In this document: piece by piece, positions 1-64,000 of the stretch | Numbering within the stretch: position 1 is the stretch's first letter | Layout: every line of letters starts with the position of its first letter | Source: a bacterium | Lineage (GTDB): Bacteria > Patescibacteriota > Minisyncoccia > Phycocordibacterales > Phycocordibacteraceae | DNA: 64,000 nt | Direction of reading: 5' to 3' | Assembly (NCBI GenBank): GCA_023269085.1 | Contig: JAHFML010000002.1 | Span: 65,266 to 129,265, forward strand | Made by a program: the position numbers and the translations under genes | Notes under the pieces: model-generated | What the model was told of the DNA's origin: nothing | Databases searched by the model: none | What the model saw: the letters and a program-made list of their open reading frames with translations, nothing else

Positions 1-396
1 GCGCACCACGGGCTCTTCGCGGTAGAGGTCGCGGGTGAGCGCGACGAGCGCGCGGATGACGACCGCGTCGGCGATAGCACGGTCGCTCCCCATCGCGTGG
101 AATTGTATCGTCGCCTTCTTCTGCGCTGGCCGTCCGGGAGCGATGTTGGTGTGCCAGACAAAGAGCGGTTGGCGCGGCGAGGGTAACTGCTCGAAGTCGC
201 GGCACTGCCGGAGGAAGCTCGCGACCGAGAGCGCCGCCGGGTCGAGCACGAGCCCTTCAGGTAGATCAGGGCGGGCGACCTTCGCGCCGCCGCGCCGCCG
301 CGCCGTGAGCTCGGTAAGCGGGGTGAAGCCGTAATATTGGCCGATGGCGCGTGCCTTGGTGAGAAGCTCTTCGGCTGGGATCGTGTCGCGCGTCAT
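1..396 (-). CDS. hisS: Histidyl-tRNA synthetase-like class II aaRS, N-terminal part (partial; continues past left edge)
   Basis: Manual minus-strand translation: MTRDTIPAEELL...AIGQYYGFTPL...LVLDPAAL...PLFVWHTNIAPGRPAQKKATIQFHAMG, resembling the HisRS N-terminus and motif 2 region (E. coli ...YGY...RYRQFHQLG). ATG at 396-394 overlaps the lepB TGA (ATGA). Not in ORF track because it runs off the edge. Confidence 0.5.
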   Translation of the reverse strand, partial: MTRDTIPAEELLTKARAIGQYYGFTPLTELTARRRGGAKVARPDLPEGLVLDPAALSVASFLRQCRDFEQLPSPRQPLFVWHTNIAPGRPAQKKATIQFHAMGSDRAIADAVVIRALVALTRDLYREEPVVR

Positions 397-989
397 GAGG
401 CGGGTGAGGTGGTCGCCGTTGTTGTCGCTTCTCGTGCCATTGAATAAGTTGCCGCACCAGGGAAGAAGCCCATGAGCGAGACCGGCAAGAGGCGCAGGTC
501 GACGCGGCCGACGATGTCCCCGCGCGGCAAGACGCCCCAGATGCGGCTGTCAGAGCTGTTCGGCCTATTGTCGCCCATGACGAAATATTCGTCCGCGTTC
601 AGCGAGACGCTCTTCGTATACGTTGCGTCTTCGTTCACGATATACGGCTCGGCGAGCGTGAGGCTCTTGCCCGCGACGGTGGTGATAGTCACGAGGCCAT
701 GATTGATAGCGACCGTCTCGCCCGGGAGGCCGATGATGCGCTTGATGTAGAAGATAGAAGGGTTGCCGGGGTAACGGAAGACGATGACTTCGCCGCGTGC
801 GGGTGCCGCGAAGTTGTAGCGGAGCTCGTCGACGATGAGATAGTCGAGATTTTCGAAGGTTGGATGCATCGATTCGCCATCAACGACGAAGGGCGACACG
901 ACGAACAAGCGAATCGGTATAACGACGATGACAATGAGGAAGGCGAGGGTGAAAAGATCCTTCAGTAGACCCTTTCCAGTATCTTGCAT
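393..989 (-). CDS. lepB: Signal peptidase I
   Basis: N-terminal TM, catalytic Ser box GESMHPT, GDNRPNSSDSR box; 198 aa. Confidence 0.8.
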   Translation of the reverse strand: MQDTGKGLLKDLFTLAFLIVIVVIPIRLFVVSPFVVDGESMHPTFENLDYLIVDELRYNFAAPARGEVIVFRYPGNPSIFYIKRIIGLPGETVAINHGLVTITTVAGKSLTLAEPYIVNEDATYTKSVSLNADEYFVMGDNRPNSSDSRIWGVLPRGDIVGRVDLRLLPVSLMGFFPGAATYSMAREATTTATTSPAS

Positions 990-1054
990 GCGTGCATTGT
1001 ACGCGTGTTAAAAATTGCACGCAAGTTTTTCAGCAAATGTGCTACCATGCGCGC

Positions 1055-1651
1055 ATGGCACTCGTCATTGTTGGGCTCGGGAATCCGGGGAAAGAGTACG
1101 AGAAGACGCGGCACAACGCGGGGCGAAGCGTCGTCGAGCTCGTCGCGAAGGCAGAAGCATTTGATGATTTCGTTTTTAATAAAATGAGCAATGCGCTCGT
1201 CGCGAAGGGCGCGGTCGCGGGGGAGAAGGCGACGCTCGTTTTGCCAGAGACGATGATGAATTTGTCGGGCAAGGCGGTGCTGGCGTTCGTGAAGACGCCG
1301 AAGGCCGCAGAGAAGCTGCTCGTCGTCCACGACGACCTCGATTTGCCGCTCGGCACGATCAAGATGGTTTTCGGGCGCGGGAGCGGCGGGCACAAGGGCG
1401 TCGAGAGCATTATGCGCGCGGTGAAGACCAAAGAGTTTGCACGCCTGCGTGTCGGCGTCGCACCAGCGGGGAAGAAGAATCAAGCGAAAAAATTAAAGGA
1501 TGAAGAAAAAGTCATCAAGTTCGTGATAGGGAAGTGGAAGCCCGCTGAAGAAGCCGAGGTGAAAAAAGTTTTGAAAAAAGCGGCCGAAGCCGTGCGCCTC
1601 TTCGCCGCCGACGGCATCGAGGCGGCGATGCTGTTTGCGAATACGAGGTAA
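1055..1651 (+). CDS. pth: Peptidyl-tRNA hydrolase with Lys-rich C-terminal tail
   Basis: MALVIVGLGNPGKEYEKTRHNAG matches the Pth N-terminal signature; start moved to internal ATG 1055 (ORF track starts at 992). Confidence 0.85.
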   Translation: MALVIVGLGNPGKEYEKTRHNAGRSVVELVAKAEAFDDFVFNKMSNALVAKGAVAGEKATLVLPETMMNLSGKAVLAFVKTPKAAEKLLVVHDDLDLPLGTIKMVFGRGSGGHKGVESIMRAVKTKEFARLRVGVAPAGKKNQAKKLKDEEKVIKFVIGKWKPAEEAEVKKVLKKAAEAVRLFAADGIEAAMLFANTR

Positions 1652-1674
1652 GTATCGAAGTCTGACTTCGATAC
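1652..1674. repeat. REP family D palindrome GTATCGAAGTCTGACTTCGATAC (copy 1)
   Basis: 23-nt palindrome immediately 3' of RAYT gene 1681..2391; near-identical copies at 2412-2434 and 3054-3076. Confidence 0.8.
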
Positions 1675-1680
1675 TTCGTG

Positions 1681-2391
1681 TCACCAAGGTTCGAGGGCTA
1701 CAGATGTTAATGACTCGTCATCGGCGTGATATTCGAGATGGCTGGCAAGCAGATCGCGCGCCTCATCCTTGAATGTTTGTACGTCTGGATAAAGCGCACG
1801 TAAGGGCTCGTGTTCGATAATCGGCGATTCTACAATCGAGAGAAACGCGGGGAGGCTGGAGAATTCATACGTGGTCGCCCAATTCCACGCATCATCAAAT
1901 TGTTCGGACGACCGCTTTAATCCGCCCGGGTATAATTCAAGCACGTTCTTGACCTGAATATAGAACGCGAGGTATCTAAGATGCGCATCTTCGGATACGG
2001 TACGACTTCGGTACGCGCCTTGGAACAGACTCCCACGCTCATCATATTTCGCGTTGAAGTGCGCAGTCATGCTTCCGAACACACGCTGCAGAAATTTCGT
2101 CGTTCCGTCTTCACGTATTTCTTCGATAAGGAGATGCACATGGTTGGGCATGAGTGTCCAAGCAAGAATATGAACAAGCGGTTCAGGTTCCGGCCACCAT
2201 TCCGGCCGGAAGAAATCATCGTGTCCCTCGACACTTTTCTTCCAGTTATCGTCATGAAAAGTGTCGTTCATGTAGAACAACAACTTTTGGAAGCGGCGTT
2301 GATCGGAGGCATCACGCGTGATATCCATACCGCGCACCCCACGCTTGGTCACATGCATAATCGAACCGATCCCATACGGCTCTACTCTCAT
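1681..2391 (-). CDS. IS200/IS605-family Y1 (HuH) transposase, REP-associated tyrosine transposase (RAYT)-like
   Basis: LMPNHVHLLIEE (HuH motif), GSLFQGAYRSR, LRYLAFYI tyrosine helix; flanked on both sides by REP-D palindromes. Confidence 0.75.
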   Translation of the reverse strand: MRVEPYGIGSIMHVTKRGVRGMDITRDASDQRRFQKLLFYMNDTFHDDNWKKSVEGHDDFFRPEWWPEPEPLVHILAWTLMPNHVHLLIEEIREDGTTKFLQRVFGSMTAHFNAKYDERGSLFQGAYRSRTVSEDAHLRYLAFYIQVKNVLELYPGGLKRSSEQFDDAWNWATTYEFSSLPAFLSIVESPIIEHEPLRALYPDVQTFKDEARDLLASHLEYHADDESLTSVALEPW

Positions 2392-2407
2392 ACAGTCAAT
2401 TGTAGCA

Positions 2408-2438
2408 CGTAGTATCGAAGTCAGACTTCGATACTACG
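2408..2438. repeat. REP family D palindrome (copy 2, extended 31-nt palindrome cgtaGTATCGAAGTCAGACTTCGATACtacg)
   Basis: Seen directly; lies between the RAYT start and the 3' end of hydrolase gene 2421..3023. Confidence 0.8.
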
Positions 2439-3023
2439 GATATCGGCGATAAGCTCGGGAAAGGTCTCTTGGTTGAAGTGTTGGCGATCTTCGAATACGC
2501 GAGCGGTCGCGTTCGGCAGGGCGGCTTGATATTTTTGTAGTTCAGAAAATGGCACGACAGGATCATCTTTGCTGTGGTAGAGGAATACATGTCCGCTTTG
2601 TTGTTCGAAGAGTGCGAGCGAAGAAGGGGCAGCGAATTCACTCGTCATGTCTTCCATATCAGTCGAGTACGCGCCGGCGACGATGAAGGTCGCTCTGATG
2701 CGTTTCGATACCTGTTCCTCCGAGAGATAGCGAACAAGGAAGCTGGCGCCGAGCGAATGACCGACGAGAATAAGATTGTCGTCGAGAAGCGGGAGAATCT
2801 TCTTGAAGAGGAGCGCCCATTCGGCATACTGCGCGTCTGAAGCATTCGGCATACGCGGAGCGAGCACATCGTATTCTGTGCCAAGCGTTTCTTGGAGTCG
2901 AGCCTTCCAGTCTGAGTGGAATCGATAACGATCAAGATCAATCTTTCGATTCTGTAAATCAGAGAGATATGCTTCGTGGGTCAGGAATGTGTTTCCGCCA
3001 TGAATGACTACGATTTGTTGCAT
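2421..3023 (-). CDS. Alpha/beta-hydrolase fold serine hydrolase (RBBP9/YdeN-like)
   Basis: GHSLG nucleophile elbow; 200 aa; MQQIVVIHGG N-terminus typical of this small esterase family. Confidence 0.65.
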   Translation of the reverse strand: MQQIVVIHGGNTFLTHEAYLSDLQNRKIDLDRYRFHSDWKARLQETLGTEYDVLAPRMPNASDAQYAEWALLFKKILPLLDDNLILVGHSLGASFLVRYLSEEQVSKRIRATFIVAGAYSTDMEDMTSEFAAPSSLALFEQQSGHVFLYHSKDDPVVPFSELQKYQAALPNATARVFEDRQHFNQETFPELIADIRSIEV

Positions 3024-3053
3024 GAGGTGAGTATAGCAGATTATTTCTTACAA

Positions 3054-3076
3054 GTATCGAAGTCAGACTTCGTTAC
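3054..3076. repeat. REP family D palindrome (copy 3, one mismatch)
   Basis: GTATCGAAGTCAGACTTCGTTAC between the hydrolase start and rpsA stop. Confidence 0.75.
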
Positions 3077-4197
3077 TTCTTCTTCCCCGCGAAGGTGAGC
3101 GTCATGCGCTGATCCTTCGGCTCGAAGAGCGTGATGGTGAAGGGATACGTCCGGCCGAGCTCAAGCGTCTCGCGGAGCTCGACAGGCGAGGCGAATTCGC
3201 TCACGTGCACGAGACCTGCGACGCCCTCTTCTATCGAGGCGAGCGCGCCGTGCTTGTTGTACTTGATCACGACGCCCGGCACCTCCTTGCCCTTGCTGTA
3301 GCGGGCGGCGGCAGTGTGCCACGGATTCTCCTTGAGTGCTTTGACCGAGAGCGAGACCTTGCCCTCCTTGATCTCGATAATCTTTACGCGCAACTTGTCG
3401 CCAACCTTGACGAGCGCATGCGGATCTTCGACGAGACCCCAGTCGAGCTCGCTGATGTGTACGAGGCCTTCGAGCCCGGGCTCGAGCTTCACGAAGACGC
3501 CGAAGTCGACGATACCCGTCACCTCACCGGTCGCTGCATCGCCGATCTGATACTTGTCGATGAGCGACGCCTTTTCGCCCGTGTCGTCGCCCATACGCTC
3601 GGAGAAGATGAGCTTACTCTCCTTTGCGTCGGCAGTGATGATGCGCACCGAGAGCGGATGGCCGATGAGTTGCATGAGCTCGCCCAAAATCTTGTCCTTA
3701 TCGCCCTCGGGCACGCGCGGGTAATGTTCGCTCGCGAGCTGGGAGGCAGGGAGGAAGCCCTGTATGCCTTGCCAAGAGAGGATGAGGCCGCCCTTGTTGG
3801 CCTCTTCGACCATGAGCGAATACGGCGTCTGCGCGACGATAGCCTGCTCGGCCTCGCCCCAGAGTGCCGCTTGGCGCGCCTCCTTGAGCGAGAGCTCGAT
3901 ATAGCCGTCGCGACCCGCGGGGTCGACGACTTTCGCGCTTATCGTGTCGCCCGGGTTCGCCTTGCGGAGCACATCGGCGGCGTTCAGATATTCGCGGCCA
4001 TAGATGAGCCCAGAGCCAAAGGGTGGCAGGTCGACATACACGCGCCCGCGGCTGATAGCGATGATAGTACCCTCGACGAGATCGCCCTCCTTGGGCGGCA
4101 TCGGGATGGCGTCGAGCAGGTCGGCCATAGGGTGACCTTCTGCCAAGTGGATAGTGACGACTGGAGCCGCAACCTTCTTTTCCTTCTCTTCTGACAT
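3073..4197 (-). CDS. rpsA: 30S ribosomal protein S1 (short, 4 S1 domains)
   Basis: Repeated S1 domain signatures (GxV..I...GxFV.L..g..GLxHISE); 374 aa. Confidence 0.85.
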   Translation of the reverse strand: MSEEKEKKVAAPVVTIHLAEGHPMADLLDAIPMPPKEGDLVEGTIIAISRGRVYVDLPPFGSGLIYGREYLNAADVLRKANPGDTISAKVVDPAGRDGYIELSLKEARQAALWGEAEQAIVAQTPYSLMVEEANKGGLILSWQGIQGFLPASQLASEHYPRVPEGDKDKILGELMQLIGHPLSVRIITADAKESKLIFSERMGDDTGEKASLIDKYQIGDAATGEVTGIVDFGVFVKLEPGLEGLVHISELDWGLVEDPHALVKVGDKLRVKIIEIKEGKVSLSVKALKENPWHTAAARYSKGKEVPGVVIKYNKHGALASIEEGVAGLVHVSEFASPVELRETLELGRTYPFTITLFEPKDQRMTLTFAGKKK

Positions 4198-4234
4198 ATA
4201 TATAAGCGGCGCGGATTTTCCGAGGCGGTTCTGT

Positions 4235-4251
4235 CCAAGGTCGAACCTTGG
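4235..4251. repeat. REP family A palindrome CCAAGGTCGAACCTTGG (singlet)
   Basis: Seen directly in the intergenic region upstream of rpsA; same core as copies at 8059, 8473, 8979, 9175, 31258, 32574, 37918, 58067, 62193. Confidence 0.85.
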
Positions 4252-4550
4252 AATGCAGGGTTAGCCGACTCCTACTTCTTCGCACGCGATGAGGGGAGTG
4301 TAGCACAGAGCGTATAAAAGCTAAAGGACCTTCTTGACGAAGGTCCAGTCCTATAGAGCCGGTTGTTGGTCAGGTCGCCGCCGCGCCCAGGGTGGTCAGG
4401 CTGGCCATAGTCGGAGGCCCCGTGAGGCCGAAGCTAGAAGTGCGCATGTCGTTCTCCTTGAACGATTGAGGGCGGGTTTGCAGACGCGCCTACCAAACAA
4501 AAACAATCGGAAAGAGCGTCTGCAGGGACTATAGCAGAACGGGTGAGAAA

Positions 4551-5210
4551 ATGGTAGACTATTCCCATATGGTCATCACGCATCACGGCGGGCAGTGCTT
4601 CAAGGTGACGCTCGGCGACCTCACGCTCGTCTTCGATCCCATCGCGAAGGGCGGCACGCTCCCGCCCGTGCGCTTCGGCGCGGACATCGCACTCGTCTCG
4701 CGCGATCACCCTGACATGAACGGCGTCGCTGAAGTCGCGTATGGCGACAAAGTGCCCTTCGCCATAACCGGCCCCGGCGAATACGAGAAGCAAGGCGTCG
4801 TTATCCAAGGCTTCTTGTCGCACAGCAAATACGGGCTCGCGAAGGGGCAGGAGCAGGCCGTCAACACCATATATAGTGTCGAGCTCGAGGACATGACGCT
4901 CGTGCATCTCGGCGCGCTCGCAGAGCCGGAGCTCTCGAAGGAGGCGCGCGAAGGGCTCGGCGAGATCGATGTACTCTTCGTGCCAGTCGGCGGTGATGGT
5001 GTCCTCACACCGGCGCAGGCGCACGAGCTCGCCGTCTCGCTCGAGCCGAAGATAATCATCCCGATGCATTGGGACGGTCTTGGCGCGCCGCAGTCGCTCG
5101 ACATGTTCTTGAAAGAAGCGGGGAACGGGAGCGAGCGCGTCGATAAGTTGACCCTGAAGAAAAAGGATCTTATCGGCCGCGATGGGAGTATACTGGTGGT
5201 AACCCAATAA
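4551..5210 (+). CDS. Metallo-beta-lactamase-fold metal-dependent hydrolase (UPF0173-like)
   Basis: MBL-fold motifs HxHxDH-like (ITHHGGQCF), 219 aa, typical small MBL hydrolase architecture. Confidence 0.6.
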   Translation: MVDYSHMVITHHGGQCFKVTLGDLTLVFDPIAKGGTLPPVRFGADIALVSRDHPDMNGVAEVAYGDKVPFAITGPGEYEKQGVVIQGFLSHSKYGLAKGQEQAVNTIYSVELEDMTLVHLGALAEPELSKEAREGLGEIDVLFVPVGGDGVLTPAQAHELAVSLEPKIIIPMHWDGLGAPQSLDMFLKEAGNGSERVDKLTLKKKDLIGRDGSILVVTQ

Positions 5211-5214
5211 TTTT

Positions 5215-5556
5215 ATGAAAACAATCTTCCAACACATTGATACAGTCCGCGAGAAGCCGCATCACGTACGCAAGCAGATTGCCTTCGGTCTTGCCGGCGG
5301 TATCACCACTATCATCGCGCTCGTGTGGCTCACCGCGAGTGCGGCGACCGGCACCTTCGCTATCAAGACACCGACATTCCCCGGTGCAGAGGCGCAGCCA
5401 GCTGTCATAACGACGACGCCTGAGGGTAACCCGAATCTCGCTGGCGCCGCCGCCGCGACCGACAAGAAATCCCCGATACACATCGAGATCGTCAATACCG
5501 CGACAACAACGCCCGTTGACCCGAGGGGCGCCGAGCAGACCGTTCTCCCATTCTAG
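5215..5556 (+). CDS. Hypothetical membrane-anchored protein (N-terminal TM, Thr/Pro-rich tail)
   Basis: ORF with one hydrophobic helix LAGGITTIIALVWL; no recognizable domain. Confidence 0.4.
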   Translation: MKTIFQHIDTVREKPHHVRKQIAFGLAGGITTIIALVWLTASAATGTFAIKTPTFPGAEAQPAVITTTPEGNPNLAGAAAATDKKSPIHIEIVNTATTTPVDPRGAEQTVLPF

Positions 5557-5574
5557 TTTCGAGAGATATTCATC

Positions 5575-8052
5575 ATGGCACGTGGGAAGGAAGATATGAA
5601 TAAAGACGCACCGACGCCAGTCGTGGTGAACATCATCGACCAGCCGATTGTTGCCGAGATGCGCACCTCGTATATCGACTATGCCATGTCGGTCATCACG
5701 AACCGCGCCCTGCCCGACGTGCGCGATGGATTGAAGCCGGTGCATCGCCGCATCCTCTACGCGATGAAGGAGCTCGGCCTCATGCCAGGAGCGAAGTTTA
5801 GGAAGAGCGCGCTCGTGGTCGGCGACGTGCTCGGTAAGTATCACCCGCACGGCGACATCGCCGTCTACGACTCGATGACGAAGATGGCGCAGGAGTTCTC
5901 GCATCGTTACCCGCTCGTTCTCGGTCAAGGCAACTTCGGATCTATCGACGGCGACTCACCGGCCGCGATGCGCTACACCGAGGCCAAACTCTCGCGCGTT
6001 GCCGAGGCCTTGCTCGCCGACCTCGACAAAGAGACTGTCGCCTGGAACCCGAACTATGACGCGACGCGCGACGAGCCCTCGGTGCTCCCCTCGGCGCTCC
6101 CGAACTTGCTCTTGAACGGGACACTCGGCATTGCGGTCGGCATGGCGACCAATATCCCGCCGCACAACCTGCGCGAGGTCGTCGCCGCGACGGTGCATCT
6201 CATCGAGAATCCAGACGCGACGACCGAGGATCTGCTCCAATTCGTCAAGGGCCCCGACTTCCCGCTCGGGGGTGTCGCCTTCAATCAGGCCGACATCCGC
6301 CATGCATATAGCTCGGGCAAGGGGCCGGTGGTCGTGCGCGGCGAGGCCGAGATAGTCGATGACGGCAAGAAGGACACGAAGATCATCATCACCTCGATCC
6401 CGTACCGCGTGAACAAGAGCGACATGATAGCGCGCATCGCCGATCTCGTACAGGAGAAGAAGATCGAGGGCATCCGCGACTTGCGCGACGAGTCGACAAG
6501 CGACATCCGCGTCGTCGTCGAGCTGAAGGGCACGGCGCATCCGCAGGCCGTTTTGAATGCGCTCTACAAGCACACCGAGCTTGAGAGCACCTTCCACTAC
6601 AACATGCTCGCGCTTGTCGAGGGCGTCCCCGAGATGCTCTCGCTCCAAGGGATGCTCACGCATTTCGTCGCGCATCGGCAGGAGGTGGTGAAGCGCCGCA
6701 CCGAGTTCGACTTGCGCCAAGCCGAGGCGCGCGAGCACATCCTCCTCGGCCTCTGCAAGGCGCTCGATCATATCGACGAAGTCATCGCGATAATCAAGAA
6801 GTCGGCTGATGTCCCGACGGCGAGCCAAGCGCTCCAGAAGAAATTCGGTTTTTCAATACTCCAAGCCGCCGCTATCCTCGAGATGCGTCTCTCCAAGCTC
6901 GCTGGCCTCGAACGCAAGAAGCTTGAGGACGAGCTCACCGAAGTGCAGGCTTTGATAAAGAAACTGAAAGAGATTCTCTCATCGGCGAAGAATATTCTCG
7001 CGGTGGTGAAGAGCGAGCTCGAGGAGTTGGCGCAGAAGTATGGCGACGATCGGCGCACGCGCATCGTGAAGGGCGGCGTGCAGAATATCTCGGTCGAGGA
7101 TCTCGTCCCCGACGAAGACTCGATGCTCCTTCTCACCCAAGGCGGCTATGTGAAGCGCACCAACCCTGACGAATACAAGAGCCAGAAGCGCGGTGGCGTG
7201 GGCGTCGTCGACATTGCGACCAAGGAGGAGGACGCGGTCACGCACTTCCTCGTTACGTCGGCGCACAGCGACCTACTCTTCTTCACCGACTTCGGCAAGG
7301 CGTATCAGATAAAAATGTATGAATTGCCCGAGGGGCGCCGTGCGACCAAGGGCAAGAGCATCATGAACTTCCTCTCGCTCGCGGGTGAAGAGAAGGTGAC
7401 CTCTATTCTGCCGGTTCCCAAAGGAGCCGCACTCGATGCGACGACGGTCGTCTTCGTGACCGAGCAGGGTGTGGTCAAGCGCGTCGCGGCCAAGGCCTTC
7501 GCGGATGTCCGCCGCTCGGGCATCATCGCAATAAATCTGAAGGACGGCGACAAGCTTGTGTCGGCCCATCGCGCGAATGAGGGCGACACGGTCTCGATAG
7601 TCACGGCGAAAGGGCAGTCGATCCGCTTCGACGTCGAGGAGACGCGCGAGATGGGTCGCACCGCGGGCGGGGTCAAGGGCATGAGCGTCAAGAAGGGCGA
7701 CCGCGTCGTCTCGGCCGAGGTTGTCCCTGCCGAGAAGGCGAAGGGCGCGTCACTCCTTGTCATTATGAGTAAGGGTTACGGCAAGCGCACGAAGATGAGC
7801 GAATATAAGGTACAAGGCCGCGGCGGCTCCGGTATCAAGACCGCCGATGTCACGCCGAAGACAGGCGAGATCATCGGCGCGAAGGTGGTCACGACAGACC
7901 TCGACGACGAAGAGATCGTCGTCATCTCGAAGAAGGGGCAGGTTATCCGCACGGGCGTCGCGACCATTTCGCTCCTCTCGCGCGCGACGCAGGGCGTCCG
8001 CATCATGCGCCTCTATGAGGGCGACAGTATCGCCTCCCTCGCCGCGCTGTAA
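5575..8052 (+). CDS. gyrA: DNA gyrase subunit A
   Basis: [20 protein letters not shown], active-site MRYTEAKL, C-terminal beta-pinwheel repeats; 825 aa. Confidence 0.95.
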
Positions 8053-8058
8053 TTTTGT

Positions 8059-8075
8059 CCAAGGTTCGACCTTGG
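8059..8075. repeat. REP family A palindrome CCAAGGTTCGACCTTGG (with conserved 5' flank TTTTGTCCAAGG)
   Basis: Seen directly, just after the gyrA stop. Confidence 0.85.
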
Positions 8076-8088
8076 AGTCGGGCGCATT

Positions 8089-8409
8089 GTGTGGTATCGT
8101 GCTCCTCGTTCTAACAACCCGAGGAGTTCTTTCATGAGACTTGGATATTTAATCATTTCCCCGAACGGATGTTCTTGTAACGTTCTTACGGAAGCGCCAG
8201 AAGGTGTCACGGTTGATTTGGAAGGTGGGAAGTGGAGATACGAATACGCTCACCACAAACAGGACGAGTTAATCGGCCATGGGTGCTATTTCGACAGGAC
8301 ATGGTCAGGCATGCTCATTGGTGTTTATGACCTCGACAATACTAAGCAGATCAACTCGATGGTTCGTGATGCCGTTGAGGCGCACAATGACCGTTCGGAT
8401 GCCGATTGA
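8089..8409 (+). CDS. Hypothetical small protein between two REP-A copies
   Basis: ORF only; Cys/His containing; no recognizable domain; may start at internal Met. Confidence 0.3.
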   Translation: MWYRAPRSNNPRSSFMRLGYLIISPNGCSCNVLTEAPEGVTVDLEGGKWRYEYAHHKQDELIGHGCYFDRTWSGMLIGVYDLDNTKQINSMVRDAVEAHNDRSDAD

Positions 8410-8472
8410 TGTTGGTTTGACACCCGTTTTTATTCTGCGCGCACCTCTGGTGCGCGCGGTTTTCGTTTTTGT

Positions 8473-8489
8473 CCAAGGTTCGACCTTGG
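8473..8489. repeat. REP family A palindrome (same 24-nt TTTTGTCCAAGGTTCGACCTTGGA as copy at 8054)
   Basis: Seen directly, adjacent to RAYT gene end at 8491. Confidence 0.85.
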
Positions 8490-8490
8490 A

Positions 8491-9150
8491 TTAATCAGGG
8501 GCGTAGGTAAGCCACTCGGTGACGAGCTCTTTAAACTCCATGCCAGAATCGAAATATCCAGGCAAGGCATTGGCGGTGAGGATGATATTCTCGGCACGCG
8601 TCTCGCCGAGATAATCGCGATAGCTTGATGGCGCGTATTGCGCGAGATATCGTTCTGCGGCCGCGCGGTCTCTGATCCCCGTCTCTTTCCATTTCTGTTC
8701 GATAATCTTCACTGGGTTGAGATGAATATACGAAACGAGATAGCGCAAATAACGGTCATCCGCGACATGAGTTGCCTTGAACTTCCCTTGGAAGAGGGAG
8801 CCGTTCCGGTCGTTCTTCTTATTGAAATACATCGTATAACCGGTAGTGAGCTTCTGCATGAACTTGCTGATGCCGCCTTCTTGAAGCTCGCGCACGAGGA
8901 GATGGAAATGGTTTGGCATAAGGCAGTACGCAGCAATCTCGACGAGCGGTTCTCCTTCTCGTTTTCCCACCAACTCGTCCAAGGTTCGACCTTGGAGTTT
9001 TAGAACGACAGGAGTGCTTTGGTTCGCAAAATAGAGAAGAGCAAGGAAGCGACGGTAGTCACTTTTGTCTAAGAAGACTTTCCGTTTCTCGGTGCCGCGA
9101 TTGTAAATGTGGTAGTACTCTTCTGGCGCGAATGCGAATGTTCGTTGCAT
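8491..9150 (-). CDS. IS200/IS605-family Y1 transposase, RAYT-like (second paralog), carrying an in-frame REP-A copy
   Basis: YCLMPNHFHLLVRE HuH motif, GSLFQGKFKAT, LRYLVSYI; REP-A at 8979-8995 lies inside the ORF and encodes ...KLQGRTLDEL... Confidence 0.8.
   Translation of the reverse strand: MQRTFAFAPEEYYHIYNRGTEKRKVFLDKSDYRRFLALLYFANQSTPVVLKLQGRTLDELVGKREGEPLVEIAAYCLMPNHFHLLVRELQEGGISKFMQKLTTGYTMYFNKKNDRNGSLFQGKFKATHVADDRYLRYLVSYIHLNPVKIIEQKWKETGIRDRAAAERYLAQYAPSSYRDYLGETRAENIILTANALPGYFDSGMEFKELVTEWLTYAPD
8979..8995. repeat. REP family A palindrome inside RAYT coding sequence
   Basis: CCAAGGTTCGACCTTGG within ORF 8491..9150, frame preserved. Confidence 0.8.
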
Positions 9151-9174
9151 AACACTCGAAGTGTAGCATTATTT

Positions 9175-9191
9175 CCAAGGTCGAACCTTGG
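9175..9191. repeat. REP family A palindrome (opposite orientation, CCAAGGTCGAACCTTGG)
   Basis: Seen directly just upstream of the RAYT start. Confidence 0.85.
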
Positions 9192-9253
9192 AAAACTTGC
9201 GAGAGGTGTTGATTGCGCGCGACCGAAGGTCGCGCGCATGGTATTTTATACCC

Positions 9254-9790
9254 ATGAGCGTCTCATTCAGTATCCCGCACGAGAATGTCCTGCGGCTCGG
9301 TCTCCACGAGGGCATGAAGGTCGGCGACTTCGGCGCGGGCTCTGGGCATTATGCCCGCGCCGCGGCCGCCATCGTTGGCTCGAGCGGGAAGGTCTATGCG
9401 ATTGATGTGCAAGAGGACATTCTCAAACACCTGAAGCTCAACACGCACGAGCACCACCAACGCACAATCGAAACAGTCTGGGGCGATATCGAGAAGCCGG
9501 GCGGCACTAACCTCCGCCCAGTGCTCCTCGACGCGGCTATCCTCGCGAACACCTTTTTCCAAGTCGAGAATCGGTTTGGCCTCCTCGCGGAGCTGAAGCG
9601 CGTCCTAAAGCCGGGTGGCAAGCTCATGCTCATCGACTGGGCGGGGAGCTATGGCGGCATGGGCCCCGCGCCCGAGCAGGTCGTGAGCGAGCATGAAGCA
9701 GAAAGTTTTTTTATCAGCGGTGGCTTCTATAAGGCCAGCTCCTTCCGCGCCGGACCGCATCATTACGGCATTATCTTCACCGCGCCATAG
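9254..9790 (+). CDS. Class I SAM-dependent methyltransferase
   Basis: Motif I VGDFGAGSGHYA, motif post-I VYAIDV; start moved to ATG 9254 because the upstream ORF part overlaps the REP. Confidence 0.7.
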   Translation: MSVSFSIPHENVLRLGLHEGMKVGDFGAGSGHYARAAAAIVGSSGKVYAIDVQEDILKHLKLNTHEHHQRTIETVWGDIEKPGGTNLRPVLLDAAILANTFFQVENRFGLLAELKRVLKPGGKLMLIDWAGSYGGMGPAPEQVVSEHEAESFFISGGFYKASSFRAGPHHYGIIFTAP

Positions 9791-9791
9791 T

Positions 9792-11099
9792 ATGAAAATC
9801 TCTCTCTTCCAAGGCATCTTGCTCGCGGTCTTCAGCTTCGCGGCGCTTATCGGTATCTTCGTCTTCGCGACGCACACGAGCAATTCTTCAAACACTTCTA
9901 CGGCTGTCGGCACTGTTGTCATCTGGGGCACGCTCCCGAAGGCAGGTCTGCAACAGGCGCTCACGATGCTCGCGCAGACAGACACCACGCTCAGCGGGAT
10001 CTCGTATGTGCAGAAGGATCAAAACGAATTCGCGACGGACCTTGCCGGGGCGATAGCGACTGGCGCCGCACCAGACTTAGTGCTCGCTTCGCAAGAAGAG
10101 TTGCAGTCGCTCACGAAACTTCTCACGCCGATACCTTCAGCGACGCTCTCGGCGGCAACCTTCACCTCGGCATTCATCGGCGAGAGCCGGCTCCTCCAGG
10201 TGCCCGACGGGTCAGGCTACTGGGGCCTCCCGTTCTTGGTTGATCCGCTCGTCCTCTTCTCGAACAGCTCAATCCTCGCGAGCAATGGCATCGCCGCACC
10301 TCCTGCGACATGGGAATCTCTCACGGGGCTCGTGCCAGTCGTAGCGAATCTCACGCCAACCAAGCAGATTACACGCGGTCTCATCGCGCTCGGCACCTAT
10401 GACAATGTCCGCGACGCGCGCGGCATCCTCTCGTCGCTCTTTATGCAAGTCGGTGTGCCGATCTCTACCTATCGCAATGGTGTCTTGGGAGTCGACTTGA
10501 GCGGGAGCCATTCGTCTGGCGTTGGCGCCGGACAGGCCGCGCTCGACTTCTATGCACAATTCGCCGATCCGTCGAAGCTCTCCTACACCTGGAACGCCTC
10601 GTTGCCCGATTCCCAGAAAGCATTTATCGCCGGCAATCTCGCGCTGTATCTCGGCTACGCTTCTGAAGCGCGTTTCCTGCGCGCCGCGAACCCGAACCTC
10701 GACTTCCGCGTGACTGCTCTGCCACAGCCCGCCACTGCCGCCGACAAGAGCACCTACGGGCTCCTCTACGCGCTCATGATCCCGCGCGGCGCGAAGAATG
10801 CATCGGGCGCCTTCGCCGCCGCGTCGCTCTTCACCAATAACGCCGGGCAAGCCGCCTTCGCGAATGCTACCGGCCTCGCGCCCGTCACGATCTCCAGACT
10901 CGCGACGACACCCGACGACCCTGTCGCGGCAGTCGCTGCCGCTGAGGCGTTGTACGCGAAGGGTTGGTTGTCCCCAGCGCCCGCCGATACGGACGCCATC
11001 TTTTCGAGTATGATTACCAGCGTGATCAGCGGCCGTCTCAACACTCTGACCGCGCTTACCACCGGGGCGAGCGCCCTCTCTATCCTCTTACAAAAATAA
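9792..11099 (+). CDS. Membrane-anchored extracellular solute-binding-protein-like protein (SBP family 1-like fold suspected)
   Basis: N-terminal TM ISLFQGILLAVFSFAALIGIFVF followed by ~400 aa Ala/Ser/Thr-rich periplasmic-like domain with MalE-like spacing; start moved to ATG 9792 (ORF track 9693 overlaps MTase). Confidence 0.45.
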   Translation: MKISLFQGILLAVFSFAALIGIFVFATHTSNSSNTSTAVGTVVIWGTLPKAGLQQALTMLAQTDTTLSGISYVQKDQNEFATDLAGAIATGAAPDLVLASQEELQSLTKLLTPIPSATLSAATFTSAFIGESRLLQVPDGSGYWGLPFLVDPLVLFSNSSILASNGIAAPPATWESLTGLVPVVANLTPTKQITRGLIALGTYDNVRDARGILSSLFMQVGVPISTYRNGVLGVDLSGSHSSGVGAGQAALDFYAQFADPSKLSYTWNASLPDSQKAFIAGNLALYLGYASEARFLRAANPNLDFRVTALPQPATAADKSTYGLLYALMIPRGAKNASGAFAAASLFTNNAGQAAFANATGLAPVTISRLATTPDDPVAAVAAAEALYAKGWLSPAPADTDAIFSSMITSVISGRLNTLTALTTGASALSILLQK

Positions 11100-11100
11100 T

Positions 11101-11526
11101 ATGCGTACTTTCATCATCGCTTCGCTCGCCGTTCTACTTTTAGAAGTTGCTATCCCTATGGGAGTCTTCGCCGCGACTGCGGGTGTAAATGATCCGACTT
11201 CTAGTGGTGGAAGTGGAAGTGCGGGAACAAATGTTGCCCCAACCAGCAACTCCGCCGTCCAGCTCGTGAATCCGCTCAAGGGCGGCGCAACGCTCTCATC
11301 GTTCTTGAGCGATATCTTAAAGTTCGTCATCCAGATCGGCACCATCGCTATCATCCTCATGCTCGTCTTCGTCGGGTATACGTTCGTCGCCGCACAGGGC
11401 GCTCCCGCGAAGATCGAAGAGGCGAAGAAGATGCTTCTCTGGACCATCATTGGCGCGCTCGTCCTTCTCGGCGCACAGGCTATCTCCGCGGCTATACAAG
11501 CAACGGTGGGCGCACTTGGCGGCTGA
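11101..11526 (+). CDS. VirB2/TrbC-type pilin-like protein (T4SS pilin family, paralog 1)
   Basis: Signal peptide ...GVFA/A, then TM1 IGTIAIILMLVFVGYTFVAAQGAP, charged loop AKIEEAKKM, TM2 LLWTIIGALVLLGAQAI; architecture of VirB2/TrbC-like pilins. Confidence 0.6.
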   Translation: MRTFIIASLAVLLLEVAIPMGVFAATAGVNDPTSSGGSGSAGTNVAPTSNSAVQLVNPLKGGATLSSFLSDILKFVIQIGTIAIILMLVFVGYTFVAAQGAPAKIEEAKKMLLWTIIGALVLLGAQAISAAIQATVGALGG

Positions 11527-11527
11527 T

Positions 11528-11797
11528 ATGACTTTCGCCCAATTCGTCGGAGATGGTTCGACCGGTGTTATAGGCATCTTCAATACGGTCGTCATCCCGC
11601 TCCTCTTCTCGCTCGTATTCCTCGTCTTCGTATGGGGCGTCGTGTCCTACTTCTTCATCCATGGCGACGAAGAGACGAAGCGCGGCGAAGGGCGCAAGTT
11701 CATGCTCTGGGGCGTTATCGGCGTCGCGGTGCTCCTCTCGACATGGGGCTTCGTCAATCTTATCCTGGCTACTCTCGGTCTCGCGCCTGGCGCGTAA
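11528..11797 (+). CDS. VirB2/TrbC-type pilin-like protein (paralog 2)
   Basis: VIPLLFSLVFLVFVWGVVSYFFIHGDEETKRGEGRKFMLWGVIGVAVLLSTWGFVNL; TGAtATG coupling to upstream gene; start at ATG 11528. Confidence 0.6.
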   Translation: MTFAQFVGDGSTGVIGIFNTVVIPLLFSLVFLVFVWGVVSYFFIHGDEETKRGEGRKFMLWGVIGVAVLLSTWGFVNLILATLGLAPGA

Positions 11798-11815
11798 TGC
11801 TATACTGAAAGTTAT

Positions 11816-12247
11816 ATGACACCTACTCTTCTCGCTCAAGCAACCAATGTCCCCGGACCGTATGTCCAGTCGGTTAATAGTCAAGTGAATTACGGCATTA
11901 GTAACGGCGTTGGGAGCTATGGAAGCGGTATCGGTTATATTCCAAATATAGGCTCCTACGGGAGCGGCATCACCGGTATCGCAGGGACTATCCTCTATCT
12001 CATCAACTCAGTGCTCGTACCGCTCATCTTCGCGGTCTCATTTATCGTATTCCTCTATGGCGTGGCGAGCACCTACATCTTCTCTCACGGCGAGCCGGCA
12101 GAGGTAGAGAAGGGGCATAAGGTTATCCTCTGGGGTCTCATCGGCTTCGTCGCGATGGTCTCGCTCTGGGGCTTGGTCAATGTCGTGGCGAATACCTTCG
12201 GCTTGAACGGCATGATCTCCCCCGGGCGTTTGCCGACATCTTATTAG
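11816..12247 (+). CDS. VirB2/TrbC-type pilin-like protein (paralog 3, Gly/Ser/Tyr-rich N-terminal region)
   Basis: LVPLIFAVSFIVFLYGVASTYIFSHGEPAEVEKGHKVILWGLIGFVAMVSLWGLVNVV. Confidence 0.6.
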   Translation: MTPTLLAQATNVPGPYVQSVNSQVNYGISNGVGSYGSGIGYIPNIGSYGSGITGIAGTILYLINSVLVPLIFAVSFIVFLYGVASTYIFSHGEPAEVEKGHKVILWGLIGFVAMVSLWGLVNVVANTFGLNGMISPGRLPTSY

Positions 12248-12264
12248 CATAATCAATTCTCCCT

Positions 12265-12567
12265 ATGCCCGGCTCCGTCAATGTCTCACTCGTCCAAGGA
12301 TACTCGAACAGCATCCTCACGGTCATCAATCAGAGTCTCGTGCCGGTGCTCTTCGCCATCGCCTTCATCATGTTCCTCTGGGGCGTGTACAAATATTTCA
12401 TCATCGGCGCGACTGAAGATAAGAAGCGCGAAGAAGGGAGACATTTCGTCCTTTGGAGCATCATCGGCTTCGCGGTTATTCTCTCGGTATGGGGACTCGT
12501 CGCCGTCGTGACGAGCACATTCAACTTGCCTGCCGGCGCTACGCCTCCTAGTTACCCGAAGCTCTAA
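12265..12567 (+). CDS. VirB2/TrbC-type pilin-like protein (paralog 4)
   Basis: LVPVLFAIAFIMFLWGVYKYFIIGATEDKKREEGRHFVLWSIIGFAVILSVWGLVAVV. Confidence 0.6.
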   Translation: MPGSVNVSLVQGYSNSILTVINQSLVPVLFAIAFIMFLWGVYKYFIIGATEDKKREEGRHFVLWSIIGFAVILSVWGLVAVVTSTFNLPAGATPPSYPKL

Positions 12568-12655
12568 CTATCCACCTATCCACACCCCTTCGCGAAGTGC
12601 GTTGACCCGGTGCTATGAAAAGGTACAATAACCTCATTACTCGTTCATCTATCTT

Positions 12656-13036
12656 ATGAAAAAAGCTCTTGCCATCACATCCGTCTCGCTTGCCACTCTC
12701 GCTCTACCGATTGTCTCTTCTGCCGCCACAACGATCACCGACCTGAACGGTGTCGGTAACTTCATCATCAATACTATCAATGGTCTTATCGTTCCTGTCC
12801 TCTTCGCGATTGCCTTCATCGTCTTCGTCTATGGCGCCTTCGAGACCTTCATCATCGGCGCGAACAAGGAGGAGGTGAAGGATAAAGGGAAAAACCTCAT
12901 GCTCTGGGGCCTCATCGGCTTCTTCGTCATGGTCTCGGTCTGGGGCCTCGTGAACATCCTCACGAGCACGGTCAGCTTCGGCAACAACGGCGGTATCAGC
13001 AATCCGCCCAAGGCCGGCGTGAATATCGGCAACTAA
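12656..13036 (+). CDS. VirB2/TrbC-type pilin-like protein (paralog 5, with cleavable signal peptide)
   Basis: Signal peptide MKKALAITSVSLATLALPIVSSAA; IVPVLFAIAFIVFVYGAFETFIIGANKEEVKDKGKNLMLWGLIGFFVMVSVWGLVNIL. Confidence 0.6.
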   Translation: MKKALAITSVSLATLALPIVSSAATTITDLNGVGNFIINTINGLIVPVLFAIAFIVFVYGAFETFIIGANKEEVKDKGKNLMLWGLIGFFVMVSVWGLVNILTSTVSFGNNGGISNPPKAGVNIGN

Positions 13037-13043
13037 CACAAGG

Positions 13044-13316
13044 ATGGCCGCTCTTAGCAAGTTCCTCGGCCTAGTCGTCGTGCAGATAATCAATCCGATT
13101 ATCCTCTTGCTCGCGGGCGCGGCGTTCGTCCTCTTCGTCTGGGGCGGCTTCCAATTCGTCCTCCATGCGGGCGACGACACGAAGCGGGCAGAGGGACGGC
13201 AAGCTATCCTCTGGGGCCTCGTCGGGCTCGTGATTATCTTCGGCGCCTATAGCATCATCAATCTCGCTCTGGGCGCGTTCAACATAGCGCCAATTCATAA
13301 GATATCGGGTTCATAA
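13044..13316 (+). CDS. VirB2/TrbC-type pilin-like protein (paralog 6, shortest)
   Basis: ILLLAGAAFVLFVWGGFQFVLHAGDDTKRAEGRQAILWGLVGLVIIFGAYSIINL. Confidence 0.55.
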   Translation: MAALSKFLGLVVVQIINPIILLLAGAAFVLFVWGGFQFVLHAGDDTKRAEGRQAILWGLVGLVIIFGAYSIINLALGAFNIAPIHKISGS

Positions 13317-13334
13317 AGCAAGAATAGAAAAAAG

Positions 13335-13360
13335 CCGCGACTTGCGTCGCGGCCTTTGTG
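13335..13360. terminator. Bidirectional rho-independent terminator (GCCGCGAC-ttgc-GTCGCGGC flanked by A-run on one side, T-run on the other)
   Basis: aaaaaaGCCGCGACttgcGTCGCGGCctttgt; closes the pilin array (+) and gene 13371..14036 (-). Confidence 0.75.
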
Positions 13361-13370
13361 CCGAATGATG

Positions 13371-14036
13371 CTACTCCGGTAAGATGCCTGTTGTCGGACA
13401 TGAGCTCATAAAGCGATAGCTCAATCTAGCAATGTCTTTTTTTGCTTTGAACTGCCAGAAAGTGCCACTGCCATTGGACCAGCGCTTGAACTCAACCCCC
13501 TCATCGGGGGTGAAGCACAGTTGTTTGCCGTAGGAGCTGGGTCCGGCCGTTGCGCCAGAGAGTGCGCGTGTCCATGTGGTGTTGATAAGACAATGTTTCG
13601 TCTCATCACCACGCGGATCAGCACAGGTCACGTCAGGGGCTGAACCGTTGACAACCAGAGTCGATACCGGTCCGGCTACCCAGATCGCGATCACGAGGAT
13701 CGCCACCCAGGAGAACGCGGTCTCTGTCTTGGCCTTCGCGAAGTGCACGAGGGCCCAGATGATGAGACCAGCCGAGACGATCACGACAGCCCAATTTTCC
13801 CGGGCCAACGTGCTCGTCTGAGTTACGGTCGGGTTGGTGCTGTAGAGCCACCAGAGGATTGCGACACCGGCGATGACACCAACCCATGTCCAGAACACCT
13901 TCTTCTTATCCGAAGGCCCCTGTATCTGGGTTGCCATACCGCCGACCGCGACGGCAATCTTCTTAGCGTGCTCCCAATACACGATGAGCAGAAGGCCGGC
14001 CATGACAAGCAATGCGCCGATTATTTTTCCGGTCAT
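13371..14036 (-). CDS. Hypothetical polytopic membrane protein (4 TM) with Cys-containing C-terminal extracytoplasmic domain
   Basis: Four hydrophobic helices then ...DVTCADPRGDETKHCLINTTW...QLCFTPDEG...; ATGA overlap with upstream SPFH gene. Confidence 0.5.
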   Translation of the reverse strand: MTGKIIGALLVMAGLLLIVYWEHAKKIAVAVGGMATQIQGPSDKKKVFWTWVGVIAGVAILWWLYSTNPTVTQTSTLARENWAVVIVSAGLIIWALVHFAKAKTETAFSWVAILVIAIWVAGPVSTLVVNGSAPDVTCADPRGDETKHCLINTTWTRALSGATAGPSSYGKQLCFTPDEGVEFKRWSNGSGTFWQFKAKKDIARLSYRFMSSCPTTGILPE

Positions 14037-15124
14037 GATTTATCTCCTTTGGGTTGCAATACGGTTTGAGCGGCTTTCACCACCCCCATGAGGTCTGTCA
14101 TACCACCTCCAGCACCGACAACGACCGTGTTGGCGTTGATGAGCGATTTGGCAGTCTCAGAAGCGAGAACGGCCTCACCGCTAACGCCGAGAGCGTCGAG
14201 CATCTTCTTGCGTCCCTCGGCTTCAGCCATAAGCTTAGCCCGGGTTGCCGAAGCGACACCTTCGCCAGCCTTGATAGCCTTGGTCTTGTCTGCTTCGGCG
14301 GTGATCACCTCTTGTTCTGCGGTTGCCCGCGCGACAGGGATACCAGCAAGGGCATTACTGACCGCAAGAGAAACATCAGGAGAAATAAGACGAACCGACT
14401 CGATCGTGATGCCAAGATGGTTAAGACGATCTCGCATTTTCTTACGAAGAGCATCGTTAGTCTCGGGGAGTTTCTTGATGAAGCCTGCCGGAGTAGTGCC
14501 GGACGCAACCTCGGCGATAATAATCTCGCCGATGTCGCGGACCTGCTTCTCGACCTGCTTTTCGTCCCCGAAGTTCGCCACGAAGTTGAATATGTCGGTG
14601 ATGGCATATTGAACGACGAAGCTCACGATGAGGGTCATCTGTGCATCAAGAATGCCAGTCTCTCCCTTTGTAGGGTCGGGGTCGGGTGCGCGTGTTACGA
14701 CACGAATCGGCCGCACCATGTCCTTGTCGGTGAGCGGTTCGTTGTCGTGTCCGCGGAAGACCTTTTCAGGTTCGCCCGGGCACTGGAACTCCTGTACCAG
14801 TCGTGATTTCGATTTGATTTGCATCAGACCGAACGGCAGGAAGTGAGGACCAGAACCGAGCTTGCTGAGAGCTCTGCCATAACAATACGCACCAGCAATT
14901 GCATCTGCCGAAGCGGTCTTGAATGACAGGATGCTGTAGAAGAGCGCGAGCTCAAAGAAGGTCAAACCACCGTTGAACTCGATCTCGCCGAACTTGAGCG
15001 ACCGGTTTTGGGTAATCCACGCGAGGATAAGCAACGCGCCGATAATCGCAATCCCGGCAAACAACAACTTCTTGTACAACTCATGATCTCCCAACACAGG
15101 TGCTGGACCTTGGTTTTCAGCCAT
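14033..15124 (-). CDS. SPFH/band-7 (flotillin/YqiK-like) membrane protein
   Basis: N-terminal TM, SPFH core with Ala/Glu-rich coiled region ...AEADKTKAIKAGEGVASATRAKLMAEAEGRKKML... Confidence 0.7.
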   Translation of the reverse strand: MAENQGPAPVLGDHELYKKLLFAGIAIIGALLILAWITQNRSLKFGEIEFNGGLTFFELALFYSILSFKTASADAIAGAYCYGRALSKLGSGPHFLPFGLMQIKSKSRLVQEFQCPGEPEKVFRGHDNEPLTDKDMVRPIRVVTRAPDPDPTKGETGILDAQMTLIVSFVVQYAITDIFNFVANFGDEKQVEKQVRDIGEIIIAEVASGTTPAGFIKKLPETNDALRKKMRDRLNHLGITIESVRLISPDVSLAVSNALAGIPVARATAEQEVITAEADKTKAIKAGEGVASATRAKLMAEAEGRKKMLDALGVSGEAVLASETAKSLINANTVVVGAGGGMTDLMGVVKAAQTVLQPKGDKS

Positions 15125-15217
15125 GATGTTCTCCTAGAACAATTGAATTTCGGAGTAGCGGAAAGAGCTACTTTCTGATGTGGATAATACACGAAACGGA
15201 TATAAAGTCAAGTGCGG

Positions 15218-15299
15218 TGCTGGGGAGAGGACTTGAACCTCCATGGGTTGCCCCGCGAGCTCCTAAGGCTCGTGCGTCTACCAATTTCGCCACCCCAGC
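15218..15299 (-). tRNA. tRNA-Leu (anticodon TAG), class II with long variable arm
   Basis: Manual fold: acceptor GCTGGGG/CCCCAGC, D-arm GGCGAAATTGGTAGACGC, anticodon loop CUUAGGA, variable arm CGGGGCAACCCATG, T-arm GAGGTTCAAGTCCTC. Confidence 0.85.
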
Positions 15300-15363
15300 A
15301 GGTGTGCATCAAGGCACTTCCACAGAATACTATGTTCTGCTATATTTTGCTTACGCGCCAGAT

Positions 15364-15436
15364 GCGCCCATAGCTCAGTTGGTAGAGCAGCTCCCTCTTA
15401 AGGAGACGGTCCAAGGTTCGAATCCTTGTGGGCGCA
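15364..15436 (+). tRNA. tRNA-Lys (anticodon CTT)
   Basis: Acceptor GCGCCCA/TGGGCGC, D-arm GCTCAGTTGGTAGAGC, anticodon loop CUCUUAA, T-arm CAAGGTTCGAATCCTTG. Confidence 0.85.
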
Positions 15437-15448
15437 CAAAAGTTTTAG

Positions 15449-15536
15449 TGCCGAGGGCGGGAATCGAACCCGCACGAGCCTATTAGAGCTCACGACATTT
15501 TAAGTGTCGAGTGTCTACCAATTTCACCACCTCGGC
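15449..15536 (-). tRNA. tRNA-Leu (anticodon TAA), class II
   Basis: Acceptor GCCGAGG/CCTCGGC, anticodon stem-loop CGACA-CUUAAAA-UGUCG, long variable arm, T-arm GGGTTCGATTCCCGC. Confidence 0.85.
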
Positions 15537-16026
15537 GCACACCCTTATTTCTACCACGATGTGTAGGCTTCAGGCTATGGCAATTTGGGCAGAGAATGCG
15601 AAGATTCTCGAGTCGGTTATCTGAATGATCCCCATTGATATGATCGATCTCTATGGGAACACGTCCATCCTCACTCTGTTCTGCCCAGCCACACTCCTCA
15701 CATTTTGGTTTTTTCAGACCAGCCTTGAATAGCCGCTTCTTTAGTTGATGAATTGAGAAGTGACTATTTGAAATGAGGATTTCTTCAAGCGTGAGAGAAG
15801 GTTTCTTCAGAACGTTCTTGCCCTTACTCCAGCCTTTCCCCAAGAAATGATTAGTGTCGATGCCGTATTCTTCGGCGTATTTTTCGAAGTAACGATAATT
15901 TCCTCCTGCACCGCGCAAATTCATTTTTCCCAGAGCCTCTCGCACACTTTGAGATGAAGCAATTGTCTTTCGCAAGGAGGCTTCTTCCCAGTGGTTCTTG
16001 ATGGCTCTCATGCACACAGTATACAC
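15490..16026 (-). CDS. HNH endonuclease (homing-endonuclease-like); 3' end overlaps tRNA-Leu(TAA)
   Basis: HNH motif EIDHINGDHSDNRLENLRILCPNCH; C-terminal ~15 codons run into the tRNA gene on the same strand, so the true C-terminus is uncertain. Confidence 0.55.
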   Translation of the reverse strand: MYTVCMRAIKNHWEEASLRKTIASSQSVREALGKMNLRGAGGNYRYFEKYAEEYGIDTNHFLGKGWSKGKNVLKKPSLTLEEILISNSHFSIHQLKKRLFKAGLKKPKCEECGWAEQSEDGRVPIEIDHINGDHSDNRLENLRILCPNCHSLKPTHRGRNKGVRRGGEIGRHSTLKMS

Positions 16027-16058
16027 CCTGTGCGTCTACCATTCCGCCATCTCGGCAA

Positions 16059-16418
16059 TCAGTCTGGAAGCGCGACACCTGTCGCGCGGGCGAGTGTCGC
16101 TATCTGTCGGTCGTGCCGGACTAAGTGCGCGCTACCCGCGCCGTTCTCCGTCCACAAGTCATGCATCCCGCCGACAATGCCGTCGAGCTTATTTTCCATC
16201 CGGCCGATGACCATCGCCATCGCGCCTATTTCTTCATGCACTTCGCCTAGCTCGACCTTTACATCGGCAATCGCTTCTTTGAGATCAACTTTTGTAGCGT
16301 ACTTCTTAAATTCCCTTTTTATGTAATCTTTTGTAGGGTACTTCTTCAATTCGTTCCTCAAGTCATCCTTCGTCGCAAAGGTGTCTTTGAGCTTTTCGAT
16401 ATCCGCATTGGTAATCAT
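16059..16418 (-). CDS. Hypothetical small protein with tandem KKYPTKDYIKREFKKYATKVDLKE-type repeats
   Basis: ORF plus ~39-bp DNA tandem repeat at ~16288-16353; no recognizable domain. Confidence 0.3.
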   Translation of the reverse strand: MITNADIEKLKDTFATKDDLRNELKKYPTKDYIKREFKKYATKVDLKEAIADVKVELGEVHEEIGAMAMVIGRMENKLDGIVGGMHDLWTENGAGSAHLVRHDRQIATLARATGVALPD

Positions 16419-16445
16419 GGTGATGGTATATTACCATGGAGCGAT

Positions 16446-16517
16446 GGCCAGGTGGTGAAGTGGTAACACAGCGGTCTGCAAAACCGCGATGCGCGGGTTC
16501 GATTCCCGCCCTGGCCT
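16446..16517 (+). tRNA. tRNA-Cys (anticodon GCA)
   Basis: Acceptor GGCCAGG/CCTGGCC, anticodon stem-loop GCGGT-CUGCAAA-ACCGC, T-arm GCGGGTTCGATTCCCGC, discriminator T. Confidence 0.85.
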
Positions 16518-16519
16518 CA
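16500..16519. repeat. Direct repeat copy 1 (3' end of tRNA-Cys, CGATTCCCGCCCTGGCCTCA)
   Basis: Identical 20-mer recurs at 16640-16659. Confidence 0.85.
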
Positions 16520-16639
16520 AGAGCAATGCGCTAGCATTACTCGGCGGGAATCGAATGCCGGAGCGATGTTCAGTCAGCAGACTGAACCGCGAGGCGGGGT
16601 CGCGACCGAGCCGAGTGACGACGAGGCGAGAGTTGTGAC

Positions 16640-16659
16640 CGATTCCCGCCCTGGCCTCA
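16640..16659. repeat. Direct repeat copy 2 (displaced duplicate of tRNA-Cys 3' end; att-like)
   Basis: CGATTCCCGCCCTGGCCTCA 120 bp downstream of the intact tRNA; an inverted partial copy CGGCGGGAATCGAA lies in between (16545-16558). Confidence 0.8.
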
Positions 16660-16971
16660 CTATTCAGGCGCGCCGGTGTGCTCGCGGTTGTCGAGAAGGA
16701 AGTTGATGCGCGGAAGCGGGTGAAGCCGCGCGTGCGCCTTCAGGTGGTCAGAGAACGCTTCGCGCTGACGGTTGAGGAATGAGAGCGCCGAGTGCGCCAT
16801 CTCTTCGGGGAAGATGCTGACGAAGACGCGCACCTGTGCGCCGTGCTCTGCCGCCTCGGCGCGGACGACGGTAATGAGCGAGCCTGGGCCTGCCTCGCGC
16901 GCGATGAATTGCGCCGCCTCTTGAGCGATGACGCCGAGCACGCGGCCGGTACGTTCGCGCTTCGTTATCAT
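16660..16971 (-). CDS. rbfA: Ribosome-binding factor A
   Basis: 103 aa, RbfA-like KH fold sequence (RV..I..E....I...); immediately downstream of infB with 4-nt overlap, the conserved infB-rbfA arrangement. Confidence 0.75.
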   Translation of the reverse strand: MITKRERTGRVLGVIAQEAAQFIAREAGPGSLITVVRAEAAEHGAQVRVFVSIFPEEMAHSALSFLNRQREAFSDHLKAHARLHPLPRINFLLDNREHTGAPE

Positions 16972-18437
16972 ACGGTGGCAAGCGCGAAGGCGACGATCTC
17001 GTCAGCGTAGACGAGCGGCTCGCGGGTCTCGACCTCGATGCCGAAGTCGCCCTCGACCTTTATTTCGCTCACGTCGGCGCGCGCCTGCTGGAGATTGCCG
17101 ATGCTCCCGCGCGCGACCTCGGTGTCGCCGCGCATAATCTTGACGCGGGCGCCTCTCGCGAGCACGCCCGAGATATGGCGCGCGCCGACGACCTGCTTCT
17201 TTGCGGCCGAAGAGAATGGCTTCAAGACCTTCGCTCGCCCTTGCTCCTGCTCGACTTCGATAGAAGGTACGCGCGCTTTGAGTAGTTTCGTCACCTGCTC
17301 GGAGAGTTCATAGATAATCGAGAAGGAGAGGACAGTCACCGCATCGCGCTCGGAGAGCTCGCGGGCTATCGCGTCGGTGCCGGTGTTGAAGGCGATAATC
17401 GTCGCGCCCGAGGCATGGGCAATCTTCACATCATTTTCTGAGACACTCCCGACGCTCGAGGCGACGATGCGGATCGCGGCGCGGTCGACATGGATCTTCG
17501 CAATCTCGTGAACAATCGCGTCGATCGAGCCGGCGACATCGGTCTTCACGACGAGAGGGAGCTCGGTTATTCCCTCGGCGGCCCGTTCGTGTTCAGGAGT
17601 GACGGCTGTTGCGGTTGCGTTGGCTGCGGCTCGCGCTTCAGCCTCTTTTTTATTCTTCGCGATAGTGAAGAGGGAACCGGCGGTCGGCAATTTATTAAAG
17701 CCTGAGATGCGCGCGGGCTCTGAAGGGCCGACGGTCTCGACCCGGGCGCCCGTGAAGTCCTCAATGAAGCGGATCGGCGCGAAGGCGTCGCCCGCGACCA
17801 CGAAGCCGTCTTTGGTCAGGGTGCCGTCCTTGACGATGAGGGTGGCCGAGGCACCGCGCTTCGGGTCTTGCGTCGCTTCGAGGACGAACCCTTCGGCTGA
17901 AGCATCAGGATCAGCGGTGAGCTCGGCGAGATCGGCCGAGAGCAAGACGAGGTCGAGCAAGTCGGGGATGCCCGCGCCGCTCTTCGATGAGATAGGCGAG
18001 TAGGCGATATCGCCGCCGAGCCCTTCGAGGTAGATCTCGTGCTCGACGAGCGAGAGCTTGGTGCGTTCGATATCGGCGTTGTTCTTGTCGATCTTGGTAA
18101 TCGCGACCACGAAGGGGATGCCCGCTTCGCGAATGGCGGCGAGCGCGTCGAGGGTCTGCGGCATGACGCCCTCATCGGCTGCGACGACGAGGATGGCGAT
18201 ATCGGCCGCCGCCGCACCGCGCGCGCGGAGCGCCTTGAAGGCTTCGTGCCCGGGCGTATCGAGGAAGGTGACCGGCCTATCGGCATGATGCGCGATATAG
18301 GCGGCGACATGCTGGGTGATGCCGCCCGCTTCGCCTGCGACGATATTGGCCTTCCGGATGTAGTCCAGGAGGGAGGATTTACCGTGATCGATGTGGCCCA
18401 TCACCGCGATGACGGGCGGTCGTGCTACTCGTGCCAT
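16968..18437 (-). CDS. infB: Translation initiation factor IF-2 (short form beginning at the G domain)
   Basis: G1 [15 protein letters not shown]3 [13 protein letters not shown]-terminal beta-barrel domains; only 489 aa. Confidence 0.9.
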
Positions 18438-18516
18438 AATGCTCCCATTTCATCACAAAAATTGGAAAATTACAATCGGCACGCTCGATGAGCGATGAGT
18501 CGTGTAGAATAGGGAG

Positions 18517-19680
18517 ATGCCATGGCACAAGAAGCGCGTGTATCTCGATGTCGCCGCTGGGGTGGTGGGGAATTCGTCGTCGCCGCACGAGGAGGGCCGA
18601 GCCACGAAGGCAGTGCTTGAAGAGGCGCGACGTGATATCGCACGTCTCGTCGAGGTGCAGGCCGATGATGTCATCTTCACGAGTGGCGCGACGGAGAGTA
18701 ATGCAATCGCTATTCTCGGGATCCCGCGCGCGCTTCGCGCGCGCGGGGCGAGCAACATACACGCGCTCTACCTCTCGACCGCGCACGCCTCGATTGTCGA
18801 GAATATGAAAGTGCTCGAGAGTGAGGGTGTCGCTATTGAGGCGTTGCCTATTCGCGAGTCTCGCGTCGACACCGAGGCGCTTCGTGCGATGCTACGACCC
18901 GAGACGGTGCTGGTCGCGATGGAAGCCGTCTGCGGCGAGACGGGCGTGGTATGGAATACGCGTGCGGTTGCCGAGGTTCTTCAAAAGTACAAAATTGGAC
19001 ATGATATGTCCGATTTGGGTGGACACCTAGTGTCCACCCGTCTGCGGGTGTTTTTGCATGTCGACGCGAGTCAGGCGTCATTGACCGAGAAGATTTCGCG
19101 CGAGCACTTCGGCGCGGACACGCTCACGCTCGACGGCGCGAAGGTCGGGCCGCGTGGTATCGGCCTACTCGTCGCGCATCGGACGATACCGATGGCGCCA
19201 CTCTACGCGGGTGGCGGGCAGGAGCGGGGAGTGCGGCCGGGGAGCGAGGCGCCGGAGCTCGCGCGGGAGTTCGCGGCGGCGCTTCACGCCGCCACAGATG
19301 GTGCTCCTGCATTTCGCGCCGCCGCAGAGCGGCGGCGCGTCGAGCTTGTGACGAATCTCACCGCTATTCCAGGTTTGGTTATCAATGAGGGCCGTACGCA
19401 AGCGCCGAACATCCTCAACCTCTCGCTCCTCGGCCGCGATACGGATTATCTCGTCGCGCTTCTCGACGAGGCCGGCTTCGCGCTCGCGACGCGGAGCGCC
19501 TGTGAGACCGACAGCATGACCGGCTCGCGCGCGGTTGAGGCGCTCATGGGCGACGCCGCGCGCGCTCGCGCGACCCTACGCGTCTCGTGGGGGAGCGCGA
19601 CGCGTCCGCGCGACCTCACGGATTTTGCAAAGGCACTTTCGCGTGCGGTCGCATTCATTGACAGCGCCAACAAGAGGTAG
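18517..19680 (+). CDS. Cysteine desulfurase / class V aminotransferase (IscS/NifS-like) with in-frame palindrome insertions
   Basis: PLP fold-type I signatures (SGATESNAIA..., HVDASQA); two palindromes at 18997-19039 encode ...KIGHDMSDLGGHLVSTRL... in frame. Confidence 0.7.
   Translation: MPWHKKRVYLDVAAGVVGNSSSPHEEGRATKAVLEEARRDIARLVEVQADDVIFTSGATESNAIAILGIPRALRARGASNIHALYLSTAHASIVENMKVLESEGVAIEALPIRESRVDTEALRAMLRPETVLVAMEAVCGETGVVWNTRAVAEVLQKYKIGHDMSDLGGHLVSTRLRVFLHVDASQASLTEKISREHFGADTLTLDGAKVGPRGIGLLVAHRTIPMAPLYAGGGQERGVRPGSEAPELAREFAAALHAATDGAPAFRAAAERRRVELVTNLTAIPGLVINEGRTQAPNILNLSLLGRDTDYLVALLDEAGFALATRSACETDSMTGSRAVEALMGDAARARATLRVSWGSATRPRDLTDFAKALSRAVAFIDSANKR
18997..19011. repeat. 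Palindrome family C unit GGACATGATATGTCC
   Basis: Identical 15-mer at 61014-61028 (inside tgt). Confidence 0.8.
19017..19039. repeat. Palindrome family B unit GGGTGGACACCTAGTGTCCACCC
   Basis: Same core at 60303-60335 (tgt) and twice at 62541-62597 (uvrB). Confidence 0.85.
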
Positions 19681-19693
19681 CATTATACTAGAT

Positions 19694-20464
19694 ATGAATA
19701 TCGAAGAACTCTCAAAATCTCAGCTCATACTTCTCACCATCCTCGTGAACTTCGTCACGAGTGTTGCGACGGGTATCCTCACGGTCTCGCTCCTCGACCA
19801 TGCGCCGGCTCTGGTGACGCAGACGGTGAATAGAGTCGTTGAGCACACGATAGAGACCGTCTCACAGGTCGCACCGACGATCATCTCGTCGCCGGCACCA
19901 TCCAACCAAGATCTTGTGACCGCCGCGCTTGGTGTCGACGCGACACGGGTGGTCGCTATCTATTCTGCGACGGCGGGCACATCGACTCCGGCGATTGCCG
20001 TGGGCACCTTCATCCCGAAGTCGCGCATCGTCGTGACGGCCGCACAAGACGATCTCCCGAAGGAGGCGCATATCAAGTTCACGAGCGGCGTCACGCTCGC
20101 TGCCTCACTCTCGCGTCTCGGCAAAGGCATCGCCATCTACGGATTCTCGAATAATGCCAACCTGCCCAAAATGACCTCACCAGCTTTGGTCGCGTCAAGC
20201 GACTTGAAGCTCGGTCAGACTGCGCTCGCCATTGGCGCTGATGGTTCGGCCTCGACCGGCATCGTCTCGCGCACGAGCGAGAAGAGCGTCTCCACGACAC
20301 TTCCGAATGTCGGCGCGGGGAGCGCCGCCGTCGACCTCTCCGGTAATCTGATCGGCATCGCCGCCGGAGGCGAGACATCGGGACTCCTCATCAGCACCAA
20401 CATCATCACGGCGCTACTCACCGCGACTTCGACCGCGACCTCGACCGCCGCGAAGGCACCATAA
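19694..20464 (+). CDS. Hypothetical membrane-anchored Ala/Ser/Thr-rich protein (weak trypsin-like serine protease resemblance)
   Basis: N-terminal [23 protein letters not shown]; ...[18 protein letters not shown]... weakly resembles the S1 protease substrate-binding region; start moved to ATG 19694. Confidence 0.35.
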
Positions 20465-20468
20465 CGCT

Positions 20469-23168
20469 ATGCCTCCCTTCAACCACTTCACGACGAAAGC
20501 GAAGGAGGCGGTGCGCCGCGCGCACGAGCTCGCTATCGAGCGCGGACAGAACCATGTTTCGCCGCTCCACATGCTCGCCGCGCTCGTCTTGCAGGAGGAG
20601 TCGCTCGTCTTCTCGATGCTCGATCGCATGGAGATTGACACGACCTTGCTCGCCGATGCGGTCATCGAGCACCTCGAGACGCCCGAGAACTCCTCGGTGC
20701 TCTCGCCCTCCTACCAGATCTACCTCACGCCCGAGCTGACCCAAGCGCTCGAAGCGTCGGGTAAGATCGCCGCGCGCTTGAATGACACCTTCGTCGGGAC
20801 AGAGCACCTCTTCCTCGCGGTGCTCGAACATCCGGGACCGACGAGCGACATCTTCACGCAGTTCGCTATTCGCGAGGACACGGCGCTCGCGGTCTTGAAG
20901 GAGCTCAAGAATTCTAAAGACGGCGGGCGCGACGCCGAGCCGAAACGTTTCCGCGCGCTCGCGAAGTATGCGCGTAATCTCACCAAGCAGGCGGCCGAGA
21001 ACAAGCTCGATCCCGTCATCGGTCGTGATACGGAGATCAATCGCATTATTCAGATCCTCTCGCGCCGCACCAAGAACAACCCGATCCTCATCGGCGAAGC
21101 GGGCGTGGGCAAGACTGCCATTGCCGAAGGTCTCGCGCTCCGCATGGCGCAGGGCGACATGCCCGAGTCCTTGCGCGGCAAGGAGCTCCTCTCGCTCGAT
21201 CTCGGCCTCATGATCGCGGGGACGAAGTATCGCGGCGAGTTCGAAGAGCGCATGAAGAACGTGATGAAGGAAGTCGAGCGATCCGAGGGCAAGGTTATTC
21301 TCTTCGTCGACGAGCTCCACACGCTCGTGGGCGCTGGGAGCGCCGAGGGCTCGCTTGATGCGTCGAATATGCTGAAGCCCGCGCTCTCTCGCGGCGAGAT
21401 CCGCGTCATCGGCGCAACGACGACGAAGGAGTATCAGAAATATATCGAGAAGGACGCCGCACTCACGCGCCGCTTCCAGTCTGTTTTCGTACAAGAGCCG
21501 TCGATTGAAGATGGTATCGCTATCTTGCGCGGCCTGCGCGACAAGTATGAGCTCTTCCACGGGGTGCGGGTGACCGACGACGCTATTGTTGCGGCGGTTG
21601 AGCTATCATCGCGCTACATCAGCGATCGTTTCTTGCCCGACAAAGCGATCGATCTCATCGACGAAGCGGCGTCGGGCCTGCGTATCGCACTCGAGAACAA
21701 GCCGCCCTTGCTCGAAGAGACTGATCGGAAGGTTCGTCGGCTTGAGATCGAGCGCCAAGCATTGCAAAAAGACTTGGAAGGTGATCATGCCAAAGAGATT
21801 AAAGAACGCATCGCGATCATCGAGGCGAGCATCGCCGATTTGAAGGAGAAGACGCGCGAGCTCGAGCTCAAGTGGACGAACGAGAAGGAAGTCTTGCAGG
21901 GCATCCGCGCCGCGAAGACCGAGCTTGAGAAATTGAAGATCCAAGCTGACGCCGCTGAAGCCGCCGCTGACCTCGGCACCGTCGCCGAGATCCGCTATGG
22001 CAAGATCCCGCATATACAGAAGGATCTTGAGATAAAGCTCAAGCGCTTGAAGACGCTTCAGAAGTCGCGCCGCGTCTTGAACGAGGAGGTCACCGAGCAG
22101 GACATTGCGGCAGTCGTCTCGCGCTGGACCGGCATACCAGTCGCCCGGATGCTTGAAGAGGAGGCGGCGAAGCTCACCCGCATGGAGGAGGCTTTGAAGG
22201 GGAGCATCATCGGCCAAGACGTCGCGGTGAAGAAGGTGACCGATGCCGTGAAGCGATCGCGCGTTGGCATCAGCGACCCGAACCGCCCTATCGGCTCGTT
22301 CCTCTTCCTCGGGCCCACCGGCGTCGGCAAGACCGAACTCAGCAAGAAGCTCGCGGAGTTTATGTTCAACGATACTGAAGCGCTCGTCCGCATCGACATG
22401 AGCGAATTTATGGAGAAGCACTCGGTCGCGAAGCTTATCGGTGCGCCGCCGGGCTATGTCGGCTATGAGGAGGCGGGTACCTTGACCGAGCGCATCCGTC
22501 ATCGCCCGTATGCGGTGGTGCTCTTCGACGAGATAGAGAAGGCGCATCCGGAAGTCTTCAACATTCTGCTCCAAGTGCTCGACTCAGGGCACCTGACCGA
22601 CGGCAAAGGGCGCAAGGTCAACTTCAAGAACACTATTGTGGTGCTCACGAGCAACATCGGCGGCGAATTCATCGATAAGCTCGCGCATATCGGCTTCGGC
22701 ACCGCTCTCGCGACCGAGACGACTCGCTTTGAAGACACGAAGGAGAAGGTGATGGACGCGCTCCGCGAACACTTCCGGCCCGAGTTCCTCAATCGTCTCG
22801 ATGACATCATCATCTTCGACCCGCTCGCGAAGGAGGCGCTCGCGCGCATCGTCGACACGCAGGTCGCTGAGGTGGTCGCGCGTCTCGCGCACAAGCGGCT
22901 CGCGCTCACGATAGCGCCCGAGGTCCACGCGTGGCTCGCCGAGAAGGGCTACAATCCCGAGTACGGCGCACGGCCGCTCCGCCGCGCTATCCAAGACACT
23001 ATCCTCACGCCGCTCGCGACCTTGATGCTCGCACAGGGCATGCTCGAAGACGGCACCGTCTCGATCTCGATTAAAAATAATCAGCCGCACTTCGAGGTGA
23101 AGAAGAGCGCGCCGCGCACGCGCCGCGTAAGTGCGGTTCGCTCCGACCGAAGCGTCGGAGTTGCTTGA
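20469..23168 (+). CDS. clpB: ATP-dependent chaperone ClpB
   Basis: Clp N-domain repeats, Walker [11 protein letters not shown] and [10 protein letters not shown], long middle coiled coil ([18 protein letters not shown]...) diagnostic of ClpB vs ClpA. Confidence 0.9.
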
Positions 23169-23195
23169 GTACCGCGGGTCTGCTATATTTCTCGC

Positions 23196-23351
23196 ATGTC
23201 CCAAATTCGCCTTATCAAGCTCAAGTCGACGAAGTCGCCGCATGTCATCTGGACGCGCAAGAACAAGAAGACTGTCGAGCGCAAGATCGAGCTCACGAAG
23301 TTCGACCCGACGCTCCGCAAGCGCGTCACCTTCAAAGAGGCGAAGAAATAA
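23196..23351 (+). CDS. rpmG: 50S ribosomal protein L33
   Basis: Manual translation MSQIRLIKLKSTKSPHVIWTRKNKKTVERKIELTKFDPTLRKRVTFKEAKK, matching L33 (...[21 protein letters not shown]); too short for the ORF track. Confidence 0.8.
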   Translation: MSQIRLIKLKSTKSPHVIWTRKNKKTVERKIELTKFDPTLRKRVTFKEAKK

Positions 23352-23457
23352 TTTTTTGTGCTATTCTCAGCACAAGGGCCTATATCGAAACGCCGATATA
23401 TGCCCTCATTCGGCGAACAAGAATAATTGCAGACAATCATTCTTGTTGCCTCATTTC

Positions 23458-23528
23458 GGGCCTATAGTTTAGGGGTAGAACGGCGGTCTCCAAAACCGCT
23501 AGCCCAGGTTCGATTCCTGGTGGGCCCG
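23458..23528 (+). tRNA. tRNA-Trp (anticodon CCA)
   Basis: Acceptor GGGCCTA/TGGGCCC, anticodon loop CUCCAAA, T-arm CCAGGTTCGATTCCTGG; canonical position after rpmG. Confidence 0.9.
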
Positions 23529-23598
23529 CTAAAAAATTTGGGAAAAGAAGATTGGGGAAAAGCACGCGGCGCAGAGCGGCGCACGGTATACTGTTGCT

Positions 23599-24630
23599 AT
23601 GCATCGTCGTCTAGCTCTTCTCGCGCTCCTGCTTCTTGTGGGCTCTTTTGCTTTGCCGCACCTCGTGTACGCGGAAACGATACCGTTCTTCGGGCCAATT
23701 ATTCCCGATGCAAACAACCAATGCGCCGCCGGCTGGGGTATGCTTATCGTCGTCATAAACAACATTATCGAATTTGGGCTCACGATATTCATTATCTTCG
23801 TCATGCCGATTATGATTGCGTATTCCGGTTTTCTTTTCGTATGGAATCCGGTCAACTCGGGCGGGATCGCACAGGCGAAGAGCATCCTCACGAACTCTAT
23901 CGTCGGCCTCGTCATCGCGCTCGCGGCGTGGATGGTCGTCGACGCAGTCATGGCGGCACTCTACAACCCGAACGCGACGAGTACGACCAAAAATTGGGTC
24001 GACCTCATCACGCTCGGCGGCGCGCCGGACTGCATTATCCAGACTAGTGCACTCAATTCACTCGATCAGTCGAATCTGCAAGGAGGATCTGAAGTGACGG
24101 GCGTGAGTGCCGATGGCGGGAAGTTCCTCACCCTCCCGACGAACGGCGCGTGCACGGCTGATAATCTCAAGACTGCGGCACAGCAGGCGAACGTCTCTCT
24201 GACCCAAGCGCAGGCCGAAACGCTCTCCTGTCTCGCCGTGGCCGAGAGCACGTGCGGCACCAACACGAGTGTCGCAAGGCAGGCTAACGGCAAGCCAACA
24301 ACGGCAAATGGCATGTTCCAGATTATTCTCGGTCTTAATGACACCTGTCATAATCTAAACATTCCCGCATGCACGGCCGCGGCGCAAGCGGCGGGATACA
24401 AAAGCATAACCGGCAATCTCAACTGCTCGACAGCGTTCAGCGATGGTCTACCAAAAGCGAACATGCCGAATCTCGCCGCGGCATGCAAAGTGGCAGCAGC
24501 AGATCTCCCCTGCAATACTGCCGCCGCCGCATGTCTCATAAAAACAGGCGGTGGCAGTTATGGTGCGTGGACAGCCGATCCGCGAAGTGCAACACAGAAA
24601 AACTGCGTCACACGATATGCCGGAAAATAA
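23599..24630 (+). CDS. Fusion protein: VirB2/TrbC-type pilin-like N-terminus + C-terminal lytic transglycosylase (SLT/VirB1-like) domain, Cys-rich
   Basis: Signal peptide, two hydrophobic segments (GMLIVVINNIIEFGLTIFIIFVMPIMIAY; ILTNSIVGLVIALAAWMVVDAV), then SLT signature ...AVAESTCGTN...GKPTTANGMFQI... (E-S...G[LM][MF]Q) and ~14 Cys. Confidence 0.55.
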   Translation: MHRRLALLALLLLVGSFALPHLVYAETIPFFGPIIPDANNQCAAGWGMLIVVINNIIEFGLTIFIIFVMPIMIAYSGFLFVWNPVNSGGIAQAKSILTNSIVGLVIALAAWMVVDAVMAALYNPNATSTTKNWVDLITLGGAPDCIIQTSALNSLDQSNLQGGSEVTGVSADGGKFLTLPTNGACTADNLKTAAQQANVSLTQAQAETLSCLAVAESTCGTNTSVARQANGKPTTANGMFQIILGLNDTCHNLNIPACTAAAQAAGYKSITGNLNCSTAFSDGLPKANMPNLAAACKVAAADLPCNTAAAACLIKTGGGSYGAWTADPRSATQKNCVTRYAGK

Positions 24631-25261
24631 ACGACTCAATCTGAAGGGCTATCTCGTCATCAGTGCGGTGATTGTTCTCACGGTTGGTGTTGGTGTCCTT
24701 GTCTTCGTTGGCGCGACGAGCAATACCTCAACGACAGTTCCCACCGCGACCGGATTGCCGGTGGCAGGGCAGACACAACCGACGACTTCAGGATCACATG
24801 CTCAATCGGTGGCTCAAGGCTCGTTCGCCCCTGCGGCGGGAGGACAGACACAATCGGTATTGACGCTCGTTTCGCGCGCTGGCGGCACGATTGTAACTAA
24901 AGATTTCTTGCACAATGGCGAGACGGTTGCGGACGTGGTAAATCCAGGAACGTATGTGCTCGCGGGGAGTCTCGGCTATTGCACCGCGAGCGGTGTGTGC
25001 GGCGCGAATGCGTCAACGACTGATTTTTCGATTTCCTATGCGACGAGTACGCAATTCTTCAACATTATCCTTCTCGCCGAGCCGGTCGGCCTTGTGCGTT
25101 CCGCCGCCGAACGTTTTTTCCTTGCGCGTCTCGGCATTGGCGAACAAGCCGCTTGTGCGCTGAACTATTTTGTCGGTACACCCTACTGGGTCAACGAGTC
25201 GTACGATAACAAAAACCTCGGCTTCAGCTTCTGCCACGGTGCGACGGCTCTGCCGAAATAA
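24617..25261 (+). CDS. Hypothetical membrane-anchored secreted protein
   Basis: TM LVISAVIVLTVGVGVLVFV then Thr/Gly-rich and Cys-containing domain; start moved to ATG 24617. Confidence 0.4.
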   Translation: MPENKRLNLKGYLVISAVIVLTVGVGVLVFVGATSNTSTTVPTATGLPVAGQTQPTTSGSHAQSVAQGSFAPAAGGQTQSVLTLVSRAGGTIVTKDFLHNGETVADVVNPGTYVLAGSLGYCTASGVCGANASTTDFSISYATSTQFFNIILLAEPVGLVRSAAERFFLARLGIGEQAACALNYFVGTPYWVNESYDNKNLGFSFCHGATALPK

Positions 25262-26186
25262 ACTTGGACATCGGATGTCCAAGTTTGCGCAACCACGCCT
25301 TCTGGCGGCGAGCGTAGTGCCAGAGTCGGGCCGAGAGAATTGGGAGAAGGGAAGCTTCGTCGCGCTCATTGCGGAGGTACCCGCCAATGATGCGATACTC
25401 GAGCCCGAGCTCGGCGAGCCGCGCGTCGCCGACCTGCTCGCGGACGCGAGCGACCTCGTCGATAAGGCCGCGATCGAGCGCGCTCGCGAGCCGTGCGTCG
25501 ATGCGCGCGCGGAGCTCTTCTCGCGGCGGATCAATCACGATCCACTTCGAGCGATAGCGAGATCCCGAGTCTGTCGAGGGACGATTGCGGCGCGGGACAG
25601 AGCCAAGCGCGTCGATTATCTCGAGAGCGCGGATGAGTCGACGACGGTTGAGCGGGTCGAGCTCGGCGGCGCGACGTGCGTCGGCACGCTGCACCCGCGC
25701 ATACAGCTCTTCGGTCGGGAGCTGTTCGAGCTCGGCGCGAAGGCTCGGATTCGCGTCGACGCTGGCGGGGAGCCCGTGCAGAAGCGCATCAAAATAAAAA
25801 TGCGTCCCGCCCGCGAGGATCGGCAATTTGCCGCGGCTCGTTATCTCTTTGATAAGTCGCGTCGCGTCCTGCACGAAGTCGCCCGCAGAATAGGCATCGC
25901 TCGCGTCACGAATGTCGATAAGGTGGTGTTGCACCCCCTGCATCTCTTCGAGCGTAATCTTCTCGGTGCCGATATCGAGGCCGCGATATACCTGCCGCGA
26001 GTCGACCGAGATTATCTCGCCACCTCGCGCGAGCGCCTCCTGCACCGCGCGCGATGACTTGCCTGAAGCGGTCGGGCCCGCTATGCAGAGGATCCGTTCG
26101 CCAGCAGACTGGCTCAGGACGTCGCTTCGCTCCGTTTGTGCTGTCATTGGGGGCGATGGTATCATATATTGCATACGATTACTCAT
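25224..26186 (-). CDS. miaA: tRNA dimethylallyltransferase
   Basis: P-loop GPTASGKS, DSRQVYRGLDIGT, GGTHFYF; C-terminal tail carries a palindrome. Confidence 0.85.
   Translation of the reverse strand: MSNRMQYMIPSPPMTAQTERSDVLSQSAGERILCIAGPTASGKSSRAVQEALARGGEIISVDSRQVYRGLDIGTEKITLEEMQGVQHHLIDIRDASDAYSAGDFVQDATRLIKEITSRGKLPILAGGTHFYFDALLHGLPASVDANPSLRAELEQLPTEELYARVQRADARRAAELDPLNRRRLIRALEIIDALGSVPRRNRPSTDSGSRYRSKWIVIDPPREELRARIDARLASALDRGLIDEVARVREQVGDARLAELGLEYRIIGGYLRNERDEASLLPILSARLWHYARRQKAWLRKLGHPMSKFISAEPSHRGRS
25260..25286. repeat. Palindrome family C-related 27-nt perfect palindrome AAACTTGGACATCGGATGTCCAAGTTT
   Basis: Sits exactly at convergent gene ends: overlaps TAA of 24617..25261 and the last codons of miaA (encodes ...LGHPMSKF...). 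Confidence 0.8.
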
Positions 26187-26200
26187 CTAACCCTATAACT

Positions 26201-26860
26201 ATGAAAGAAACAAAAAGCAACTACTGTGAATACTGCGGCGAATTCCACGACGCGGTGCACGACCACTTCTCGCTCGTGAAGGTCGGCGAGCCGGTGCCCG
26301 ACTTCGAGTTCGAAGTCTTCCATAACGACGCAGTCAAGACGATGAGCCTCTCACAGCTCCGCGGCAAGTGGGCGATACTCGTCTTCTATCCGGCGGACTT
26401 CACCTTCGTTTGCCCGACGGAGCTCGAGGAGCTCGCACGGCTCTATCCGAAGTTCCAGTCGCTAAACGCCGAGATTATCTCGGTCTCTTCAGACACCGTC
26501 TTCACGCACAAGGCGTGGCACGACACCTCGGTAGGTATCAAAGAGATTCAGTATCCGATGGCGGCTGACCCGTCGGGCAAAATGGCTGACGCCTTCGGCG
26601 TGCTTATCGAGGGCGACGGGCCCGAGCTCACGCCGAACGAAGGGCTCGCCCAGCGCGGCACCTTCATTATCGACCCGGCCGGCACGCTTCGCTCGATGGA
26701 GATTACTGACGGCTCGATAGGGCGCAAGGGCGCCGAGACGCTTCGCAAGCTCCAAGCCGCGCAGTTCGTCGATACACACAAAGGCCTCGTCTGTCCTGCT
26801 TCATGGGAGCCGGGCGACGACACTCTCGAGCCCGGCCTCGATCTGGTAGGGAAGTTGTAA
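26201..26860 (+). CDS. Peroxiredoxin (AhpC/TSA family, 2-Cys type) with N-terminal Cys/His-rich extension
   Basis: FTFVCPTE peroxidatic Cys motif, resolving Cys near the C-terminus (GLVCPASW); start moved to ATG 26201. Confidence 0.85.
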   Translation: MKETKSNYCEYCGEFHDAVHDHFSLVKVGEPVPDFEFEVFHNDAVKTMSLSQLRGKWAILVFYPADFTFVCPTELEELARLYPKFQSLNAEIISVSSDTVFTHKAWHDTSVGIKEIQYPMAADPSGKMADAFGVLIEGDGPELTPNEGLAQRGTFIIDPAGTLRSMEITDGSIGRKGAETLRKLQAAQFVDTHKGLVCPASWEPGDDTLEPGLDLVGKL

Positions 26861-26883
26861 TTGAGAGGTAAATAAAAAGATTG

Positions 26884-26912
26884 AACGGCGCGACTGGGAA
26901 GTCGCGCCGTTG
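26884..26912. terminator. Bidirectional terminator hairpin AACGGCGCGAC-tgggaa-GTCGCGCCGTT
   Basis: Between convergent peroxiredoxin (+) and ORF 26916..27230 (-); T-rich run on the minus-strand side. Confidence 0.65.
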
Positions 26913-26915
26913 TCT

Positions 26916-27230
26916 TCAGTCGCAGGAGTATCCCTCTGGGGCATACACTTGCTCGCGGTCTGTTTCGCCGTTCGGGCCGCAAATCCATCCCCATGCAATG
27001 AACGAATGTTTGTCGGGATCTCTCCCATACCATCCTGCGGTGTGTCCAGTGGAACATCCGCACTCCATGTAGCTTAAATATCCACGGGGGTAGAATGTGA
27101 TATCGGTCCAGTTATTTCTCCAGGCAACAGTAACCGTTTGGGGCGCAGTTCGTAGGAAATGGGAAATTCGCTGAGTCAATTCCCATTTTTCATCAGTTTT
27201 CCTTTCGATAAGTTTCCATTTGTCGCACAT
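26916..27230 (-). CDS. Hypothetical small Cys/Trp-rich protein
   Basis: ORF only; 104 aa; no recognizable domain. Confidence 0.35.
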   Translation of the reverse strand: MCDKWKLIERKTDEKWELTQRISHFLRTAPQTVTVAWRNNWTDITFYPRGYLSYMECGCSTGHTAGWYGRDPDKHSFIAWGWICGPNGETDREQVYAPEGYSCD

Positions 27231-27313
27231 GTCAATTCCTTCTGCCGGTTGTTATTCCAGAGATAACCTTACCTATGTTTAGACAGATTTGCAAATGACT
27301 TTTAAATTTCGAG

Positions 27314-27394
27314 TGCCGGGAGAGAGACTCGAACTCTCACGCCTTGCGACAATGGGTTTTGAATCCATCGCGTCTACCATTCCGCCATCCCGGC
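27314..27394 (-). tRNA. tRNA-Leu (anticodon CAA), class II
   Basis: Acceptor GCCGGGA/TCCCGGC, D-arm GCGGAATGGTAGACGC, anticodon loop UUCAAAA (as in E. coli tRNA-Leu CAA), long variable arm, T-arm GAGTTCGAGTCTCTC. Confidence 0.8.
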
Positions 27395-27452
27395 AAGTTG
27401 CGCACACGCCTCCGCACTGGTATGCACGATACCATATGCTACACTATTTTTC

Positions 27453-28490
27453 ATGAACGATGATGCGCGCTATATACCGACCAAATATGATTCGGTCTTC
27501 TGGATCGATGTTGACCGCATCGTGCCGAACCCGTATCAGCCGCGCCGCGCCTTCAGCGAAGAGGGGTTGAAGTCGCTCGCCGAGAGCATCCGGCAGTATG
27601 GCATCCTCCAGCCGCTCGTCGTCTCGCGCATCGACGTCGAGAAGGCCGACGGCGGCCTCGAGAGTCAGTATGAGCTCGTCGCAGGCGAGCGCCGCCTCCG
27701 CGCCTCCAAGCTCGCAGGGCTAAAGCAGGTGCCGGTGGTTATCCGCCAGGGCGACAGCAACTTGACCAAGCTTGAGCTCGCTATCATCGAGAACCTCCAG
27801 CGCGAAGACCTAAACGCTATCGATCGCGCGAAGGCGCTCCAGAAGCTTATCGACGAATTCGGCCTCACGCACAGCGAGACGGCGGCCAAGATCGGCAAGA
27901 GCCGCGAATATGTATCCAATTCGCTCCGCCTGCTCGGCCTCCCCGAGCACATGCAGGACGCTATCGTCGCGAAGGAGATCACCGAGGGCCACGCGCGCCC
28001 GCTCATGGCGCTCAACGAGCGGCCCGAGGAGCGCGAGACCTTGTTCAGAGAGATCGTCCTCAAGCGCATGTCGGTGCGCGCCGCAGAGCGCATCGCGCGT
28101 TCGATCGCGCAGGAGCGGGTGCGCACCTATCACCGGAAGACGCCCGAGATGGTCGAGCTCGAGAAGTCGCTCACCGAGACCTTGGGCACGCGCGTCATCA
28201 TCGAGACCAACGCCGAGGGCGGCCGCCTGCTCATCGACTTCTTCTCTCCCGACGACCTGCAGGTGCTCGTCGACACACTCGCCGCCAAGCAGGCCGAAGC
28301 GGCACAGGCCGCGCTCATCGAAACGGCGCCGAAGCCTCTGATGGTCTCGTATCTGACCTTCCCGAACACGACGCCGATTGAGGACGCGCTCACGCTCACT
28401 GTCGCCATGCCCGACCCTATCATCCCCGCCGCGCCCGAAGAGCCGAACGAAGAGGACGACCTCTACTCGATTAGCGGCTTCTCGGTGTAA
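27453..28490 (+). CDS. parB: ParB/Spo0J-family partition protein with long C-terminal extension
   Basis: ParB box GERRLRA, LAIIENLQREDL, HTH region; 345 aa. Confidence 0.8.
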   Translation: MNDDARYIPTKYDSVFWIDVDRIVPNPYQPRRAFSEEGLKSLAESIRQYGILQPLVVSRIDVEKADGGLESQYELVAGERRLRASKLAGLKQVPVVIRQGDSNLTKLELAIIENLQREDLNAIDRAKALQKLIDEFGLTHSETAAKIGKSREYVSNSLRLLGLPEHMQDAIVAKEITEGHARPLMALNERPEERETLFREIVLKRMSVRAAERIARSIAQERVRTYHRKTPEMVELEKSLTETLGTRVIIETNAEGGRLLIDFFSPDDLQVLVDTLAAKQAEAAQAALIETAPKPLMVSYLTFPNTTPIEDALTLTVAMPDPIIPAAPEEPNEEDDLYSISGFSV

Positions 28491-28570
28491 GTCAAGTTTT
28501 GTTTGTCAAAAAGAAAGTGGTAGTCTAGCGACAGAGTAGTACCTTTCAACTTTCCTAAAGAGGTGCGCAC

Positions 28571-29125
28571 ATGAGCAAGAAATACGCGAGCCTCGAAGAG
28601 AGGCTAGATGCATGGAGTGTAGAAAGGGACAACGGTTTTTGTTCTCCATGCAGAATCTGGATGGGATACGCTCAAAATGGCGCTCCGATGCCGAGAGGGA
28701 AAGAGGGCGGGTATCCAAGAATCAACATGCGGTACAGGGCTTCTGGAGAGGAAAAAGCGAAGTCACGCAAGTATCCCGCATATTGGGTCAGACGAGTTCT
28801 TTATGAAATATCAAAAATTGTTCCAGATTTTGATTCCAATAACCCGCAACATATGGAATCGTTCTGGGATCTCCTGTACGCTTATCGGTCGCTCGGCTTG
28901 ACCATCGAGCATGTTTGCAAGCACACTCTCTGTATAAACCCATTGCATTTAGATTGGGTGCCAATGGCTGAAAATAATGGCAGGAAGAGATGGTCAGAGG
29001 TGCGCAGGAGGAGCAGGATAGAGTCGAATCATAATGGCGTTGGTAGACACGCCGCTCTTATTCGAAACTCCGCGGGAGTGAAGGAATTTATCGAAAAAAT
29101 AAAGAAGAGCCGGCATTTAAAATAA
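28571..29125 (+). CDS. HNH endonuclease (HNH_3-type, homing-endonuclease-like) in a low-GC islet
   Basis: LTIEHVCKHTLCINPLHLDWVPMAEN; strong SD AAAGAGGTG 8 nt upstream; local GC clearly below genome average. Confidence 0.6.
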   Translation: MSKKYASLEERLDAWSVERDNGFCSPCRIWMGYAQNGAPMPRGKEGGYPRINMRYRASGEEKAKSRKYPAYWVRRVLYEISKIVPDFDSNNPQHMESFWDLLYAYRSLGLTIEHVCKHTLCINPLHLDWVPMAENNGRKRWSEVRRRSRIESNHNGVGRHAALIRNSAGVKEFIEKIKKSRHLK

Positions 29126-29152
29126 AGTCTGGTCCTCTGCAAATCTTCTAAC

Positions 29153-29183
29153 CCCGCGCCGAAGGCGCGGGTGTTTTTGTTTA
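29153..29183 (+). terminator. Rho-independent terminator CCCGCGCC-gaag-GCGCGGG + TGTTTTTGTTT
   Basis: Seen directly after the HNH gene stop. Confidence 0.75.
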
Positions 29184-30776
29184 CTCTCGTGCGTGCTTGC
29201 GCGCGCGGTGCGGGCGCGTGGCTTGCGGCTCGGTGAGGCCGAGCGCGCTTCGGATATGCCGCCGTGCGAGGGAGGTCTTCACAATCTCGAGCCATTTCGC
29301 CGAGGGGTGCGCCGAATCGCGACGGATGATCTCGACAATATCGCCGTTGTTGAGCGGCGTGTCGAATGAGACGAGCTTGCCGTTCACCTTCGCGCCTTGC
29401 AGATGGTCGCCTAGGTCGCTGTGGATAGCGTAGGCGAAGTCGATCGGCGTCGAGGTGGCGGGGAGGTCGATGACGTCGCCTTGCGGCGTGAAGACGAACA
29501 CGCGATACGAGAAGAAGTCTCCCTTGAGCCCGTCGACGAACTCTCCGGACTCGGCATCGGCATGCGCCGAAGCGAGCTCCGCGAGCCAGGGCGGGATCTT
29601 CGCGTCTGTCTTTTTCGCTGCGGCATCATTCGAGATGCGCGTCAGCGAGGGGACGAGCGAACGCCAAGAAAACGAGAGCGAGGAGAAACGGCTCTTCTGC
29701 GCGCCCTCCGAGAGCTTCTCTATTTCTTTACCCAATTCCTTATACGAAATATGCGACGCGATGCCGAACATCGCGTGCCGATGCATCTCATCAGTGCGGA
29801 TCTGAATCTCAACAATGCCGGCCTCGGGCGTGACGACGGTCGTGTGGAGTGACTGATAGCCGTTCGGCTTCGGGAAAGCGATATAGTCTTTGAAGCGGCC
29901 CGGCAGAGGCTTATAGAGCGCGTGCACAAGACCGAGCGTGGTGTAGCAGTCCTCGATAGTCGGCACGACGATGCGGAGTGCGGCGATGTCGTGGATGCTG
30001 TTGATGTCATCACTCTTGCGGACTAGCTTCTGATGCAGGCTCCAGAGCCCTTTCATGCGAATGTCGGTGTGGAATCCTTTCACGCCCTTCTGTGCGAGCT
30101 CTGACGCGAGCTTCTTCCGCACCTTGGCGAGCCCCTCCTCGGTCTCGAGGTTCTTCAACTTGAGCATCTCGGCGACATGCTGGGCCGCGTCGGGGTCGAC
30201 GAAAGGGAAGGCGAGATCCTCAAGCGCGCTCCGCATCTTGCCCATGCCGAGGCGATCGGCGATCGGCGCGTAGATTTCCAAAGTCTCGAGCGCAATGCGA
30301 CGCTGCTTGTGCGGCGGCACATGCGCGAGGGTCTGCATATTGTGGTAGCGATCGGCGAGCTTCACGATGAGGACACGGATGTCGCTCGAAGTCGCGACGA
30401 GGAGCCGGCGCAGGCTCTCGGCGTGGCGCTCGGCGCCGCGATATTTGTGCGTGCCGAGCTTCGTCACGCCATCGACGATGAAGAGAAGCTCATCGCCGAA
30501 TTCTTTTTCTATCTCTTCGCGTGAGACCATCGCATCTTCGACGACATCGTGCAAGAGACCGGCGGCGATAGTGATCGCGTCCATGCCGTACTCAGCGAGG
30601 ATCTTCGCGGTCGCAGCCGGATGGATGAAGTAGGGCTCGCCCGAGTAGCGCACTTGGCCGGCGTGCGCCTTCTCCGAGAGCGCGTAGGCCTTCTCGACGA
30701 GCGCGATATCATCGCTCGTCGGATTCGTCATCGTCGCGACAATCTCCTTGGCGGTATGCATAAGGACACTATACAC
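29181..30776 (-). CDS. rel: Bifunctional (p)ppGpp synthetase/hydrolase RelA/SpoT family
   Basis: HD hydrolase motif HDVVED, RelA/SpoT synthetase domain, TGS domain (GDVIDLPATSTPIDFAYAIHSDLG). Confidence 0.9.
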   Translation of the reverse strand: MYSVLMHTAKEIVATMTNPTSDDIALVEKAYALSEKAHAGQVRYSGEPYFIHPAATAKILAEYGMDAITIAAGLLHDVVEDAMVSREEIEKEFGDELLFIVDGVTKLGTHKYRGAERHAESLRRLLVATSSDIRVLIVKLADRYHNMQTLAHVPPHKQRRIALETLEIYAPIADRLGMGKMRSALEDLAFPFVDPDAAQHVAEMLKLKNLETEEGLAKVRKKLASELAQKGVKGFHTDIRMKGLWSLHQKLVRKSDDINSIHDIAALRIVVPTIEDCYTTLGLVHALYKPLPGRFKDYIAFPKPNGYQSLHTTVVTPEAGIVEIQIRTDEMHRHAMFGIASHISYKELGKEIEKLSEGAQKSRFSSLSFSWRSLVPSLTRISNDAAAKKTDAKIPPWLAELASAHADAESGEFVDGLKGDFFSYRVFVFTPQGDVIDLPATSTPIDFAYAIHSDLGDHLQGAKVNGKLVSFDTPLNNGDIVEIIRRDSAHPSAKWLEIVKTSLARRHIRSALGLTEPQATRPHRARKHARE

Positions 30777-30779
30777 CGA

Positions 30780-33206
30780 TTATTTCAAATATTCAGCCGC
30801 TTCAGCGGGAGTGAACGAAGTGGGCGAGACAGACTCGGGGAGATAGATGCGACGGAGACCTTTCTTCAAAAAGAGACCCTGCTTTGATTTGTAGAGCACG
30901 ATAGTCTTGCCGGTCTTGGGGTGCTTACCGATCTCTTGTACGATCTCGACGCCGCGCGGCGGCTGCTTCGGCGCGGCAAGGAGCGCGAGCGCCGTGTCGA
31001 GCGTGACCGTGTAGGGGTCGCCGATCGCGGGCTTGAGCGAGCGGAATTCGCCATCGCTCCCGACGTAGGGGCCGAAGCGGCCGGTCGAAGCGAAAACGGT
31101 TTTGCCGGTGCTTGGGTGCATCCCGAGCTCGCGCGGGAGCGAGAGATAGTGGAGCGCGTCGGCGAGGGTCACCTGCGAGAGGTCGGTGCCGGCGGGGATG
31201 CTCGCGCGCTTGGCGGCAACCTTCGGGCGACCCTTTGCGCGCTTCTTCGGTTTCTTCGATTCAAGGTTCGACCTTGAATCCGAATCCTTAAGGTCGGACC
31301 TTGGTTCGGGTTCGGGCAACGCCATCTCGACATATGGCCCGAAGCGACCCGTCTTGATATAAATAGGCGCGCCAGTCGTCGGGTCATTGCCAATGGGCTC
31401 GTCACCTTTGAGCTCGACGCCCTCTTCGGTGCGCGCACCGAGACAGTCGGGATACTTCTTACAGCTCATGAAGATGCCGCCGCGACCGAGCTTCAGCTCC
31501 ATCGGGCTCCCGCAGAGAGGGCAAGTGAATTCGGGCGACACTTCGCCGAGCGAGGTCGCCTTCGGGAGCTTATCTTTTTCCTTCACCTGTCTCTCAAAGG
31601 GGCCGTAAAATTCGGAGAGCGTCTCCTTGTAGCCGCGCTCGCCGCGCGCGATCTCGTCGAGCTCGTCCTCCATCGTTGCGGTGAAGGAGTCGCTGATGTA
31701 GGTCGCGAAGTTTTCTTCGAGCCAGCCCGAGACGACCATACCGGTCGCCGTCGGCTTCAAGGTGCGGCCGGTCTTCTCGACGTATTCGCGGTCCGAGAGC
31801 GTCTTCATCGTTGAGGCATAGGTCGAGGGGCGGCCGATGCCGCGCTTCTCGAGCTCCTTGATGAGGCCGGCCTCGGTGTAGCGGTTCGGCGGTTCGGTCT
31901 GCTTCTCCTCCTCGCCGAGCGAGAGGAGCGTGAGCGGGTCGCCCTTCGCCACGCGGGGTAATTCGACATCCTCACCCTTCGCTTTCGTGTCGAGTGCGAG
32001 CCAGCCCGGGAAGAGTGTCCGCGAGCCGGTCGCCGCGAAGAGCGGAATGTCGGCATCGGCCTTCGCCGAAATATTCGTTCGCATGATTTTCGCGCTTGCC
32101 ATCTGCGAGGCGAGCGTGCGAACACGGATGAGCTCGTAGAGCGCGTGTTCGTCGGGCGTCGCGCCGGCATGTCCGCATGCGGCATCGGTGGGGCGGATTG
32201 CTTCGTGCGCCTCCTGCGCGTTCTTGCTCGTCGTCTTGTAGGCGCGCGTCTGGGCATACTCTTTACCGAATTCTTGCTCGATGACCGTTATCATTTTCGC
32301 GACGGCTTCGGCACCGAGATTGACCGAGTCGGTGCGCATGTAGGTGATGTGGCCGGCTTCATAGAGCTTCTGTGCGGCCCGCATCGCGCGCGAGGGCGCG
32401 AAGCCGAGACGCGTCGACGCGACCTGTTGGAGCGTCGAGGTGGTGAAGGGCGGACGCGGGGATCGCTCCTCCGCCTTTTCTATAATGTCAGCGACCTGCC
32501 AAGCGGCGGCGCGACCGAGCCTCACGATGCGCCCTGCTTCTTCGCGCGTCGCGGGCTCCTCGACGCAGGTAGTCATCAAGGTCGAACCTTGAACTTCAAG
32601 GTTCGACCTTGATGACGAGAAGGAGGCACGGAGGACGAAATAGGTGACGGGCACGAACGCTTTGATCTCGCGCTCGCGTTCGGCGAGGATCCGGAGCGCG
32701 GGCGATTGCACGCGGCCGGCCGAGAGCCCGTAACGAACTTTCTTCCAGATGAGTCCCGAGAGATCATAGCCGACGATGCGGTCGAGCACGCGCCGCGCCT
32801 CTTGCGCCTGCCGCAAATCTTCGTCGATAGTGCGCGGGTGGGCAAGCGCCTCTTCGATAGCGGCCTTGGTAATCTCGTGGAAGGCGACGCGCTTGGGCTT
32901 CTTCAGCTTCGCCACCTCCTTGATATGCCAGGCGATAGCTTCGCCCTCGCGGTCGGGGTCGGTCGCGAGATACACCTCGTCGGCCTTGGCGGCTGCGGCC
33001 CGTATCTTCTCGATGATCTCCTGCTTCTCGGGCGGGATGATGTAGTGCGGCACGAAGCCGCCCTCGATATCGACCGCATCGATATTGCTCTTGGGCAAAT
33101 CGCGCACATGCCCGACCGAGGCCAAGACCGTGTAGCCTTTCCCGAGGTAGGTGCCGATAGTGCGCGCCTTGGTGGGCGACTCAACGATGAGAAGACGGTT
33201 CGTCAT
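30780..33206 (-). CDS. topA: DNA topoisomerase I, carrying two in-frame REP-A doublet insertions
   Basis: Toprim N-terminus MTNRLLIVESPTKARTI, catalytic domain, C-terminal zinc ribbons (CPLCGSPM...); insertions encode ...SSSRSNLEVQGSTLMTT... and ...RSDLKDSDSRSNLES... Confidence 0.9.
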   Translation of the reverse strand: MTNRLLIVESPTKARTIGTYLGKGYTVLASVGHVRDLPKSNIDAVDIEGGFVPHYIIPPEKQEIIEKIRAAAAKADEVYLATDPDREGEAIAWHIKEVAKLKKPKRVAFHEITKAAIEEALAHPRTIDEDLRQAQEARRVLDRIVGYDLSGLIWKKVRYGLSAGRVQSPALRILAEREREIKAFVPVTYFVLRASFSSSRSNLEVQGSTLMTTCVEEPATREEAGRIVRLGRAAAWQVADIIEKAEERSPRPPFTTSTLQQVASTRLGFAPSRAMRAAQKLYEAGHITYMRTDSVNLGAEAVAKMITVIEQEFGKEYAQTRAYKTTSKNAQEAHEAIRPTDAACGHAGATPDEHALYELIRVRTLASQMASAKIMRTNISAKADADIPLFAATGSRTLFPGWLALDTKAKGEDVELPRVAKGDPLTLLSLGEEEKQTEPPNRYTEAGLIKELEKRGIGRPSTYASTMKTLSDREYVEKTGRTLKPTATGMVVSGWLEENFATYISDSFTATMEDELDEIARGERGYKETLSEFYGPFERQVKEKDKLPKATSLGEVSPEFTCPLCGSPMELKLGRGGIFMSCKKYPDCLGARTEEGVELKGDEPIGNDPTTGAPIYIKTGRFGPYVEMALPEPEPRSDLKDSDSRSNLESKKPKKRAKGRPKVAAKRASIPAGTDLSQVTLADALHYLSLPRELGMHPSTGKTVFASTGRFGPYVGSDGEFRSLKPAIGDPYTVTLDTALALLAAPKQPPRGVEIVQEIGKHPKTGKTIVLYKSKQGLFLKKGLRRIYLPESVSPTSFTPAEAAEYLK
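31258..31304. repeat. REP family A doublet inside topA (GATTCAAGGTTCGACCTTGAATC ... AAGGTCGGACCTTGG)
   Basis: Two inverted REP units ~10 bp apart; reading frame of topA preserved. Confidence 0.85.
32574..32614. repeat. REP family A doublet inside topA: 41-nt perfect palindrome CATCAAGGTCGAACCTTGAAcTTCAAGGTTCGACCTTGATG
   Basis: Seen directly; frame preserved. Confidence 0.9.
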
Positions 33207-33267
33207 TTATTCACTCATAACGCGCTTACCTATATATGGTCAAGTGCGGCTGTGCAAAAATAGCGAA

Positions 33268-34125
33268 TCACGCCCGGTGCCACGCACCGAATTCTTCACG
33301 GATGAGGCCGCGGATCTCGAGCGAGACGAGGGCGGTGAGAATGTCGCCCGCGCCGGCGGAGCCGGCGCGGAGTATCTCGTCCCGCGTCTTCGGCTCGTCA
33401 AGCGCTTGCCAGATAGAGAGCTCGGTCTCTTCGAGATCAGCTGGCGATACGCTGTGCGAAGAAGTCTCGCGAGGGGCGATCTTGAGCGCTTCGAGAATGT
33501 GAAGCGGCTCGGTCACGAGTGTCGCGCCGAGGCGGATGAAAAGATGCGGGCCGAAGGCGTGGCTGTCACCGATGCGATGCGGGATGCAGAGGAGCTCGCG
33601 ATTGTAGTCGGCCGCGAGGCGTGCGGTGATAAGCGTGCCCGACTTCTCTCCCGCCTCGATGACCAGCACCGCGTCCGCGAGGCCGACCATGAGGCGATTC
33701 CGCTCGGGGAAGAAGTGAATACGCGAGGCGGTATCGGGCGGATACTCAGAGAGAAGGCCACCACCTTTTTCTAAAATTTCTTTAGCAAAGGCGCGATTAC
33801 TCCTCGGATACAAGACGCTCTCACCGAGACCCGAACCCGGGACCGCGAGGGTGTGGAGGCCGACCGCGAGCGCGGCTTTGTGCGCACAGGTATCGACACC
33901 GAGCGCGAGGCCCGAGACGATAGAGACAGGATAGCCAGCGAGCCCACTCACGAGCCTCTGACACGCCTCTTCGCCGTAGCGCGTCATCGCGCGGCTCCCG
34001 ACAACGGTGAGAAAGCGCGTACCCGCGGGCGGGAGCGTGCCCTCGAGCCAGAGCTTTTTCGGCTGCTGCGGTATCTCGCGCAACTGGGAGGGCCACTCTT
34101 CGCTCGCGAGCTCGCGGATAGTCAT
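33268..34125 (-). CDS. dprA: DNA-processing protein DprA (Smf)
   Basis: Rossmann-like DprA core LTVVGSRAMTRYGEEA...SGLALGVDTCAHKAAL... Confidence 0.8.
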   Translation of the reverse strand: MTIRELASEEWPSQLREIPQQPKKLWLEGTLPPAGTRFLTVVGSRAMTRYGEEACQRLVSGLAGYPVSIVSGLALGVDTCAHKAALAVGLHTLAVPGSGLGESVLYPRSNRAFAKEILEKGGGLLSEYPPDTASRIHFFPERNRLMVGLADAVLVIEAGEKSGTLITARLAADYNRELLCIPHRIGDSHAFGPHLFIRLGATLVTEPLHILEALKIAPRETSSHSVSPADLEETELSIWQALDEPKTRDEILRAGSAGAGDILTALVSLEIRGLIREEFGAWHRA

Positions 34126-34180
34126 CTTGCCAGTATACCCGACGATTTCCCGAAGTCGCGGTTATGGTGTATAGTCGCGG

Positions 34181-34588
34181 GTGGAAGTTTCCCAGTCACT
34201 CGAGGAGATAAAGATGCCCCCCACCGTGTATCTGTTTCTGATTGACAAGAATTACAACGAGCTGCTCGGCATCGAACAGCACCTCATCTTCGGCATGTCG
34301 GTTTCGGCATTCATGGCAGTAGATGTTGATGCCGCCCGTGGGTCGATCTGTCGATATCATGGCGAGAAGCCGAGCGTCATCGCGCTTGGTCCGTCGCTTC
34401 GGTTTGACGCCGAGGGTCACTATGTCAGCGAAAATCAAGTCAACGACTTTCGCGCCGAACTCGACCAGATGGGTATCTCGCACAATCATCTGGTTTTGCT
34501 GGATCCTGGGGTCTCGGTCGAGCGGCTTCGCGCCGCTATCGAGCCGGTCATCAACAAGATGTCGGTTGAGGTCGCATCTTGTCTATGA
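34181..34588 (+). CDS. Hypothetical protein
   Basis: ORF followed by a strong terminator; no recognizable domain. Confidence 0.4.
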   Translation: MEVSQSLEEIKMPPTVYLFLIDKNYNELLGIEQHLIFGMSVSAFMAVDVDAARGSICRYHGEKPSVIALGPSLRFDAEGHYVSENQVNDFRAELDQMGISHNHLVLLDPGVSVERLRAAIEPVINKMSVEVASCL

Positions 34589-34590
34589 CC

Positions 34591-34622
34591 CAACGCCGCC
34601 CAAAGGCGGCGTTGCTTTTGTC
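34591..34622 (+). terminator. Rho-independent terminator CAACGCCGCC-caaa-GGCGGCGTTG + CTTTTGTCC
   Basis: Seen directly 3 nt after the stop of 34181..34588. Confidence 0.8.
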
Positions 34623-34691
34623 CGGGTCTATGGTATCTTTCAATGCGGGAATGTTCCCACTTTTTGTTTGGAGAAAAAAGTGCATCATAAA

Positions 34692-35012
34692 ATGCTCGAA
34701 AAAAAGGTGGTGGTTATGGACGATGCTCGTCCGGGACTCGAACACGAGTTGCTTCGTTGCATGAGTGGGTTCTCGATTGTGCAACTCGGTACTCCTCGGG
34801 CCGGTTGCCGCGCTATCCAGAACGCCAATGGTTCGATCGGGAACATGATCGTCGCCGTCGGTGACATGAGTGGTGTGGGAGAGGCTGATAAAGCGGCGCT
34901 CTTGCAAAACTTGTGGCTCAAGTTGGGCGTCGAGCCGACGAAGGTCATCGACTTCAACTCAAAAATTTCGCCGATGCATCTTGCTGCGCTCATTGAGCTT
35001 TGCGCCGCGTGA
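34692..35012 (+). CDS. Hypothetical small protein (possibly receiver-like; weak)
   Basis: MLEKKVVVMDDARPG... start reminiscent of response-regulator receivers, but conserved Asp/Thr/Lys positions not verifiable by eye; start moved to ATG 34692. Confidence 0.35.
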   Translation: MLEKKVVVMDDARPGLEHELLRCMSGFSIVQLGTPRAGCRAIQNANGSIGNMIVAVGDMSGVGEADKAALLQNLWLKLGVEPTKVIDFNSKISPMHLAALIELCAA

Positions 35013-35024
35013 TCCACCATAACC

Positions 35025-35055
35025 CGCCGCCCTTCCGAGGGCGGCGAATCTTTTA
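35025..35055 (+). terminator. Terminator-like hairpin CGCCGCCC-ttccga-GGGCGGCG + AATCTTTTA
   Basis: Seen directly after stop of 34692..35012. Confidence 0.6.
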
Positions 35056-35063
35056 TGCTATAA
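35055..35063 (+). promoter_or_regulatory. Extended -10 promoter element TGcTATAAT upstream of serS
   Basis: TATAAT at 35058-35063 with TG at -15/-14, 12 nt upstream of serS ATG 35075. Confidence 0.5.
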
Positions 35064-35074
35064 TCTCTCGCATC

Positions 35075-36340
35075 ATGCTGGACATAAAATTCATTCGCGA
35101 AAACGCCGATATTATCAAAGCCGGTGCCGCCAAGAAGCGCATCCTGGTCGACCTCGACGCGCTCATTCGGGTCGATGACGAACGCAAGCGCCTCCGCGCC
35201 GAGCTCGACAGCAAGCGCGCCGAACAGAACCGCCGCAGCAACGAGATTCAGCGCGCGGTGGGCGACGAGCGCACTCAGCTCATCGAGGCGATGCAACAGC
35301 TGAAGAGCGGCATGACCGAGCAGGAGGAGACGTTGAAGACGGTGATGGTCGAATGGCAGAAGCTCATGCTCACCGTGCCGAACATCCCCGACATGTCGGT
35401 GCCCGAGGGGGAGAGTGATGCCGATAATCTCGAAGTCAAGAAGTGGGGCACGCCGACCACCTTCGACTTCACACCGAAGGGGCACGTCGAGCTCATGACC
35501 GCGCTTGGCATGGCAGACTTCGAGCGTGGCGCTAAGGTCGCAGGCTTCCGCGGCTATTTCCTCAAGGGCGATGGCGTCTTGCTCGCGAACGCTATCTGGC
35601 AATTGGCTATCAAACATTTCGGCGCGAAGGGCATGGAGCTTATGAGTGTCCCGTCCTTGGTGCGGCGCGAAGCATTCCTCGGTACGGGCTACTTGCCGCA
35701 AGGCGAAGATGATCTCTACAAGACGCAGGACGGCGACTTCCTCGCCGGCACTGCCGAAGTCGCGACGATGGCCTATCACATGGACGAGGTGCTCAATCTC
35801 GAGAAGCTACCGATACGGTATCTCTCCTTCTCGCCCTGCTTCCGCCGCGAGGCGGGCGCGCATGGCAAAGATGTCCGCGGCCTCATCCGCGTGCACGAAT
35901 TTTTCAAATGGGAGCAGGTTGTCCTCTGTAAGGCGGAGCATGGCGAGTCGGTGCGCCTGCATGAGTGGTTGAATCGCAATACCGAGGAGTTCATCGAGCT
36001 CTTGAACATCCCGTATCACACCGTCGCTAACTGTGGCGGCGATCTAGGGTTAGGCCAGGTCAAGAAGTATGACGTCGAGCTCTGGGTCCCAGGTGAAGAG
36101 ACGTATCGTGAGATCAGCTCCGCTTCTTACTTCCACGACTTCCAGACGCGTCGTCTCAACATCCGCTATCGTGATGACGAGGGGATTCTCCGCTTCCCGC
36201 ACTCGCTCAACTCGACGGCGATCCCGACGCCGCGCATCCTTGTCTCTATCATAGAGAATTATCAGCAGGCCGACGGCACGATCAAGGTCCCGGACGCGCT
36301 CGTTCCGTATGTCGGGAAGAACATTCTCGGCGCGAAGTAG
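35075..36340 (+). CDS. serS: Seryl-tRNA synthetase
   Basis: N-terminal coiled-coil arm, class II motifs (FRREAGAHGKDVRGLIRVHEF, GGDLGLGQVKKYDVELW); start moved to ATG 35075. Confidence 0.9.
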   Translation: MLDIKFIRENADIIKAGAAKKRILVDLDALIRVDDERKRLRAELDSKRAEQNRRSNEIQRAVGDERTQLIEAMQQLKSGMTEQEETLKTVMVEWQKLMLTVPNIPDMSVPEGESDADNLEVKKWGTPTTFDFTPKGHVELMTALGMADFERGAKVAGFRGYFLKGDGVLLANAIWQLAIKHFGAKGMELMSVPSLVRREAFLGTGYLPQGEDDLYKTQDGDFLAGTAEVATMAYHMDEVLNLEKLPIRYLSFSPCFRREAGAHGKDVRGLIRVHEFFKWEQVVLCKAEHGESVRLHEWLNRNTEEFIELLNIPYHTVANCGGDLGLGQVKKYDVELWVPGEETYREISSASYFHDFQTRRLNIRYRDDEGILRFPHSLNSTAIPTPRILVSIIENYQQADGTIKVPDALVPYVGKNILGAK

Positions 36341-37148
36341 CGATCGCCTCGCCGAACGGCGACGTCACGGGCGCCAACGTGCGCTCGTCGCGCTTGGTAT
36401 CCTACTCGGCATCTTGGCAGTGGCGGTGGTGTACGGTCTCTGGCAGAAGCCGGTGCGCATCTCGCACGTGACGATCTATGGCGCCGACCCCGTGCCTGCC
36501 GGCAGGCAGGAATCGCTCGCATCAGTCGCAAGCGCGGCGATGCAGGGCGCGTATCTCGGCATCATTCCGCGCGACTCGACCTTCTTCTATCCCGCGAGTG
36601 CCATCCGTGCCGACATACTCGCCACGGACTCTGATATCGCGGCAGTGTCACTCTTCCGCGAGGGGTTCACGGGCCTCTCAGTCAAGGTGAGCGGCCGGGT
36701 GCCGATTGCGCGATGGTGCGGCAGGATATTTGCGACTTCAACTCCCGTAGAAGAGTCGAATTGTTATTTCTTCGATGCGAACAGCCTCTTGTACGCGACT
36801 TCGAGTGACGCAGTGCCGGTGAATTCTTTTGCCGTGTACACACCCATCGCGACCGCGACGCAGCCGCTCGGTGCGACACTTCCGCACAACGACGCACTCC
36901 CCGCGGCCTTTGACTTCGCCCGGCAACTCACGGCACTTGGCTCGCCCGTCAAGCAAATCATCTTTCGTGATACCGAGGTTGACGACTATCTTGCGAGCGG
37001 CACGCGCGTCACCTATCTCCTTGGAGATGAACGAGATACGTATACGGCGCTCGTCTCGGCACGCGCGAGCCTCAATCTCGTCGATGGCTCGCTCGACTAT
37101 GTCGACCTGCGCTTCAGCGGCAAGGTGTATTTGAAAAAGAAAGAGTGA
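36309..37148 (+). CDS. ftsQ: FtsQ/DivIB-like cell division protein (TM + POTRA-like domain)
   Basis: Arg-rich N-terminus, TM LVALGILLGILAVAVVYGL, then VRISHVTIYGADPV POTRA-like start; overlaps serS 3' end so true start may be downstream. Confidence 0.45.
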   Translation: MSGRTFSARSSDRLAERRRHGRQRALVALGILLGILAVAVVYGLWQKPVRISHVTIYGADPVPAGRQESLASVASAAMQGAYLGIIPRDSTFFYPASAIRADILATDSDIAAVSLFREGFTGLSVKVSGRVPIARWCGRIFATSTPVEESNCYFFDANSLLYATSSDAVPVNSFAVYTPIATATQPLGATLPHNDALPAAFDFARQLTALGSPVKQIIFRDTEVDDYLASGTRVTYLLGDERDTYTALVSARASLNLVDGSLDYVDLRFSGKVYLKKKE

Positions 37149-37160
37149 TAGGGTGAACGC

Positions 37161-38186
37161 ATGTCATTCTGGCAGAAACTCCCGAAACCTTTTTTCGTCA
37201 TGGCGCCGATGGCAGATGTCACCGATGCCGCCTTCCGCGCGCTTATCGCGAGCCGCGCTGCGCCCGACGTTTTCTGGACCGAGTTCGTCTCGGCCGACGG
37301 GCTCTATCACACCCGCGAGATCGCACGGATGCCGGACAATGAGAACCCACTCATGCGCGACCTTTTGAAGAGCAGTGCGGAGCGGCCGATAGTCGCGCAG
37401 ATATTTTCAAACAAGCCGGAGATGATCGCGTATGCGACGCGCGTGGTTGCTGACCTTGGCTTCGACGGCGTCGATCTCAACATGGGCTGCCCTGATAGAG
37501 CGATAGAGCGGCAGGGGAGCGGTGCCGCGATGCTGAAGTCGCCGGAGGTAGCCCGCGCGGTAATCCGCGCGGCGAAGGGTGCGAGTAGCTTGCCCGTCAC
37601 GGTCAAGACGCGTGTCGGGTATAATCGCGAATCGCTCGATGAGTGGCTGCCCGTCTTGCTCGAAGAAGCGCCGGCCGCTATCACGCTGCACCTGCGCACA
37701 CGCAAAGAGTTGTCGCTCGTACCCGCGCAGTGGGAGCTCATGAAGAGGGCGGTCGCTCTTCGCGATAGCCTCAATCCTGACGTACTCCTTATCGGTAACG
37801 GCGATGTGACGAGTGTTGAGCAGGGTAAGCGGCTTGTCGATGAGACCGGTTGCGATGGCGTCATGATCGGCCGCGGCATGTTCGGCAATCCGTGGGTCTT
37901 TGAGGGATTGACGCGCACACCAAGGTCGGACCTTCGGTCCGAATTCTCAAGGTCCGACCTTGGTGTGCGCGAACATGGGCTCTCCGAAAAGCTCGAAGCT
38001 TTAGTTGAGCTCGCGCATAACTTCGAGAAGCTCTTGCCGCCCAAAAATTTCTCCATACTCAAGAAGCACATCAAAGCCTTTGCCACGGGCTTCGACGGCG
38101 CTGCCGATCTCCGCGCGCGCCTTATGCTCGCCGACTCTGCTACTGAGCTCGAAGGGATTGTTGCAGAATACGTAGATGGAGCGTAA
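37161..38186 (+). CDS. tRNA-dihydrouridine synthase (DusB-like) with an in-frame REP-A doublet insertion
   Basis: FFVMAPMADVTDAAFR, LNMGCP, TIM-barrel FMN motifs; insertion encodes ...LTRTPRSDLRSEFSRSDLGVRE... Confidence 0.85.
   Translation: MSFWQKLPKPFFVMAPMADVTDAAFRALIASRAAPDVFWTEFVSADGLYHTREIARMPDNENPLMRDLLKSSAERPIVAQIFSNKPEMIAYATRVVADLGFDGVDLNMGCPDRAIERQGSGAAMLKSPEVARAVIRAAKGASSLPVTVKTRVGYNRESLDEWLPVLLEEAPAAITLHLRTRKELSLVPAQWELMKRAVALRDSLNPDVLLIGNGDVTSVEQGKRLVDETGCDGVMIGRGMFGNPWVFEGLTRTPRSDLRSEFSRSDLGVREHGLSEKLEALVELAHNFEKLLPPKNFSILKKHIKAFATGFDGAADLRARLMLADSATELEGIVAEYVDGA
37918..37965. repeat. REP family A doublet inside dus gene: 48-nt hairpin CACCAAGGTCGGACCTT-cggtccgaattctc-AAGGTCCGACCTTGGTG
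   Basis: Seen directly; loop contains GAATTC as in the uvrB copy. Confidence 0.9.
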
Positions 38187-38207
38187 GCTCGGCGCAGGTA
38201 GTTCTTA

Positions 38208-38495
38208 ATGGAGGCGATCATGGGAGAATTCTTTTTTGTTCCCAAAATGCAATTCGAGCCGCTTGATGGAGTTTTTGTCGACAAACAAAACAAGATAGTC
38301 AAGAGATGTGAGCAAATGCTGGTTGCACTTGAGACGCAAGTGATGTGGCTCCAAAGATGTCTCGACGAAGACTGCGAGCATATCGTTGTCGATGAAGAAG
38401 ACATGCCGCAGTATCGCATGTTGCTTCGGCAAATCGAGGAGGTCAAGAAGGAGCTGTATGCCGCGCGGATGATGAAGCGCCGCGTGAGTAGCTAG
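38208..38495 (+). CDS. Hypothetical small acidic protein (low-GC)
   Basis: ORF only, 95 aa, lower GC than surroundings. Confidence 0.35.
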   Translation: MEAIMGEFFFVPKMQFEPLDGVFVDKQNKIVKRCEQMLVALETQVMWLQRCLDEDCEHIVVDEEDMPQYRMLLRQIEEVKKELYAARMMKRRVSS

Positions 38496-38544
38496 GCCGG
38501 TTGGTGATACCAACCGGCCGCTCTTTTGCTATACTCTACCTATC

Positions 38545-39576
38545 ATGGCTCACCAGTCGCTCTATCGCACGCATCGCCCAGCAACCTTTGCCGAGGTCGT
38601 GGGTCAAGAGCAGGTGACGCATCCGCTCGAGGAGGCGGTGAAGGCCGGGAAGATCGGCCACGCGTATCTCTTCGCCGGCAGTCGCGGTTTGGGCAAGACC
38701 AGCGTGGCGCGCATCTTCGCCGCCGCTATCGGCTGTGGCGAGCGCGATCTCTACGAGGTCGATGCCGCGAGCAACAACAGCGTCGAGGACATCCGTGCGC
38801 TCAGCGAGGGCGTCTACACTTTGCCTTTCGCGTCGCCGTATAAGGTCTACCTGCTCGATGAGGTGCACATGCTGAGCAAGGGCGCGTGGAATGCTTTTTT
38901 AAAAACGCTTGAGGAGCCGCCCGCGCATGCGGTCTTTATCCTCGCGACGACCGAGCTCGAGAAGGTTCCCGAGACCGTGCAGTCGCGCTGCCAGATTTTC
39001 GAATTCAAGAAGCCGACGCGCAAGGTGCTCGCCGAGATGACGGCGAAGGTCGCAAAGAAGGAGGGCTACACGCTCGAGAGCGACGCCGCCGAGCTCGTCG
39101 CGCTCTTGGCCGATGGCTCGTACCGCGATGCGCTCTCTATCTTGCAAAAGGTCGTTACGGGAACAGAAGAAAAAACCGTTTCGCGCCCGAGGGTCGAAGA
39201 GGTGACTGGCGCACCGCGGCAGAGCCAGGTGCAGGCGCTTGTCGCCGCGCTCGCCTCTGGCTCGCGCGCCACCGCACTTGTCGCTATCGAAGAAACCGCG
39301 CGCTCGGGCACCGACATGAAGCTCTACCTTGAGCTCGTGCTCTCGGCGTTGCGCTCAATACTGCTCATTCGCTATGCGCCCGACCTGCGCGCATCAATCA
39401 TGGCCGAGCTCGGTGCGGACGAATTCTCCGCCCTCGAAGAGATTGTAGGACTTACGAAGTCCCACATAACGCATGCGACACTTCTCGCCTTCCTCACCGC
39501 CGCCGATCGCATCCGCTATGCGCCCATCCCTGCGCTCCCGCTCGAGCTCGCGGTCTTGGAGCTCTTCCCCGAATGA
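38545..39576 (+). CDS. dnaX: DNA polymerase III subunit gamma/tau (short form)
   Basis: Walker A GSRGLGKTS, DEVHMLS, SKGAWNAFLKTLEEPP, sensor SRCQ; 343 aa. Confidence 0.85.
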   Translation: MAHQSLYRTHRPATFAEVVGQEQVTHPLEEAVKAGKIGHAYLFAGSRGLGKTSVARIFAAAIGCGERDLYEVDAASNNSVEDIRALSEGVYTLPFASPYKVYLLDEVHMLSKGAWNAFLKTLEEPPAHAVFILATTELEKVPETVQSRCQIFEFKKPTRKVLAEMTAKVAKKEGYTLESDAAELVALLADGSYRDALSILQKVVTGTEEKTVSRPRVEEVTGAPRQSQVQALVAALASGSRATALVAIEETARSGTDMKLYLELVLSALRSILLIRYAPDLRASIMAELGADEFSALEEIVGLTKSHITHATLLAFLTAADRIRYAPIPALPLELAVLELFPE

Positions 39577-40271
39577 ACGGCGACTCATTCCGTATCGCGC
39601 TCGCGGGAGTCGCGCTCGTCGTCGCGGCGGGCGGCGTGTATCTCAAATATGAAGACATGAAGCCCTGCGTGCATCCGCTGCCCTACGCTATCGGGGCGGT
39701 CGATGCGCGCTTTGACACGACCGCGGCGACAGTCGAGCGAGAAGCCCTCGCTGCCGCGACAATCTGGAACACGGCAGAGGGGAAGCCACTCCTCGCCTAT
39801 GACACTCACGCCGCGCTCAAGATCAATCTCATCTACGACGAACGCGAGGCGAGCGCCAAGCAGGGAGAAGACATCGCGCGCGCTCAAGCCGCGCTCGAGA
39901 GCGAGCGAGCGATGATAGAGGCAGAGCGCACAGCAGGCAATGTGTCCCCGAACACCTTCAACGCGCAGGTCGCGAGCTATAACGCGAGCATCGCCTCGCT
40001 GAACGCGCGCGTGAGCGACTACAACAAGAGCGCCGGTCACGACTTCAAAGAAGGCGAGTATATCCAAGACGCGTCGGGCAAGCGCATCAACGTCTACGAA
40101 TTCATCGGCACCAATCAGCTCGAACGCGTCCTCGCGCACGAGCTCGGTCACGCCCTCGGCCTCGATCACAACAGCGACCCCGCCTCGATCATGTACGCCG
40201 AGAACGAGAGCGGCAACCTCGTCCCCACTACTGCCGACCTCGCCGCGCTCCGCGCCCTCTGCGGGTCGTAA
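39573..40271 (+). CDS. Membrane-anchored zinc metalloprotease, matrixin (M10)-like
   Basis: HELGHALGLDHNSDPASIMY = HExxHxxGxxH + Met-turn; N-terminal TM; ATGA overlap with dnaX. Confidence 0.7.
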   Translation: MNGDSFRIALAGVALVVAAGGVYLKYEDMKPCVHPLPYAIGAVDARFDTTAATVEREALAAATIWNTAEGKPLLAYDTHAALKINLIYDEREASAKQGEDIARAQAALESERAMIEAERTAGNVSPNTFNAQVASYNASIASLNARVSDYNKSAGHDFKEGEYIQDASGKRINVYEFIGTNQLERVLAHELGHALGLDHNSDPASIMYAENESGNLVPTTADLAALRALCGS

Positions 40272-40339
40272 TCTGGAGATATCAACATACGAACAAATAG
40301 ATGTAGGCTATAGATTTCATGTCGTGCTAGTATAGTTTT

Positions 40340-41041
40340 GTGTTAGCTTTACCGAAAGAAAAAGCGCGTGCCGTACAGCTTCGCAAACAAGGTAAAACCT
40401 ATGGAGAAATTGCAAAGCAAATTCTGGTTTCTAAATCAACGCTTTCTCTTTGGTTGCGAGATGTTGAAGTGTCAGCAGAGTTTCTCTCTCGTATCCGACA
40501 AAAGAAATTAGATGCGGTCAAGAAGGGTTGGGAGGCGCGCAGGAAGGAGCGTATCGATCGAACGAAGCAGATTACTGATGCGGCACGAGAAGAAGTCTCG
40601 AAATTTTATAAACAGCCACTCTGGCTCGTTGGCGTAACTCTTTACTGGGCTGAAGGACATAAAGAAAAATCTTGGCGTCCGGGGGCACTCGTGACTTTCA
40701 CCAACATGGACGAAAATACGATAATTATCTTCAGAAATTGGTGTCGTAAATATATGGATGTCTCGGACGGTGATTTTGTTTACAGCCTCTATGTTCATGC
40801 TACTCACGAAATGCGGACGTTAGAAATAAAACAATGGTGGGCACGCAAACTCTCAATAAACCCTGATAGCATCGCCGTTTATTACAAGAAACATACAACA
40901 AAACACGTGCGTCATAATGACGACGATAACTATCATGGGGTTTGTCGTGTTCGTGTGAGGAAGAGTGTGGATATGAATCGGAGAATTGCTAGTTGGACAT
41001 CCGAAATGGTACGTTCACTGGAGGACAAAAATAAGCTATGA
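40340..41041 (+). CDS. Hypothetical HTH-domain protein (low-GC islet; possible homing-endonuclease-like)
   Basis: N-terminal HTH (TYGEIAKQILVSKSTLSLWLRD); ...LWLVGVTLYWAEGHK... faintly LAGLIDADG-like; clearly lower GC. Confidence 0.4.
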   Translation: MLALPKEKARAVQLRKQGKTYGEIAKQILVSKSTLSLWLRDVEVSAEFLSRIRQKKLDAVKKGWEARRKERIDRTKQITDAAREEVSKFYKQPLWLVGVTLYWAEGHKEKSWRPGALVTFTNMDENTIIIFRNWCRKYMDVSDGDFVYSLYVHATHEMRTLEIKQWWARKLSINPDSIAVYYKKHTTKHVRHNDDDNYHGVCRVRVRKSVDMNRRIASWTSEMVRSLEDKNKL

Positions 41042-41063
41042 TAGAGCCACTCGTGCTCACCGC

Positions 41064-41134
41064 TGGGGGATCGTCTAATGGTAGGACGACGGGTTTTGGT
41101 CCCGTTAATTTAGGTCCGAGTCCTAATCCCCCAG
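41064..41134 (+). tRNA. tRNA-Gln-like (anticodon TTG), atypical
   Basis: Manual fold: acceptor TGGGGGA/TCCCCCA with G73 (U1:A72/G73 as in E. coli tRNA-Gln), 3-bp D-stem, anticodon loop UUUUGGU, T-arm TTAGG-TCCGAGT-CCTAA; an alternative 8-9 bp acceptor register exists. Confidence 0.55.
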
Positions 41135-41260
41135 CAGTGTGCAGGAGACTCTAGGATCGTTCCCTAGCTCCCCAGCAAAGTCGTGCGAGGTTATCTCGCA
41201 CAAGACGCGTCAAATGGATGAGTTACTCAGAATATTGATATATGAGTTAGAATAAGCCCA

Positions 41261-42229
41261 ATGGAACAATTTTCTCATGCGCAAAAAGAATCTGGAATAA
41301 ACCGAGTTGTCGGATTCGATGCAGGACAGGAGAAAAAATTCTTACAGTATTTCAAAGATAAGTTTGAAACCAGATCTCCTGATTCAGGAGATAAAGAAAA
41401 AACATCCGAACAAGTGGCGCTGATTGACCGCACCAATAAGGAGATGCGAGATTTCTTGGCACGGTACAATATCAATGCCGTTGAGATCCCGGCGGATAAT
41501 GTTCATATACTCGATCGGTCGAAACTTACGCAAGAAGAACTTCGAGAGATTCAAAAAAGATTTGGCACTGAGAGTGGATTCTACTCAGCCTTTAAGCAAG
41601 GCGTCGCGATTATGAAAGATTACGATGTAAGCAAATTGTCGTTTCTGCAAACTCTTGTCCACGAGTCGCTCCATCTTCAGGGATTTTATTCGTATCAAAA
41701 GAGTTCTCGAGAGACTGCCGATTTTAGCGTGAAAAACGAAGATAACTCGGCAAGTTTGAACATCCGACGATCAGGATTCTCTATCGGCACAAAAGATGGT
41801 AAAAGACGGCTCTTCCATGAGATTAATGAATCTATTATCACGGAGCTACAAATTCGATTCGAGAACGCATACCTCGCGCAGTGGCCAGAGCTGAAAGAAG
41901 AATTAAAAGCTCGCGATGCCTGTATCGAACGAGTCGCAAAACGAGACAACGCACCAATAGAAGAAATACGGAAGGTTGTAGCGAGTTTCTCTGGATACGC
42001 ATGGGTAACCTATCCCTATAACGACGAGCGCCAGGAGTTTAATTCTCTGGTCGATGAGTTGTATACGAGAAACCAATCAGATTTTGAATCGCGAGAAGAT
42101 GTCTTTAATTTATTTGTTGAAGCAACAATGAATGGTCGTCTTCTCCCTGTCGCACGACTCATTGAGAAGACATTCGGTAAGGGAACATTTAGGACAATTG
42201 GTGTGAACAGTGCGAATAAGCACGACTAG
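41261..42229 (+). CDS. Hypothetical protein (low-GC islet; contains HESLH motif)
   Basis: ORF 322 aa; LVHESLHLQG could be an HExxH zinc site but no further support. Confidence 0.4.
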   Translation: MEQFSHAQKESGINRVVGFDAGQEKKFLQYFKDKFETRSPDSGDKEKTSEQVALIDRTNKEMRDFLARYNINAVEIPADNVHILDRSKLTQEELREIQKRFGTESGFYSAFKQGVAIMKDYDVSKLSFLQTLVHESLHLQGFYSYQKSSRETADFSVKNEDNSASLNIRRSGFSIGTKDGKRRLFHEINESIITELQIRFENAYLAQWPELKEELKARDACIERVAKRDNAPIEEIRKVVASFSGYAWVTYPYNDERQEFNSLVDELYTRNQSDFESREDVFNLFVEATMNGRLLPVARLIEKTFGKGTFRTIGVNSANKHD

Positions 42230-42327
42230 ACAATTCGATCGAACCTGAAGATAAGACCGTTTTCCACAGGTGGGAGGAAAAATGCGTACGGTACACTATG
42301 TTTATTGTTAGCTAGTAATTTTAACCT

Positions 42328-42963
42328 ATGACCAATAGTATTGACGCGCTCGAGTGGCGCTATGCGACGAAGGCGTATGATACGGAGAAGAAGCTCTCGG
42401 CAGAGCAGATTGACACGATGCTCGAGGCCGCGCGCCTTGCTCCTTCTTCGTATGGCCTCCAGCCGTGGAAGTTTATCGTCGTGAATAATCCGGAGATGCG
42501 CGCGAAGCTGCGCGAGGCTGGCTACGGACAGTCGCCCATCACGGATGCGTCGCACTTCATCGTCATCGCGGTACCTTCGGTCATCGACGATACGCTCATC
42601 GACGCGTATCTGCAGTCGGTCGCTCACACACGCGGCGTCTCGCTTGAGAGCCTCGCGGGCTATCGCGCGATGAACAAGGGCGCGCTCGAGAATAAGACAC
42701 CGGCAGAGCGCATCGAGTGGGCTGCGCGACAAGCGTATCTCGCGCTCGGCGTCCTGCTCACGACCGCCGCAGTCGAGAGGATCGACGCGACGCCGATGGA
42801 AGGCTTTGATCCGAAGAAGTTCGATGAGATTCTCGGCTTGGTCGCGCTCGGTCTCGAGTCGAAAGTCGCGCTCGCGCTCGGCTTCCGCTCGAGCGAGGAC
42901 GCGATGGCAGGCGCGATAAAAGTCCGCTTCCCGAAGAGCGAGGTCGTGGTAGAGGTAAACTAG
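42328..42963 (+). CDS. NAD(P)H nitroreductase family protein
   Basis: WRYATKAYD...LEAARLAPSSYGLQPWKFIVV nitroreductase signature. Confidence 0.85.
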   Translation: MTNSIDALEWRYATKAYDTEKKLSAEQIDTMLEAARLAPSSYGLQPWKFIVVNNPEMRAKLREAGYGQSPITDASHFIVIAVPSVIDDTLIDAYLQSVAHTRGVSLESLAGYRAMNKGALENKTPAERIEWAARQAYLALGVLLTTAAVERIDATPMEGFDPKKFDEILGLVALGLESKVALALGFRSSEDAMAGAIKVRFPKSEVVVEVN

Positions 42964-42966
42964 TCA

Positions 42967-43224
42967 GTGTACTTTGTCTATATTCTCGAGTGTGCCGACG
43001 GGTCGCTCTATACCGGCGTGACCACCGATGTCGCGCGTCGCTTTGCCGAGCACGCGGCGGGCACGGGCGCACGCTACACTCGCGCACACGGGGCAGAGCG
43101 CATCGTCTACACCGAAGCCTGCGCCGATCGCGGCGCGGCACAGAAGCGCGAAGCCGCGATCAAACGCCTCTCGCGAGGAGAGAAGCTCGAGCTGATGAGG
43201 TTAGACCGCACGCACGCACATTAA
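42967..43224 (+). CDS. GIY-YIG nuclease family protein (UPF0213-like); GTG start
   Basis: YFVYILECADGSLYTGVTTDVARRFAEH GIY-YIG core. Confidence 0.75.
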   Translation: MYFVYILECADGSLYTGVTTDVARRFAEHAAGTGARYTRAHGAERIVYTEACADRGAAQKREAAIKRLSRGEKLELMRLDRTHAH

Positions 43225-43328
43225 TAATTGTATCCACAACGCACACATTGCTTTTTCTTAGGTGTCAGCGTACAATAAAAACACATTCGGGATTTTCCCG
43301 CGGCCCCGCCAGCAATGGAGGGGAATAT

Positions 43329-43718
43329 TTATTTCAGATAGAGAGAATGGAAACCGTCCTTGACGCGAGAAAAATCAGTATCATCTAGCGTGCCGAGTTT
43401 TGAGGACAAACGACGATAATCAATCGCTCGCGCTTGATGTAAACAAGCGGCCATGTCGCGTTCGTGCTGTCGGAATTTCACATACCAACTGCCTTCTCGC
43501 ACTTGAGTTGTCGTCGGGATGACAAAATAGAAACCGTGCGACAGCTTTTTCAAAATGATAACAGGGCGAGAAAATAACTTACTTTTCCCATTGACCTCAG
43601 AGCCGACATTTTCACCGAGACTTGCCCACCAAATATCTCCTTGCGATACTAGTGGCGGCTTGTGCTCGATAGCATGCAATCGTCCTTTGAGCCCTATCCA
43701 CTCGAGGAATTTTTTCAT
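43329..43718 (-). CDS. PemK/MazF-family toxin-like protein (no adjacent antitoxin ORF seen)
   Basis: QGDIWWASLGENVGSEVNGKSKLFSRPVIIL resembles the MazF/PemK N-terminal core; 3' region AT-rich. Confidence 0.55.
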   Translation of the reverse strand: MKKFLEWIGLKGRLHAIEHKPPLVSQGDIWWASLGENVGSEVNGKSKLFSRPVIILKKLSHGFYFVIPTTTQVREGSWYVKFRQHERDMAACLHQARAIDYRRLSSKLGTLDDTDFSRVKDGFHSLYLK

Positions 43719-43820
43719 AGCGTATGTAGTGTAGCACCAACTATGCTTGCGATTCGCAAGAGCCTCGACAAGGTCGTCACCCGCGACAAAGATCGGTTTA
43801 CGAAAGCGTAGCTTCTAGAA

Positions 43821-45065
43821 CTATTTGATGCCACGCGCCGCGAGTGCAGTTGTGATGCGTTCAACGCCGAGCACGAAGGCCGCTTCGCGCAAAGAAGTTC
43901 GTTTCTCTTTTGCGGTAGTCCAGATGGCATGGAATGCGTTTGCCATGAGCGGGTGAAGTCGTTCGAAGACCTCTTCTTTTGTCCAGTAGAATTGTTGACG
44001 ATTTTGCACCCACTCGAAGTAAGAGGTTGCGACGCCGCCGGCGTTCGCGAGCACATCGGGGATGACGGTTATACCGCGCTCTTCAAAAATCGCGTCTCCT
44101 TCGGGGGAGGTTGGTCCGTTTGCGAGCTCGAGAATAATAGAAGCCTTAACCTTCGGCGCGGTCGTCGCGGTCAATTGATTGTCGAGTGCCGCGGGAATGA
44201 GAATGTCGCAATCAGCGGCGAGAAGCTCTTCGTTGGTCACGGTGCGGGCACCAGGTGAGGCGAGCGTGCCATGCTCCTGCTTTGAGCGATGTATCGCGAT
44301 CGGGTCGAGGCCGTTAGGGTCGAGGAGGGCGTTTTTACTGTCAGAGAGTCCGACGATGCGGTAGCCGAGTTCGTGGAGGATGCTTGCCGCATGGTAGCCC
44401 GCGTTCCCGAATCCTTGCACGACGACGCGGAGTTTCTCTCGATCAAGCCCGCGCATCGTTACGAGTTCTTCGAGGACGTACACGCCGCCCTGTGCAGTGG
44501 ATGTATCGCGCCCGAGGCTTCCGCCAAGCGCAATTGGTTTGCCGGTAATCATGCCAGGCTCGCTCTCGCCGACCATCTTTTCATGTTCGTCGAGCATATA
44601 GCCCATGATCTGCGGCGTCGTATAGACATCAGGTGCCGGAATATCTTTATTAATGCCGAAGGTGCCGTTCATTTCACGAATAAAGGTACGCGAAATGCGC
44701 TCAATTTCTGCCGTACTGTATTGTTTCGGGTCAAATTGGATACCGCCCTTGCCACCGCCGAAGGGTACATTGACGACTGCGCACTTGATAGCCATGGCGG
44801 CAGCGAGTGCCTTCACCTCGTCGAGATCAGCGCCAGGATGAAAACGAATGCCGCCTTTGTAAGGTCCGCGAGCATTATTGAATTGAACGCGATAAGCGCG
44901 GAGCGTCTCCTTACGCCCGTCGTCTCGCACGATGGATAATTCTTTTTCGATGACGGCATTTGGCGTCTCGAGCGCGGTGCGTTGCTCCGGCGTGAGGTCG
45001 AGCGACTCCGCAGTACGAGCGAGACGTTCCAGATAAAAAGCGAACGGTTTATTTTCTTGGTGCAT
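43821..45065 (-). CDS. gdhA: Glutamate dehydrogenase
   Basis: PFGGGKGG, Lys-containing catalytic region, Rossmann NAD(P) domain GFGNAG. Confidence 0.9.
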   Translation of the reverse strand: MHQENKPFAFYLERLARTAESLDLTPEQRTALETPNAVIEKELSIVRDDGRKETLRAYRVQFNNARGPYKGGIRFHPGADLDEVKALAAAMAIKCAVVNVPFGGGKGGIQFDPKQYSTAEIERISRTFIREMNGTFGINKDIPAPDVYTTPQIMGYMLDEHEKMVGESEPGMITGKPIALGGSLGRDTSTAQGGVYVLEELVTMRGLDREKLRVVVQGFGNAGYHAASILHELGYRIVGLSDSKNALLDPNGLDPIAIHRSKQEHGTLASPGARTVTNEELLAADCDILIPAALDNQLTATTAPKVKASIILELANGPTSPEGDAIFEERGITVIPDVLANAGGVATSYFEWVQNRQQFYWTKEEVFERLHPLMANAFHAIWTTAKEKRTSLREAAFVLGVERITTALAARGIK

Positions 45066-45101
45066 ATGTGAGTAGTATACGGCACAAGTTGCAAGCTTGT
45101 T

Positions 45102-46523
45102 TCAGAGCGTCTGCACCATCATCGTGTTGGTGCCGCCCACCTTCCCGAATGGGATGCCGGCCGCGATCACGACGTGATCGCCCTTGGTCGCGAGCTTCTG
45201 GCGGAGCATCGCGCGCTTGCTCTCGGCGACGACGTCGAGCAGGTCGGCAAAGGGTTTCGCGATGAGCGGGTGGCAGGCGAAGGAGAGCGCGAGCTTGCGT
45301 GCGGTCGCCGCGTGCGGCGTGAAGACGATGATCGGCCGCGTCGGGCGACAGCGCGAGATCATCCGTGCGGTGAAGCCGCTCTCAGAGAGAGCGACGATAG
45401 CCTTCGCGCTCGTCGCGTGCATCGCGTCGACCACGGCGCGGCCGACGGCGTTGACCATCTCGGTCTCGTCGTTCGCGCGCGTTCTGAAAATATCATGATA
45501 CGAGCTGTGGTTCTCGGTCTTGTGCGCGATGCGCGTCATCATCGCGACGGCTTCGACGGGGTAGTCGCCCATCGCGCTCTCTTGCGAGAGCATAATAGCG
45601 TCGGTGCCGTCGAGGATAGCGTTCGCGACATCAGCTACCTCGGCGCGCGTCGGCACCGGGCTCGTAATCATACTCTCGAGCATTTGGGTCGCGGTGATGA
45701 CCGGCTTGCCCGCATCGGTGCACTTCCGGATGATCTGCTTCTGGATAAGCGGCACATTCTCGGGTGAGACTTCGACCGCCATGTCGCCGCGTGCGACCAT
45801 CACGCCATCGGCGGCCGCGACGATAGCGTCGATGTCGCTGACCGCCTCGACCGTCTCGATCTTCGCGATGATAGCGGGCATAACCTTCGGCGCGTGCTTC
45901 AGGATAAGCGCGCGGAGCTTCTTCACGTCAGCCGCCGAACGGACGAAGGAGAGCGCGACGAAGTCGACGCCCTGCGCGAGCCCGAAGGCGAGATCGGTCT
46001 TGTCCTTCGCGGTTATGGCGCTCACTTTATGAAAGGCACCCGGGATGTTCACGCCGCGGCGGCCCTTAATAGTGCCGCCGATGACGACGCGCGTGATGAC
46101 GTCGCGGCCGGTGATAGCGACGACCTCGAGCTGGCGGCGGCCGTCGTCGAGGAGGATGGTGTCGCCTTTCTTCACCTCGTTCGCGAGATAGGGGTAATTG
46201 ATATATACGCGTCCGACCGAGCCAGCGATTTTCTCTGGCGTGAGACAGAATCGCGCGCCCGGTACGAGCGTGATGCTCCCCTCGGCGAAGTCGCCGATGC
46301 GTATCTTCGGTCCCGAAAGGTCCTGCAGAATGGCAATCGGCTCACCAACCTTCAGAGCCGCCGCTCGGATGTTCGCGATCGCGCTCGCGTGGTCGGCGTG
46401 CGCGCCGTGCGAGAAGTTGAGTCGCGCGACATTCATGCCGGCGTGGATAAGCTCGACGAGCCGCTTCTCTTCGCATGAGGAGGGGCCGATGGTCGCGACG
46501 ATCTTGGTTCGTTTGAATTTCAT
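45102..46523 (-). CDS. pyk: Pyruvate kinase
   Basis: RTKIVATIGPSS, NFSHG, MVARGDMAVE. Confidence 0.9.
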   Translation of the reverse strand: MKFKRTKIVATIGPSSCEEKRLVELIHAGMNVARLNFSHGAHADHASAIANIRAAALKVGEPIAILQDLSGPKIRIGDFAEGSITLVPGARFCLTPEKIAGSVGRVYINYPYLANEVKKGDTILLDDGRRQLEVVAITGRDVITRVVIGGTIKGRRGVNIPGAFHKVSAITAKDKTDLAFGLAQGVDFVALSFVRSAADVKKLRALILKHAPKVMPAIIAKIETVEAVSDIDAIVAAADGVMVARGDMAVEVSPENVPLIQKQIIRKCTDAGKPVITATQMLESMITSPVPTRAEVADVANAILDGTDAIMLSQESAMGDYPVEAVAMMTRIAHKTENHSSYHDIFRTRANDETEMVNAVGRAVVDAMHATSAKAIVALSESGFTARMISRCRPTRPIIVFTPHAATARKLALSFACHPLIAKPFADLLDVVAESKRAMLRQKLATKGDHVVIAAGIPFGKVGGTNTMMVQTL

Positions 46524-46593
46524 ACGGAATATGTTGGATTAGGTACTGCGCCAGTATAGTGCTTCTGGCTTACTTCGGCTAGAATGTCGGGTA

Positions 46594-47664
46594 ATGGTAG
46601 CGAAGAAACATATCGCCCTCGCCTCGATCGCGTCCTTGGCGATCTTCTGCGCCGTGAGCGCGCTCGATCTCGCGGTGGTCGAGTATCGTTCGGCCGCTGC
46701 CGATGCGCCCGAGCGCTTCATCCCGCTCCCGACACTGAACAAAGCCGACTATGACACGCGCCTGCTCGCGCTCGCGCATCTGCCGCCGCTCGCAACCACA
46801 ACCGCGACCTCAACGACTTCGACCAGCTCACCGCAAGCTCCAAGACTTTGGCCGGTCAAAGCCGTCTACCCGAATGCCGACGCCATTCTGCCCTTCAAGC
46901 GCATCGTCGCTTACTACGGCAACTTCTACTCCAAGCAGATGGGCGTGCTCGGCGAATATCCTGACACTCAGGTGCTCGCGATGCTCGCGAGCACGACAGC
47001 GCTCTGGGCTGCTGCCGACCCCGCGACGCCCACGCTTCCGGCCATTCAATACATCGCCACGGTCGCACAGGGGACAGCGGGTAAAGAAGGGAAGTATATC
47101 TTGCGCATGCCCGATAGTCAGATCGACCACGCGCTTGCGCTCGCCGAGGCCGCGCACGGCGTCCTCATTCTCGATGTGCAGGTGGCGCAGAGTACCTTGC
47201 AACATGAGTTGCCACAGCTCGAGAAGTATCTCGCCTTGCCGCAAGTGCATCTTGCCATCGACCCGGAGTTCTCGATGAAGCGGGGCGACGCGCCGGGCAG
47301 GGTCATCGGCACCTTCGATGCGGCCGACATCAATTATGCGGCCGAGTATCTCGCAAGCCTCGTGACGAAGCACCATCTGCCGCCGAAGATGCTCATCGTG
47401 CATCGCTTCACGCACGACATGGTGACGAATTATAAGAAGATAGCGCCCTTGCCAGAAGTCGAAATAGTGATGGACATGGACGGCTGGGGCTCGCAGGCGA
47501 AAAAGAAGGGAACCTACAATCACGTCATCGCGCCGGAGCCGGTGCAATTCACCGGCATCAAGCTCTTCTATAAGGCCGACTTGAAGCCGCCCTCAACCGG
47601 GCTTCTCACCACGACCGAAGTCTTGAATCTCACCCCCGCACCGATTTATATTCAGTATCAATAA
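46594..47664 (+). CDS. Hypothetical membrane-anchored protein (possible glycoside-hydrolase-like TIM barrel)
   Basis: N-terminal TM; no firm motif; guess from secondary-structure-like alternation only. Confidence 0.4.
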   Translation: MVAKKHIALASIASLAIFCAVSALDLAVVEYRSAAADAPERFIPLPTLNKADYDTRLLALAHLPPLATTTATSTTSTSSPQAPRLWPVKAVYPNADAILPFKRIVAYYGNFYSKQMGVLGEYPDTQVLAMLASTTALWAAADPATPTLPAIQYIATVAQGTAGKEGKYILRMPDSQIDHALALAEAAHGVLILDVQVAQSTLQHELPQLEKYLALPQVHLAIDPEFSMKRGDAPGRVIGTFDAADINYAAEYLASLVTKHHLPPKMLIVHRFTHDMVTNYKKIAPLPEVEIVMDMDGWGSQAKKKGTYNHVIAPEPVQFTGIKLFYKADLKPPSTGLLTTTEVLNLTPAPIYIQYQ

Positions 47665-47731
47665 CCAAAAACTTGCTTTCTCGGCGGGTGATGCTAGAAT
47701 AGCAAAGGAACAACTTGATAGGAGCGTTCTT

Positions 47732-48202
47732 TTGAGAAAATTCATAGCCAGCATTTCGTTGATAAGTACTGCTGCTTTTACGCTCGCCATCATCTTGCAA
47801 ATCGTATTGAACGACAGCAAGGTGGGACAGAGTACGGAAGCAAGAACAGCAATACATTTCAATGAACTCGCGTCGGTTCCGGTGACCGATATTCTTTTGC
47901 CGAAGCCGACATCATCGCGGGTCGTTGTTGCCTCGTGGTATGGCGAAGCCTTCCAAGGTAAGCCGATGGCGAATGGCGAGCCGTTCGACATGGACGAGCT
48001 CACCATCGCACATAAGACCTTGCCACTTGGAACACGGGTTCGTATCGAGAATCCGGAGAACGGGAGGGAAGTCATCGCGATTGTCACCGACCGCGGGCCG
48101 TATATCGACGGGCGGGAGATCGACTTGTCGAGACGATGCGCGAAGATGCTCGGCCTCTTGCGGCGGGGAACAGGCCTCGTCGAATTTGAGGTTTTGGCGT
48201 AA
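47732..48202 (+). CDS. RlpA-like double-psi beta-barrel (DPBB) lytic transglycosylase-like lipoprotein
   Basis: ASWYGEAFQGKPMANGEPFDMDELTIAHKTLPLGTRVRIEN...IVTDRGPY RlpA signature. Confidence 0.75.
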   Translation: MRKFIASISLISTAAFTLAIILQIVLNDSKVGQSTEARTAIHFNELASVPVTDILLPKPTSSRVVVASWYGEAFQGKPMANGEPFDMDELTIAHKTLPLGTRVRIENPENGREVIAIVTDRGPYIDGREIDLSRRCAKMLGLLRRGTGLVEFEVLA

Positions 48203-48237
48203 CAACAACGGTGCAACACCTGGTGTTGCACAAAACC

Positions 48238-48266
48238 ACGGGCGGCCTCACGGCCGCCCGTTTTCC
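48238..48266 (+). terminator. Rho-independent terminator CGGGCGGCC-tcac-GGCCGCCCG + TTTTCC
   Basis: Seen directly after the rlpA-like gene. Confidence 0.85.
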
Positions 48267-48313
48267 ATATTCGATACTTGTGCGCTTCGCGAGTGTGCTA
48301 TCATACGGCGCAT

Positions 48314-49042
48314 ATGGAAAATAATAATGAAATGAGCAACAAGTTCTTCTTGCCGGGTGCGGTCGTGGTCGCGGGGCTCCTTATCGCCGGAGCGGTGGTC
48401 TGGAGCAACGCGCATCCGACGGCGGCGACTTCTGGCGGTCAGCCCGCCGCGCCGAAGGTGAATATCAAAGATATCAAGATGGACGGCGACCCATTCATCG
48501 GCAAGGCTGATGCGCCGGTCACCATCGCCTTCTGGAGCGACTTCCAGTGTCCGTACTGCAAGGCGGCAGAGGTTGGCGGCGTCCCGCAGATCAATCTCGC
48601 GGCCGCATTCCCCGATGTCGTGAAGAATTATGTCGACACTGGCAAGGCGAAGGTCGTCTTCATGGACTTCATCTTCCTCGGTAACGACTCCATCGCGGCA
48701 GGCCTCTACAATCGCGCCGTGTGGAAGCTCTATCCGGATCAGTACTTCGCATGGCGCACCGCGATGTACACCGCACAAGACGAGGAGGGCGATAAGGGCT
48801 TCGGTAATGCCGCCTCGATCGACAAGCTCGACGCTACGATCGCTGGTCTTGATGCCGCGAAGATCGCAGAGGACGTGAAGGCGAACACGACCGTCTACCA
48901 GGCCATGCTCGACGCCGACAAGGCCGAAGCCTCGAAGCTCGGCATCAATGCGACGCCATCGTTCGTCATCGGCACCAAGCTTCTCCAAGGCGCATATCCC
49001 TTTGACGCTTTCAAGGCGGCGATTGATCCGCTCCTGAAGTAG
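48314..49042 (+). CDS. DsbA-family thiol:disulfide oxidoreductase (membrane-anchored)
   Basis: Thioredoxin-fold active site FQCPYCK; N-terminal TM; start moved to ATG 48314 (ORF track TTG 48278). Confidence 0.75.
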   Translation: MENNNEMSNKFFLPGAVVVAGLLIAGAVVWSNAHPTAATSGGQPAAPKVNIKDIKMDGDPFIGKADAPVTIAFWSDFQCPYCKAAEVGGVPQINLAAAFPDVVKNYVDTGKAKVVFMDFIFLGNDSIAAGLYNRAVWKLYPDQYFAWRTAMYTAQDEEGDKGFGNAASIDKLDATIAGLDAAKIAEDVKANTTVYQAMLDADKAEASKLGINATPSFVIGTKLLQGAYPFDAFKAAIDPLLK

Positions 49043-49044
49043 CT

Positions 49045-49755
49045 GTGGCCGTCATCTTCTTCTCGCTTGCGGCTTTCGTCGCCACCTTCGTCGGCGGCTC
49101 GACCGCGCTTCATTTCCGCGACAAGCTTCACCTTATCCTCGGCTTCTCGGCGGGCGCAGTCGCAGGCGTCGCACTCTTCGACCTGCTCCCCGAGGCGATA
49201 ACCCTCGGGACGAGCTATCACAGCGCAGAGACCGTCGCGCTTTTCGTAGCGTTCGGTCTCTTCGGGTATCTCGTCCTCGACCGACTGGTCCTCCTCCATA
49301 CGCACGAAGAAGATGATCCGTCTGCACGCAAAGGTGCGTTCGGCGCGCTCACGCTCGCGGCGCACAGCTTCGTCGACGGCGTGGCGATCGGCATCGGCTT
49401 TCAAGCGTCGAGCGCTATCGGTCTCGTGGTCGCGGTGGCGGTCCTGACTCACGATTTCTCCGACGGCATCAACACGGTAAATTTCGTCTTGCGCAACAAT
49501 GGTCGCCCGGGTCAGGCTCTGCGCTGGCTCATCATCGACGCGAGCGCGCCCGTGCTCGGCGCCGCATCGACGCTCCTCTTTGTCATCCCGCCATCAGCCA
49601 TCGGCCTCGTGCTCGCCGTCTTCGTCGGGACATTCCTCTATCTCTCAGCGAGCGACCTTATCCCCGAGAGCCATCACCGGCATCCGCGCGCCTTGACGAC
49701 GGTTATGACGATCCTTGGTGCGCTCGTGCTCTATGCCATCACCAGGGTGGTATAA
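49045..49755 (+). CDS. ZIP-family divalent metal transporter
   Basis: HSFVDGVAIGIGF and HDFSDGINT metal-binding TM motifs typical of ZupT/ZIP. Confidence 0.75.
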   Translation: MAVIFFSLAAFVATFVGGSTALHFRDKLHLILGFSAGAVAGVALFDLLPEAITLGTSYHSAETVALFVAFGLFGYLVLDRLVLLHTHEEDDPSARKGAFGALTLAAHSFVDGVAIGIGFQASSAIGLVVAVAVLTHDFSDGINTVNFVLRNNGRPGQALRWLIIDASAPVLGAASTLLFVIPPSAIGLVLAVFVGTFLYLSASDLIPESHHRHPRALTTVMTILGALVLYAITRVV

Positions 49756-49756
49756 T
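49748..49756 (+). promoter_or_regulatory. Extended -10 promoter element TGgTATAAT upstream of holin-like gene
   Basis: TATAAT at 49751-49756, TG at -15/-14; 9 nt upstream of ATG 49766. Confidence 0.5.
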
Positions 49757-49765
49757 TTCAATCGT

Positions 49766-50101
49766 ATGAAATTACTTTTCAAATGGTTCATCGCGACGGT
49801 CGCTATCGGCATCGCCGCCCACATCGTCCCGGGCGTCAGCGTTACGCCGACCAGCGCTCTGATCGCGGCCGTCGTCCTTGGCGCGCTCAATCTCTTCATC
49901 CGACCGATTCTCCTCATTCTCACGCTTCCGATTACCATCATCACGCTCGGACTCTTTTCGCTTGTCGTGAACGCGCTTCTTGTCCTCCTTGTCGCGCTCG
50001 TCGTGCCGGGCTTCTCGGTCGCGGGGTTCTGGCCTGCGCTCCTCTTCGCGTTCGTCCTCGCTCTCGTCAATTGGGTCTTCCACTTCTGGACGCATAGTTA
50101 G
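49766..50101 (+). CDS. Phage-holin-family-4-like (DUF360) small membrane protein
   Basis: FIATVAIGIAAHIVPGVSV...LGALNLFIRPILLILTLPITIITLGLFSLVVNALLVLLVALVVPGF matches the 4-TM holin/DUF360 pattern; start ATG 49766. Confidence 0.6.
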   Translation: MKLLFKWFIATVAIGIAAHIVPGVSVTPTSALIAAVVLGALNLFIRPILLILTLPITIITLGLFSLVVNALLVLLVALVVPGFSVAGFWPALLFAFVLALVNWVFHFWTHS

Positions 50102-50118
50102 GACATCCAGTGTCCTAA
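50098..50118. repeat. Palindrome TTAGGACA-tccag-TGTCCTAA (family C-related GGACA/TGTCC core)
   Basis: Seen directly, overlapping the holin-like stop codon. Confidence 0.7.
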
Positions 50119-50130
50119 TTTTTCTAACAT

Positions 50131-50340
50131 ATGATTGACCAAGAACTCGCCGCAAAGCTTGATGAGATAGGCGCAAAAGCCGAGAAGGCGTATCAGGCCG
50201 CCGAGAAGGTGCGCAAGTATCTCTTCTGGACCGGCGTCGTCACCGCCGCGCTTGTCGTCATACCCGCTATCGGCCTCGCCTTCGCCGTCCCCCAATTCAT
50301 CGACACCTACACGACAACCTTAGGGGGTCTTGGGTATTAG
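50131..50340 (+). CDS. Hypothetical small membrane protein
   Basis: 69 aa, amphipathic N-terminus then TM LFWTGVVTAALVVIPAIGLAFAV. Confidence 0.45.
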   Translation: MIDQELAAKLDEIGAKAEKAYQAAEKVRKYLFWTGVVTAALVVIPAIGLAFAVPQFIDTYTTTLGGLGY

Positions 50341-50414
50341 CGCTCCTGTGTATAACGTCGTGGATATTTCTGACGTGAGATATACTGTAAATATTAATTA
50401 AGCTATTTGAACCT

Positions 50415-50771
50415 ATGCCCCCAACATACACAGAAGAGCAGGTGTTCCCCGTTGATCAGTCAGAGCAGAAGCACCATCATCTGAAATGGCTTCTTGTTGT
50501 CCTTGCTCTTGTCATCGTAGGTTCTGTTTGTTGGTACTTCTTTGTCTATATTCGCTCAACGCCACCAACCGCAACACCCACCGCGGTCTCGACAAAGCCG
50601 ACAGAGGCAGAGATCCAGGCCGCTCTCACCAAGCTCGCTGGTACCTCAACACCGAAAGTGTCGCCGGTCGCGATCCGCAAACAGCTCGACGCACTCGCGA
50701 AGAAGGGTTCTGACACGAAACAGCCTACCGAGGCAGAGATTCAGGCCGCACTCTCGGCGCAGACCAAATAA
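50415..50771 (+). CDS. Hypothetical membrane-anchored protein with PTEAEIQAAL repeat
   Basis: TM LKWLLVVLALVIVGSVCWYFFVYI; duplicated KPTEAEIQAALTK / QPTEAEIQAALSA motif. Confidence 0.45.
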   Translation: MPPTYTEEQVFPVDQSEQKHHHLKWLLVVLALVIVGSVCWYFFVYIRSTPPTATPTAVSTKPTEAEIQAALTKLAGTSTPKVSPVAIRKQLDALAKKGSDTKQPTEAEIQAALSAQTK

Positions 50772-50784
50772 CTAGTTATTTTCT

Positions 50785-51267
50785 ATGACCTACAAAACAA
50801 CACTCCTAGGAATAGCTCTCGCGGTCTTTATCATTGTTGGTTTCAACCATCCGTCTGTTAAGGCCGCTCAGACCGGCTGGCTCTGGGGCGGCACGCCCTC
50901 TGCAGACGGAGCGTACCAAGGCATCGGCTGGATTGATGCGAGCGGTGTCACCGTCCCCACAACCGACGCTGATCTCTCCGGCTACGCCTGGACCCCCTAC
51001 TACGGCTGGCTCTCCTTCACCGCCTCCGACCTCGCTGGCTGTCCTGATGGCAACTGCCACGCCTATCGTCAAGGCTCTGCTATCAAAGGCTGGGCCAAGT
51101 TCCTCGCTCTCGGCACCAACGGTACTGCGACCAACGGCTGGGTCTCCCTCTCGGGTACTGGTTACGGTATCGGCTCTGCCGCTCCCTATGCCTGGTCAGA
51201 CGATCTTGGGTGGATCGATATCGCGGGGCTCATGAATGTGCCGACGGTGAATATTCAGTTCCAGTAA
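50785..51267 (+). CDS. Hypothetical secreted protein with six GW[ILF] repeats
   Basis: Signal peptide; GWLWGG, GIGWIDASG, YYGWLSF, KGWAKFL, NGWVSLSG, LGWIDIAG recurring. Confidence 0.5.
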   Translation: MTYKTTLLGIALAVFIIVGFNHPSVKAAQTGWLWGGTPSADGAYQGIGWIDASGVTVPTTDADLSGYAWTPYYGWLSFTASDLAGCPDGNCHAYRQGSAIKGWAKFLALGTNGTATNGWVSLSGTGYGIGSAAPYAWSDDLGWIDIAGLMNVPTVNIQFQ

Positions 51268-51302
51268 CATTAACATTCGTCGCCAATAAATAACCCATAC
51301 CC

Positions 51303-52166
51303 ATGAAAGAACTAACTCGTTCAACGCTCGTCACCATCGTCGCCTCATCGCTCTCCCTCCTCGCCTTCTACGCGATCAACGCTTCTGCACAATCAGCCTG
51401 GACTCCAGCTCCAGCTAACGCTCCCTCAGGCAACGTGGCAGGCCCCCTCACCACGGGCGCAACCGGTCAGAGCAAAGCCGGCAACCTTATGCTCAACACC
51501 GACGGCACCCTCGCCAACGGCCTCATCGTCGCGAATGGGAATGTGGGGATTGGGACAATAACTCCCACAGCAAAGGTGCATATCGATGCGAGTGCTGCCA
51601 ATACCACTGCATTGGAACTCGATACCTACGGAAGCAGCTCGTCCTCCGCGAACAGCATCCTGTTTAAAAATACGAACCAACCCGGTTTCTCGTGGCAAAT
51701 GGAGAATGCCTGGGATGGATCCTTCCGTATCGGAAGATCGGGAGATTCAGCTGCGGGTACATACCCGTTTTTTGTCCAGAAAAACGGAAACATCGCTGTC
51801 GGGGCAGCCAGTGCGAATAATTCCAAAGGAACCGGTGGCTACCTTGACGCCAAAGACGTCTACCTCCGTGACGCCGGGAAGTGGGCGAGTCAGCTTGGGG
51901 GTACTGGGAGTGCCAAAATACTACTGAAAAGTGAGTATATCGCTATATTTAGCGGGCATAGTACAGAACAGACACCGAATGGTTTTAAGCTCTGGATTGA
52001 CGCTAGCGGTAATGTGTTTATGCGGAACCCGAGTAAGGGTAATGTCATAAATCTGGGGGGACTTGGTACTTTTCAGGATCTTTCAAAGCCCTATATGCTG
52101 AGTAGTGTATATGTCAATATATATGGAGCAGGTTGGGGTGGCGAATATGCTGCTTGGGTCAACTGA
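51303..52166 (+). CDS. Hypothetical secreted beta-rich protein (tail-fibre/adhesin-like Gly/Asn-rich)
   Basis: Signal peptide ...AINASA/QSA; NGNVGIGTITPTAKVHI-type motif common in fibre-like proteins; 3' part lower GC. Confidence 0.45.
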   Translation: MKELTRSTLVTIVASSLSLLAFYAINASAQSAWTPAPANAPSGNVAGPLTTGATGQSKAGNLMLNTDGTLANGLIVANGNVGIGTITPTAKVHIDASAANTTALELDTYGSSSSSANSILFKNTNQPGFSWQMENAWDGSFRIGRSGDSAAGTYPFFVQKNGNIAVGAASANNSKGTGGYLDAKDVYLRDAGKWASQLGGTGSAKILLKSEYIAIFSGHSTEQTPNGFKLWIDASGNVFMRNPSKGNVINLGGLGTFQDLSKPYMLSSVYVNIYGAGWGGEYAAWVN

Positions 52167-52236
52167 TTTTTCAGCTCTACCTGGTTTGCACAACGCAGAT
52201 GACTTCTGCAGAAGTGCATCATGCTACAATGCGCGT

Positions 52237-52569
52237 ATGAAAGAGGTGAAAAAATCAACAGGAAACGAACCGACCATCACTGATGTGATGGCATCTTTAC
52301 AAGATCTAACGGAAGCAGTGCAGTCTGGCTTTGCAAAGCATGAAGCAAGGTTTGATCGTCACGAAAAGATTCTTGCGGCTTTGCACGAAGGGCAAAATAA
52401 TCTCACCGAGCGCGTCGGGGACATGGATCGACGACTCATCGCTACGCAGAGTCGCGTTGAAGATATCGCGGATATGTTCGAGAGCACGACCGATGTCGTC
52501 GATGAGAGCCGCGACCAGATTTTCGATCACGAGATTCGCCTCAAGCGGCTTGAGGAAGTAGCTGTGTAG
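52237..52569 (+). CDS. Hypothetical coiled-coil protein
   Basis: 110 aa, heptad-like Glu/Arg/Leu pattern; start moved to ATG 52237. Confidence 0.4.
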   Translation: MKEVKKSTGNEPTITDVMASLQDLTEAVQSGFAKHEARFDRHEKILAALHEGQNNLTERVGDMDRRLIATQSRVEDIADMFESTTDVVDESRDQIFDHEIRLKRLEEVAV

Positions 52570-52571
52570 CT

Positions 52572-55328
52572 ATGGAGAATCTGCCGCGGCTATCGACGCC
52601 TGAAGATGAACTCGCGTATCTGCGAGCGAAGGTCGCCGAGCAGGAGGCGGCGCTCACGCAAGCGGGGGGCGCGCCCGAGCGCGCGCAGATTATTAGCGAG
52701 CACGTGAGCGCGCATCACGCCGCGCCGCGCGAGATACTCGCGCCCGAATATCAGATGAGCGCGGCGACCGCGACGAGCGAAGCCGAGGCAATCCTAGCCG
52801 AGCTCGATCTCGGCGGGAGCGAGGCGGCGGTGCGGAGCCTCGAGAAGACGATGGACGAAAAGGGCATCAAGAACGCACTCGCTATCCTCGAGCGAACCGG
52901 CGATCCGCATCTCGCCGACGACTTTCATCGCTTCCTGGTGCGCTATATCGCCGCCGGCCTGCCAGTCTTGGGTGCTGACGAGAAGGCGCCGCGCTGGCGC
53001 GCACTCCACATGACGCTTTATGAAATCGCGCTCCAGGGGCCAAAGGCGGGCGAGGACGCACGCAAGCCCTTGAAGGAGCTTATCTCGAGCATGGAACAGC
53101 TCTATGCCGGCATGCTCTCGGTCGAGACGGCGACGTCGGGCGAGCCGCAGTACATCGCGCTCGAGCTCGCGGTGCCGGCTGATAGCCCTGAGCTCCAGTT
53201 CTATGCCGCCGTGCCGAACAGTAAGCGCAATCTCTTTGAGAAGCAGCTCCTCGCCATCTTCCCCGATGCGCACCTTGTCCCGCAGATGGCCGACTATAAC
53301 ATCTTCGCCGAGGGCGGGACGGCGCTTGTCTCAGTTGCGAAGCAGGCCGAGCGCCCTGCACTCCCGCTGAAGGACTACAGCGACTTCGACTATGACCCGA
53401 TAAATACGGTGATGAACGCTTTTGCGAAGATTGAGCATAAAGGCGAAGGCGCGGCGCTCCAGATTATCATCGAGCCAAGGGGCGAGCAGTATGTGAAGCA
53501 CTATCGCAAGATCTTGCAGGCCTTGCGCAAGGGTGTGCGCAAGGGTGAAGCATTCGGCATTGCAGAGACCGCCGTCGGCGAAGTCTTCCAAGACCTCGGT
53601 AAAAAACTCTTCTCGGATAGTTCAAAAGATAAAGAGAAGGAGAAGGAGGCCGAGGCGCGCGGTGCCGAAGCGAACAAGTCGACTATCGAACAAGTCGAGA
53701 AGAAGATCGCCGCTCCTGTCGTCGCGGCGACCATCCGCCTCGCCGCCTCCTCGCGCAATGCAAATGTCGCGAGTCAAGTGCTCGGCGATCTCGAGGCGTC
53801 GTTCAACCAATTTTCAAATACGCAGGGGAATCGCCTTGAGTTCACCCGCACTGATGCAAAGCATAGCGCGCGCGAGCTTGAAGATTTCTCCTTTCGTTTG
53901 CCCGCAGACAAAACGCTCCCGCTCTCGCTTCGTGAGCTCACGACGCTCTACCACTTCCCGCCGTCCGGCATTATGAGCTCGCCCCATTTGAAGCAGTCGC
54001 GCTTCACCCACGCACCCGCGCCGCTCGCGCTCCCCGCGGCGGGGAATCTTCTCGGTATCAATTCGTATCGCGGCGCGACTACCGAGATCCGCCTCGCGCC
54101 TGAAGACCGTCTCCGCCATCTCTACATCATCGGCCAGACCGGCACCGGTAAGACCGGTCTCATGAAGAGCATGATTATTCAAGATATTAAGAATGGCGAG
54201 GGTTGCTGCTATATCGACCCGCACGGCTCCGACATCCTTGATGTGCTCGCGGCCGTCCCGCCCGAGCGGTATAAGGATGTGATTTATTTCGACCCGGCCG
54301 ATCTCTCGCGCCCCTTCGGGCTCAACTTCCTCGAGTACGACTTCTCGCGCCCCGAGCAGAAGACCTTCATCGTGAACGAGCTCCTCATGATATTCCGTCG
54401 GCTCTATGGCGACGTGCCCGAGAGCATGGGCCCCGCATTCGAACAATACTTCCGCAATGCGACGCAGCTCGTGATGGAGGATCCCTCGAGCGGCTCGACG
54501 ATGATGGATATCGCGCGCGTCTTCACCGATAGCGAGTTCCGCAAGCAGAAGCTCGCCAAGAGCATGAACCCTATCATCAACCAGTTCTGGCAGGAGATAG
54601 CGACCAAGGCCGGTGGCGACGCGTCGCTCGAGAACATCGTCCCCTATATCACCAACAAGTTCGACGACTTCACTGCGAACGACTTCATCCGCCCGATCGT
54701 CGGCCAGCAAGAATCCTCCTTCAAGTTCCGCGAGGTGATGGACTCGAAGAAGATACTGCTCGTCAATCTCTCGAAGGGGCGTTTGGGCGAGCGGAACGCG
54801 AACCTGCTCGGTCTTGTCATCGTAGGCAAGCTCTTCATGGCGGCCTTGTCGCGCGCCGATAACCCTCGCGCCGCCTTCGCGCCCTTCTATCTCTACATCG
54901 ACGAATTCCAAAATGTCACCACCGACTCTATCCCCGGCATTCTCTCGGAGGCGCGCAAGTATAAGCTCTCCCTCGCGATGGCGCACCAATTTTTGAATCA
55001 GATAGAAGAGAAGACGCGCAGCGCGGTCTTCGGCAACGTCGGCAACATGGCGATATTCCGCGTCGGCGAGGAGGACGCGGAGTTCTTCGCGAAGCAATTC
55101 GCGCCGGTCTTCGAGCCGCTCGACTTCGTAAATATCGAGAATAGAAATGCCTATGTGAAGATTCTCACGGGCGGCGTGCCGCAGAAGCCCTTCGACATGA
55201 AGACGCCCGACCTGCCGCAGGGGAGCCCCGAGCAGGTTGATGATCTCATCCACCTCTCCAGCCTGACCTATGGCCGCGACCGTGCTACTATTGAGACCAT
55301 GATTCGCGAACGATATTTATCTCACTAA
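52572..55328 (+). CDS. Large P-loop NTPase of the FtsK/HerA/VirD4-TrwB (T4SS coupling/VirB4-like) type
   Basis: Walker A HLYIIGQTGTGKTGLM (cf. TrwB GATGTGKS), Walker B FYLYIDEFQN, LAMAHQ; ~470-aa soluble N-terminal domain without TM; 918 aa. Confidence 0.65.
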   Translation: MENLPRLSTPEDELAYLRAKVAEQEAALTQAGGAPERAQIISEHVSAHHAAPREILAPEYQMSAATATSEAEAILAELDLGGSEAAVRSLEKTMDEKGIKNALAILERTGDPHLADDFHRFLVRYIAAGLPVLGADEKAPRWRALHMTLYEIALQGPKAGEDARKPLKELISSMEQLYAGMLSVETATSGEPQYIALELAVPADSPELQFYAAVPNSKRNLFEKQLLAIFPDAHLVPQMADYNIFAEGGTALVSVAKQAERPALPLKDYSDFDYDPINTVMNAFAKIEHKGEGAALQIIIEPRGEQYVKHYRKILQALRKGVRKGEAFGIAETAVGEVFQDLGKKLFSDSSKDKEKEKEAEARGAEANKSTIEQVEKKIAAPVVAATIRLAASSRNANVASQVLGDLEASFNQFSNTQGNRLEFTRTDAKHSARELEDFSFRLPADKTLPLSLRELTTLYHFPPSGIMSSPHLKQSRFTHAPAPLALPAAGNLLGINSYRGATTEIRLAPEDRLRHLYIIGQTGTGKTGLMKSMIIQDIKNGEGCCYIDPHGSDILDVLAAVPPERYKDVIYFDPADLSRPFGLNFLEYDFSRPEQKTFIVNELLMIFRRLYGDVPESMGPAFEQYFRNATQLVMEDPSSGSTMMDIARVFTDSEFRKQKLAKSMNPIINQFWQEIATKAGGDASLENIVPYITNKFDDFTANDFIRPIVGQQESSFKFREVMDSKKILLVNLSKGRLGERNANLLGLVIVGKLFMAALSRADNPRAAFAPFYLYIDEFQNVTTDSIPGILSEARKYKLSLAMAHQFLNQIEEKTRSAVFGNVGNMAIFRVGEEDAEFFAKQFAPVFEPLDFVNIENRNAYVKILTGGVPQKPFDMKTPDLPQGSPEQVDDLIHLSSLTYGRDRATIETMIRERYLSH

Positions 55329-55331
55329 AAT

Positions 55332-57209
55332 ATGCCTGAAAAACCGCCAAGAACAAAGACGCCAATCGAAGAAACGATTGCACAAGTTGAAGAAGAGAAC
55401 GAAGTTATGTTTCCTCCGGCAGAAGGCGTACCGACACGGGCAGAGAGTCAAGCGGCGCTTATCGAAGCTGTGAATAAATTCCCGAAGGCAGAAGTGTCGA
55501 CGGAAACGGCCACACCGAAAGTGGAGAAGCCAGAGAGCGTGTTCGACACCGAGCGCATGAAGGAGTACATGAGTCAGCGCAATGGCGCACTGGATCAGAA
55601 AGCAGAGAAGCTCGGGATCGGAGGATTCGTGCGCTCGATCGGAGAGAAATACAATAAAATAAATTGGAAATATAAGCTCCTCGCGGGTATCGGTCTTGGC
55701 GTTACAACCGCGGTAACGGCATTCCCTGCGGCTATTACCGCGTGTGCCGTCGGACTTATAGCCGCGCAACGCGCTCTTGGTGCGACGGGCATGTTCGTAA
55801 AGTTTGAGAAGAATCTTAAGGATATCGACAAAGGGGAAGCAGAAGGATTCTTCAAAGGCCGTCTGCTCGGAAAAGAAGGTTGGTATCAAAAGGCGATTAA
55901 AAATATGGAGTTGTCAGAAGAAGGGCAGCGCAACATGGCTATTGGCATGACGCTTGCCTATACTGTTGGCATGAGTGCTGCGATTGGCGGGGCGGTCGAG
56001 TACGCACGAGATCACGGTTGGGTAGAGTGGATCAGCAATCATTTGCCGTCAATGGATGCTCACGCTGCCGGAACGTCTGCGGCTCCGGCTACCGCACCAG
56101 CACCAGAGGCCGCCACACCGGCACCAGAAGCGGCAGTATCAGCACCAGAAGTGAAAGTCGAGATGCCGAGTGTCGCGGCGTCGGCAAGACACGGATATGA
56201 GTACATGATGAAGCGGATGTGGGAGGACTTGCATGACCCCGCGAAGCACTTTGTCGCGCCGAAGGACATCAATCCTGACAGTGATCTCGCCAAGCTTCTC
56301 GCCGCGAAGCCAGAAGAGATAGACGGCCTCGTGCACCGAATTGCGGCAGACTCGCACCATCACTTCTTCCACGCGAACGGCGAGAATGTCCTCATTGATC
56401 CGAAGGCGCATATGACGTTCGGTGATCATGGAGAGTTGCATCTCGCGACCGAGAAGTATGACTACACCTTCGCGCCTGACCATGCACCGACGACGCCCGC
56501 GTATCATCCTCATGTTGCCGCCGCACCGGCACCAGAGAATGTACAGTCGGTCGTCTTCACTCACGAGACGCCGCCACCGACGACCTATGAAGAGGCGTAT
56601 AACAACGCAATCGATAATGCACCGCATCTACCCCACGTGTCAGCCGAGCAGGTGCAAGGGTCGGCGTCTGCCTACGACCCCAAAGCTCCCGATGCGTGGA
56701 TGCACATCAATGATCCCGGCAAAGGCATGGACCCGTTCCGGGTAGAAGACTATCCAGCGAATCATGTGCCCGGAGCCGGCGCGCATCCGGTCGAGGTTGC
56801 GCATGCACCCACGCCGCATCTCTCAGAACATATTGCTGTGAACGGCTCGGGCGTCGAGATCAATATCAGTGAGCCGCATATCTACGCGAGCCACGCGGCT
56901 GGAAGTGTTGCTCCTGTTCCGGGTCAAGGCATTGATGTGATGAACATGCCGACAGCACAACCAGAGCGTCTCTTCGTCTACGGCGGTGATCCGGCAGGGC
57001 GCGCCGAGACGATTGCTCAATATCTCTCACAGCATCACGACAAGATTGTATACGCGGCAGACTCTAATAACGAGCACCGCATTCCTTGGCATTGGGCCGA
57101 TGGAAAAGTCGTGCCAGGGACGCCGGTGCGCACGAGCGGCTTCCTCGGTTTCTTCGCATCCTTTATGAAGGCACCAACTCCTGACGAACTCGGGAAACTT
57201 ATAAAATAA
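55332..57209 (+). CDS. Hypothetical large membrane protein (2-3 TM, long Ala/Pro/His-rich C-terminal domain)
   Basis: TM helices around ...LLAGIGLGVTTAVTAFPAAITACAVGLIAA... and ...MAIGMTLAYTVGMSAAIGGAV...; no known domain. Confidence 0.5.
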   Translation: MPEKPPRTKTPIEETIAQVEEENEVMFPPAEGVPTRAESQAALIEAVNKFPKAEVSTETATPKVEKPESVFDTERMKEYMSQRNGALDQKAEKLGIGGFVRSIGEKYNKINWKYKLLAGIGLGVTTAVTAFPAAITACAVGLIAAQRALGATGMFVKFEKNLKDIDKGEAEGFFKGRLLGKEGWYQKAIKNMELSEEGQRNMAIGMTLAYTVGMSAAIGGAVEYARDHGWVEWISNHLPSMDAHAAGTSAAPATAPAPEAATPAPEAAVSAPEVKVEMPSVAASARHGYEYMMKRMWEDLHDPAKHFVAPKDINPDSDLAKLLAAKPEEIDGLVHRIAADSHHHFFHANGENVLIDPKAHMTFGDHGELHLATEKYDYTFAPDHAPTTPAYHPHVAAAPAPENVQSVVFTHETPPPTTYEEAYNNAIDNAPHLPHVSAEQVQGSASAYDPKAPDAWMHINDPGKGMDPFRVEDYPANHVPGAGAHPVEVAHAPTPHLSEHIAVNGSGVEINISEPHIYASHAAGSVAPVPGQGIDVMNMPTAQPERLFVYGGDPAGRAETIAQYLSQHHDKIVYAADSNNEHRIPWHWADGKVVPGTPVRTSGFLGFFASFMKAPTPDELGKLIK

Positions 57210-57214
57210 ATGCT

Positions 57215-57529
57215 ATGATAAACCCTATGCAAGACGAAATAACCGCGCGCATTGCCGCCGATCTCGGCATTAGCTCGCTCCCGATAGAAGATCAGAAGTC
57301 GCTTATCACGCAGTTCGGCGAGGTGGCGCTCAAGTCAGCGACCATTGCCGTCGCCGAGAAGCTTGGGGAGGAGAAGCGCGACGAGTTCATCAAGCTTGCC
57401 GAGGCGGGCGACGCCGCCGCGCTCAAGACCTTCCTCGATGCTGAGGTGCCCGAGCATGAGGAGCTCGTCAAGGCGGCTATCGCCGACGAGATTAAGCGCT
57501 TCAAAGATTTTCAATCTGCTAACGCCTAA
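57215..57529 (+). CDS. Hypothetical small acidic helical protein
   Basis: 104 aa, Ala/Glu/Lys-rich. Confidence 0.4.
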   Translation: MINPMQDEITARIAADLGISSLPIEDQKSLITQFGEVALKSATIAVAEKLGEEKRDEFIKLAEAGDAAALKTFLDAEVPEHEELVKAAIADEIKRFKDFQSANA

Positions 57530-57554
57530 CGCCTAATTCCTAACCACCTAGCTT

Positions 57555-58070
57555 ATGAATCCGATCCAGACTGGTATCGCTACCGCCCTCGCGCTCGTCG
57601 TTGTCGCCGTTTTCTTCTTCTTCCCGAGCTTGCTCCCCTTTGGCCAATCGGCACCGACAGAGCCAGCACAGGTGAGCGTCGCCGCTACCACTAATCAACA
57701 ACTAGCTTCAACCACTATGCCAACAGAAAATGTTACCGATCTCCAGATAACCGACGAGACCATCGGCACTGGCGCCGTCGCCGCCGCGGGCGACACCGTT
57801 ACGGTCAACTATGTCGGTGCGCTCACGAACGGTACCGTCTTTGACGCTTCGGCGAATCACGGCTCGACCGGCTTCACCTTCCCGCTTGGGGCAGGGCAGG
57901 TTATCAAGGGTTGGGACATGGGCGTCGCAGGGATGAAGGAGGGTGGCAAGCGCAAGCTCGTCATCCCGGCCTCGCTTGCCTATGGCGACCGCGCGGTAGG
58001 GAATGTCATCCCGGCAAGTGCGACGCTCATCTTCGAGGTCGAGCTCGTGAAGGTGCAGAAAGGGAAGTAA
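57555..58070 (+). CDS. FKBP-type peptidyl-prolyl cis-trans isomerase (membrane-anchored/secreted)
   Basis: GDTVTVNYVGALTNGTVFDAS...FTFPLGAGQVIKGWDMGVAGMKEGGKRKLVIPASLAYG FKBP signature. Confidence 0.9.
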   Translation: MNPIQTGIATALALVVVAVFFFFPSLLPFGQSAPTEPAQVSVAATTNQQLASTTMPTENVTDLQITDETIGTGAVAAAGDTVTVNYVGALTNGTVFDASANHGSTGFTFPLGAGQVIKGWDMGVAGMKEGGKRKLVIPASLAYGDRAVGNVIPASATLIFEVELVKVQKGK

Positions 58071-58119
58071 CCAAGGTTCGACCTTAAGAAATTTGGGCCA
58101 AAGGTCGAACCTTGGTTAC
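58067..58119. repeat. REP family A doublet forming a 19-bp-stem hairpin GTAACCAAGGTTCGACCTT-loop-AAGGTCGAACCTTGGTTAC
   Basis: Starts inside the FKBP stop codon; a second GC hairpin terminator follows. Confidence 0.9.
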
Positions 58120-58132
58120 GGGATGAAAAGTT

Positions 58133-58164
58133 AATGGGCGCGAACCTTGCGGTTCGCGCCCATT
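58133..58164. terminator. Terminator hairpin AATGGGCGCGAACC-ttgc-GGTTCGCGCCCATT between convergent genes
   Basis: Seen directly between FKBP (+) and lipoprotein gene (-). Confidence 0.6.
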
Positions 58165-58170
58165 TGTCGA

Positions 58171-58701
58171 TCAGTATGGGCTCTTGTTGAGCACACGTAC
58201 TGTGTAGACGGGGAAGAGATCCATGATCTCCCGCCCGCAATTCTCGAAGGTGTACGTCTGCCCTCCGAGGGTAATAATGCCGTTCGCGATACCGGCGGTA
58301 CCGGTTGCCCGACCACCGTAAAGCGCGTACTGGTTCGAGTCGACACCACGGAAAGCGTGTGATGCCCACCCCATACCAGCGTAGCCTGCGGCAAAGTACA
58401 GCGCACCATTAGACAAGACGGCCACCAAGTTGTGCGGCCGCGCGGTCTTGGTGTAGATGCGACACGCCCTTTCGGCCTCGGCGACGGCGGTGAGCTGTTT
58501 ATCGCTCACCTCACCCTTGACGATGTAGTTCATCGCCAAATGGTCGCGGTCGAGCAGCCAGTCAGGTGCTTGCTGGTTGTGGGCGACAATCGTCGCCTTT
58601 TCACCCCCAGGCATGGTGACCGGGATCCGGACCACATCGCCCGGGCCCGCGCAGGCTGCGAGCAAGATTGCCGCAATCGCGGCGAGAAGCAGTTTGAGCA
58701 T
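58171..58701 (-). CDS. Hypothetical lipoprotein
   Basis: Lipobox-type signal MLKLLLAAIAAILLAAC/AGPGD; start moved to internal ATG (58701); no domain. Confidence 0.5.
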   Translation of the reverse strand: MLKLLLAAIAAILLAACAGPGDVVRIPVTMPGGEKATIVAHNQQAPDWLLDRDHLAMNYIVKGEVSDKQLTAVAEAERACRIYTKTARPHNLVAVLSNGALYFAAGYAGMGWASHAFRGVDSNQYALYGGRATGTAGIANGIITLGGQTYTFENCGREIMDLFPVYTVRVLNKSPY

Positions 58702-58837
58702 GGTTGCTCTCCTCTTGAAGAAACTACGGGAACAGCTCGACGAGCCGTTTACCCTCTGATGAGCAGAATACACGACTATTCATGTTTGTCAACTTTTTCA
58801 CTCCCTTTTTGCGCGCCTATGAATCGTATCATTTCGG

Positions 58838-58846
58838 TGCTATAAT
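58838..58846 (+). promoter_or_regulatory. Extended -10 promoter element TGcTATAAT upstream of Fic-family gene
   Basis: TATAAT 58841-58846 with TG at -15/-14; 24 nt upstream of ATG 58870. Confidence 0.5.
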
Positions 58847-58869
58847 CGGCTCATAGTGATACGAAAGCC

Positions 58870-59922
58870 ATGATGATTTCTGCACGAGAACAAAAAATAC
58901 TCGCCTTGCTTGGTAGCCGCGACTCGGCGCAGTCTTCGGCTATACGCGATGCGCTCGTCGCGCGGGGTGATGACGCGTCGCTTGTTACGGTCAAGCGGGC
59001 GCTCTCTGCCATGGTCGCGCGCGGTCTGCTCGTCGCGACCGGCTCAGGCCGATCCTCGGCGTATCAGATCGCTAGCGTCGGCCGCATCTTCGCCAGTATC
59101 GATGCTCGCGCTTATTGTGCGATTGATCCTGATCGCCGGGCCGGTTTGCAGGGATATAATCGTGCGCTCTTCGCCCTGATGCCCGAGGATCTTTTTTCTG
59201 ACAAGGAGCAAGCGTCGTTCGCGCTCGCGACGACAGAATATGCGCGCCGATCTCTGAATGTGCCGAGAGCGATAGCGAAGAAGGAGCTCGAACGGCTCGT
59301 GGTCGAACTCTCATGGAAGTCGTCAAAGATAGAAGGCAACACCTATACGCTTCTCGACACGGAGCGCCTCATCCTCGAGAACAAAGAAGCGGTCGGACAT
59401 TCTCGGAGCGAGGCCCAGATGATACTCAATCACAAAGACGCTTTCGCTTTCGTGCGGGAGAATGCACCCTCCTTCCTCTCGGTGTCGCGGGCGCGTATCG
59501 AAGATCTGCACGCGATCTTGATACGAGACTTAGGCGTGGGGACTGGCCTGCGCACGCGCGCGGTCGGGATCACGGGGTCGGTCTATCAGCCGCTCGATAA
59601 TCAGCATCAGATCCGCGAAGGGTTTGACGCGCTCATAGCCGCCATCGGTCGCGCGCATACGCCGTATGATAAGGCGCTTCTCGCCATACTGGGCATAAGC
59701 TATCTCCAGCCGTTTGAAGACGGCAACAAGCGCACAGCGCGCCTCCTCGCTGACGCGCTTCTGCTCGCGCACGGGTGCGCGCCGCTCTCGTATAGGAGCG
59801 TCGAAGAAGAAGAGTATCGCGAAGCCCTGCTGGTATTCTACGAGATGAATTCGATTGCCCCGTTCAAGAAGATATTTATCGAGCAGTACGATTTCGCAGC
59901 GCGTAATTATACGGTCGCATGA
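58870..59922 (+). CDS. Fic/Doc-family protein with N-terminal winged-HTH; motif variant QPFEDGNKRTAR
   Basis: Fic core ...YLQPFEDGNKRTARLLADALL...; the canonical catalytic His of HPFx[DE]GN[GK]R is Gln here. Confidence 0.7.
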   Translation: MMISAREQKILALLGSRDSAQSSAIRDALVARGDDASLVTVKRALSAMVARGLLVATGSGRSSAYQIASVGRIFASIDARAYCAIDPDRRAGLQGYNRALFALMPEDLFSDKEQASFALATTEYARRSLNVPRAIAKKELERLVVELSWKSSKIEGNTYTLLDTERLILENKEAVGHSRSEAQMILNHKDAFAFVRENAPSFLSVSRARIEDLHAILIRDLGVGTGLRTRAVGITGSVYQPLDNQHQIREGFDALIAAIGRAHTPYDKALLAILGISYLQPFEDGNKRTARLLADALLLAHGCAPLSYRSVEEEEYREALLVFYEMNSIAPFKKIFIEQYDFAARNYTVA

Positions 59923-61214
59923 GCGCGATGAAATTTGAGATAGAGAAGCGCGCGGCCGGCTCTACCGGCCGCGCGGGGCTCATCACGACGCCGCACGGCG
60001 TCATCCGTACGCCTGCCTTCTCGCCGGTCGGGACCAAGGCGAGTGTGAAGGGCATCTTCCCGAGTCAGCTGAAGGCGCTCGGTGCCGAAGTCGTCCTCGC
60101 GAACACCTATCATCTCTATCTCCAGCCCGGCGAGAAGGTGGTCGAGCAGGCGGGCGGCCTCGCGAAGTTCATGGGCTGGGAGGGCTCGTCCCGCGGATCT
60201 TCAGCGGGATGGGGGCCGACCATCACCGACTCGGGCGGCTTCCAAGTCTTCTCGCTCGGCGCGGCCTTTGGTAAAACTATTTCCAAATTCACTCGCGAGG
60301 ATCCCGTGGGTGGACACCTAGTGTCCACCCACGGGCTGGCGCATTTCGATCCTGATGTGGCGAGTCAGCACGGTCAGCTCGCTATCATCGACGACGAGGG
60401 CGTCACCTTCACCTCACACCTCGACGGCTCCTTGCATCGCTTCACGCCCGAGCGCTCGGTCGAGATCCAGCACGCGCTCGGCGCAGACATCTTCTTCGCT
60501 TTCGACGAGTGTACTTCGCCCTCTGAGCCCTATGAATATCAGCGCGAAGCGATGGAGCGCACGCACCGCTGGGCCGAGCGCAGCTTGCAGGCGCATCGGC
60601 AAAATCTTGCGGCAAGAGAGAAACAAGCGCTCTTCGGCATCGTGCAGGGCGGCCGGCACGAAGACTTGCGGCGCGAGTCGGCGCGCGCTATCGCCGCCAT
60701 GGGCTTCGACGGCATCGGTATCGGCGGGTCATTCAGTAAAGAGGACATGCGCGGCGCCCTTGGCGCCGCGGTGGGCGAGCTCCCCGAAGAGCTCCCGCGT
60801 CACTTCCTCGGTATCGGCGAGCCGGGCGATATTCTCGAGGGCATTGCGGGCGGGATGGACCTCTTCGACTGCGTCGCCGCAACGCGCATCGGCCGCCACG
60901 GCTCGATCTATACCCGTCGCGGCATCATCCACCTGACCGGCGAGCGATACAAAGACGACTTCTCGCTGCTCGATCCCGAAATGTCGGACATATCATGTCC
61001 AACATCTGATGTTGGACATGATATGTCCGACATTTTCACGCGCGCGTATGTCGCGCACCTCATCCGCTCTAAAGAGATGCTCGGCTCGACGATCTGCTCG
61101 ATGCACAATCTCGGCTTCATCCTCAACCTCGTCGCGGGAGCGCGCCAAGCTATCCTCGACGGTCGCTTCGATTCCTACCGCGCCGACTTCGTGCGAGACT
61201 ATTACCATGGCTAA
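59919..61214 (+). CDS. tgt: Queuine tRNA-ribosyltransferase with two in-frame palindrome insertions
   Basis: VLANTYHLYLQPGE, FAFDEC (catalytic Asp), zinc site near FDCVAATRIGRHG; insertions encode ...EDPVGGHLVSTHGLAHF... and ...EMSDISCPTSDVGHDMSDIF... Confidence 0.9.
   Translation: MSAMKFEIEKRAAGSTGRAGLITTPHGVIRTPAFSPVGTKASVKGIFPSQLKALGAEVVLANTYHLYLQPGEKVVEQAGGLAKFMGWEGSSRGSSAGWGPTITDSGGFQVFSLGAAFGKTISKFTREDPVGGHLVSTHGLAHFDPDVASQHGQLAIIDDEGVTFTSHLDGSLHRFTPERSVEIQHALGADIFFAFDECTSPSEPYEYQREAMERTHRWAERSLQAHRQNLAAREKQALFGIVQGGRHEDLRRESARAIAAMGFDGIGIGGSFSKEDMRGALGAAVGELPEELPRHFLGIGEPGDILEGIAGGMDLFDCVAATRIGRHGSIYTRRGIIHLTGERYKDDFSLLDPEMSDISCPTSDVGHDMSDIFTRAYVAHLIRSKEMLGSTICSMHNLGFILNLVAGARQAILDGRFDSYRADFVRDYYHG
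60303..60335. repeat. Palindrome family B: 33-nt CCCGTGGGTGGACACCTAGTGTCCACCCACGGG inside tgt
   Basis: Seen directly; frame preserved. Confidence 0.9.
60979..61035. repeat. Palindrome family C: 57-nt perfect palindrome (AAATGTCGGACATATCATGTCCAACATC t GATGTTGGACATGATATGTCCGACATTT) inside tgt
   Basis: Checked base by base: left arm is the exact reverse complement of the right arm; contains the GGACATGATATGTCC unit shared with 18997-19011. Confidence 0.9.
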
Positions 61215-63321
61215 CTTCAAACTCCACACTCCCTACCAGCCGGCAGGCGACCAGCCGGCGGCTATCGCGGCGCTCGAGAGCGGACTCGAGGCGGGCATGC
61301 GCCATCAGACGCTCTTTGGCGTGACGGGCTCGGGCAAGACCTTCACCATCGCGAACGTCATCGCAGCGCATGACAAGCCGACCCTCGTCCTCGCACACAA
61401 CAAGACCCTCGCGGCCCAGCTCGCGCAAGAGTATCGCGAATTCTTTCCCGAGAACGCCGTCCACTATTTTGTCTCTTACTACGACTACTATCAGCCCGAG
61501 GCCTATATCGCGCACTCCGACACCTACATCGAGAAGGAAGCAATGATAAACGCCGAGATTGATCGCCTCCGCCACGCGGCAACGCAAGCGCTTCTCACGC
61601 GCAAGGACGTCATCATCGTCGCGTCGGTCTCGGCGATCTACGGGCTTGGCTCGCCGGCAGAATATGAGAAGGTGCACGTGAAGATTGAGAAGGGCGCCGC
61701 GGAGGATCGCGCGGCGCTGATCCGCAAGCTCGTGGGTATCCACTTCGAACGCACGCCTGCCGACTTGAACCCTGGTCAGGTGCGCGCTATCGGGAACTCG
61801 CTCGAGCTGATGCCGGTCAACGAGCGCGTTATCTATCGCGTCGCTTTCGAGGGCGACACGATTGTGCGCATTGATCAGCTCGACCCGATCTCGCGCGCAC
61901 TTGTCGCGTCGCCCTCGTCTATTTTCATATTTCCCGCGAAGCACTTCATCACGAGCGAAGCAGAGCGGGTACGCGCGATCGAGGACATCAAGCTCGAACT
62001 CGATGGGCAATTGGCGAAGTTCAAGAGGGAAGCGAAGCCGCTTGAAGCCGAACGCTTGAAACGCCGCACCTTGAGCGACCTCGCGCTCATCCGCGAGATG
62101 GGTTATACCAACGGTATCGAAAATTATTCGCGCCACTTCGACGGTCGCAAGAGCGGCGAGCCGCCCTTCACGCTTCTTTCATACTTCCCACACCGGAATC
62201 AAGGTCGAACCTTACATACGAATTCTCAAGGTTCGACCTTGATTCCGGATTTCCTTACCATCATCGACGAGTCTCACGTGACGGTCCCGCAGCTCGGCGG
62301 CATGTACGCGGGCGATCGCTCACGCAAGGACGTGCTCGTCGAATACGGCTTCAGGCTCCCTTCGGCGCGCGACAATCGGCCGCTCAACTTCGAAGAGTTC
62401 GAAGAGCGTGTTGGGCAGGTTATCTATACGAGCGCAACGCCGGGCCCCTATGAGCGCGCACATGCTGAGCAGGTAGTCGAGCAAGTCATCCGCCCGACGG
62501 GCCTCATCGACCCGGAGCTCGTCATCCGCCCGGTGTCTGGGGAGGCGGGTGGACACCTAGTGTCCACCCATTTAGACACTAGGTGTCCACCCGCCTCCTA
62601 TCGCGGGCAGGTGGCGAACTTTATCAGTGAAGCCGAGGTCGTCATCAAGCGCGGCGGCCGCGCGCTCGCAACCACGCTCACCAAGCAGATGGCCGAAGAC
62701 CTCTCCTCATTCTTGCGCGAGAAAGGTATAAAAGCCGAGTATCTCCACTCTGACGTGAAGACGATCGACCGCATCGACATCCTCACCAAGTTCCGCAAGG
62801 GCGAGTTCGATATTCTCGTCGGCGTCAACCTGCTTCGCGAAGGACTCGACTTGCCCGAGGTCGAGCTCGTCGGCATCCTCGACGCGGACAAAGAAGGCTT
62901 CTTGCGCAGTGAGACCTCGCTCATCCAGACTATCGGCCGTGCCGCGCGCAACGTGCTCGGCCGCGTGATTCTCTATGCCGACGTGATGACCAAGTCGCTC
63001 GAGAAGGCTATTGGCGAGACCAATCGCCGCCGCGCGCTCCAAGTGGCCTACAACGAGAAGCACAGCATCACGCCGAAGACGATTCACAAAGAGATTCGCG
63101 ACATCGCTGCGAGCATGCGGAGCGACCACCAGAAGACGATTGACGAACTTCTGGTGCTCGACACGCTCGCGTACAAGGATGATCCGAAGGCTTTTGTCGC
63201 GCGTAAGCGAGAGGAGATGGCCGAAGCGGTCGAGAAGCTCGACTTCGAAACCGCCGCGCTTATTCGCGACGAGCTCTTCAAGCTTGAGGACGGCGGGTCG
63301 AAAGGGAAGAAGAAACGGTAA
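61207..63321 (+). CDS. uvrB: Excinuclease ABC subunit B with two in-frame palindrome insertions
   Basis: Walker A GVTGSGKTFT, helicase motifs, C-terminal UvrB/UvrC-interaction helix (LIRDELFKLE); start moved to ATG 61207; insertions encode ...HRNQGRTLHTNSQGSTLIPD... and ...GEAGGHLVSTHLDTRCPPASYRG... Confidence 0.9.
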   Translation: MANFKLHTPYQPAGDQPAAIAALESGLEAGMRHQTLFGVTGSGKTFTIANVIAAHDKPTLVLAHNKTLAAQLAQEYREFFPENAVHYFVSYYDYYQPEAYIAHSDTYIEKEAMINAEIDRLRHAATQALLTRKDVIIVASVSAIYGLGSPAEYEKVHVKIEKGAAEDRAALIRKLVGIHFERTPADLNPGQVRAIGNSLELMPVNERVIYRVAFEGDTIVRIDQLDPISRALVASPSSIFIFPAKHFITSEAERVRAIEDIKLELDGQLAKFKREAKPLEAERLKRRTLSDLALIREMGYTNGIENYSRHFDGRKSGEPPFTLLSYFPHRNQGRTLHTNSQGSTLIPDFLTIIDESHVTVPQLGGMYAGDRSRKDVLVEYGFRLPSARDNRPLNFEEFEERVGQVIYTSATPGPYERAHAEQVVEQVIRPTGLIDPELVIRPVSGEAGGHLVSTHLDTRCPPASYRGQVANFISEAEVVIKRGGRALATTLTKQMAEDLSSFLREKGIKAEYLHSDVKTIDRIDILTKFRKGEFDILVGVNLLREGLDLPEVELVGILDADKEGFLRSETSLIQTIGRAARNVLGRVILYADVMTKSLEKAIGETNRRRALQVAYNEKHSITPKTIHKEIRDIAASMRSDHQKTIDELLVLDTLAYKDDPKAFVARKREEMAEAVEKLDFETAALIRDELFKLEDGGSKGKKKR
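62193..62248. repeat. REP family A doublet inside uvrB: 21-bp-stem hairpin CCGGAATCAAGGTCGAACCTT-acatacgaattctc-AAGGTTCGACCTTGATTCCGG
   Basis: Seen directly. Confidence 0.9.
62541..62597. repeat. Palindrome family B composite (two GGTGGACAC/GTGTCCACC units, outer arms GGAGGCGGG/CCCGCCTCC) inside uvrB
   Basis: GGAGGCGGGTGGACACCTAGTGTCCACCCatttaGACACTAGGTGTCCACCCGCCTCC. Confidence 0.85.
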
Positions 63322-63388
63322 TTTCTTATCCACATCGCACCGATTGTGCGAAGCACAGCTGTTATTTTACGGTGATATACTTGCAGAT

Positions 63389-64000
63389 ATGCATACACAA
63401 GTAACAAAGCACATCTCGTTCCTCGCCGTTTTAGTCTTTGTATTTCTTATCCACTCCACAGTCGCTTCAGCGGCGACGATAACCTGCCCTGGTAGGCCGG
63501 ACGTAACACTTACATGGTCGTCGACCAACCCTAGTTTGTGCACGGGTGGTTTTACTGGTGATTGGAGCGGTGTTGCCGCGTGCAGTTTTACCCCAAACGC
63601 AGGTGGTAGTAAATCAATCGCCAATGGGAACTCGTGTGTGGTGACCTACAACTGCATAAAGACTGGCGGCCAGGTGCTCACTTCACAACAAGACACACTC
63701 GTTTATGATCCAACGAAGACGTGGAACGGAACTTCCTGCGTAGCTCCCGCAGTGCCATCGCTCGATGTCCCGTCTGGTGTGATTGTTCCGGCACAGTCGG
63801 TCACTTTTTTCTGGAGCTGTCCGACAGGATCGACGTCGTCAGAAGGAGTCGGATTCTCAACAGGAGGTGCTCTCTCGGGTAATGTAACATTCACAGGCCC
63901 GAATCAAACGTCTAGTTATCAATTGAAGTGTTTGGCAGGCGTAACGGAGACCTTTTCTCCGATTAAGACATTGACAGTGACACAACCGACAGTTTCGATT
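63389..64000 (+). CDS. Secreted Cys-rich protein with repeated Ig-like/fibre-like segments (partial; continues past right edge)
   Basis: Manual translation from ATG 63389: MHTQVTKHISFLAVLVFVFLIHSTVASAATITCPGRPDVTLTWSSTNPSLCTGG...; signal peptide, >10 Cys, open to the window end; lower GC. Confidence 0.5.
   Translation, partial: MHTQVTKHISFLAVLVFVFLIHSTVASAATITCPGRPDVTLTWSSTNPSLCTGGFTGDWSGVAACSFTPNAGGSKSIANGNSCVVTYNCIKTGGQVLTSQQDTLVYDPTKTWNGTSCVAPAVPSLDVPSGVIVPAQSVTFFWSCPTGSTSSEGVGFSTGGALSGNVTFTGPNQTSSYQLKCLAGVTETFSPIKTLTVTQPTVSI

Follow-up and report, generated by a model that had tools for sequence, protein, structure and literature searches.

An in-frame REP doublet in the dus gene of a Kaiserbacteria-like bacterium, a probable passenger of a REP/RAYT system

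Introduction

How does a perfect palindrome come to lie inside the gene for a tRNA-dihydrouridine synthase (dus) without breaking its reading frame, and is it a recent arrival there? The question is raised by a 64-kb stretch of bacterial DNA, analyzed here as a whole and hereafter called the window. A preliminary description of it had reported a hairpin built from two inverted REP units in dus and had read this hairpin as the product of recent transposition of a defined doublet element. The answer that we favor, with a probability of roughly 0.8, is that the hairpin is a REPIN, composed of two inverted 13-nt REPs (AAGGT-NNN-ACCTT) around a 14-nt spacer, which is part of a REP/RAYT system of a Kaiserbacteria-like member of the Patescibacteria (CPR) and is carried as a tolerated passenger in a protein linker. 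Below, we describe the hairpin and its host protein, the repeat family to which it belongs, the transposase gene found in the same window and the fate of the insertion sites in related species, weighing the competing explanations along the way.

Results

The dus Hairpin Is a Perfect Palindrome in an Unbroken Reading Frame

The host gene (Table 1) encodes a protein that matches the Pfam Dus family with an E value of 2.4e-56 over residues 14-329. Its homologs are found in Paceibacterota, Kaiserbacteria, and Minisyncoccia MAGs, and the gene order serS, hypothetical gene, dus, dnaX is conserved among relatives. An inverted-repeat finder delineates within dus a perfect palindrome of 60 nt, with arms of 23 nt apiece (37912-37934 and 37949-37971) that are 100% complementary and stand 14 nt apart; the spacer, CGGTCCGAATTCTC, contains GAATTC. 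The region 37900-37980 reads ...GGATTGA CGCGCACACCAAGGTCGGACCTT cggtccgaattctc AAGGTCCGACCTTGGTGTGCGCG AACATGGG... The 48-nt span previously delimited (37918-37965) is a real hairpin and forms the inner part of this longer palindrome. The description of the element as a doublet stands, since the left and right REP units, AAGGTCGGACCTT and AAGGTCCGACCTT, are exact reverse complements of each other. The Dus frame passes through the hairpin as ...TRTPRSDLRSEFSRSDLGVRE... in a continuous ORF, as had been claimed, and its translation would yield a peptide such as TPRSDLRSEFSRSDLGVR. A 74-nt segment containing the hairpin has predicted folding energies of -50.5 kcal/mol (z = -8.9) for RNA and -32.2 kcal/mol (z = -10.0) for DNA.

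Three other identities were considered for such a structure. An assembly artifact was rejected: the identical Dus protein is recorded on four contigs, from NCBI, ENA, and Logan assemblies, and since these sources are independent the hairpin is not an artifact of one assembly. Translational bypass, an intron or an intein were rejected as well, the ORF being continuous and the insert a multiple of three (+17 aa) with no in-frame stop. Programmed bypass inserts, such as those of T4 gene 60 and the mitochondrial byps, break the frame or carry a stop and are skipped by the ribosome. A known RNA family was rejected too: when the whole window was compared with Rfam at gathering thresholds, seven tRNAs alone were returned, with no match to the hairpins.

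Table 1. Features of the window that bear on the dus hairpin (positions counted from the first nucleotide of the window)
Feature	Position	Strand	Basis
RAYT-1, HUH/Y1 transposase of REP-associated type, 219 aa, candidate mobilizing enzyme for family A	8491..9150	-	Pfam, NCBIfam, motifs
dus, tRNA-dihydrouridine synthase, 341 aa, host gene; insert at about residues 250-270	37161..38186	+	Pfam
REP doublet (REPIN) in dus	37912..37971	.	Inverted-repeat finder and folding
Left REP unit of dus doublet, AAGGTCGGACCTT	37922..37934	+	Motif search
Spacer of dus doublet, CGGTCCGAATTCTC, matching the family consensus AAATCCGAATTCTC	37935..37948	+	Alignment
Right REP unit of dus doublet, AAGGTCCGACCTT, exact reverse complement of left unit	37949..37961	+	Motif search
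Family-A doublet in uvrB, in frame (..NQGRTLHTNSQGSTLI..), ortholog of L168 copy	62193..62248	.	Repeat finder, alignment
Family-A doublet, topA site 1, in frame, 7 nt between 13-nt cores	32572..32616	.	Repeat finder; site also occupied in L004
Family-A doublet, topA site 2, C-terminal linker, in frame, slightly degenerate	31258..31307	.	Alignment
Family-A doublet, essentially intergenic; first four bases overlap FKBP last codon and stop	58067..58119	.	Repeat finder
Family-A single unit GTCCAAGGTTCGACCTTGGA, 3 nt past RAYT-1 stop codon	8475..8487	.	Motif search
Family-A single unit, 26 nt upstream of RAYT-1 start codon	9177..9189	.	Motif search
Family-A single unit inside RAYT-1 ORF, in frame (..LKLQGRTLDEL..)	8981..8993	.	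Motif search
Family-A single unit directly after gyrA stop codon	8061..8073	.	Motif search
Family-A single unit, intergenic	4237..4249	.	Motif search

The Insert Occupies a Predicted Disordered Linker of Dus

Most Dus orthologs are 321-326 aa long and display the motif GNPWVFAGRKxEDTPLAEKL. Compared with insert-free orthologs, the protein encoded in the window has 17 additional residues between GNPWVF and EKL, that is, between the end of the TIM barrel, marked by GNPWVF, and the C-terminal helical domain. Mapping on a Dus homolog, which the preliminary description had proposed, is in agreement: in an alignment to Thermotoga maritima Dus (1VHN), the insert falls directly after the PWIF motif that closes the TIM barrel. 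In an AlphaFold model, built from a shallow alignment and with a mean pLDDT of 67, residues 238-271 have pLDDT values below 50 and no secondary structure, and are flanked by a strand (233-235) and a helix (274-289). The insert therefore lies in an interdomain linker that the model predicts to be disordered. All the residues that are invariant across Dus orthologs are kept in the window protein.

This location invites the idea that the inserted peptide itself was selected because it restores a longer interdomain linker, the palindrome being incidental. Indeed, the linker of insert-free Kaiserbacteria-like Dus is unusually short when compared with T. maritima Dus, and the downstream residues xH(G/S)L are common to the insert-bearing genes. 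The peptides, however, are unrelated across species (RSDLRSEFSRSDL, GLRKS..GFTKS, GHRMSSSEVGHPMS), while the DNA hairpins are always perfect; moreover, two different frames are used for one DNA unit, depending on the gene, and predicted order is low in the region. We regard selection of the peptide as highly improbable.

The Hairpin Belongs to a Repeat Family Overrepresented in the Window

The dus hairpin is one member of a repeat family, which we call family A, that is greatly overrepresented. With at most one mismatch, the core AAGGTCGGACCTT has 18 matches in the 64-kb window against 0.04 expected by chance, and none of 100 shuffled sequences reaches 18. As can be seen in Table 1, the AAGGT-NNN-ACCTT units (n = 15) are arranged as five doublets (dus, uvrB, two in topA, and one intergenic) and five singles, the latter of the form (G)TCCAAGGTYSRACCTTGGA, reading (G)TCCAAGG...CCTTGGA. 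Intact ORFs contain four of the five doublets and, in RAYT-1, one of the singles. The distance between 13-nt cores is 14-15 nt in four doublets and 7 nt in the other. The uvrB copy shares the architecture of the dus copy, as previously noted, its arms measuring 21 nt and its 14-nt spacer reading ACATACGAATTCTC. The family-A units of the window have neither the GTAG nor the CGTC tag that marks the superfamilies of Di Nocera and colleagues. Such a density of motifs also raised the possibility of a DNA uptake sequence or an operator, which is unlikely given the link to a RAYT and the fact that the copies are insertions relative to orthologs.

To define the element, we aligned the five doublets of the window with ten copies from related genomes (15 copies, alignment A3). 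The master sequence that emerges is 42 nt long, C-AAGGTNNNACCTT-AAATCCGAATTCTC-AAGGTNNNACCTT-G, and the doublets share a common spacer: they form one defined family, as the preliminary description had supposed. Because the 14-nt spacer (AAAYCCGAATTCTC) is kept across unrelated genes and across species, the doublet is a defined unit in which the spacer travels with the element. The master corresponds to 14 codons, hence a multiple of three, and is stop-free in three of its six frames; the frames in use yield RS(D/N)L... or QG(R/S)TL... peptides.

Pairing between the arms is nearly complete, with 99.1% of cells in A3 paired, and the rare imperfect pairs are of the G-U type on the strand as aligned. 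Cells changed on both arms number 29, against 12 +/- 3 in shuffles, with none of 500 shuffles as high. The central triplet of the units varies from copy to copy (CGA/TCG, CGG/CCG, TAA/TTA, CAG/CTG) and is mirrored in every doublet. Outside the master, each copy has 5-10 extra complementary bases that are specific to it (CGCGCACAC in dus, CCGGAAT in uvrB, GTAAC in the intergenic copy, GTCAT in topA). Since these outer 5-10 bp are copy-specific, what transposes must be less than the whole hairpin. Such complementary outer stems are not accounted for by a fixed element that is simply cut and pasted, an observation that counts against the REPIN reading.

These properties bear on a different origin for the doublets, namely that each was made locally when a single REP and its flank were copied in inverted orientation as replication folded back or switched templates, the dus hairpin having formed in place. 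The perfect complementarity of the copy-specific outer arms and the mirroring of the variable triplet within every doublet are what this would produce. In three relatives (L003, L004, and L013), the left outer arm of the dus hairpin (GGGCTGAC-like) reads as the G-L-T of an F-E-G-L-T flank, of which the right arm is an inverted copy; the window keeps the same peptide (GGATTGAC) outside the palindrome. Set against this are the spacing of the units, nearly constant at 13-14 nt, and the spacer, whose conservation across unrelated genes and species is not that of a random local loop. Fold-back may account for the extension of the stems, not for the source of the doublet, and we consider a local origin quite improbable.

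The MITE category was also rejected, since the flanks are inverted complements, with no direct target-site duplications, and the element measures 42-60 nt. MITEs have terminal inverted repeats and direct target-site duplications, and are usually 70-300 bp long.

A Candidate RAYT in the Window Is Bracketed by Family-A Units

The "REP" label proves stronger than could have been known when it was first applied, since the window contains a gene for a RAYT-type Y1 transposase, RAYT-1, bracketed by single family-A units and located 29 kb from the dus hairpin. Its product matches Pfam Y1_Tnp (E = 1.3e-10, 41.9 bits, cut-off 23), and its top NCBIfam match is NF047646 (REP-associated tyrosine transposase) with an E value of 1.9e-13 and 50.5 bits, below the equivalog cut-off of 80. 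The sole match in the PDB is 4ER8, the E. coli TnpA-REP; it is weak (E = 0.28), and the HUH and tyrosine motifs align. These motifs are NHFHLL for the HUH and SYIHLNPVK for the segment with the catalytic-type tyrosine, and residues H81, H83, and Y141 are invariant among 16 sequences.

The surroundings of RAYT-1 homologs are equally informative. From at least 567 candidates in metagenome contigs, we compared 80 loci with 44-71% identity, 71 of which have both flanks. In 62 of these 71, the upstream and downstream flanks (130 nt) have an 11-mer or longer in common; when flanks from different loci were paired as a control, the shared length was 3.4 on average and 9 at most. The common flanking sequence is a locus-specific palindrome of the same type as the family-A unit (for example, TACAAGGTTCAACCTTGTA, CCAAGGTCGGACCTTGG, or GCGAAGGAGGGTCCTTCGC). 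In about 24 of 81 RAYT-1 homologs, an approximate figure scored partly by eye, a variant of the REP is also found in frame within the gene at codon ~52, and this internal variant co-varies with those on either side of the gene. Judged by sequence, RAYT-1 has the layout by which a RAYT and its cognate REPs are recognized.

A second RAYT-like gene (RAYT-2, 1681-2391) has a separate palindrome family on both sides, which carries GTAG...CTAC at 2408-2438. When both RAYTs were compared by tblastn with 85 loci centered on dus, no further RAYT was detected within +/-10 kb of dus.

The Sites Have Long Been Occupied, and Their Contents Turn Over

Among ~73 distinct loci, the Dus site is without insert in 53 and has a clear hairpin in ~17. 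Family A is found there in seven (the window, L003, L004, L013, L015, L020, and L022), and the Dus proteins of these six relatives are 58-79% identical. The spacer of L003, L004, and L013, GAGAATTCGGATTT or a near variant, is the window spacer CGGTCCGAATTCTC in inverted orientation. Other palindromes occupy the same site elsewhere: family B in five loci, with GGACTTCGTAAGTCC-type units and a 12-nt spacer, family C in four, with GGACATCGGATGTCC-type units, and family D, a different palindrome, in one. That families B, C, and D require replacement or re-use of the site counts against the REPIN reading. The insert-bearing genes have flanks in common, ..GGnATTTCA / GGGCTGAC to the left of the hairpin and ..CATGGGCT (H-G-L) to its right. 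In a neighbor-joining tree, which is rough and has short internal branches, they form approximately three clusters, each with more than one family.

The uvrB site offers the most direct comparison. In L168, whose UvrB is 86% identical, the hairpin reads CCGGAACC-AAGGTCGAACCTT-ACATCCGAATTCTC-AAGGTTCGCCCTT-GGTTCCGG, and in the window it reads CCGGAATC-...-ACATACGAATTCTC-...-GATTCCGG. The two are alike in site, spacer, and copy-specific outer arm, with one compensatory T:A to C:G change, and are clearly orthologous. At the same place, P0134 and P0140 have NQGRTLNPNSQGSTL, which corresponds to the master in frame +0, and P0122, the closest UvrB relative (93% identical), has a different insert with the peptide KNIGTYDVPILV. 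As for topA, L004 has a family-A doublet at site 1, and L005 has no insert there. In many species, ORFs of topA size and the ORF that directly precedes dus also contain family-A doublets, and those in the latter ORF share a spacer variant of their own (ACAGCAAGTTCCTC-like).

This distribution lends no support to the notion of a recent transposition. Related hairpins are found at the same dus, uvrB, and topA sites in Kaiserbacteria-like species, with compensatory changes, and these comparisons indicate that the occupancy of the sites is old. It follows that the perfect match between the arms is no sign of youth.

Long occupancy would also be expected if the hairpin were a selected cis-acting structure, either in the mRNA, where it could slow the ribosome at the Dus domain boundary or affect mRNA stability, or in the DNA, as a site for a host protein. 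In its favor are the retention of the hairpin at orthologous sites with compensatory changes, its high stability as RNA, its position exactly at the boundary between the Dus domains, and the G-U nature of the few imperfect pairs in A3. These mismatched pairs are, however, too few to tell a constraint on RNA from one on DNA. The 53 orthologous genes devoid of insert lack the structure at this site, unrelated hairpin families fill it in different species, and the same units are also intergenic, beside a transposase gene, and in unrelated proteins; none matches Rfam. A cis-acting role for the dus hairpin is hence improbable.

Discussion

The reading that best accommodates these findings is that the dus hairpin is a REPIN. 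By analogy with E. coli TnpA-REP and the work on REPINs (PMC3116915; PDB 4ER8), the RAYT would recognize the hairpin as single-stranded DNA and mobilize such hairpins, an activity that TnpA-REP has in vitro. Copies that break genes would be lost, and the dus copy would have been kept as a tolerated passenger, since the length of the master is divisible by three, half of its frames lack stop codons, and the insertion fell in a permissive linker. The insert is presumably translated into the disordered loop that the model predicts.

The matching of the arms may be maintained either by hairpin-templated correction, that is, template switching within the palindrome, or by selection on the hairpin, and one of these two is likeliest to account for the perfect arms, ahead of recent insertion. 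Hairpin-templated correction would be the simplest idea to explain both the copy-specific outer stems and the mirroring within doublets. The replacement of one family by another at a single site might reflect RAYT-mediated exchange at existing hairpins, which is speculative. Our data on movement consist of presence, absence, and replacement between species.

A bolder extension, which we hold to be doubtful, is that REP hairpins in these streamlined CPR genomes, instead of being inserted once and gradually degrading, occupy fixed "slots," many of them linkers of essential genes, whose contents are repeatedly rewritten. Differing hairpin families at the same dus and uvrB sites, perfect arms that include the outer stems, and the internal REPs of RAYT genes are consistent with such rewriting. 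If true, it would imply that the RAYT replaces or corrects one REP with another by site-specific exchange at hairpins, not by random transposition, and RAYTs might autoregulate via their internal REP.

The finding is ordinary in kind, and moderately interesting for its setting and for the covariation data that it opens up. REP/RAYT systems appear to be present in Patescibacteria, whose ~1 Mb genomes are regarded as having lost nonessential DNA and where intergenic space is scarce, most of the surviving doublets lying inside housekeeping genes. As natural markers, the doublets point to permissive linkers in proteins such as Dus, UvrB, and TopA. REP inserts lengthen the proteins that host them, so that lineage-specific "inserts" could pass for functional novelties of CPR proteins. 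Finally, hundreds of RAYT homologs with matched flanking, and often internal, REPs constitute a covariation dataset on how RAYTs recognize hairpins. In the literature that we searched, no report pairs "REP-associated tyrosine transposase" with Patescibacteria, Parcubacteria, or CPR, and nothing relevant was found on CPR/Patescibacteria together with palindromic in-frame insertions or RAYT.

How does this system compare with those already known? A distant resemblance, by description, is to the mobile hairpin and double-hairpin elements and GC clusters of mitochondria (e.g., sponge RHEs, PMC2800124), which are also small hairpin repeats spreading in a compact genome. Those elements are organellar, have no known transposase, and are unrelated in sequence.

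The Rickettsia palindromic elements (Ogata et al. 2000/2002, as cited in PMC3733652) come closer, being likewise in-frame palindromes at permissive sites of functional protein genes, which are left intact, in a reduced genome. Compared by size and lineage, the elements described here differ: they are 42-60 nt long and are found in a Paceibacterota/Kaiserbacteria-like lineage, with a RAYT candidate in the same window. Classical RPE-1 measures about 100-150 bp, is not known outside Rickettsia, and has no associated transposase identified.

The nearest relatives are the REP/REPIN/BIME elements with their RAYTs, or "REPtrons" (Nunvar 2010; Bertels & Rainey 2011, PMC3116915; Messing 2012, PDB 4ER8). 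Like them, family A consists of many short palindromic units, has inverted pairs at a short fixed distance that yield a longer hairpin, is accompanied by an HUH/Y1 transposase gene with copies of the unit on either side, and persists at orthologous positions across species. Unlike them, it has units of 13-19 nt instead of the 20-40 nt of known REPs, displays neither a GTAG nor a CGTC tag, has outer stems that are copy-specific, and resides in a Patescibacteria host. Classical REPINs are extragenic, whereas four of the five family-A doublets in the window are intragenic. RAYT-1 is itself divergent from known RAYTs, scoring 50.5 bits against the NCBIfam threshold of 80, and is longer (219 aa versus 165 aa for the 4ER8 chain). 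The missing tag, the intragenic placement, and the low NCBIfam and PDB scores of RAYT-1 count against the REPIN reading.

Intragenic REPs have already been reported, more than half of them as dimers or groups that encode 20-30 residues (Di Nocera, De Gregorio & Rocco 2013, PMC3733652). The dimers are in frame, genes for replication and repair are frequent hosts, uvrA and uvrB among them, and the insertions were read as tolerated; RPE-4 and RPE-6 of Rickettsia conorii correspond to intragenic REP elements (PMC3733652). Those REPs are GTAG/CGTC-tagged and occur in Opitutus, Thauera, Rickettsia, and others; family A differs from them in repeat family, phylum, and RAYT clade, and here the same sites are filled across many species, with turnover of the repeat families. 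Intragenic REP dimers are thus a known phenomenon. The present case stands apart by its phylum, by a very short unit with no GTAG/CGTC tag, by a RAYT that is both divergent and longer, by the large share of intragenic copies, and by the re-use of the same sites across species.

REP units within and around RAYT-type genes

The ORF of RAYT-1, the HUH/Y1 transposase gene of the REP-associated type (8491-9150, minus strand), contains an in-frame copy of its own REP, or short palindromic repeat unit, which lies at about codon 52 and encodes LQGRTL. A REP is found at the equivalent position in roughly 24 of 81 RAYT homologues (window and metagenomic loci L088-L167), in which its sequence matches that of the REPs flanking the locus. 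For example, the internal REP of L093 (DNA GTGAAGGTTTAACCTTCAC) encodes REGLTF. The REP internal to the gene may be an autoregulatory site, or alternatively it may be a sign that REPs at fixed positions are being rewritten.

The window also contains a second RAYT-like gene, with about 40% identity to RAYT-1 across 138 aa. On both sides it is accompanied by a palindrome, GTATCGAAGTC-N-GACTTCGATAC, which differs from that of RAYT-1 and whose upstream copy reads GTAG...CTAC.

Positions of features in the window
Feature	Position	Strand	Remarks
Second RAYT-like gene	1681-2391	-	236 aa; Y1_Tnp 3.4e-7
Palindromes bracketing it	1650-1676, 2408-2438		
Third unit of this palindrome	3058-3072		
REP inside RAYT-1	8981-8993		in frame
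GGACAY-N3-RTGTCC units	18997-19035, 25266-25280, 50101-50115, 60312-60326, 60986-61028, 62551-62598		
Second uvrB site	62541-62598		GGACAY-N3-RTGTCC hairpin, arms 62541-62564 and 62575-62598; in frame
GGACTTACGAAGTCC unit in dnaX	39448-39462		single
Four-tRNA cluster	15218-15536	both	
HNH-endonuclease ORF	15490-16026	-	178 aa; 3' end overlaps tRNA 15449-15536
GC dip	40001-42000		0.46 vs about 0.58 elsewhere
tRNA in GC dip	41064-41134		
Inverted repeat in GC dip	41050-41071 / 41126-41147		imperfect
Two type IV secretion pilin-like small ORFs and a 918-aa protein	11101-12247 and 52572-55328		918-aa protein: DUF8128, weak TraG-D_C match

Other features of the window

The low-GC region, which could be an integrated element, holds a gene with a weak HTH_23 match and a tRNA. 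Both ends of this tRNA are overlapped by the arms of the inverted repeat, which is probably formed by the stems of the tRNA itself.

A third palindrome family and insert-bearing sites in UvrB and Dus

GGACAY-N3-RTGTCC defines a third palindrome family of eight units, the majority of which lie in frame within coding sequences, namely those of miaA, tgt and an aminotransferase of class V, and at the second site in uvrB. No transposase matching this family was seen in the window. The second uvrB site corresponds to columns ~490-520 of the UvrB protein alignment, where many orthologues carry differing inserts of 12-25 residues that are absent in others; judging from this alignment, the site is an insertion hot spot.

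The GGACAY-N3-RTGTCC unit type also occupies the dus site, the REP position in the tRNA-dihydrouridine synthase gene, in the homologous loci L009, L023, L025 and L035. In L006, L007, L019 and L077 this site holds the GGACTTACGAAGTCC type found in dnaX. Other Dus orthologues display lineage-specific inserts elsewhere, in several columns of the protein alignment, such as SDFNTNSRSLTSTF following TREVLK, or PTSLGSSEGHG preceding NPLM. They appear to be further instances of what is seen with the hairpin insertion, at additional permissive sites.

Follow-up and report, generated by a model that had tools for sequence, protein, structure and literature searches.

Probable REP/REPIN-type hairpin elements in frame within tgt and other genes of a Candidatus Kaiserbacteria-like bacterium

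Two in-frame palindromes in the tgt gene

The window, that is the whole stretch of 64,000 nucleotides that was analysed, belongs to a genome described as Candidatus Kaiserbacteria-like, and its hairpin elements and associated genes are collected in Table 1. One of these genes is tgt, whose product matches the Pfam TGT family over its full length (E 1.1e-119). The best homologues are Tgt proteins from Candidatus Kaiserbacteria / Paceibacterota, the nearest (P0002) at 88%, and the equivalents of D102 and D280 are retained in an alignment to Z. mobilis TGT. The reading frame contains two palindromes, both in frame.

Table 1. Positions of the hairpin elements and of the genes that contain or adjoin them (strand "." where none applies).
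Feature	Position	Strand	Context
RAYT1, RAYT-like Y1 transposase gene	1681-2391	-	between family-D palindromes at 1650-1676 and 2408-2438
Third family-D copy	3054-3076
RAYT2, RAYT-like Y1 transposase gene	8491-9150	-	family-A hairpins on either side (8475-8487, 9172-9194), inverted to each other
Family-A unit	8981-8993		in frame inside RAYT2
Family-C unit followed by family-B unit	18992-19039	+	in frame in class-V aminotransferase / cysteine desulfurase gene (iscS), 18517-19680
GGACAT-CGG-ATGTCC hairpin	25260-25286	.	C-terminal tail of miaA (25224-26186, minus strand)
Second family-A pair in topA	31258-31302
Family-A doublet	32572-32616	.	in frame in topA (30780-33206, minus strand)
Family-A doublet	37912-37971	.	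in frame in dus (37161-38186, +)
Family-E unit GGACTTACGAAGTCC	39448-39462	.	inside ORF 38545-39576, dnaX-like by its sequence only
Family-A doublet	58067-58119	.	intergenic
tgt, tRNA-guanine transglycosylase	59919-61214	+	ORF of 431 aa, harbours both palindromes
Lineage-specific insertion of 30 nt, GSSRGSSAGW (10 aa)	60183-60212 (approx.)	+	third in tgt; weak, degenerate hairpin only
33-nt perfect palindrome, single family-B unit	60303-60335	.	core GGGTGGACAC-CTA-GTGTCCACCC; encodes PVGGHLVSTHG
57-nt perfect palindrome, family-C REPIN-like doublet	60979-61035	.	in tgt; encodes (E)MSDISCPTSDVGHDMSDI(F)
Left REP unit of the 57-mer, ATGT-C-GGACATATCATGTCC-A-ACAT	60981-61005	-	imperfect hairpin, one C/A mismatch; inverse of the right unit
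Right REP unit of the 57-mer, ATGT-T-GGACATGATATGTCC-G-ACAT	61009-61033	+	T/G mismatch
Family-A inverted doublet	62193-62248	.	in frame in uvrB
Family-B inverted doublet	62541-62598	.	in frame in uvrB (61207-63321)
Family-E doublets	just past window edge (contig L001)		in uvrA and uvrC

The longer element is, as had been claimed, a perfect palindrome around one T (at 61007), with two arms of 28 nt that are 100% complementary. It folds into a hairpin of -30.3 kcal/mol as single-stranded DNA (z -12.6) and of -43.1 as RNA. Within it two inverted REPs are joined by C-T-G, i.e. it is a REPIN or REP doublet. The original prediction described its translation as almost a peptide palindrome, which is wrong in detail: owing to the DNA symmetry, reading either strand in that frame gives one and the same peptide, with a quasi-direct repeat, MSDI...MSDI, inside.

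The shorter element also has perfect arms, of 15 nt around the 3-nt loop CTA (-19.2 kcal/mol as single-stranded DNA). It is one unit of a sister subfamily, with inner stem GGACAC and outer stem GGGT/ACCC, and is located in a loop that varies in a clade-specific manner and in other orthologues holds different palindrome-encoded peptides. The insertion GSSRGSSAGW, at a site that we call site 1, was considered as a third palindrome and rejected, its fold being no better than that of shuffled sequences (z -1.0). In a codon-aligned comparison it is missing from the relatives L128 and L002.

The comparison with orthologues that had been proposed shows a baseline Tgt of 405-409 aa that has neither palindrome. 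Compared with the loop of this baseline, the 57-mer replaces about 8 residues for a net gain of 10 aa, and its site aligns with the CxCxxC zinc loop of Z. mobilis TGT. An AlphaFold model built from 29 close sequences only is of mediocre quality (mean pLDDT 63.6); its residues 61-154 are unreliable, and as the family-B site falls within them the model is uninformative there. Residues 358-371, at the C insert, have pLDDT below 50 and are flanked by confident helices. The inserts are presumably translated without harm to Tgt.

Perfect inverted repeats are a known class of artefact, and the palindromes might be products of assembly or amplification, such as inverted chimeras. Against this, an independent ENA contig (L001) matches with 100% identity across 12.7 kb spanning both palindromes, the same architecture occurs in more than 10 unrelated metagenome assemblies, the units are multi-copy and the reading frame is always preserved. 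We regard an artefact as extremely unlikely.

Families of hairpin units

Counts of the units refer to 79 kb of readable sequence: the window with 7.9 kb to its left and 7.2 kb to its right. This sequence contains about 35 hairpin units. In place of the extragenic location typical of REPs, about 26 of them are found in coding sequence (tgt, uvrA/B/C, topA, dus, iscS, miaA and dnaX). Families A and D are present also in intergenic DNA and beside transposase genes. The original prediction counted three hairpin families; the number has to be raised to at least five, A to E.

The basic unit is a hairpin of about 25 nt. Its loop has 3 nt, its inner stem is GGACnn/nnGTCC and its outer stem ATGTy/rACAT. 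Doublets of families A, B and E share the construction of the 57-mer, in which inverted units give one long hairpin, and the family-A doublets have a homologous 14-nt spacer in common. The pair in iscS folds as two adjacent hairpins.

The number of copies is far above chance. The family-C unit GGACATGATATGTCC is found at 61014-61028, as its reverse complement at 60986-61000 and, exactly as had been noted, at 18997-19011 in the cysteine desulfurase gene: three matches against 0.05 expected. With one variant these make up the family in the 79 kb. For the family-B unit GGTGGACACCTAGTGTCCACC there are exact matches at 19018, 60309 and 62548 and a partial one at 62571 (0.00 expected). Family A has 15 copies against 0.17 expected. 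Counting perfect hairpins with stems of 10 or more gives 21 in the window and 0.4 in Markov simulations, and the longest stem is 28 against 11 by chance. A search of the window with Rfam and ARAGORN detected tRNAs only, and no known RNA family over the elements.

Further, the complementarity of the stems is maintained through compensatory changes. The inner stems vary in this way (GGACAT, GGACGT, GGGTTT), and at sites of the form GGACnn-nnn-nnGTCC the nn positions are complementary in 56 of 64 cases, where 4 are expected. The outer arms are perfectly complementary in every doublet yet differ from copy to copy: examples are AAATG/CATTT here and GAAA/TTTC in L002, and for family-A doublets CCGGAATC, GTCATC and CGCGCACACC.

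Transposase genes paired with the hairpins

The original prediction overlooked the identity of the elements: they are probably hairpins of the REP/REPIN type associated with RAYT-like Y1 transposase genes. The window has two such genes. These two, RAYT1 and RAYT2, are IS200-like Y1 genes, each placed between copies of its own hairpin family, which is the REP-RAYT signature. A third type, RAYT3, is found in relatives; in L125, L126 and L127 its neighbours are the L25 gene on one side and the aldolase gene on the other. There the hairpin CATGT-x-GGACGT-nnn-ACGTCC-x'-ACATG stands upstream, downstream and in frame inside the gene. Contig L085 carries a RAYT3 gene together with a GGACAT-type doublet. 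Each RAYT family is paired with a hairpin family of its own.

Both window genes exceed the Pfam cut-off for Y1_Tnp, RAYT2 with 41.9 bits (cut-off 23) and RAYT1 with 30.9 bits; RAYT3 alone falls under it, and is 38% identical to RAYT2 (E 4e-23). The best NCBIfam match of all three is REP_Tyr_transpos, in each case under the curated cut-off (E 1.9e-13 for RAYT2). Across 24 aligned sequences there is no variation at the HUH histidines and at two tyrosines. When solved structures were searched with a profile from the RAYT alignment, nothing came up at E 0.01 or better, and the single-sequence match to E. coli TnpA-REP (4ER8) reaches only E 0.28.

Orthologues of the RAYT genes are 65-84% identical. 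Those of RAYT2 in L006, L007 and L008 are flanked and interrupted by the same hairpins, and the gene is syntenic beside gyrA in the window, L006 and L007. Judged from gene order, the synteny of RAYT2 and RAYT3 is consistent with single-copy vertical inheritance and not with a multi-copy IS. In both, orthologues keep the gene's own hairpin in frame and at the same conserved position, which hints at regulation.

The assignment of families B and C is less direct. The left REP unit of the 57-mer has the architecture of the hairpins that flank RAYT3. These flanking hairpins, present in L125, L126, L127 and L085, and the ones inside RAYT3 are nearly always of the GGACGT type, whereas the inner stems in this genome are GGACAT, GGACAC and GGACTT, and the outer stem of family B (GGGT/ACCC) also differs from the RAYT3 hairpin. 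Tagged REP superfamilies carry the tetranucleotide GTAG or CGTC at one foot of their hairpin. Here GTAG is seen in one family-D copy, that at 2408-2438 (CGTAGTATCG...), and in the RAYT3 hairpin of L125 (ATGTAGGACGT); the B and C units in tgt have none. The candidate cognate gene, one of the RAYT3 type, was not found in the 79 kb read, and its expected locus lies beyond. Judged from hairpin architecture, families B and C may be mobilised by an enzyme of the RAYT3 type encoded in this genome, with the specificity of the enzyme assumed. To our knowledge, no direct in vivo demonstration of RAYT-driven REP transposition exists for any organism.

Comparison with relatives

In the syntenic relative L128 there are no such hairpins in tgt, uvrB, uvrA or uvrC. 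The four proteins are shorter by 22, 20, 39 and 26 aa (Tgt, UvrB, UvrA and UvrC), and the gaps coincide exactly with the units. An alignment of 29 Tgt sequences has three hot spots, occupied by differing palindrome-encoded peptides. Similarly, the site of the B doublet in uvrB holds nothing in L128 and a C-type doublet in L002.

Evidence of mobility is given by a 47-nt core, TCGGACAT...ATGTCCGA, which is identical at tgt site 3 here and at tgt site 2 in the MAG nzgw457. The two tgt genes have 71% nucleotide identity, and only 48% at third codon positions, i.e. their synonymous sites are saturated. The same element is therefore seen at different sites, and different elements at the same site. 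The earlier proposal of repeated families inserted in frame, by recent insertion or homogenisation, is supported by this mobile core, by the multi-copy units and by the baseline Tgt.

The 19-mer TTGGACATGATATGTCCGA of the right C unit is found again at 18995-19013 in iscS, and two other CPR-like MAGs have it as well. A scan for the C unit in a genome collection, from which the genome of the window is absent, gave four matches, of which two are relevant (L002 and L004). The match in L003 (Kineothrix) looks like chance and that in L005 (labelled Acetobacter), with a palindromic flank, is ambiguous. Family B was seen in this genome only. A scan of metagenomes for the 17-nt centre gave 114 loci, of which about 100 have arms of only 8-10 nt and match by chance. 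Ten doublets that share this centre were found in other long ORFs from independent metagenomes; one of the hosts is tgt, and the remaining ones, read from flanking peptides, are tsaD, transketolase, tatD and dprA. With two in L002 and the one here this makes 13 C-type doublets.

The arms are hairpins in their own right: the internal 6-bp stem is perfect in 12 of the 13 doublets with perfectly matching arms, against 1 of the 105 other matches to the centre motif. This single case (L043) has 14 of 15 positions matching between its arms and the inner stem GGAGGT, and is probably a real doublet too.

The frame encoding PTSDVG is used in all 13 C-type doublets, although the second frame is often free of stops as well. 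This is what one would expect if the peptide D-x-x-x-PTSDVG-x-x-x-S were a selected protein motif and the DNA symmetry incidental. However, the palindromy is perfect even at synonymous positions, families A and D are intergenic and beside transposase genes too, the host proteins and sites are unrelated, and the insert is disordered in the predicted Tgt structure. Selection for the peptide is thus very unlikely, and a simpler reason for the bias would be that selection disfavours the alternative frame, which is hydrophobic (VQHLMLDMICP).

A target-site signature was sought by aligning the codons here to those of the empty sites in L128, and none was found. At both C sites the net gain is 10 aa, so the events are replacements and not simple insertions. 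This, together with the lack of a visible direct-repeat target duplication and with outer arms that match within but not between copies, could speak for palindromes formed locally, without a transposase, by intra-strand template switching or fold-back synthesis at a seed hairpin. Neighbouring sequence would then be copied inverted, giving perfect arms in hypervariable loops. A local process cannot produce the identical 47-nt core at different sites in synonymously saturated genomes; nor does it agree with the same units in unrelated genes, the spacer common to family-A doublets or the hairpin families that flank their own RAYT genes. As the origin of the elements we give it a small chance. It may nevertheless explain how a single unit becomes a doublet and how perfect arms are kept.

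The hairpins could also be used by the host, as protein sites (gyrase, nucleoid proteins), as signals for DNA uptake or recombination, or as mRNA structures tuning translation or stability, their spread being secondary. That a close syntenic relative does without them in the same four genes is difficult to reconcile with such a use, as are positions that vary between genomes, unrelated host genes and the absence of any positional logic relative to gene starts or ends. Still, proposals of a role in the host exist for classical REPs (PMC3733652), the preserved stem complementarity and the high stability of the RNA and DNA hairpins are as expected for a functional structure, and RAYT2 and RAYT3 retain their hairpin. 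We consider host use quite unlikely as the main explanation; it is compatible with the elements being mobile.

Proposed mechanism and significance

Taken together, the palindromes in tgt are likely to be REP/REPIN-type elements, hairpin repeats that multiply within the genome. A RAYT-like HUH/Y1 tyrosine transposase would recognise the folded hairpin on single-stranded DNA, cut and rejoin it, and so produce copies at new places. Because the genome has almost no intergenic space, most surviving copies would be intragenic. Selection would spare only those that preserve the reading frame in tolerant surface loops, and the retained copies would be read in the stop-free frame that gives the hydrophilic peptide ...D-x-x-x-PTSDVG-x-x-x-S...

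A broader reading is possible but should be taken as tentative. In Kaiserbacteria-like CPR bacteria the REPIN-RAYT system may have shifted from intergenic to coding DNA and become a main source of lineage-specific loops in core enzymes. Hot spots would be reused and exchanged between families, the structural zinc loop of Tgt would have been overwritten, and each RAYT would control itself through its own in-frame hairpin.

Elements of this kind would account for odd low-complexity insertions in core CPR proteins, and length variation among Tgt and UvrABC orthologues would reflect mobile DNA, not adaptation. They may skew alignments, trees and structure predictions. Further, assemblies are probably interrupted at the hairpins: many of the contigs with a RAYT gene are very short, and one of them, L085, stops within a hairpin. 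REPIN-like elements under protein-level selection are a natural case in which the target choice of RAYTs and the tolerance of enzymes to loop insertions could be tested.

Comparison with known systems

Rickettsia palindromic elements (RPE) resemble the present ones in working. The classical RPE-1 is about 100-150 bp long, while the elements here are of 25-57 nt and in another host, i.e. RPE-like but not members. We know of no transposase linked to RPEs, whereas RAYT-like genes here adjoin the same hairpins. Common to both are a reduced genome, insertion in frame and translation as extra surface segments. In the account of Ogata et al. 2000 given in PMC3733652, RPEs are palindromic selfish repeats in frame in essential genes.

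The coding palindromes of Nematomorpha mitochondria (PMC6649704) are likewise perfect in-frame inverted repeats in conserved genes with both arms coding; they are however mitochondrial, up to 284 bp long, and not dispersed multi-copy families with a transposase. A MITE, with a non-palindromic body between terminal inverted repeats and with direct target-site duplications, was ruled out, since the whole element is a hairpin and its flanks are inverted rather than direct repeats.

REP/REPIN elements with RAYT transposases, alongside which Nunvar 2010 is reportedly to be named, share more features. The REPIN/RAYT concept is described by Bertels & Rainey 2011 (PMC3116915) and Bertels 2017 (PMC5581495). 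As in that system, short hairpin repeats are multi-copy, units paired in inverted orientation can form a single long hairpin, the Y1/HUH genes are syntenic and flanked on both sides by their own hairpin family, and there are several RAYT-hairpin pairs per genome. On the other hand, classical REPINs are almost all extragenic, and about three quarters of the units here are coding and translated. The units are also shorter, with a spacer of only 3 nt in the C doublet, the RAYT genes contain their own hairpin in frame, and the proteins are very divergent and under the curated family cut-off. The host, too, is different: a search of the literature on CPR, Patescibacteria or Kaiserbacteria with REP, RAYT or palindromes gave no relevant report.

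The intragenic location itself has precedents. Di Nocera et al. 2013 (PMC3733652) described GTAG/CGTC-tagged REPs, single or as dimers, in frame and adding about 20-30 aa, many of them in uvrA, uvrB and other repair genes. The elements here are alike in this, in hitting uvrA, uvrB and other DNA-repair or nucleic-acid enzymes strikingly often, and in hitting one gene repeatedly. They differ in that intragenic copies are a minority in those genomes, which include no CPR genomes, and in that the GTAG tag is restricted to family D and one RAYT3 hairpin (L125). In-frame intragenic hairpin repeats are a known phenomenon, of which we describe a further case, and because PMC3733652 accepts intragenic REPs as members, we file the elements as REP/REPIN-like with an atypical distribution.

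Palindromes in tgt and related hairpins

The original prediction placed two in-frame palindromes in tgt, the larger one perfect around a single central T, and both are there (see the table). They are not a one-off artefact of assembly, because a separate ENA assembly (contig L001) shows 100% identity over 12.7 kb, both palindromes included. In the window, the family-C unit GGACATGATATGTCC occurs 3 times vs 0.05 expected, and the family-B 21-mer has 3 exact occurrences vs 0.00 expected. Perfect hairpins with stems of 10 or more number 21 in the window, compared with 0.4 in simulations, and the longest stem is 28, compared with 11 by chance. The observation thus stands.

Coordinates of tgt, its palindromes, the RAYT genes and their internal hairpins (window positions unless a locus is named)
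Feature	Position	Strand	Description
tgt ORF	59919-61214	+	431 aa; Pfam TGT match across full length, E 1e-119
57-nt palindrome in tgt	60979-61035		28-nt arms, 100% complementary, single central T
33-nt palindrome in tgt	60303-60335		15-nt arms, CTA loop
RAYT1	1681-2391	minus	between two family-D palindromes, one with GTAG tag
RAYT2	8491-9150	minus	between two family-A units in inverted orientation
Internal hairpin of RAYT2	8981-8993; also L006 10158, L007 6257, L008 10158	gene on minus	loci L006-L008 carry RAYT2 orthologues
Internal hairpin of RAYT3	L125 1960-1994; L126 10147-10175; L127 10167-10197		loci L125-L127 carry RAYT3

In 79 kb of sequence (the window, 7.9 kb to its left and 7.2 kb to its right) we counted about 35 units of five families, arranged singly or as inverted doublets. 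The cores are AAGGTYSRACCTT (A), GGACAC-CTA-GTGTCC (B), GGACAT-nnn-ATGTCC (C), GTATCGAAGTC-n-GACTTCGATAC (D) and GGACTT-nnn-AAGTCC (E); family B (in full GGGT-GGACAC-CTA-GTGTCC-ACCC) and family E are other inner-stem variants of the GGAC...GTCC design. About 26 of the about 35 units are intragenic, and the host genes are tgt, uvrB, uvrA, uvrC, topA, dus, miaA, a cysteine desulfurase-like gene, a dnaX-like gene and a transposase gene.

Using the hairpins that flank RAYT3, a transposase gene of other genomes, as a template, the 57-mer is parsed as AA [ATGT-C-GGACAT-ATC-ATGTCC-A-ACAT] C-T-G [ATGT-T-GGACAT-GAT-ATGTCC-G-ACAT] TT. Judged by its sequence, it is a REPIN-type doublet, in which one hairpin with slight imperfections occurs twice, the copies being inverted relative to each other. 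Its centre CCAACATCTGATGTTGG, coding for PTSDVG, is the junction of two conserved outer stems, which explains why it is found again from genome to genome whereas the inner stems differ. Metagenomes scanned for this centre yielded 114 loci, of which about 100 are chance matches and 10 are perfect 43-nt doublets. A perfect internal 6-bp stem is present in 12 of the 13 doublets with perfectly matching arms vs 1 of the 105 other matches, and the stem changes among doublets are compensatory (GGACAT, GGACGT, GGGTTT, and GGAGGT in the near-perfect doublet L043). The C-type doublets share one reading frame, PTSDVG, in 13 of 13 cases; it is always free of stops and its peptide is hydrophilic and rich in turns. 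The other open frame encodes a hydrophobic peptide. Within a doublet the outer arms match perfectly, yet they differ between copies.

Insertions in Tgt and mobility

The closest Tgt homologues come from Candidatus Kaiserbacteria / Paceibacterota MAGs (CPR), where baseline orthologues have 405-409 aa. In an alignment of 29 orthologues, three hot spots contain insertions that differ by lineage, many of them resembling translated palindromes. In the syntenic relative L128, which has an 83% identical Tgt and no such hairpins, Tgt, UvrB, UvrA and UvrC are shorter by 22, 20, 39 and 26 aa, respectively, and the alignment gaps fall on hairpin units of the window genome. Its 10.7 kb FKBP-tgt-uvrB-uvrA-uvrC locus contains no hairpins of families A-E; the only 2 hairpins there (2811-2840 and 10676-10695) are unrelated. 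Since so close a relative is without family hairpins, the hairpin load, as read from these sequences, differs sharply among related genomes.

When aligned to Z. mobilis TGT, the 57-mer falls on the CxCxxC zinc-binding loop of the bacterial enzyme. The aligned Kaiserbacteria-like orthologues lack these three zinc-ligand cysteines, or have a single Cys in one subgroup, and retain the histidine and the catalytic aspartates. The zinc loop (window 60964-61050, residues about 349-377) has turned into a hot spot for hairpin insertions. The AlphaFold model of Tgt is mediocre overall; the C insert (residues 358-371) has pLDDT <50, with confident helices on either side.

A third lineage-specific insertion of 10 aa, GSSRGSSAGW (60183-60212), is located at a hot spot with other inserts in orthologues. 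It folds only into a weak, degenerate structure, perhaps the remains of a decayed hairpin element. Further, a Fic-domain gene (58870-59922) with an N-terminal winged-helix-like region overlaps the tgt start by 4 nt; it is missing at the matching position in L128 and in the contig of the closest Tgt relative.

The tgt gene of MAG nzgw457 carries an identical 47-nt core at hot spot 2, vs hot spot 3 in the window. Nucleotide identity between the two tgt genes is 71% overall and 48% at third positions. One uvrB site has a B doublet in the window genome and a C-type doublet in nzgw457, another has A doublets in both, and L128 has no doublet at either. Therefore one element occupies different sites, and one site accommodates different elements, a pattern that fits mobile elements filtered by protein tolerance. 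The multi-copy families, the insertions relative to orthologues, the positional variation between genomes and the preserved hairpin structure are all shown.

RAYT genes and a possible mechanism

Two window genes, RAYT1 and RAYT2, exceed the Pfam threshold as IS200-like Y1 transposases. RAYT2 orthologues in three other genomes have a matching hairpin arrangement, two of the three being syntenic next to gyrA. The third paralogue, RAYT3, was found on a metagenome contig, beside a C-type doublet, and lies between the L25 and aldolase genes in three genomes, flanked upstream and downstream by CATGT-x-GGACGT-nnn-ACGTCC-x'-ACATG; nearly all its hairpins are of GGACGT type. RAYT genes are thereby paired with family A, family D and the GGACGT type; REP-associated tyrosine transposases are recognised operationally by such a hairpin-flanked arrangement (PMC5581495).

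The coding sequences of RAYT2 and RAYT3 also each contain an in-frame copy of the cognate hairpin, conserved across orthologues and in place, with the N-terminal motif on one side and the HUH motif on the other. It is translated as QGRTL or QGSTL in RAYT2 orthologues, so the hairpin loop has flipped in some lineages, and as G-R-x-T-S with a variable loop codon in RAYT3. This could reflect self-regulation or self-targeting.

RAYT1 and an adjacent alpha/beta-hydrolase gene (1681-3023) lie between an S1-domain gene and pth, with all three family-D palindromes of the window grouped around the insertion. Both genes are missing from the matching interval of L007 (12340-12395); in L006 RAYT1 is also missing and two unannotated ORFs are found instead. 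Between the L25 and aldolase genes of L008 there is no RAYT3 gene and a lone GGGACGT-type hairpin (13872-13900), which may have been left behind when the gene was lost. Many contigs with RAYT2 or RAYT3 are very short, and one terminates within the internal hairpin (L085, 7798-7817); hairpin repeats probably fragment CPR assemblies.

A putative RAYT3-type enzyme of the window genome would act on single-stranded DNA of the B and C units. No RAYT3 was seen in the 79 kb, and the outer stem of family B differs from the RAYT3 hairpin type. Doublet events resemble replacements, with a net +10 aa. Because of this, and of the perfect but copy-specific outer arms, fold-back copying may contribute to making or repairing doublets. 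No target motif was found at the insertion sites.

Other features of the window are a stretch of low GC3 (40340-42229; 0.41 vs about 0.75 elsewhere), which may be foreign DNA and in which tRNA-Gln (41064-41135) is flanked by one ORF with an HTH domain and another that has no Pfam match; an HNH endonuclease ORF (15490-16026) overlapping the end of tRNA-Leu within a tRNA cluster; an ORF weakly matching a His-Me homing-endonuclease zinc-loop (28571-29125); and a MazF/PemK-like toxin gene (43329-43718) adjoining a glutamate dehydrogenase gene.

Comparison with known systems

REPs and REP dimers that lie in frame and code for 20-30 aa are already known from genomes including Opitutus terrae, Rickettsia conorii and Thioalkalivibrio, where they notably favour uvrA, uvrB and further repair genes (PMC3733652). 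The tgt hairpins therefore belong to a known phenomenon: the finding is genuine and explained, and does not represent a new type of system. Its value is that of an example case and an annotation warning, of moderate interest. A literature search found no CPR reports of such elements. Compared with the published in-frame REPs, the window genome belongs to a different phylum, its intragenic copies predominate, the RAYTs are very divergent, and RAYT2 and RAYT3 keep an in-frame hairpin copy across orthologues.

Follow-up and report, generated by a model that had tools for sequence, protein, structure and literature searches.

In-frame palindromes in uvrB of a Patescibacteria genome as probable copies of dispersed REP/REPIN-type repeats

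Introduction

REP-type repeats are usually regarded as intergenic. In a 64-kb stretch of DNA from a Patescibacteria (candidate-phyla-radiation, CPR) genome, referred to here as the window, two palindromes of different sequence lie within the reading frame of a single gene, uvrB, which is conserved and for which we know of no evidence of essentiality. How did these sequences come to reside there, and does their position reflect general permissiveness or the targeting of particular DNA structures, the two options left open by a first-pass annotation of the window? We consider it probable that the uvrB palindromes are copies of REP/REPIN-type hairpin repeats, which are scattered through the genome and survive in tolerant loops. 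Mobile repeats of the REP type are already known to sit as in-frame hairpins within uvrB; what is new is the phylum and the recurrently hit sites. Intragenic REPs tagged with GTAG or CGTC are concentrated in uvrABC/D, recBCD, and polA; the uvrB gene of R. conorii carries two of them, uvrA genes of O. terrae have double inserts, and RAYT genes with the repeat on either side go with some of the families (Di Nocera et al. 2013, BMC Genomics 14:522; PMC3733652).

Results

The translated host gene matched solved UvrB with an E value of 7.5e-221, with GSGKT, DESH, and QTIGRAARN aligned, and contained the Pfam domains UvrB_inter (residues 158-247), Helicase_C (480-582), UvrB (589-631), and UVR (665-694). 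Its first palindrome has fully complementary 21-nt arms (62193-62213 and 62228-62248) separated by 14 nt and consists of two inverted family-A units, CAAGGTCGAACCTT(A) and CAAGGTTCGACCTTG, as the earlier description of a REP-A doublet with a 21-bp stem had it. The second has 24-nt arms (62541-62564 and 62575-62598), also 100% complementary, with a 10-nt loop, and comprises a complete family-B unit, GGTGGACAC-CTA-GTGTCCACC (62548-62568), and a second, inverted unit (62575-62591) that lacks its first 4 nt. The composite of two family-B units placed at 62541-62597 in the first-pass annotation is a genuine palindrome that ends one base further on, and its second unit is truncated at the 5' end. 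Two sequence-distinct families are indeed carried in frame, and they encode the peptides originally quoted (Table 1).

Chance was excluded as a source of the uvrB palindromes, since repeat counts and stems were far above expectation. Perfect stems of at least 14 bp occupied 9 loci in the window versus 0.0 in Markov simulations, and those of at least 10 bp occupied 27 versus 1.7. The family-A arm occurred 4 times where 0 were expected, and GGTGGACAC occurred 7 times versus 0.13; in the 64 kb, family A gave 16 unit matches at 11 loci and family B was found at 3 loci, both far above shuffles. An assembly artefact was ruled out as well: over 12,684 bases a second assembly (L083) shows no difference, and the REPIN also stands at the same codon in three related genomes.

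Table 1 Repeats, transposase genes, and host genes in the window
Feature	Position	Strand	Remarks
Family-C palindromes flanking the gene at 1681	1650-1676 and 2408-2438
Second RAYT-like Y1 transposase gene, 236 aa	1681-2391	-	40% identical to the first; Pfam Y1_Tnp 3.4e-7
Further family-C copy	3054-3076
Single family-A unit, intergenic	4234-4252
Further family-A unit near the gene at 8491	8058-8076
Family-A unit directly past the stop codon of the gene at 8491	8472-8490	.
RAYT-like Y1/HUH transposase gene, 219 aa, putatively cognate to family A	8491-9150	-	Pfam Y1_Tnp 1.3e-10
Family-A unit in frame inside the gene at 8491	8978-8996		LQGRTL
Family-A unit upstream of the gene at 8491	9172-9194	.
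Family-D unit (18997-19011), then family-B unit (19018-19038), both read in frame within the cysteine desulfurase gene	18994-19039	+	~19-aa gap versus solved IscS
Single family-D unit in miaA	25260-25286
Second family-A pair in topA	31258-31303
Family-A doublet with short spacer, in frame in topA	32572-32616	-
Family-A REPIN, in frame in dus	37912-37971	+	23-bp arms; loop CGGTCCGAATTCTC similar to that in uvrB
Essentially intergenic family-A REPIN at the FKBP gene's 3' end	58067-58119	.
Single family-B unit, in frame in tgt (PVGGHLVSTHG)	60303-60335	+	15-bp stem; segment missing from solved TGT
Family-D doublet (GGACAT-NNN-ATGTCC units), in frame in tgt	60979-61035	+	28-bp arms
uvrB CDS, 704 aa, intact, host of both elements	61207-63321	+	Solved-UvrB match and Pfam domains
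Family-A REPIN (inverted REP doublet) in uvrB	62193-62248	+	21-bp arms; 14-nt loop ACATACGAATTCTC; encodes ..RNQGRTLHTNSQGSTLIP..
Family-B composite palindrome in uvrB	62541-62598	+	24-bp arms; 10-nt loop; encodes ..EAGGHLVSTHLDTRCPPAS..

Six family-A doublets, in uvrB, dus, topA, uvrA, and uvrC and at 58067, have related loops of 13 to 14 nt (..CCGAATTCTC); thus, the doublet is itself a repeated unit, as in a REPIN. The outer arms vary among copies and are complementary within each (CCGGAAT, CGCGCACAC, GTCAT, and GTAAC). Our first idea, that they point to insertion into existing palindromes or to inverted target duplication, was kept only as a minor alternative, because CGCGCAC forms the outer arm of both the dus and the uvrC copy, so that the arms are at least partly the element's own. 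The unpaired GTAG or GTGG that classical REPs carry 5' of the hairpin foot (PMC6006769) is absent: family-A flanks read TC/AT/AC-CAAGG, and in family B a GTGG is present but lies within the stem. As for the target-site duplication typical of MITEs with terminal inverted repeats, CCGGA stands at both ends of the uvrB REPIN, where it is part of the palindrome, and no direct repeats appeared at the remaining 14 elements in the comparison.

Families B, D, and F have in common the frame GGAC-N7-GTCC (GGAC-NN-NNN-NN-GTCC). The family-B copies named beforehand at 19017 and 60303 are there, each in a stretch that solved homologues lack. A comparison of the flanks of 15 elements showed no evident common motif. 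Only the uvrB copy of family B is composite, whereas for family A the doublet recurs. About 82 kb of sequence yielded no transposase that could be assigned to B, D, or F. JGI metagenome contigs had no match to the exact 21-nt unit of family B, and the cores of families A and B were absent from 80 loci of species-representative genomes, whose UvrB is at most 77% identical. Had family B been a conserved part of UvrB, its peptides should recur in related proteins; none of the other 119 closest UvrB orthologues has GGHLVST or DTRCPP, and the family-B site is empty in the nearest relative, L081 (94% identity over shared alignment columns). Thus, family B is a dispersed repeat.

Among the 48 perfect palindromes in 73 kb, 33 lie within genes, all of whose frames remain open, and their location is therefore not the extragenic one of REPs and REPINs. 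The hosts include uvrA, uvrC, topA, dus, tgt, and miaA. Elements range from 27 to 60 bp in length, and some are adjacent or nested, as seen in the desulfurase gene, where D adjoins B, and in composites at other loci.

Two genes in the window encode RAYT-like proteins with the Y1 HUH fold, each showing the HUH motif and the tyrosine by Pfam match and in the translation: PNHFHLL and SYIHLNP in the product of 8491-9150 and PNHVHLL and FYIQVKN in that of 1681-2391. For both, the best NCBIfam match was REP_Tyr_transpos (NF047646), at 50.5 and 30.7 bits, respectively, below the 80-bit cut-off; phmmer found no solved relative. Family-A units lie 5' and 3' of the first gene in the window and in two related loci (L087 and L088), and its 5', internal, and 3' units share a genome-specific variant in each of the three genomes, i.e., they covary. 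The bracketing supports the label "REP doublet" given to family A at the outset. Homologues of this protein are 63 to 81% identical and nearly all 219 aa long, and the neighbouring genes differ among L087, L088, and the window; in about 110 of them the internal REP unit stays in frame, in either loop orientation. Family C, whose palindromes flank the second gene, also occurs in frame in uvrC. In the 8.3 kb to the left of the window (L089), neither another transposase gene nor any element of families A to F was present.

The inserts were placed by aligning the protein with solved UvrB and by its Pfam domain coordinates; an AlphaFold2 model built with 50 close homologues had a mean pLDDT of 46.9, too poor for use. 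Insert 1 (residues 329-348) immediately precedes the motif II strand, and insert 2 (residues 445-464) lies in the linker preceding Helicase_C, the second RecA-like domain. The UvrA-interaction domain is free of both. Of the domain 2/linker loops suggested beforehand, domain 2 holds neither insert. Close relatives lack 12 aa at the family-A site and 16 aa at the family-B site, a net gain of 36 and 48 nt for palindromes of 56 and 58 nt, so that the insertion events were not simple or the flanks were remodelled later.

Inserts of many kinds were present at site 1 in 17 and at site 2 in 67 of 120 UvrB orthologues, and from lineage to lineage the inserts at a given site show no sequence relationship. 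Read as DNA, the site-2 inserts of L084, L085, and L086 are palindromes with 17- to 26-bp arms, and that of L082 is degenerate; the site-1 inserts of L081 and L085 are palindromic. Length variation at the two sites extends to distant relatives free of palindromes. The variable-length loops and the recurrent hot spots show that the permissiveness proposed from the sequence is real, with some targeting possible in addition.

Active, site-specific targeting would have the elements home to the two uvrB positions through a target motif or a resident hairpin, the hot spots then reflecting mechanism more than tolerance. L082, L091, and L092 carry the family-A REPIN at exactly the codon where it stands in the window; the shared 56 nt include the copy-specific outer arms CCGGAAY/RTTCCGG, and the four carriers are not sisters in the UvrB tree, their nearest neighbours lacking the REPIN. 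Between lineages its arms are identical at 40 of 42 positions (95%), with one compensated pair, against 73% for uvrB as a whole and 48% at third codon positions, which suggests arrival after host divergence. At site 1, L081 keeps the right-hand end of the REPIN, TTGGTTTCGGAT, around a different palindrome, as if replaced in place; the arms of two site-2 palindromes run into conserved host codons, and the adjacency and nesting of elements point the same way. The neighbour-joining tree is, however, star-like and weakly resolved, and the pattern would be the same had short patches of uvrB recombined or the REPIN been lost repeatedly; no motif common to the flanks of the 15 elements was found, and length variation in palindrome-free relatives is what tolerant loops would show. 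We therefore regard targeting as possible, though on the unlikely side.

A further reading, which strikes us as unlikely, sees the REPINs as site-specific cassettes with RAYT-guided homing or replacement at hairpin-bearing sites in DNA-repair and nucleic-acid enzymes, possibly with self-regulation of the transposase through its internal REP. It is drawn from the same-codon REPIN in four non-sister lineages, where arms are 95 to 100% conserved and synonymous sites near saturation, from different palindromes replacing each other at two set positions in more than half the orthologues, and from the in-frame REP kept in the transposase gene across about 110 homologues.

Could the hairpins be kept for a function, such as ribosome slowing at domain boundaries, mRNA stability, DNA structure, or loops that modify UvrB activity? 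Arm conservation far exceeding that of synonymous sites, together with the compensated pair, would fit, as would the position of both inserts at domain junctions and the stability of the hairpins, with RNA minimum free energies of -37.5 kcal/mol (z of -9.9) for the REPIN and -57.4 kcal/mol for the family-B palindrome. Family elements are also enriched in uvrA and uvrC (5 in 4.04 kb versus 10 in about 58 kb; p = 0.002), in line with the published repair-gene bias (PMC3733652). Against this stand the patchy distribution, with the closest relative lacking family B and carrying another element at site 1, the unrelated sequences at the same site, the occurrence of the same units in unrelated genes and between genes, and the decay of one site-2 insert, that of L082, to 13 of 17 paired positions. 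An Rfam search returned only sub-threshold matches to miRNA hairpins, and neither a terminator nor a promoter signal was called at either palindrome in uvrB. A selected function thus appears improbable.

That the palindromes are immobile and formed locally, through template switching or fold-back synthesis at short pre-existing inverted repeats, would account for copy-specific yet complementary outer arms, for net gains shorter than the palindromes, and for the GC-rich perfect hairpins outside any family that also occur inside genes, but it is highly improbable given cores, and even doublet loops, common to distant loci and other genomes (the shared core tested beyond chance), the outer arm shared by the dus and uvrC copies, and transposase genes flanked by family units.

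Discussion

We return to the explanation considered probable, scattered REP/REPIN-type copies surviving in tolerant loops. Family A would be a REPIN, the mobilization of which is likely catalyzed by a single-strand HUH/Y1 transposase, the RAYT-like protein whose gene lies 53 kb upstream between family-A units, and family B would belong with D and F to a second hairpin group. Copies would land widely, and within genes a selection filter would let only frame-keeping, stop-free copies in tolerant surface loops persist. UvrB would offer two such places, a loop that precedes the motif II strand and a linker that leads into the second RecA-like domain; both have been hit repeatedly in related lineages, where resident elements have been replaced. 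The intact frame suggests that translation adds 12 and 16 loop residues to the protein; the inserts are probably neutral or mildly harmful passengers. Template switching may preserve or extend arm complementarity after insertion.

Several observations were counted against this explanation. REPIN arm conservation is above that expected of an old neutral passenger; no B/D/F transposase was found in the 82 kb, a GTAG/GTGG tag is lacking, and the RAYT scores are sub-cut-off; the net gain is shorter than the palindromes, and the exact family-B unit had no JGI match.

Like the intragenic REPs (PMC3733652), the elements described here are hairpin repeats, single or in head-to-head dimers, inside known genes, where the published ones encode about 20 to 30 residues. 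They differ in lacking a GTAG or CGTC end tag, in their Patescibacteria host, and in their high density (33 intragenic palindromes in 73 kb), as well as in the clade-wide uvrB hot spots with element turnover and in the transposase gene carrying a unit in frame. With REPIN-RAYT systems (Bertels & Rainey 2011, PMC3116915; Nunvar et al. 2010, PMC2817692; Ton-Hoang et al. 2012, PMC3333891) they share the inverted doublet, the long hairpin with a conserved asymmetric loop, the Y1/HUH gene bracketed by REP, and several REP families, each with a transposase paralogue. Classical REPINs, however, are extragenic; the proteins found here are longer (219 and 236 aa) and below the curated RAYT cut-off, and the units have no unpaired guide tetranucleotide. 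As with Rickettsia palindromic elements (RPEs; PMC10969869), insertion is in frame in unrelated, conserved housekeeping genes that stay intact, in a small-genome bacterium. The first-described RPEs are about 150 bp with a conserved peptide module; the present elements, at 27 to 60 bp, fall short of the 100 to 150 bp of the RPE-1 type, they are of other sequence families, and at least two families adjoin Y1 transposase genes.

In this reduced CPR genome, then, most REP-type repeats lie inside housekeeping genes, heavily in uvrA, uvrB, and uvrC, so that the 2013 finding that REPs decorate repair genes now reaches a distant phylum. The UvrB orthologues, about 120 in number and with sites that are filled, empty, or replaced, form a natural series that makes REPIN site choice and survival, and the effect on nucleotide excision repair, testable. 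Such inserts enlarge and diversify the loops of CPR proteins and can mislead alignment, domain annotation, and structure prediction. One example of a peptide spanning the uvrB inserts is TLHTNSQGSTLIPDFLTIIDESHVTVPQLGGMYAGDR.

Two palindromic repeats lie in frame within uvrB

Along its whole length, the protein encoded by uvrB in the window (G+C, 57.6%) can be aligned with solved UvrB structures, with the Walker A, DESH, and QTIGRAARN motifs at their expected positions. In the genome collection, the UvrB sequences closest to it come from Patescibacteria group and Parcubacteria-type metagenome bins; closer protein relatives have source names such as Candidatus Kaiserbacteria, Paceibacterota, and Minisyncoccia. 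The first-pass annotation had reported two in-frame palindromes in this gene, and the exact arms and the open 704-aa frame bear it out. Palindrome 1, described there as a family-A doublet with a 21-bp stem at 62193-62248, indeed has exact arms and consists of two inverted 15-nt units (CAAGGT-CGA-ACCTTG and its inverse), each a small hairpin. Palindrome 2 starts at 62541 as annotated, but its end was placed one base short, at 62597 instead of 62598. It comprises one full family-B unit, GGTGGACAC-CTA-GTGTCCACC, and an inverted unit without the first four bases. A complete inverted unit in the frame of the first would place TAG in frame; as read directly from the sequence, the spacer and the truncation move the second unit to an open frame. 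Motif counts of both repeat families exceeded those of every shuffle, and 27 loci in the window have perfect stems of 10 bp or more with loops of up to 20 nt, versus 1.7 in Markov simulations. Thus, a chance origin of the palindromes is excluded. Both are predicted to form strong mRNA hairpins (−37.5 kcal/mol for palindrome 1 and −57.4 kcal/mol for palindrome 2).

Coordinates of uvrB, the RAYT-like genes, and palindromic elements. Positions are those of the window, except for L083, a second contig identical to the window where the two overlap.
Feature	Position	Strand	Remarks
uvrB	61207-63321		704 aa; alignment with solved UvrB, E 7.5e-221
Palindrome 1 (family A, uvrB)	arms 62193-62213 and 62228-62248		21 nt each, fully complementary; 14-nt loop
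Palindrome 2 (family B, uvrB)	arms 62541-62564 and 62575-62598		24 nt each, exact; 10-nt loop
RAYT-like gene, family A	8491-9150	minus	219 aa; IS200-like Y1, Pfam 1.3e-10
Family-A unit	22 nt upstream of the 8491-9150 start codon		
Family-A unit	directly 3' of the 8491-9150 stop codon		
Family-A unit	400 nt further downstream of 8491-9150		
Family-A unit	8978-8996, inside 8491-9150	minus	in frame; LQGRTL
Second Y1 gene, RAYT-like	1681-2391	minus	40% identical to the 8491-9150 protein
Family-C palindromes	1650-1676, 2408-2438, 3054-3076		first two bracket 1681-2391
Family-B unit, tgt	60303-60335		
Family-B unit, cysteine desulfurase gene	19018-19038		adjoins a family-D unit
GGAC-N7-GTCC	18997, 19021, 25266, 39448, 50101, 60312, 60986, 61014, 62551		also in L081-L088 (loci of related genomes; L083, second contig)
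uvrA elements	within L083 13006-17046, just past the window end		family-A REPIN, family-F doublet; in frame
uvrC elements	within L083 13006-17046		family-C unit, GC hairpin, family-A REPIN (21-bp arms), family-F doublet; in frame

In the alignment with solved UvrB, gaps of 18 and 22 residues stand opposite the two stretches. Relative to CPR relatives, the net gain is 12 residues at site 1 (TLHTNSQGSTLI, where relatives show FPHxxDGxPDF) and 16 residues at site 2 (GGHLVSTHLDTRCPPA, between ..GEA and SYRGQ..). The palindromes measure 56 and 58 nt, more than these gains of 36 and 48 nt; either some host codons were replaced at insertion or the flanking sequence was remodelled later. The inserts are absent from close relatives; in the closest (P0002, locus L081), 94% identical over shared alignment columns, site 2 is empty (RGVVEAEKYKGQ).

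Both inserts lie in loops. Residues 329-348 make up insert 1, whose end is one residue ahead of the FLTIIDESH strand of helicase motif II. Insert 2 (residues 445-464) follows the IRPTGLIDPEL segment and precedes the second RecA-like domain (alignments to DEAD-box C-terminal domains begin at residue 460; Pfam Helicase_C, 480-582). The UvrA-interaction domain (Pfam UvrB_inter, 158-247; a solved interaction-domain chain matches residues 147-248) holds neither insert. A structure prediction of this UvrB (mean pLDDT, 46.9) was too poor for placing them.

Families A and C accompany RAYT-like transposase genes

Families A and C are each associated with a Y1 transposase gene and co-vary with it. The protein encoded at 8491-9150 carries PNHFHLL (HUH motif) and SYIHLNP (tyrosine), and among NCBIfam models it matches "REP-associated tyrosine transposase" best (50.5 bits versus a cut-off of 80). 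The three-unit layout around and in this gene is repeated at two homologue loci of other genomes (L087 and L088, internal unit at 2658-2670), and all three units at each locus are the genome's own variant (TCCAAGGTCGAACCTTGGA in the window, TTCAAGGTCGAACCTTGAA in L088, and TACAAGGTTCAACCTTGTA in L087). This co-variation argues, more strongly than any other observation here, that the Y1 protein and family A probably belong together. The internal core, [LIF]QGxTL, is found at the same position in 111 of 120 homologues (P0121-P0240); its middle residue is R in 48, S in 55, and Q, P, or L in the remaining 8, with R and S corresponding to two hairpin-loop orientations (CGA versus TCG/TCA). Internal and flanking units agree within each of the genomes read. 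Across the window and its extension, related loops (..CCGAATTCTC..) recur in six family-A doublets; the repeated unit is thus the doublet, i.e., a REPIN.

Family C, GTATCGAAGTC-N-GACTTCGATAC, is also present in frame in uvrC. In REP-rich genomes, multiple families of repeats coexist and each has a transposase paralogue of its own (PMC3733652); likewise, families A and C each lie beside their own Y1 paralogue. Where the 8491-9150 gene has its internal REP, the 1681-2391 gene has a different palindrome with an 11-bp stem (2229-2266).

IS200/IS605 and Escherichia coli TnpA-REP enzymes cut and rejoin single-stranded hairpin DNA (PMC3333891, PMC3479197, PMC8266576), and the Y1 protein would do the same here. 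Selection would then clear copies that are out of frame, contain stops, or are structurally harmful, leaving inserts that are presumably translated and near-neutral.

Family B belongs to a putative hairpin superfamily

Three loci carry family B, each of them intragenic (uvrB, tgt, and the cysteine desulfurase gene), and the stretches containing it are missing from solved homologues. Its peptides GGHLVST and DTRCPP were found in no other UvrB among the 120 closest orthologues; the earlier reading of family B as a repeat, rather than a conserved part of UvrB, is therefore upheld. Families B, D (GGACAT-NNN-ATGTCC), and F (GGACTT-CGT-AAGTCC) have a GGAC-N7-GTCC frame in common, present 10 times in the window versus 1.0 expected. 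In relatives, the inner two stem positions vary as complementary pairs (GGACGT..ACGTCC, GGACCT..AGGTCC, and GGACAC..GTGTCC). This co-variation between families and genomes suggests that B, D, and F form one hairpin superfamily, recognised by structure and the GGAC foot. No transposase gene lies beside such units in the ~82 kb examined, and the exact family-B unit had no match in JGI metagenome contigs; a RAYT-type system for family B is thus proposed by analogy.

The uvrB sites are hot spots, and one REPIN is conserved

Insertion recurs at the two sites. Among 120 UvrB orthologues (80-100% identity), extra residues were present at site 1 in 17 and at site 2 in 67, many of them unrelated peptides. 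The family-D peptide MSDITCPTSDVGHVMSDI is at site 2 of P0046, and P0062 and P0045 have variants of it there; four orthologues carry a GTYDVP element at site 1 and one (P0022) at site 2, where P0004 has the related GAHDVP. All site-2 inserts read as DNA are palindromic, with arms of 26 bp (L084), 20 bp (L085), and 17 bp (L086) and a degenerate form in L082 (13/17 positions paired); site-1 inserts are palindromic in L081 (11-bp stem) and L085. Length at both sites also varies in outgroups without palindromes, which has the look of tolerant loops.

Four lineages (the window, L082, L091, and L092) carry the same REPIN (arms CCGGAAY-CAAGGTCGAACCTT) at an identical uvrB codon; among them, its arms show a single compensated pair and a single uncompensated mismatch. 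Between the window and L082, the arms are identical at 40/42 positions and the loop at 10/14, versus 72.7% identity for the rest of uvrB and 48% at third codon positions (Fisher p = 3e-4 and 2e-10 for the arms, respectively). The four carriers are not sisters in a neighbour-joining tree, and their nearest neighbours are without the element; in L081, the apparent right-hand end of the REPIN site is kept, with another palindrome within.

Such arm conservation is not well explained by neutral passengers. A conserved master copy may have inserted repeatedly at a preferred site, recombination may have moved short uvrB patches, repeated loss may have combined with constraint on the hairpin, or the arms may have corrected each other through template switching, a known mechanism for quasi-palindromes. 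Active targeting of uvrB sites by the elements is kept as a rival, although an unlikely one.

Relation to known repeats

The closest precedent is a survey of GTAG-/CGTC-tagged REPs that reported REPs inside genes, as here (PMC3733652); Rickettsia palindromic elements, also in frame, are an older example (reviewed in PMC10969869). Classical REPs are extragenic and carry an unpaired GTAG/GTGG tag, neither of which applies here, and both transposases score under the cut-off of the curated RAYT model. We therefore use the names REP/REPIN-like and RAYT-like, as these are not certified members. No description of intragenic REP-type repeats in Patescibacteria was found among the open-access papers and preprints searched. 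Three features go beyond the literature examined: insertion hot spots that span the clade and show element turnover, strong conservation of an orthologous REPIN, and a transposase gene that keeps a REP unit in its reading frame.

Palindromes in other genes

In 73 kb (the window plus L083), perfect stems of at least 9 bp form 48 loci, 33 of which are wholly intragenic, with all frames open. The hosts include uvrA (2 elements), uvrC (4), topA (2), uvrB, dus, tgt, miaA, the cysteine desulfurase gene, and the transposase gene itself. Because uvrB was where the repeats were first noticed, it was excluded from the comparison; 5 family elements then fall in the 4.04 kb of uvrA and uvrC, versus 10 in ~58 kb of coding sequence elsewhere (binomial p = 0.002, a small count). 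Intragenic REPs have been reported to favour UvrABCD and RecBCD genes (PMC3733652), which is in line with this count.

In tgt, a family-D doublet (60979-61035) sits at the position of the CxCxxC zinc motif of Zymomonas mobilis TGT, and the motif is gone. At the same place, L081 has a different palindrome (535-587; 26-bp arms) with the same AACATC-T-GATGTT centre, and tgt of L082 (8773-9935) is two separate ORFs. The 10-mer ACATGGGCTC has only two copies in the 73 kb, one (37973-37982) immediately after the dus REPIN and the other (L083 14142-14151) immediately after the uvrA family-F doublet. GC-rich perfect intragenic hairpins with 10-11-bp stems and 3-5-nt loops (18723-18747, 19315-19339, 33348-33370, and 59949-59975) fall outside all of the repeat families; RAAGSTGRA is one of the peptides they encode. 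Two neighbouring genes at 40340-42229, one with an HTH_23 match, may be a foreign island, their third-position G+C being 0.41 versus 0.6-0.85 in most of the window.
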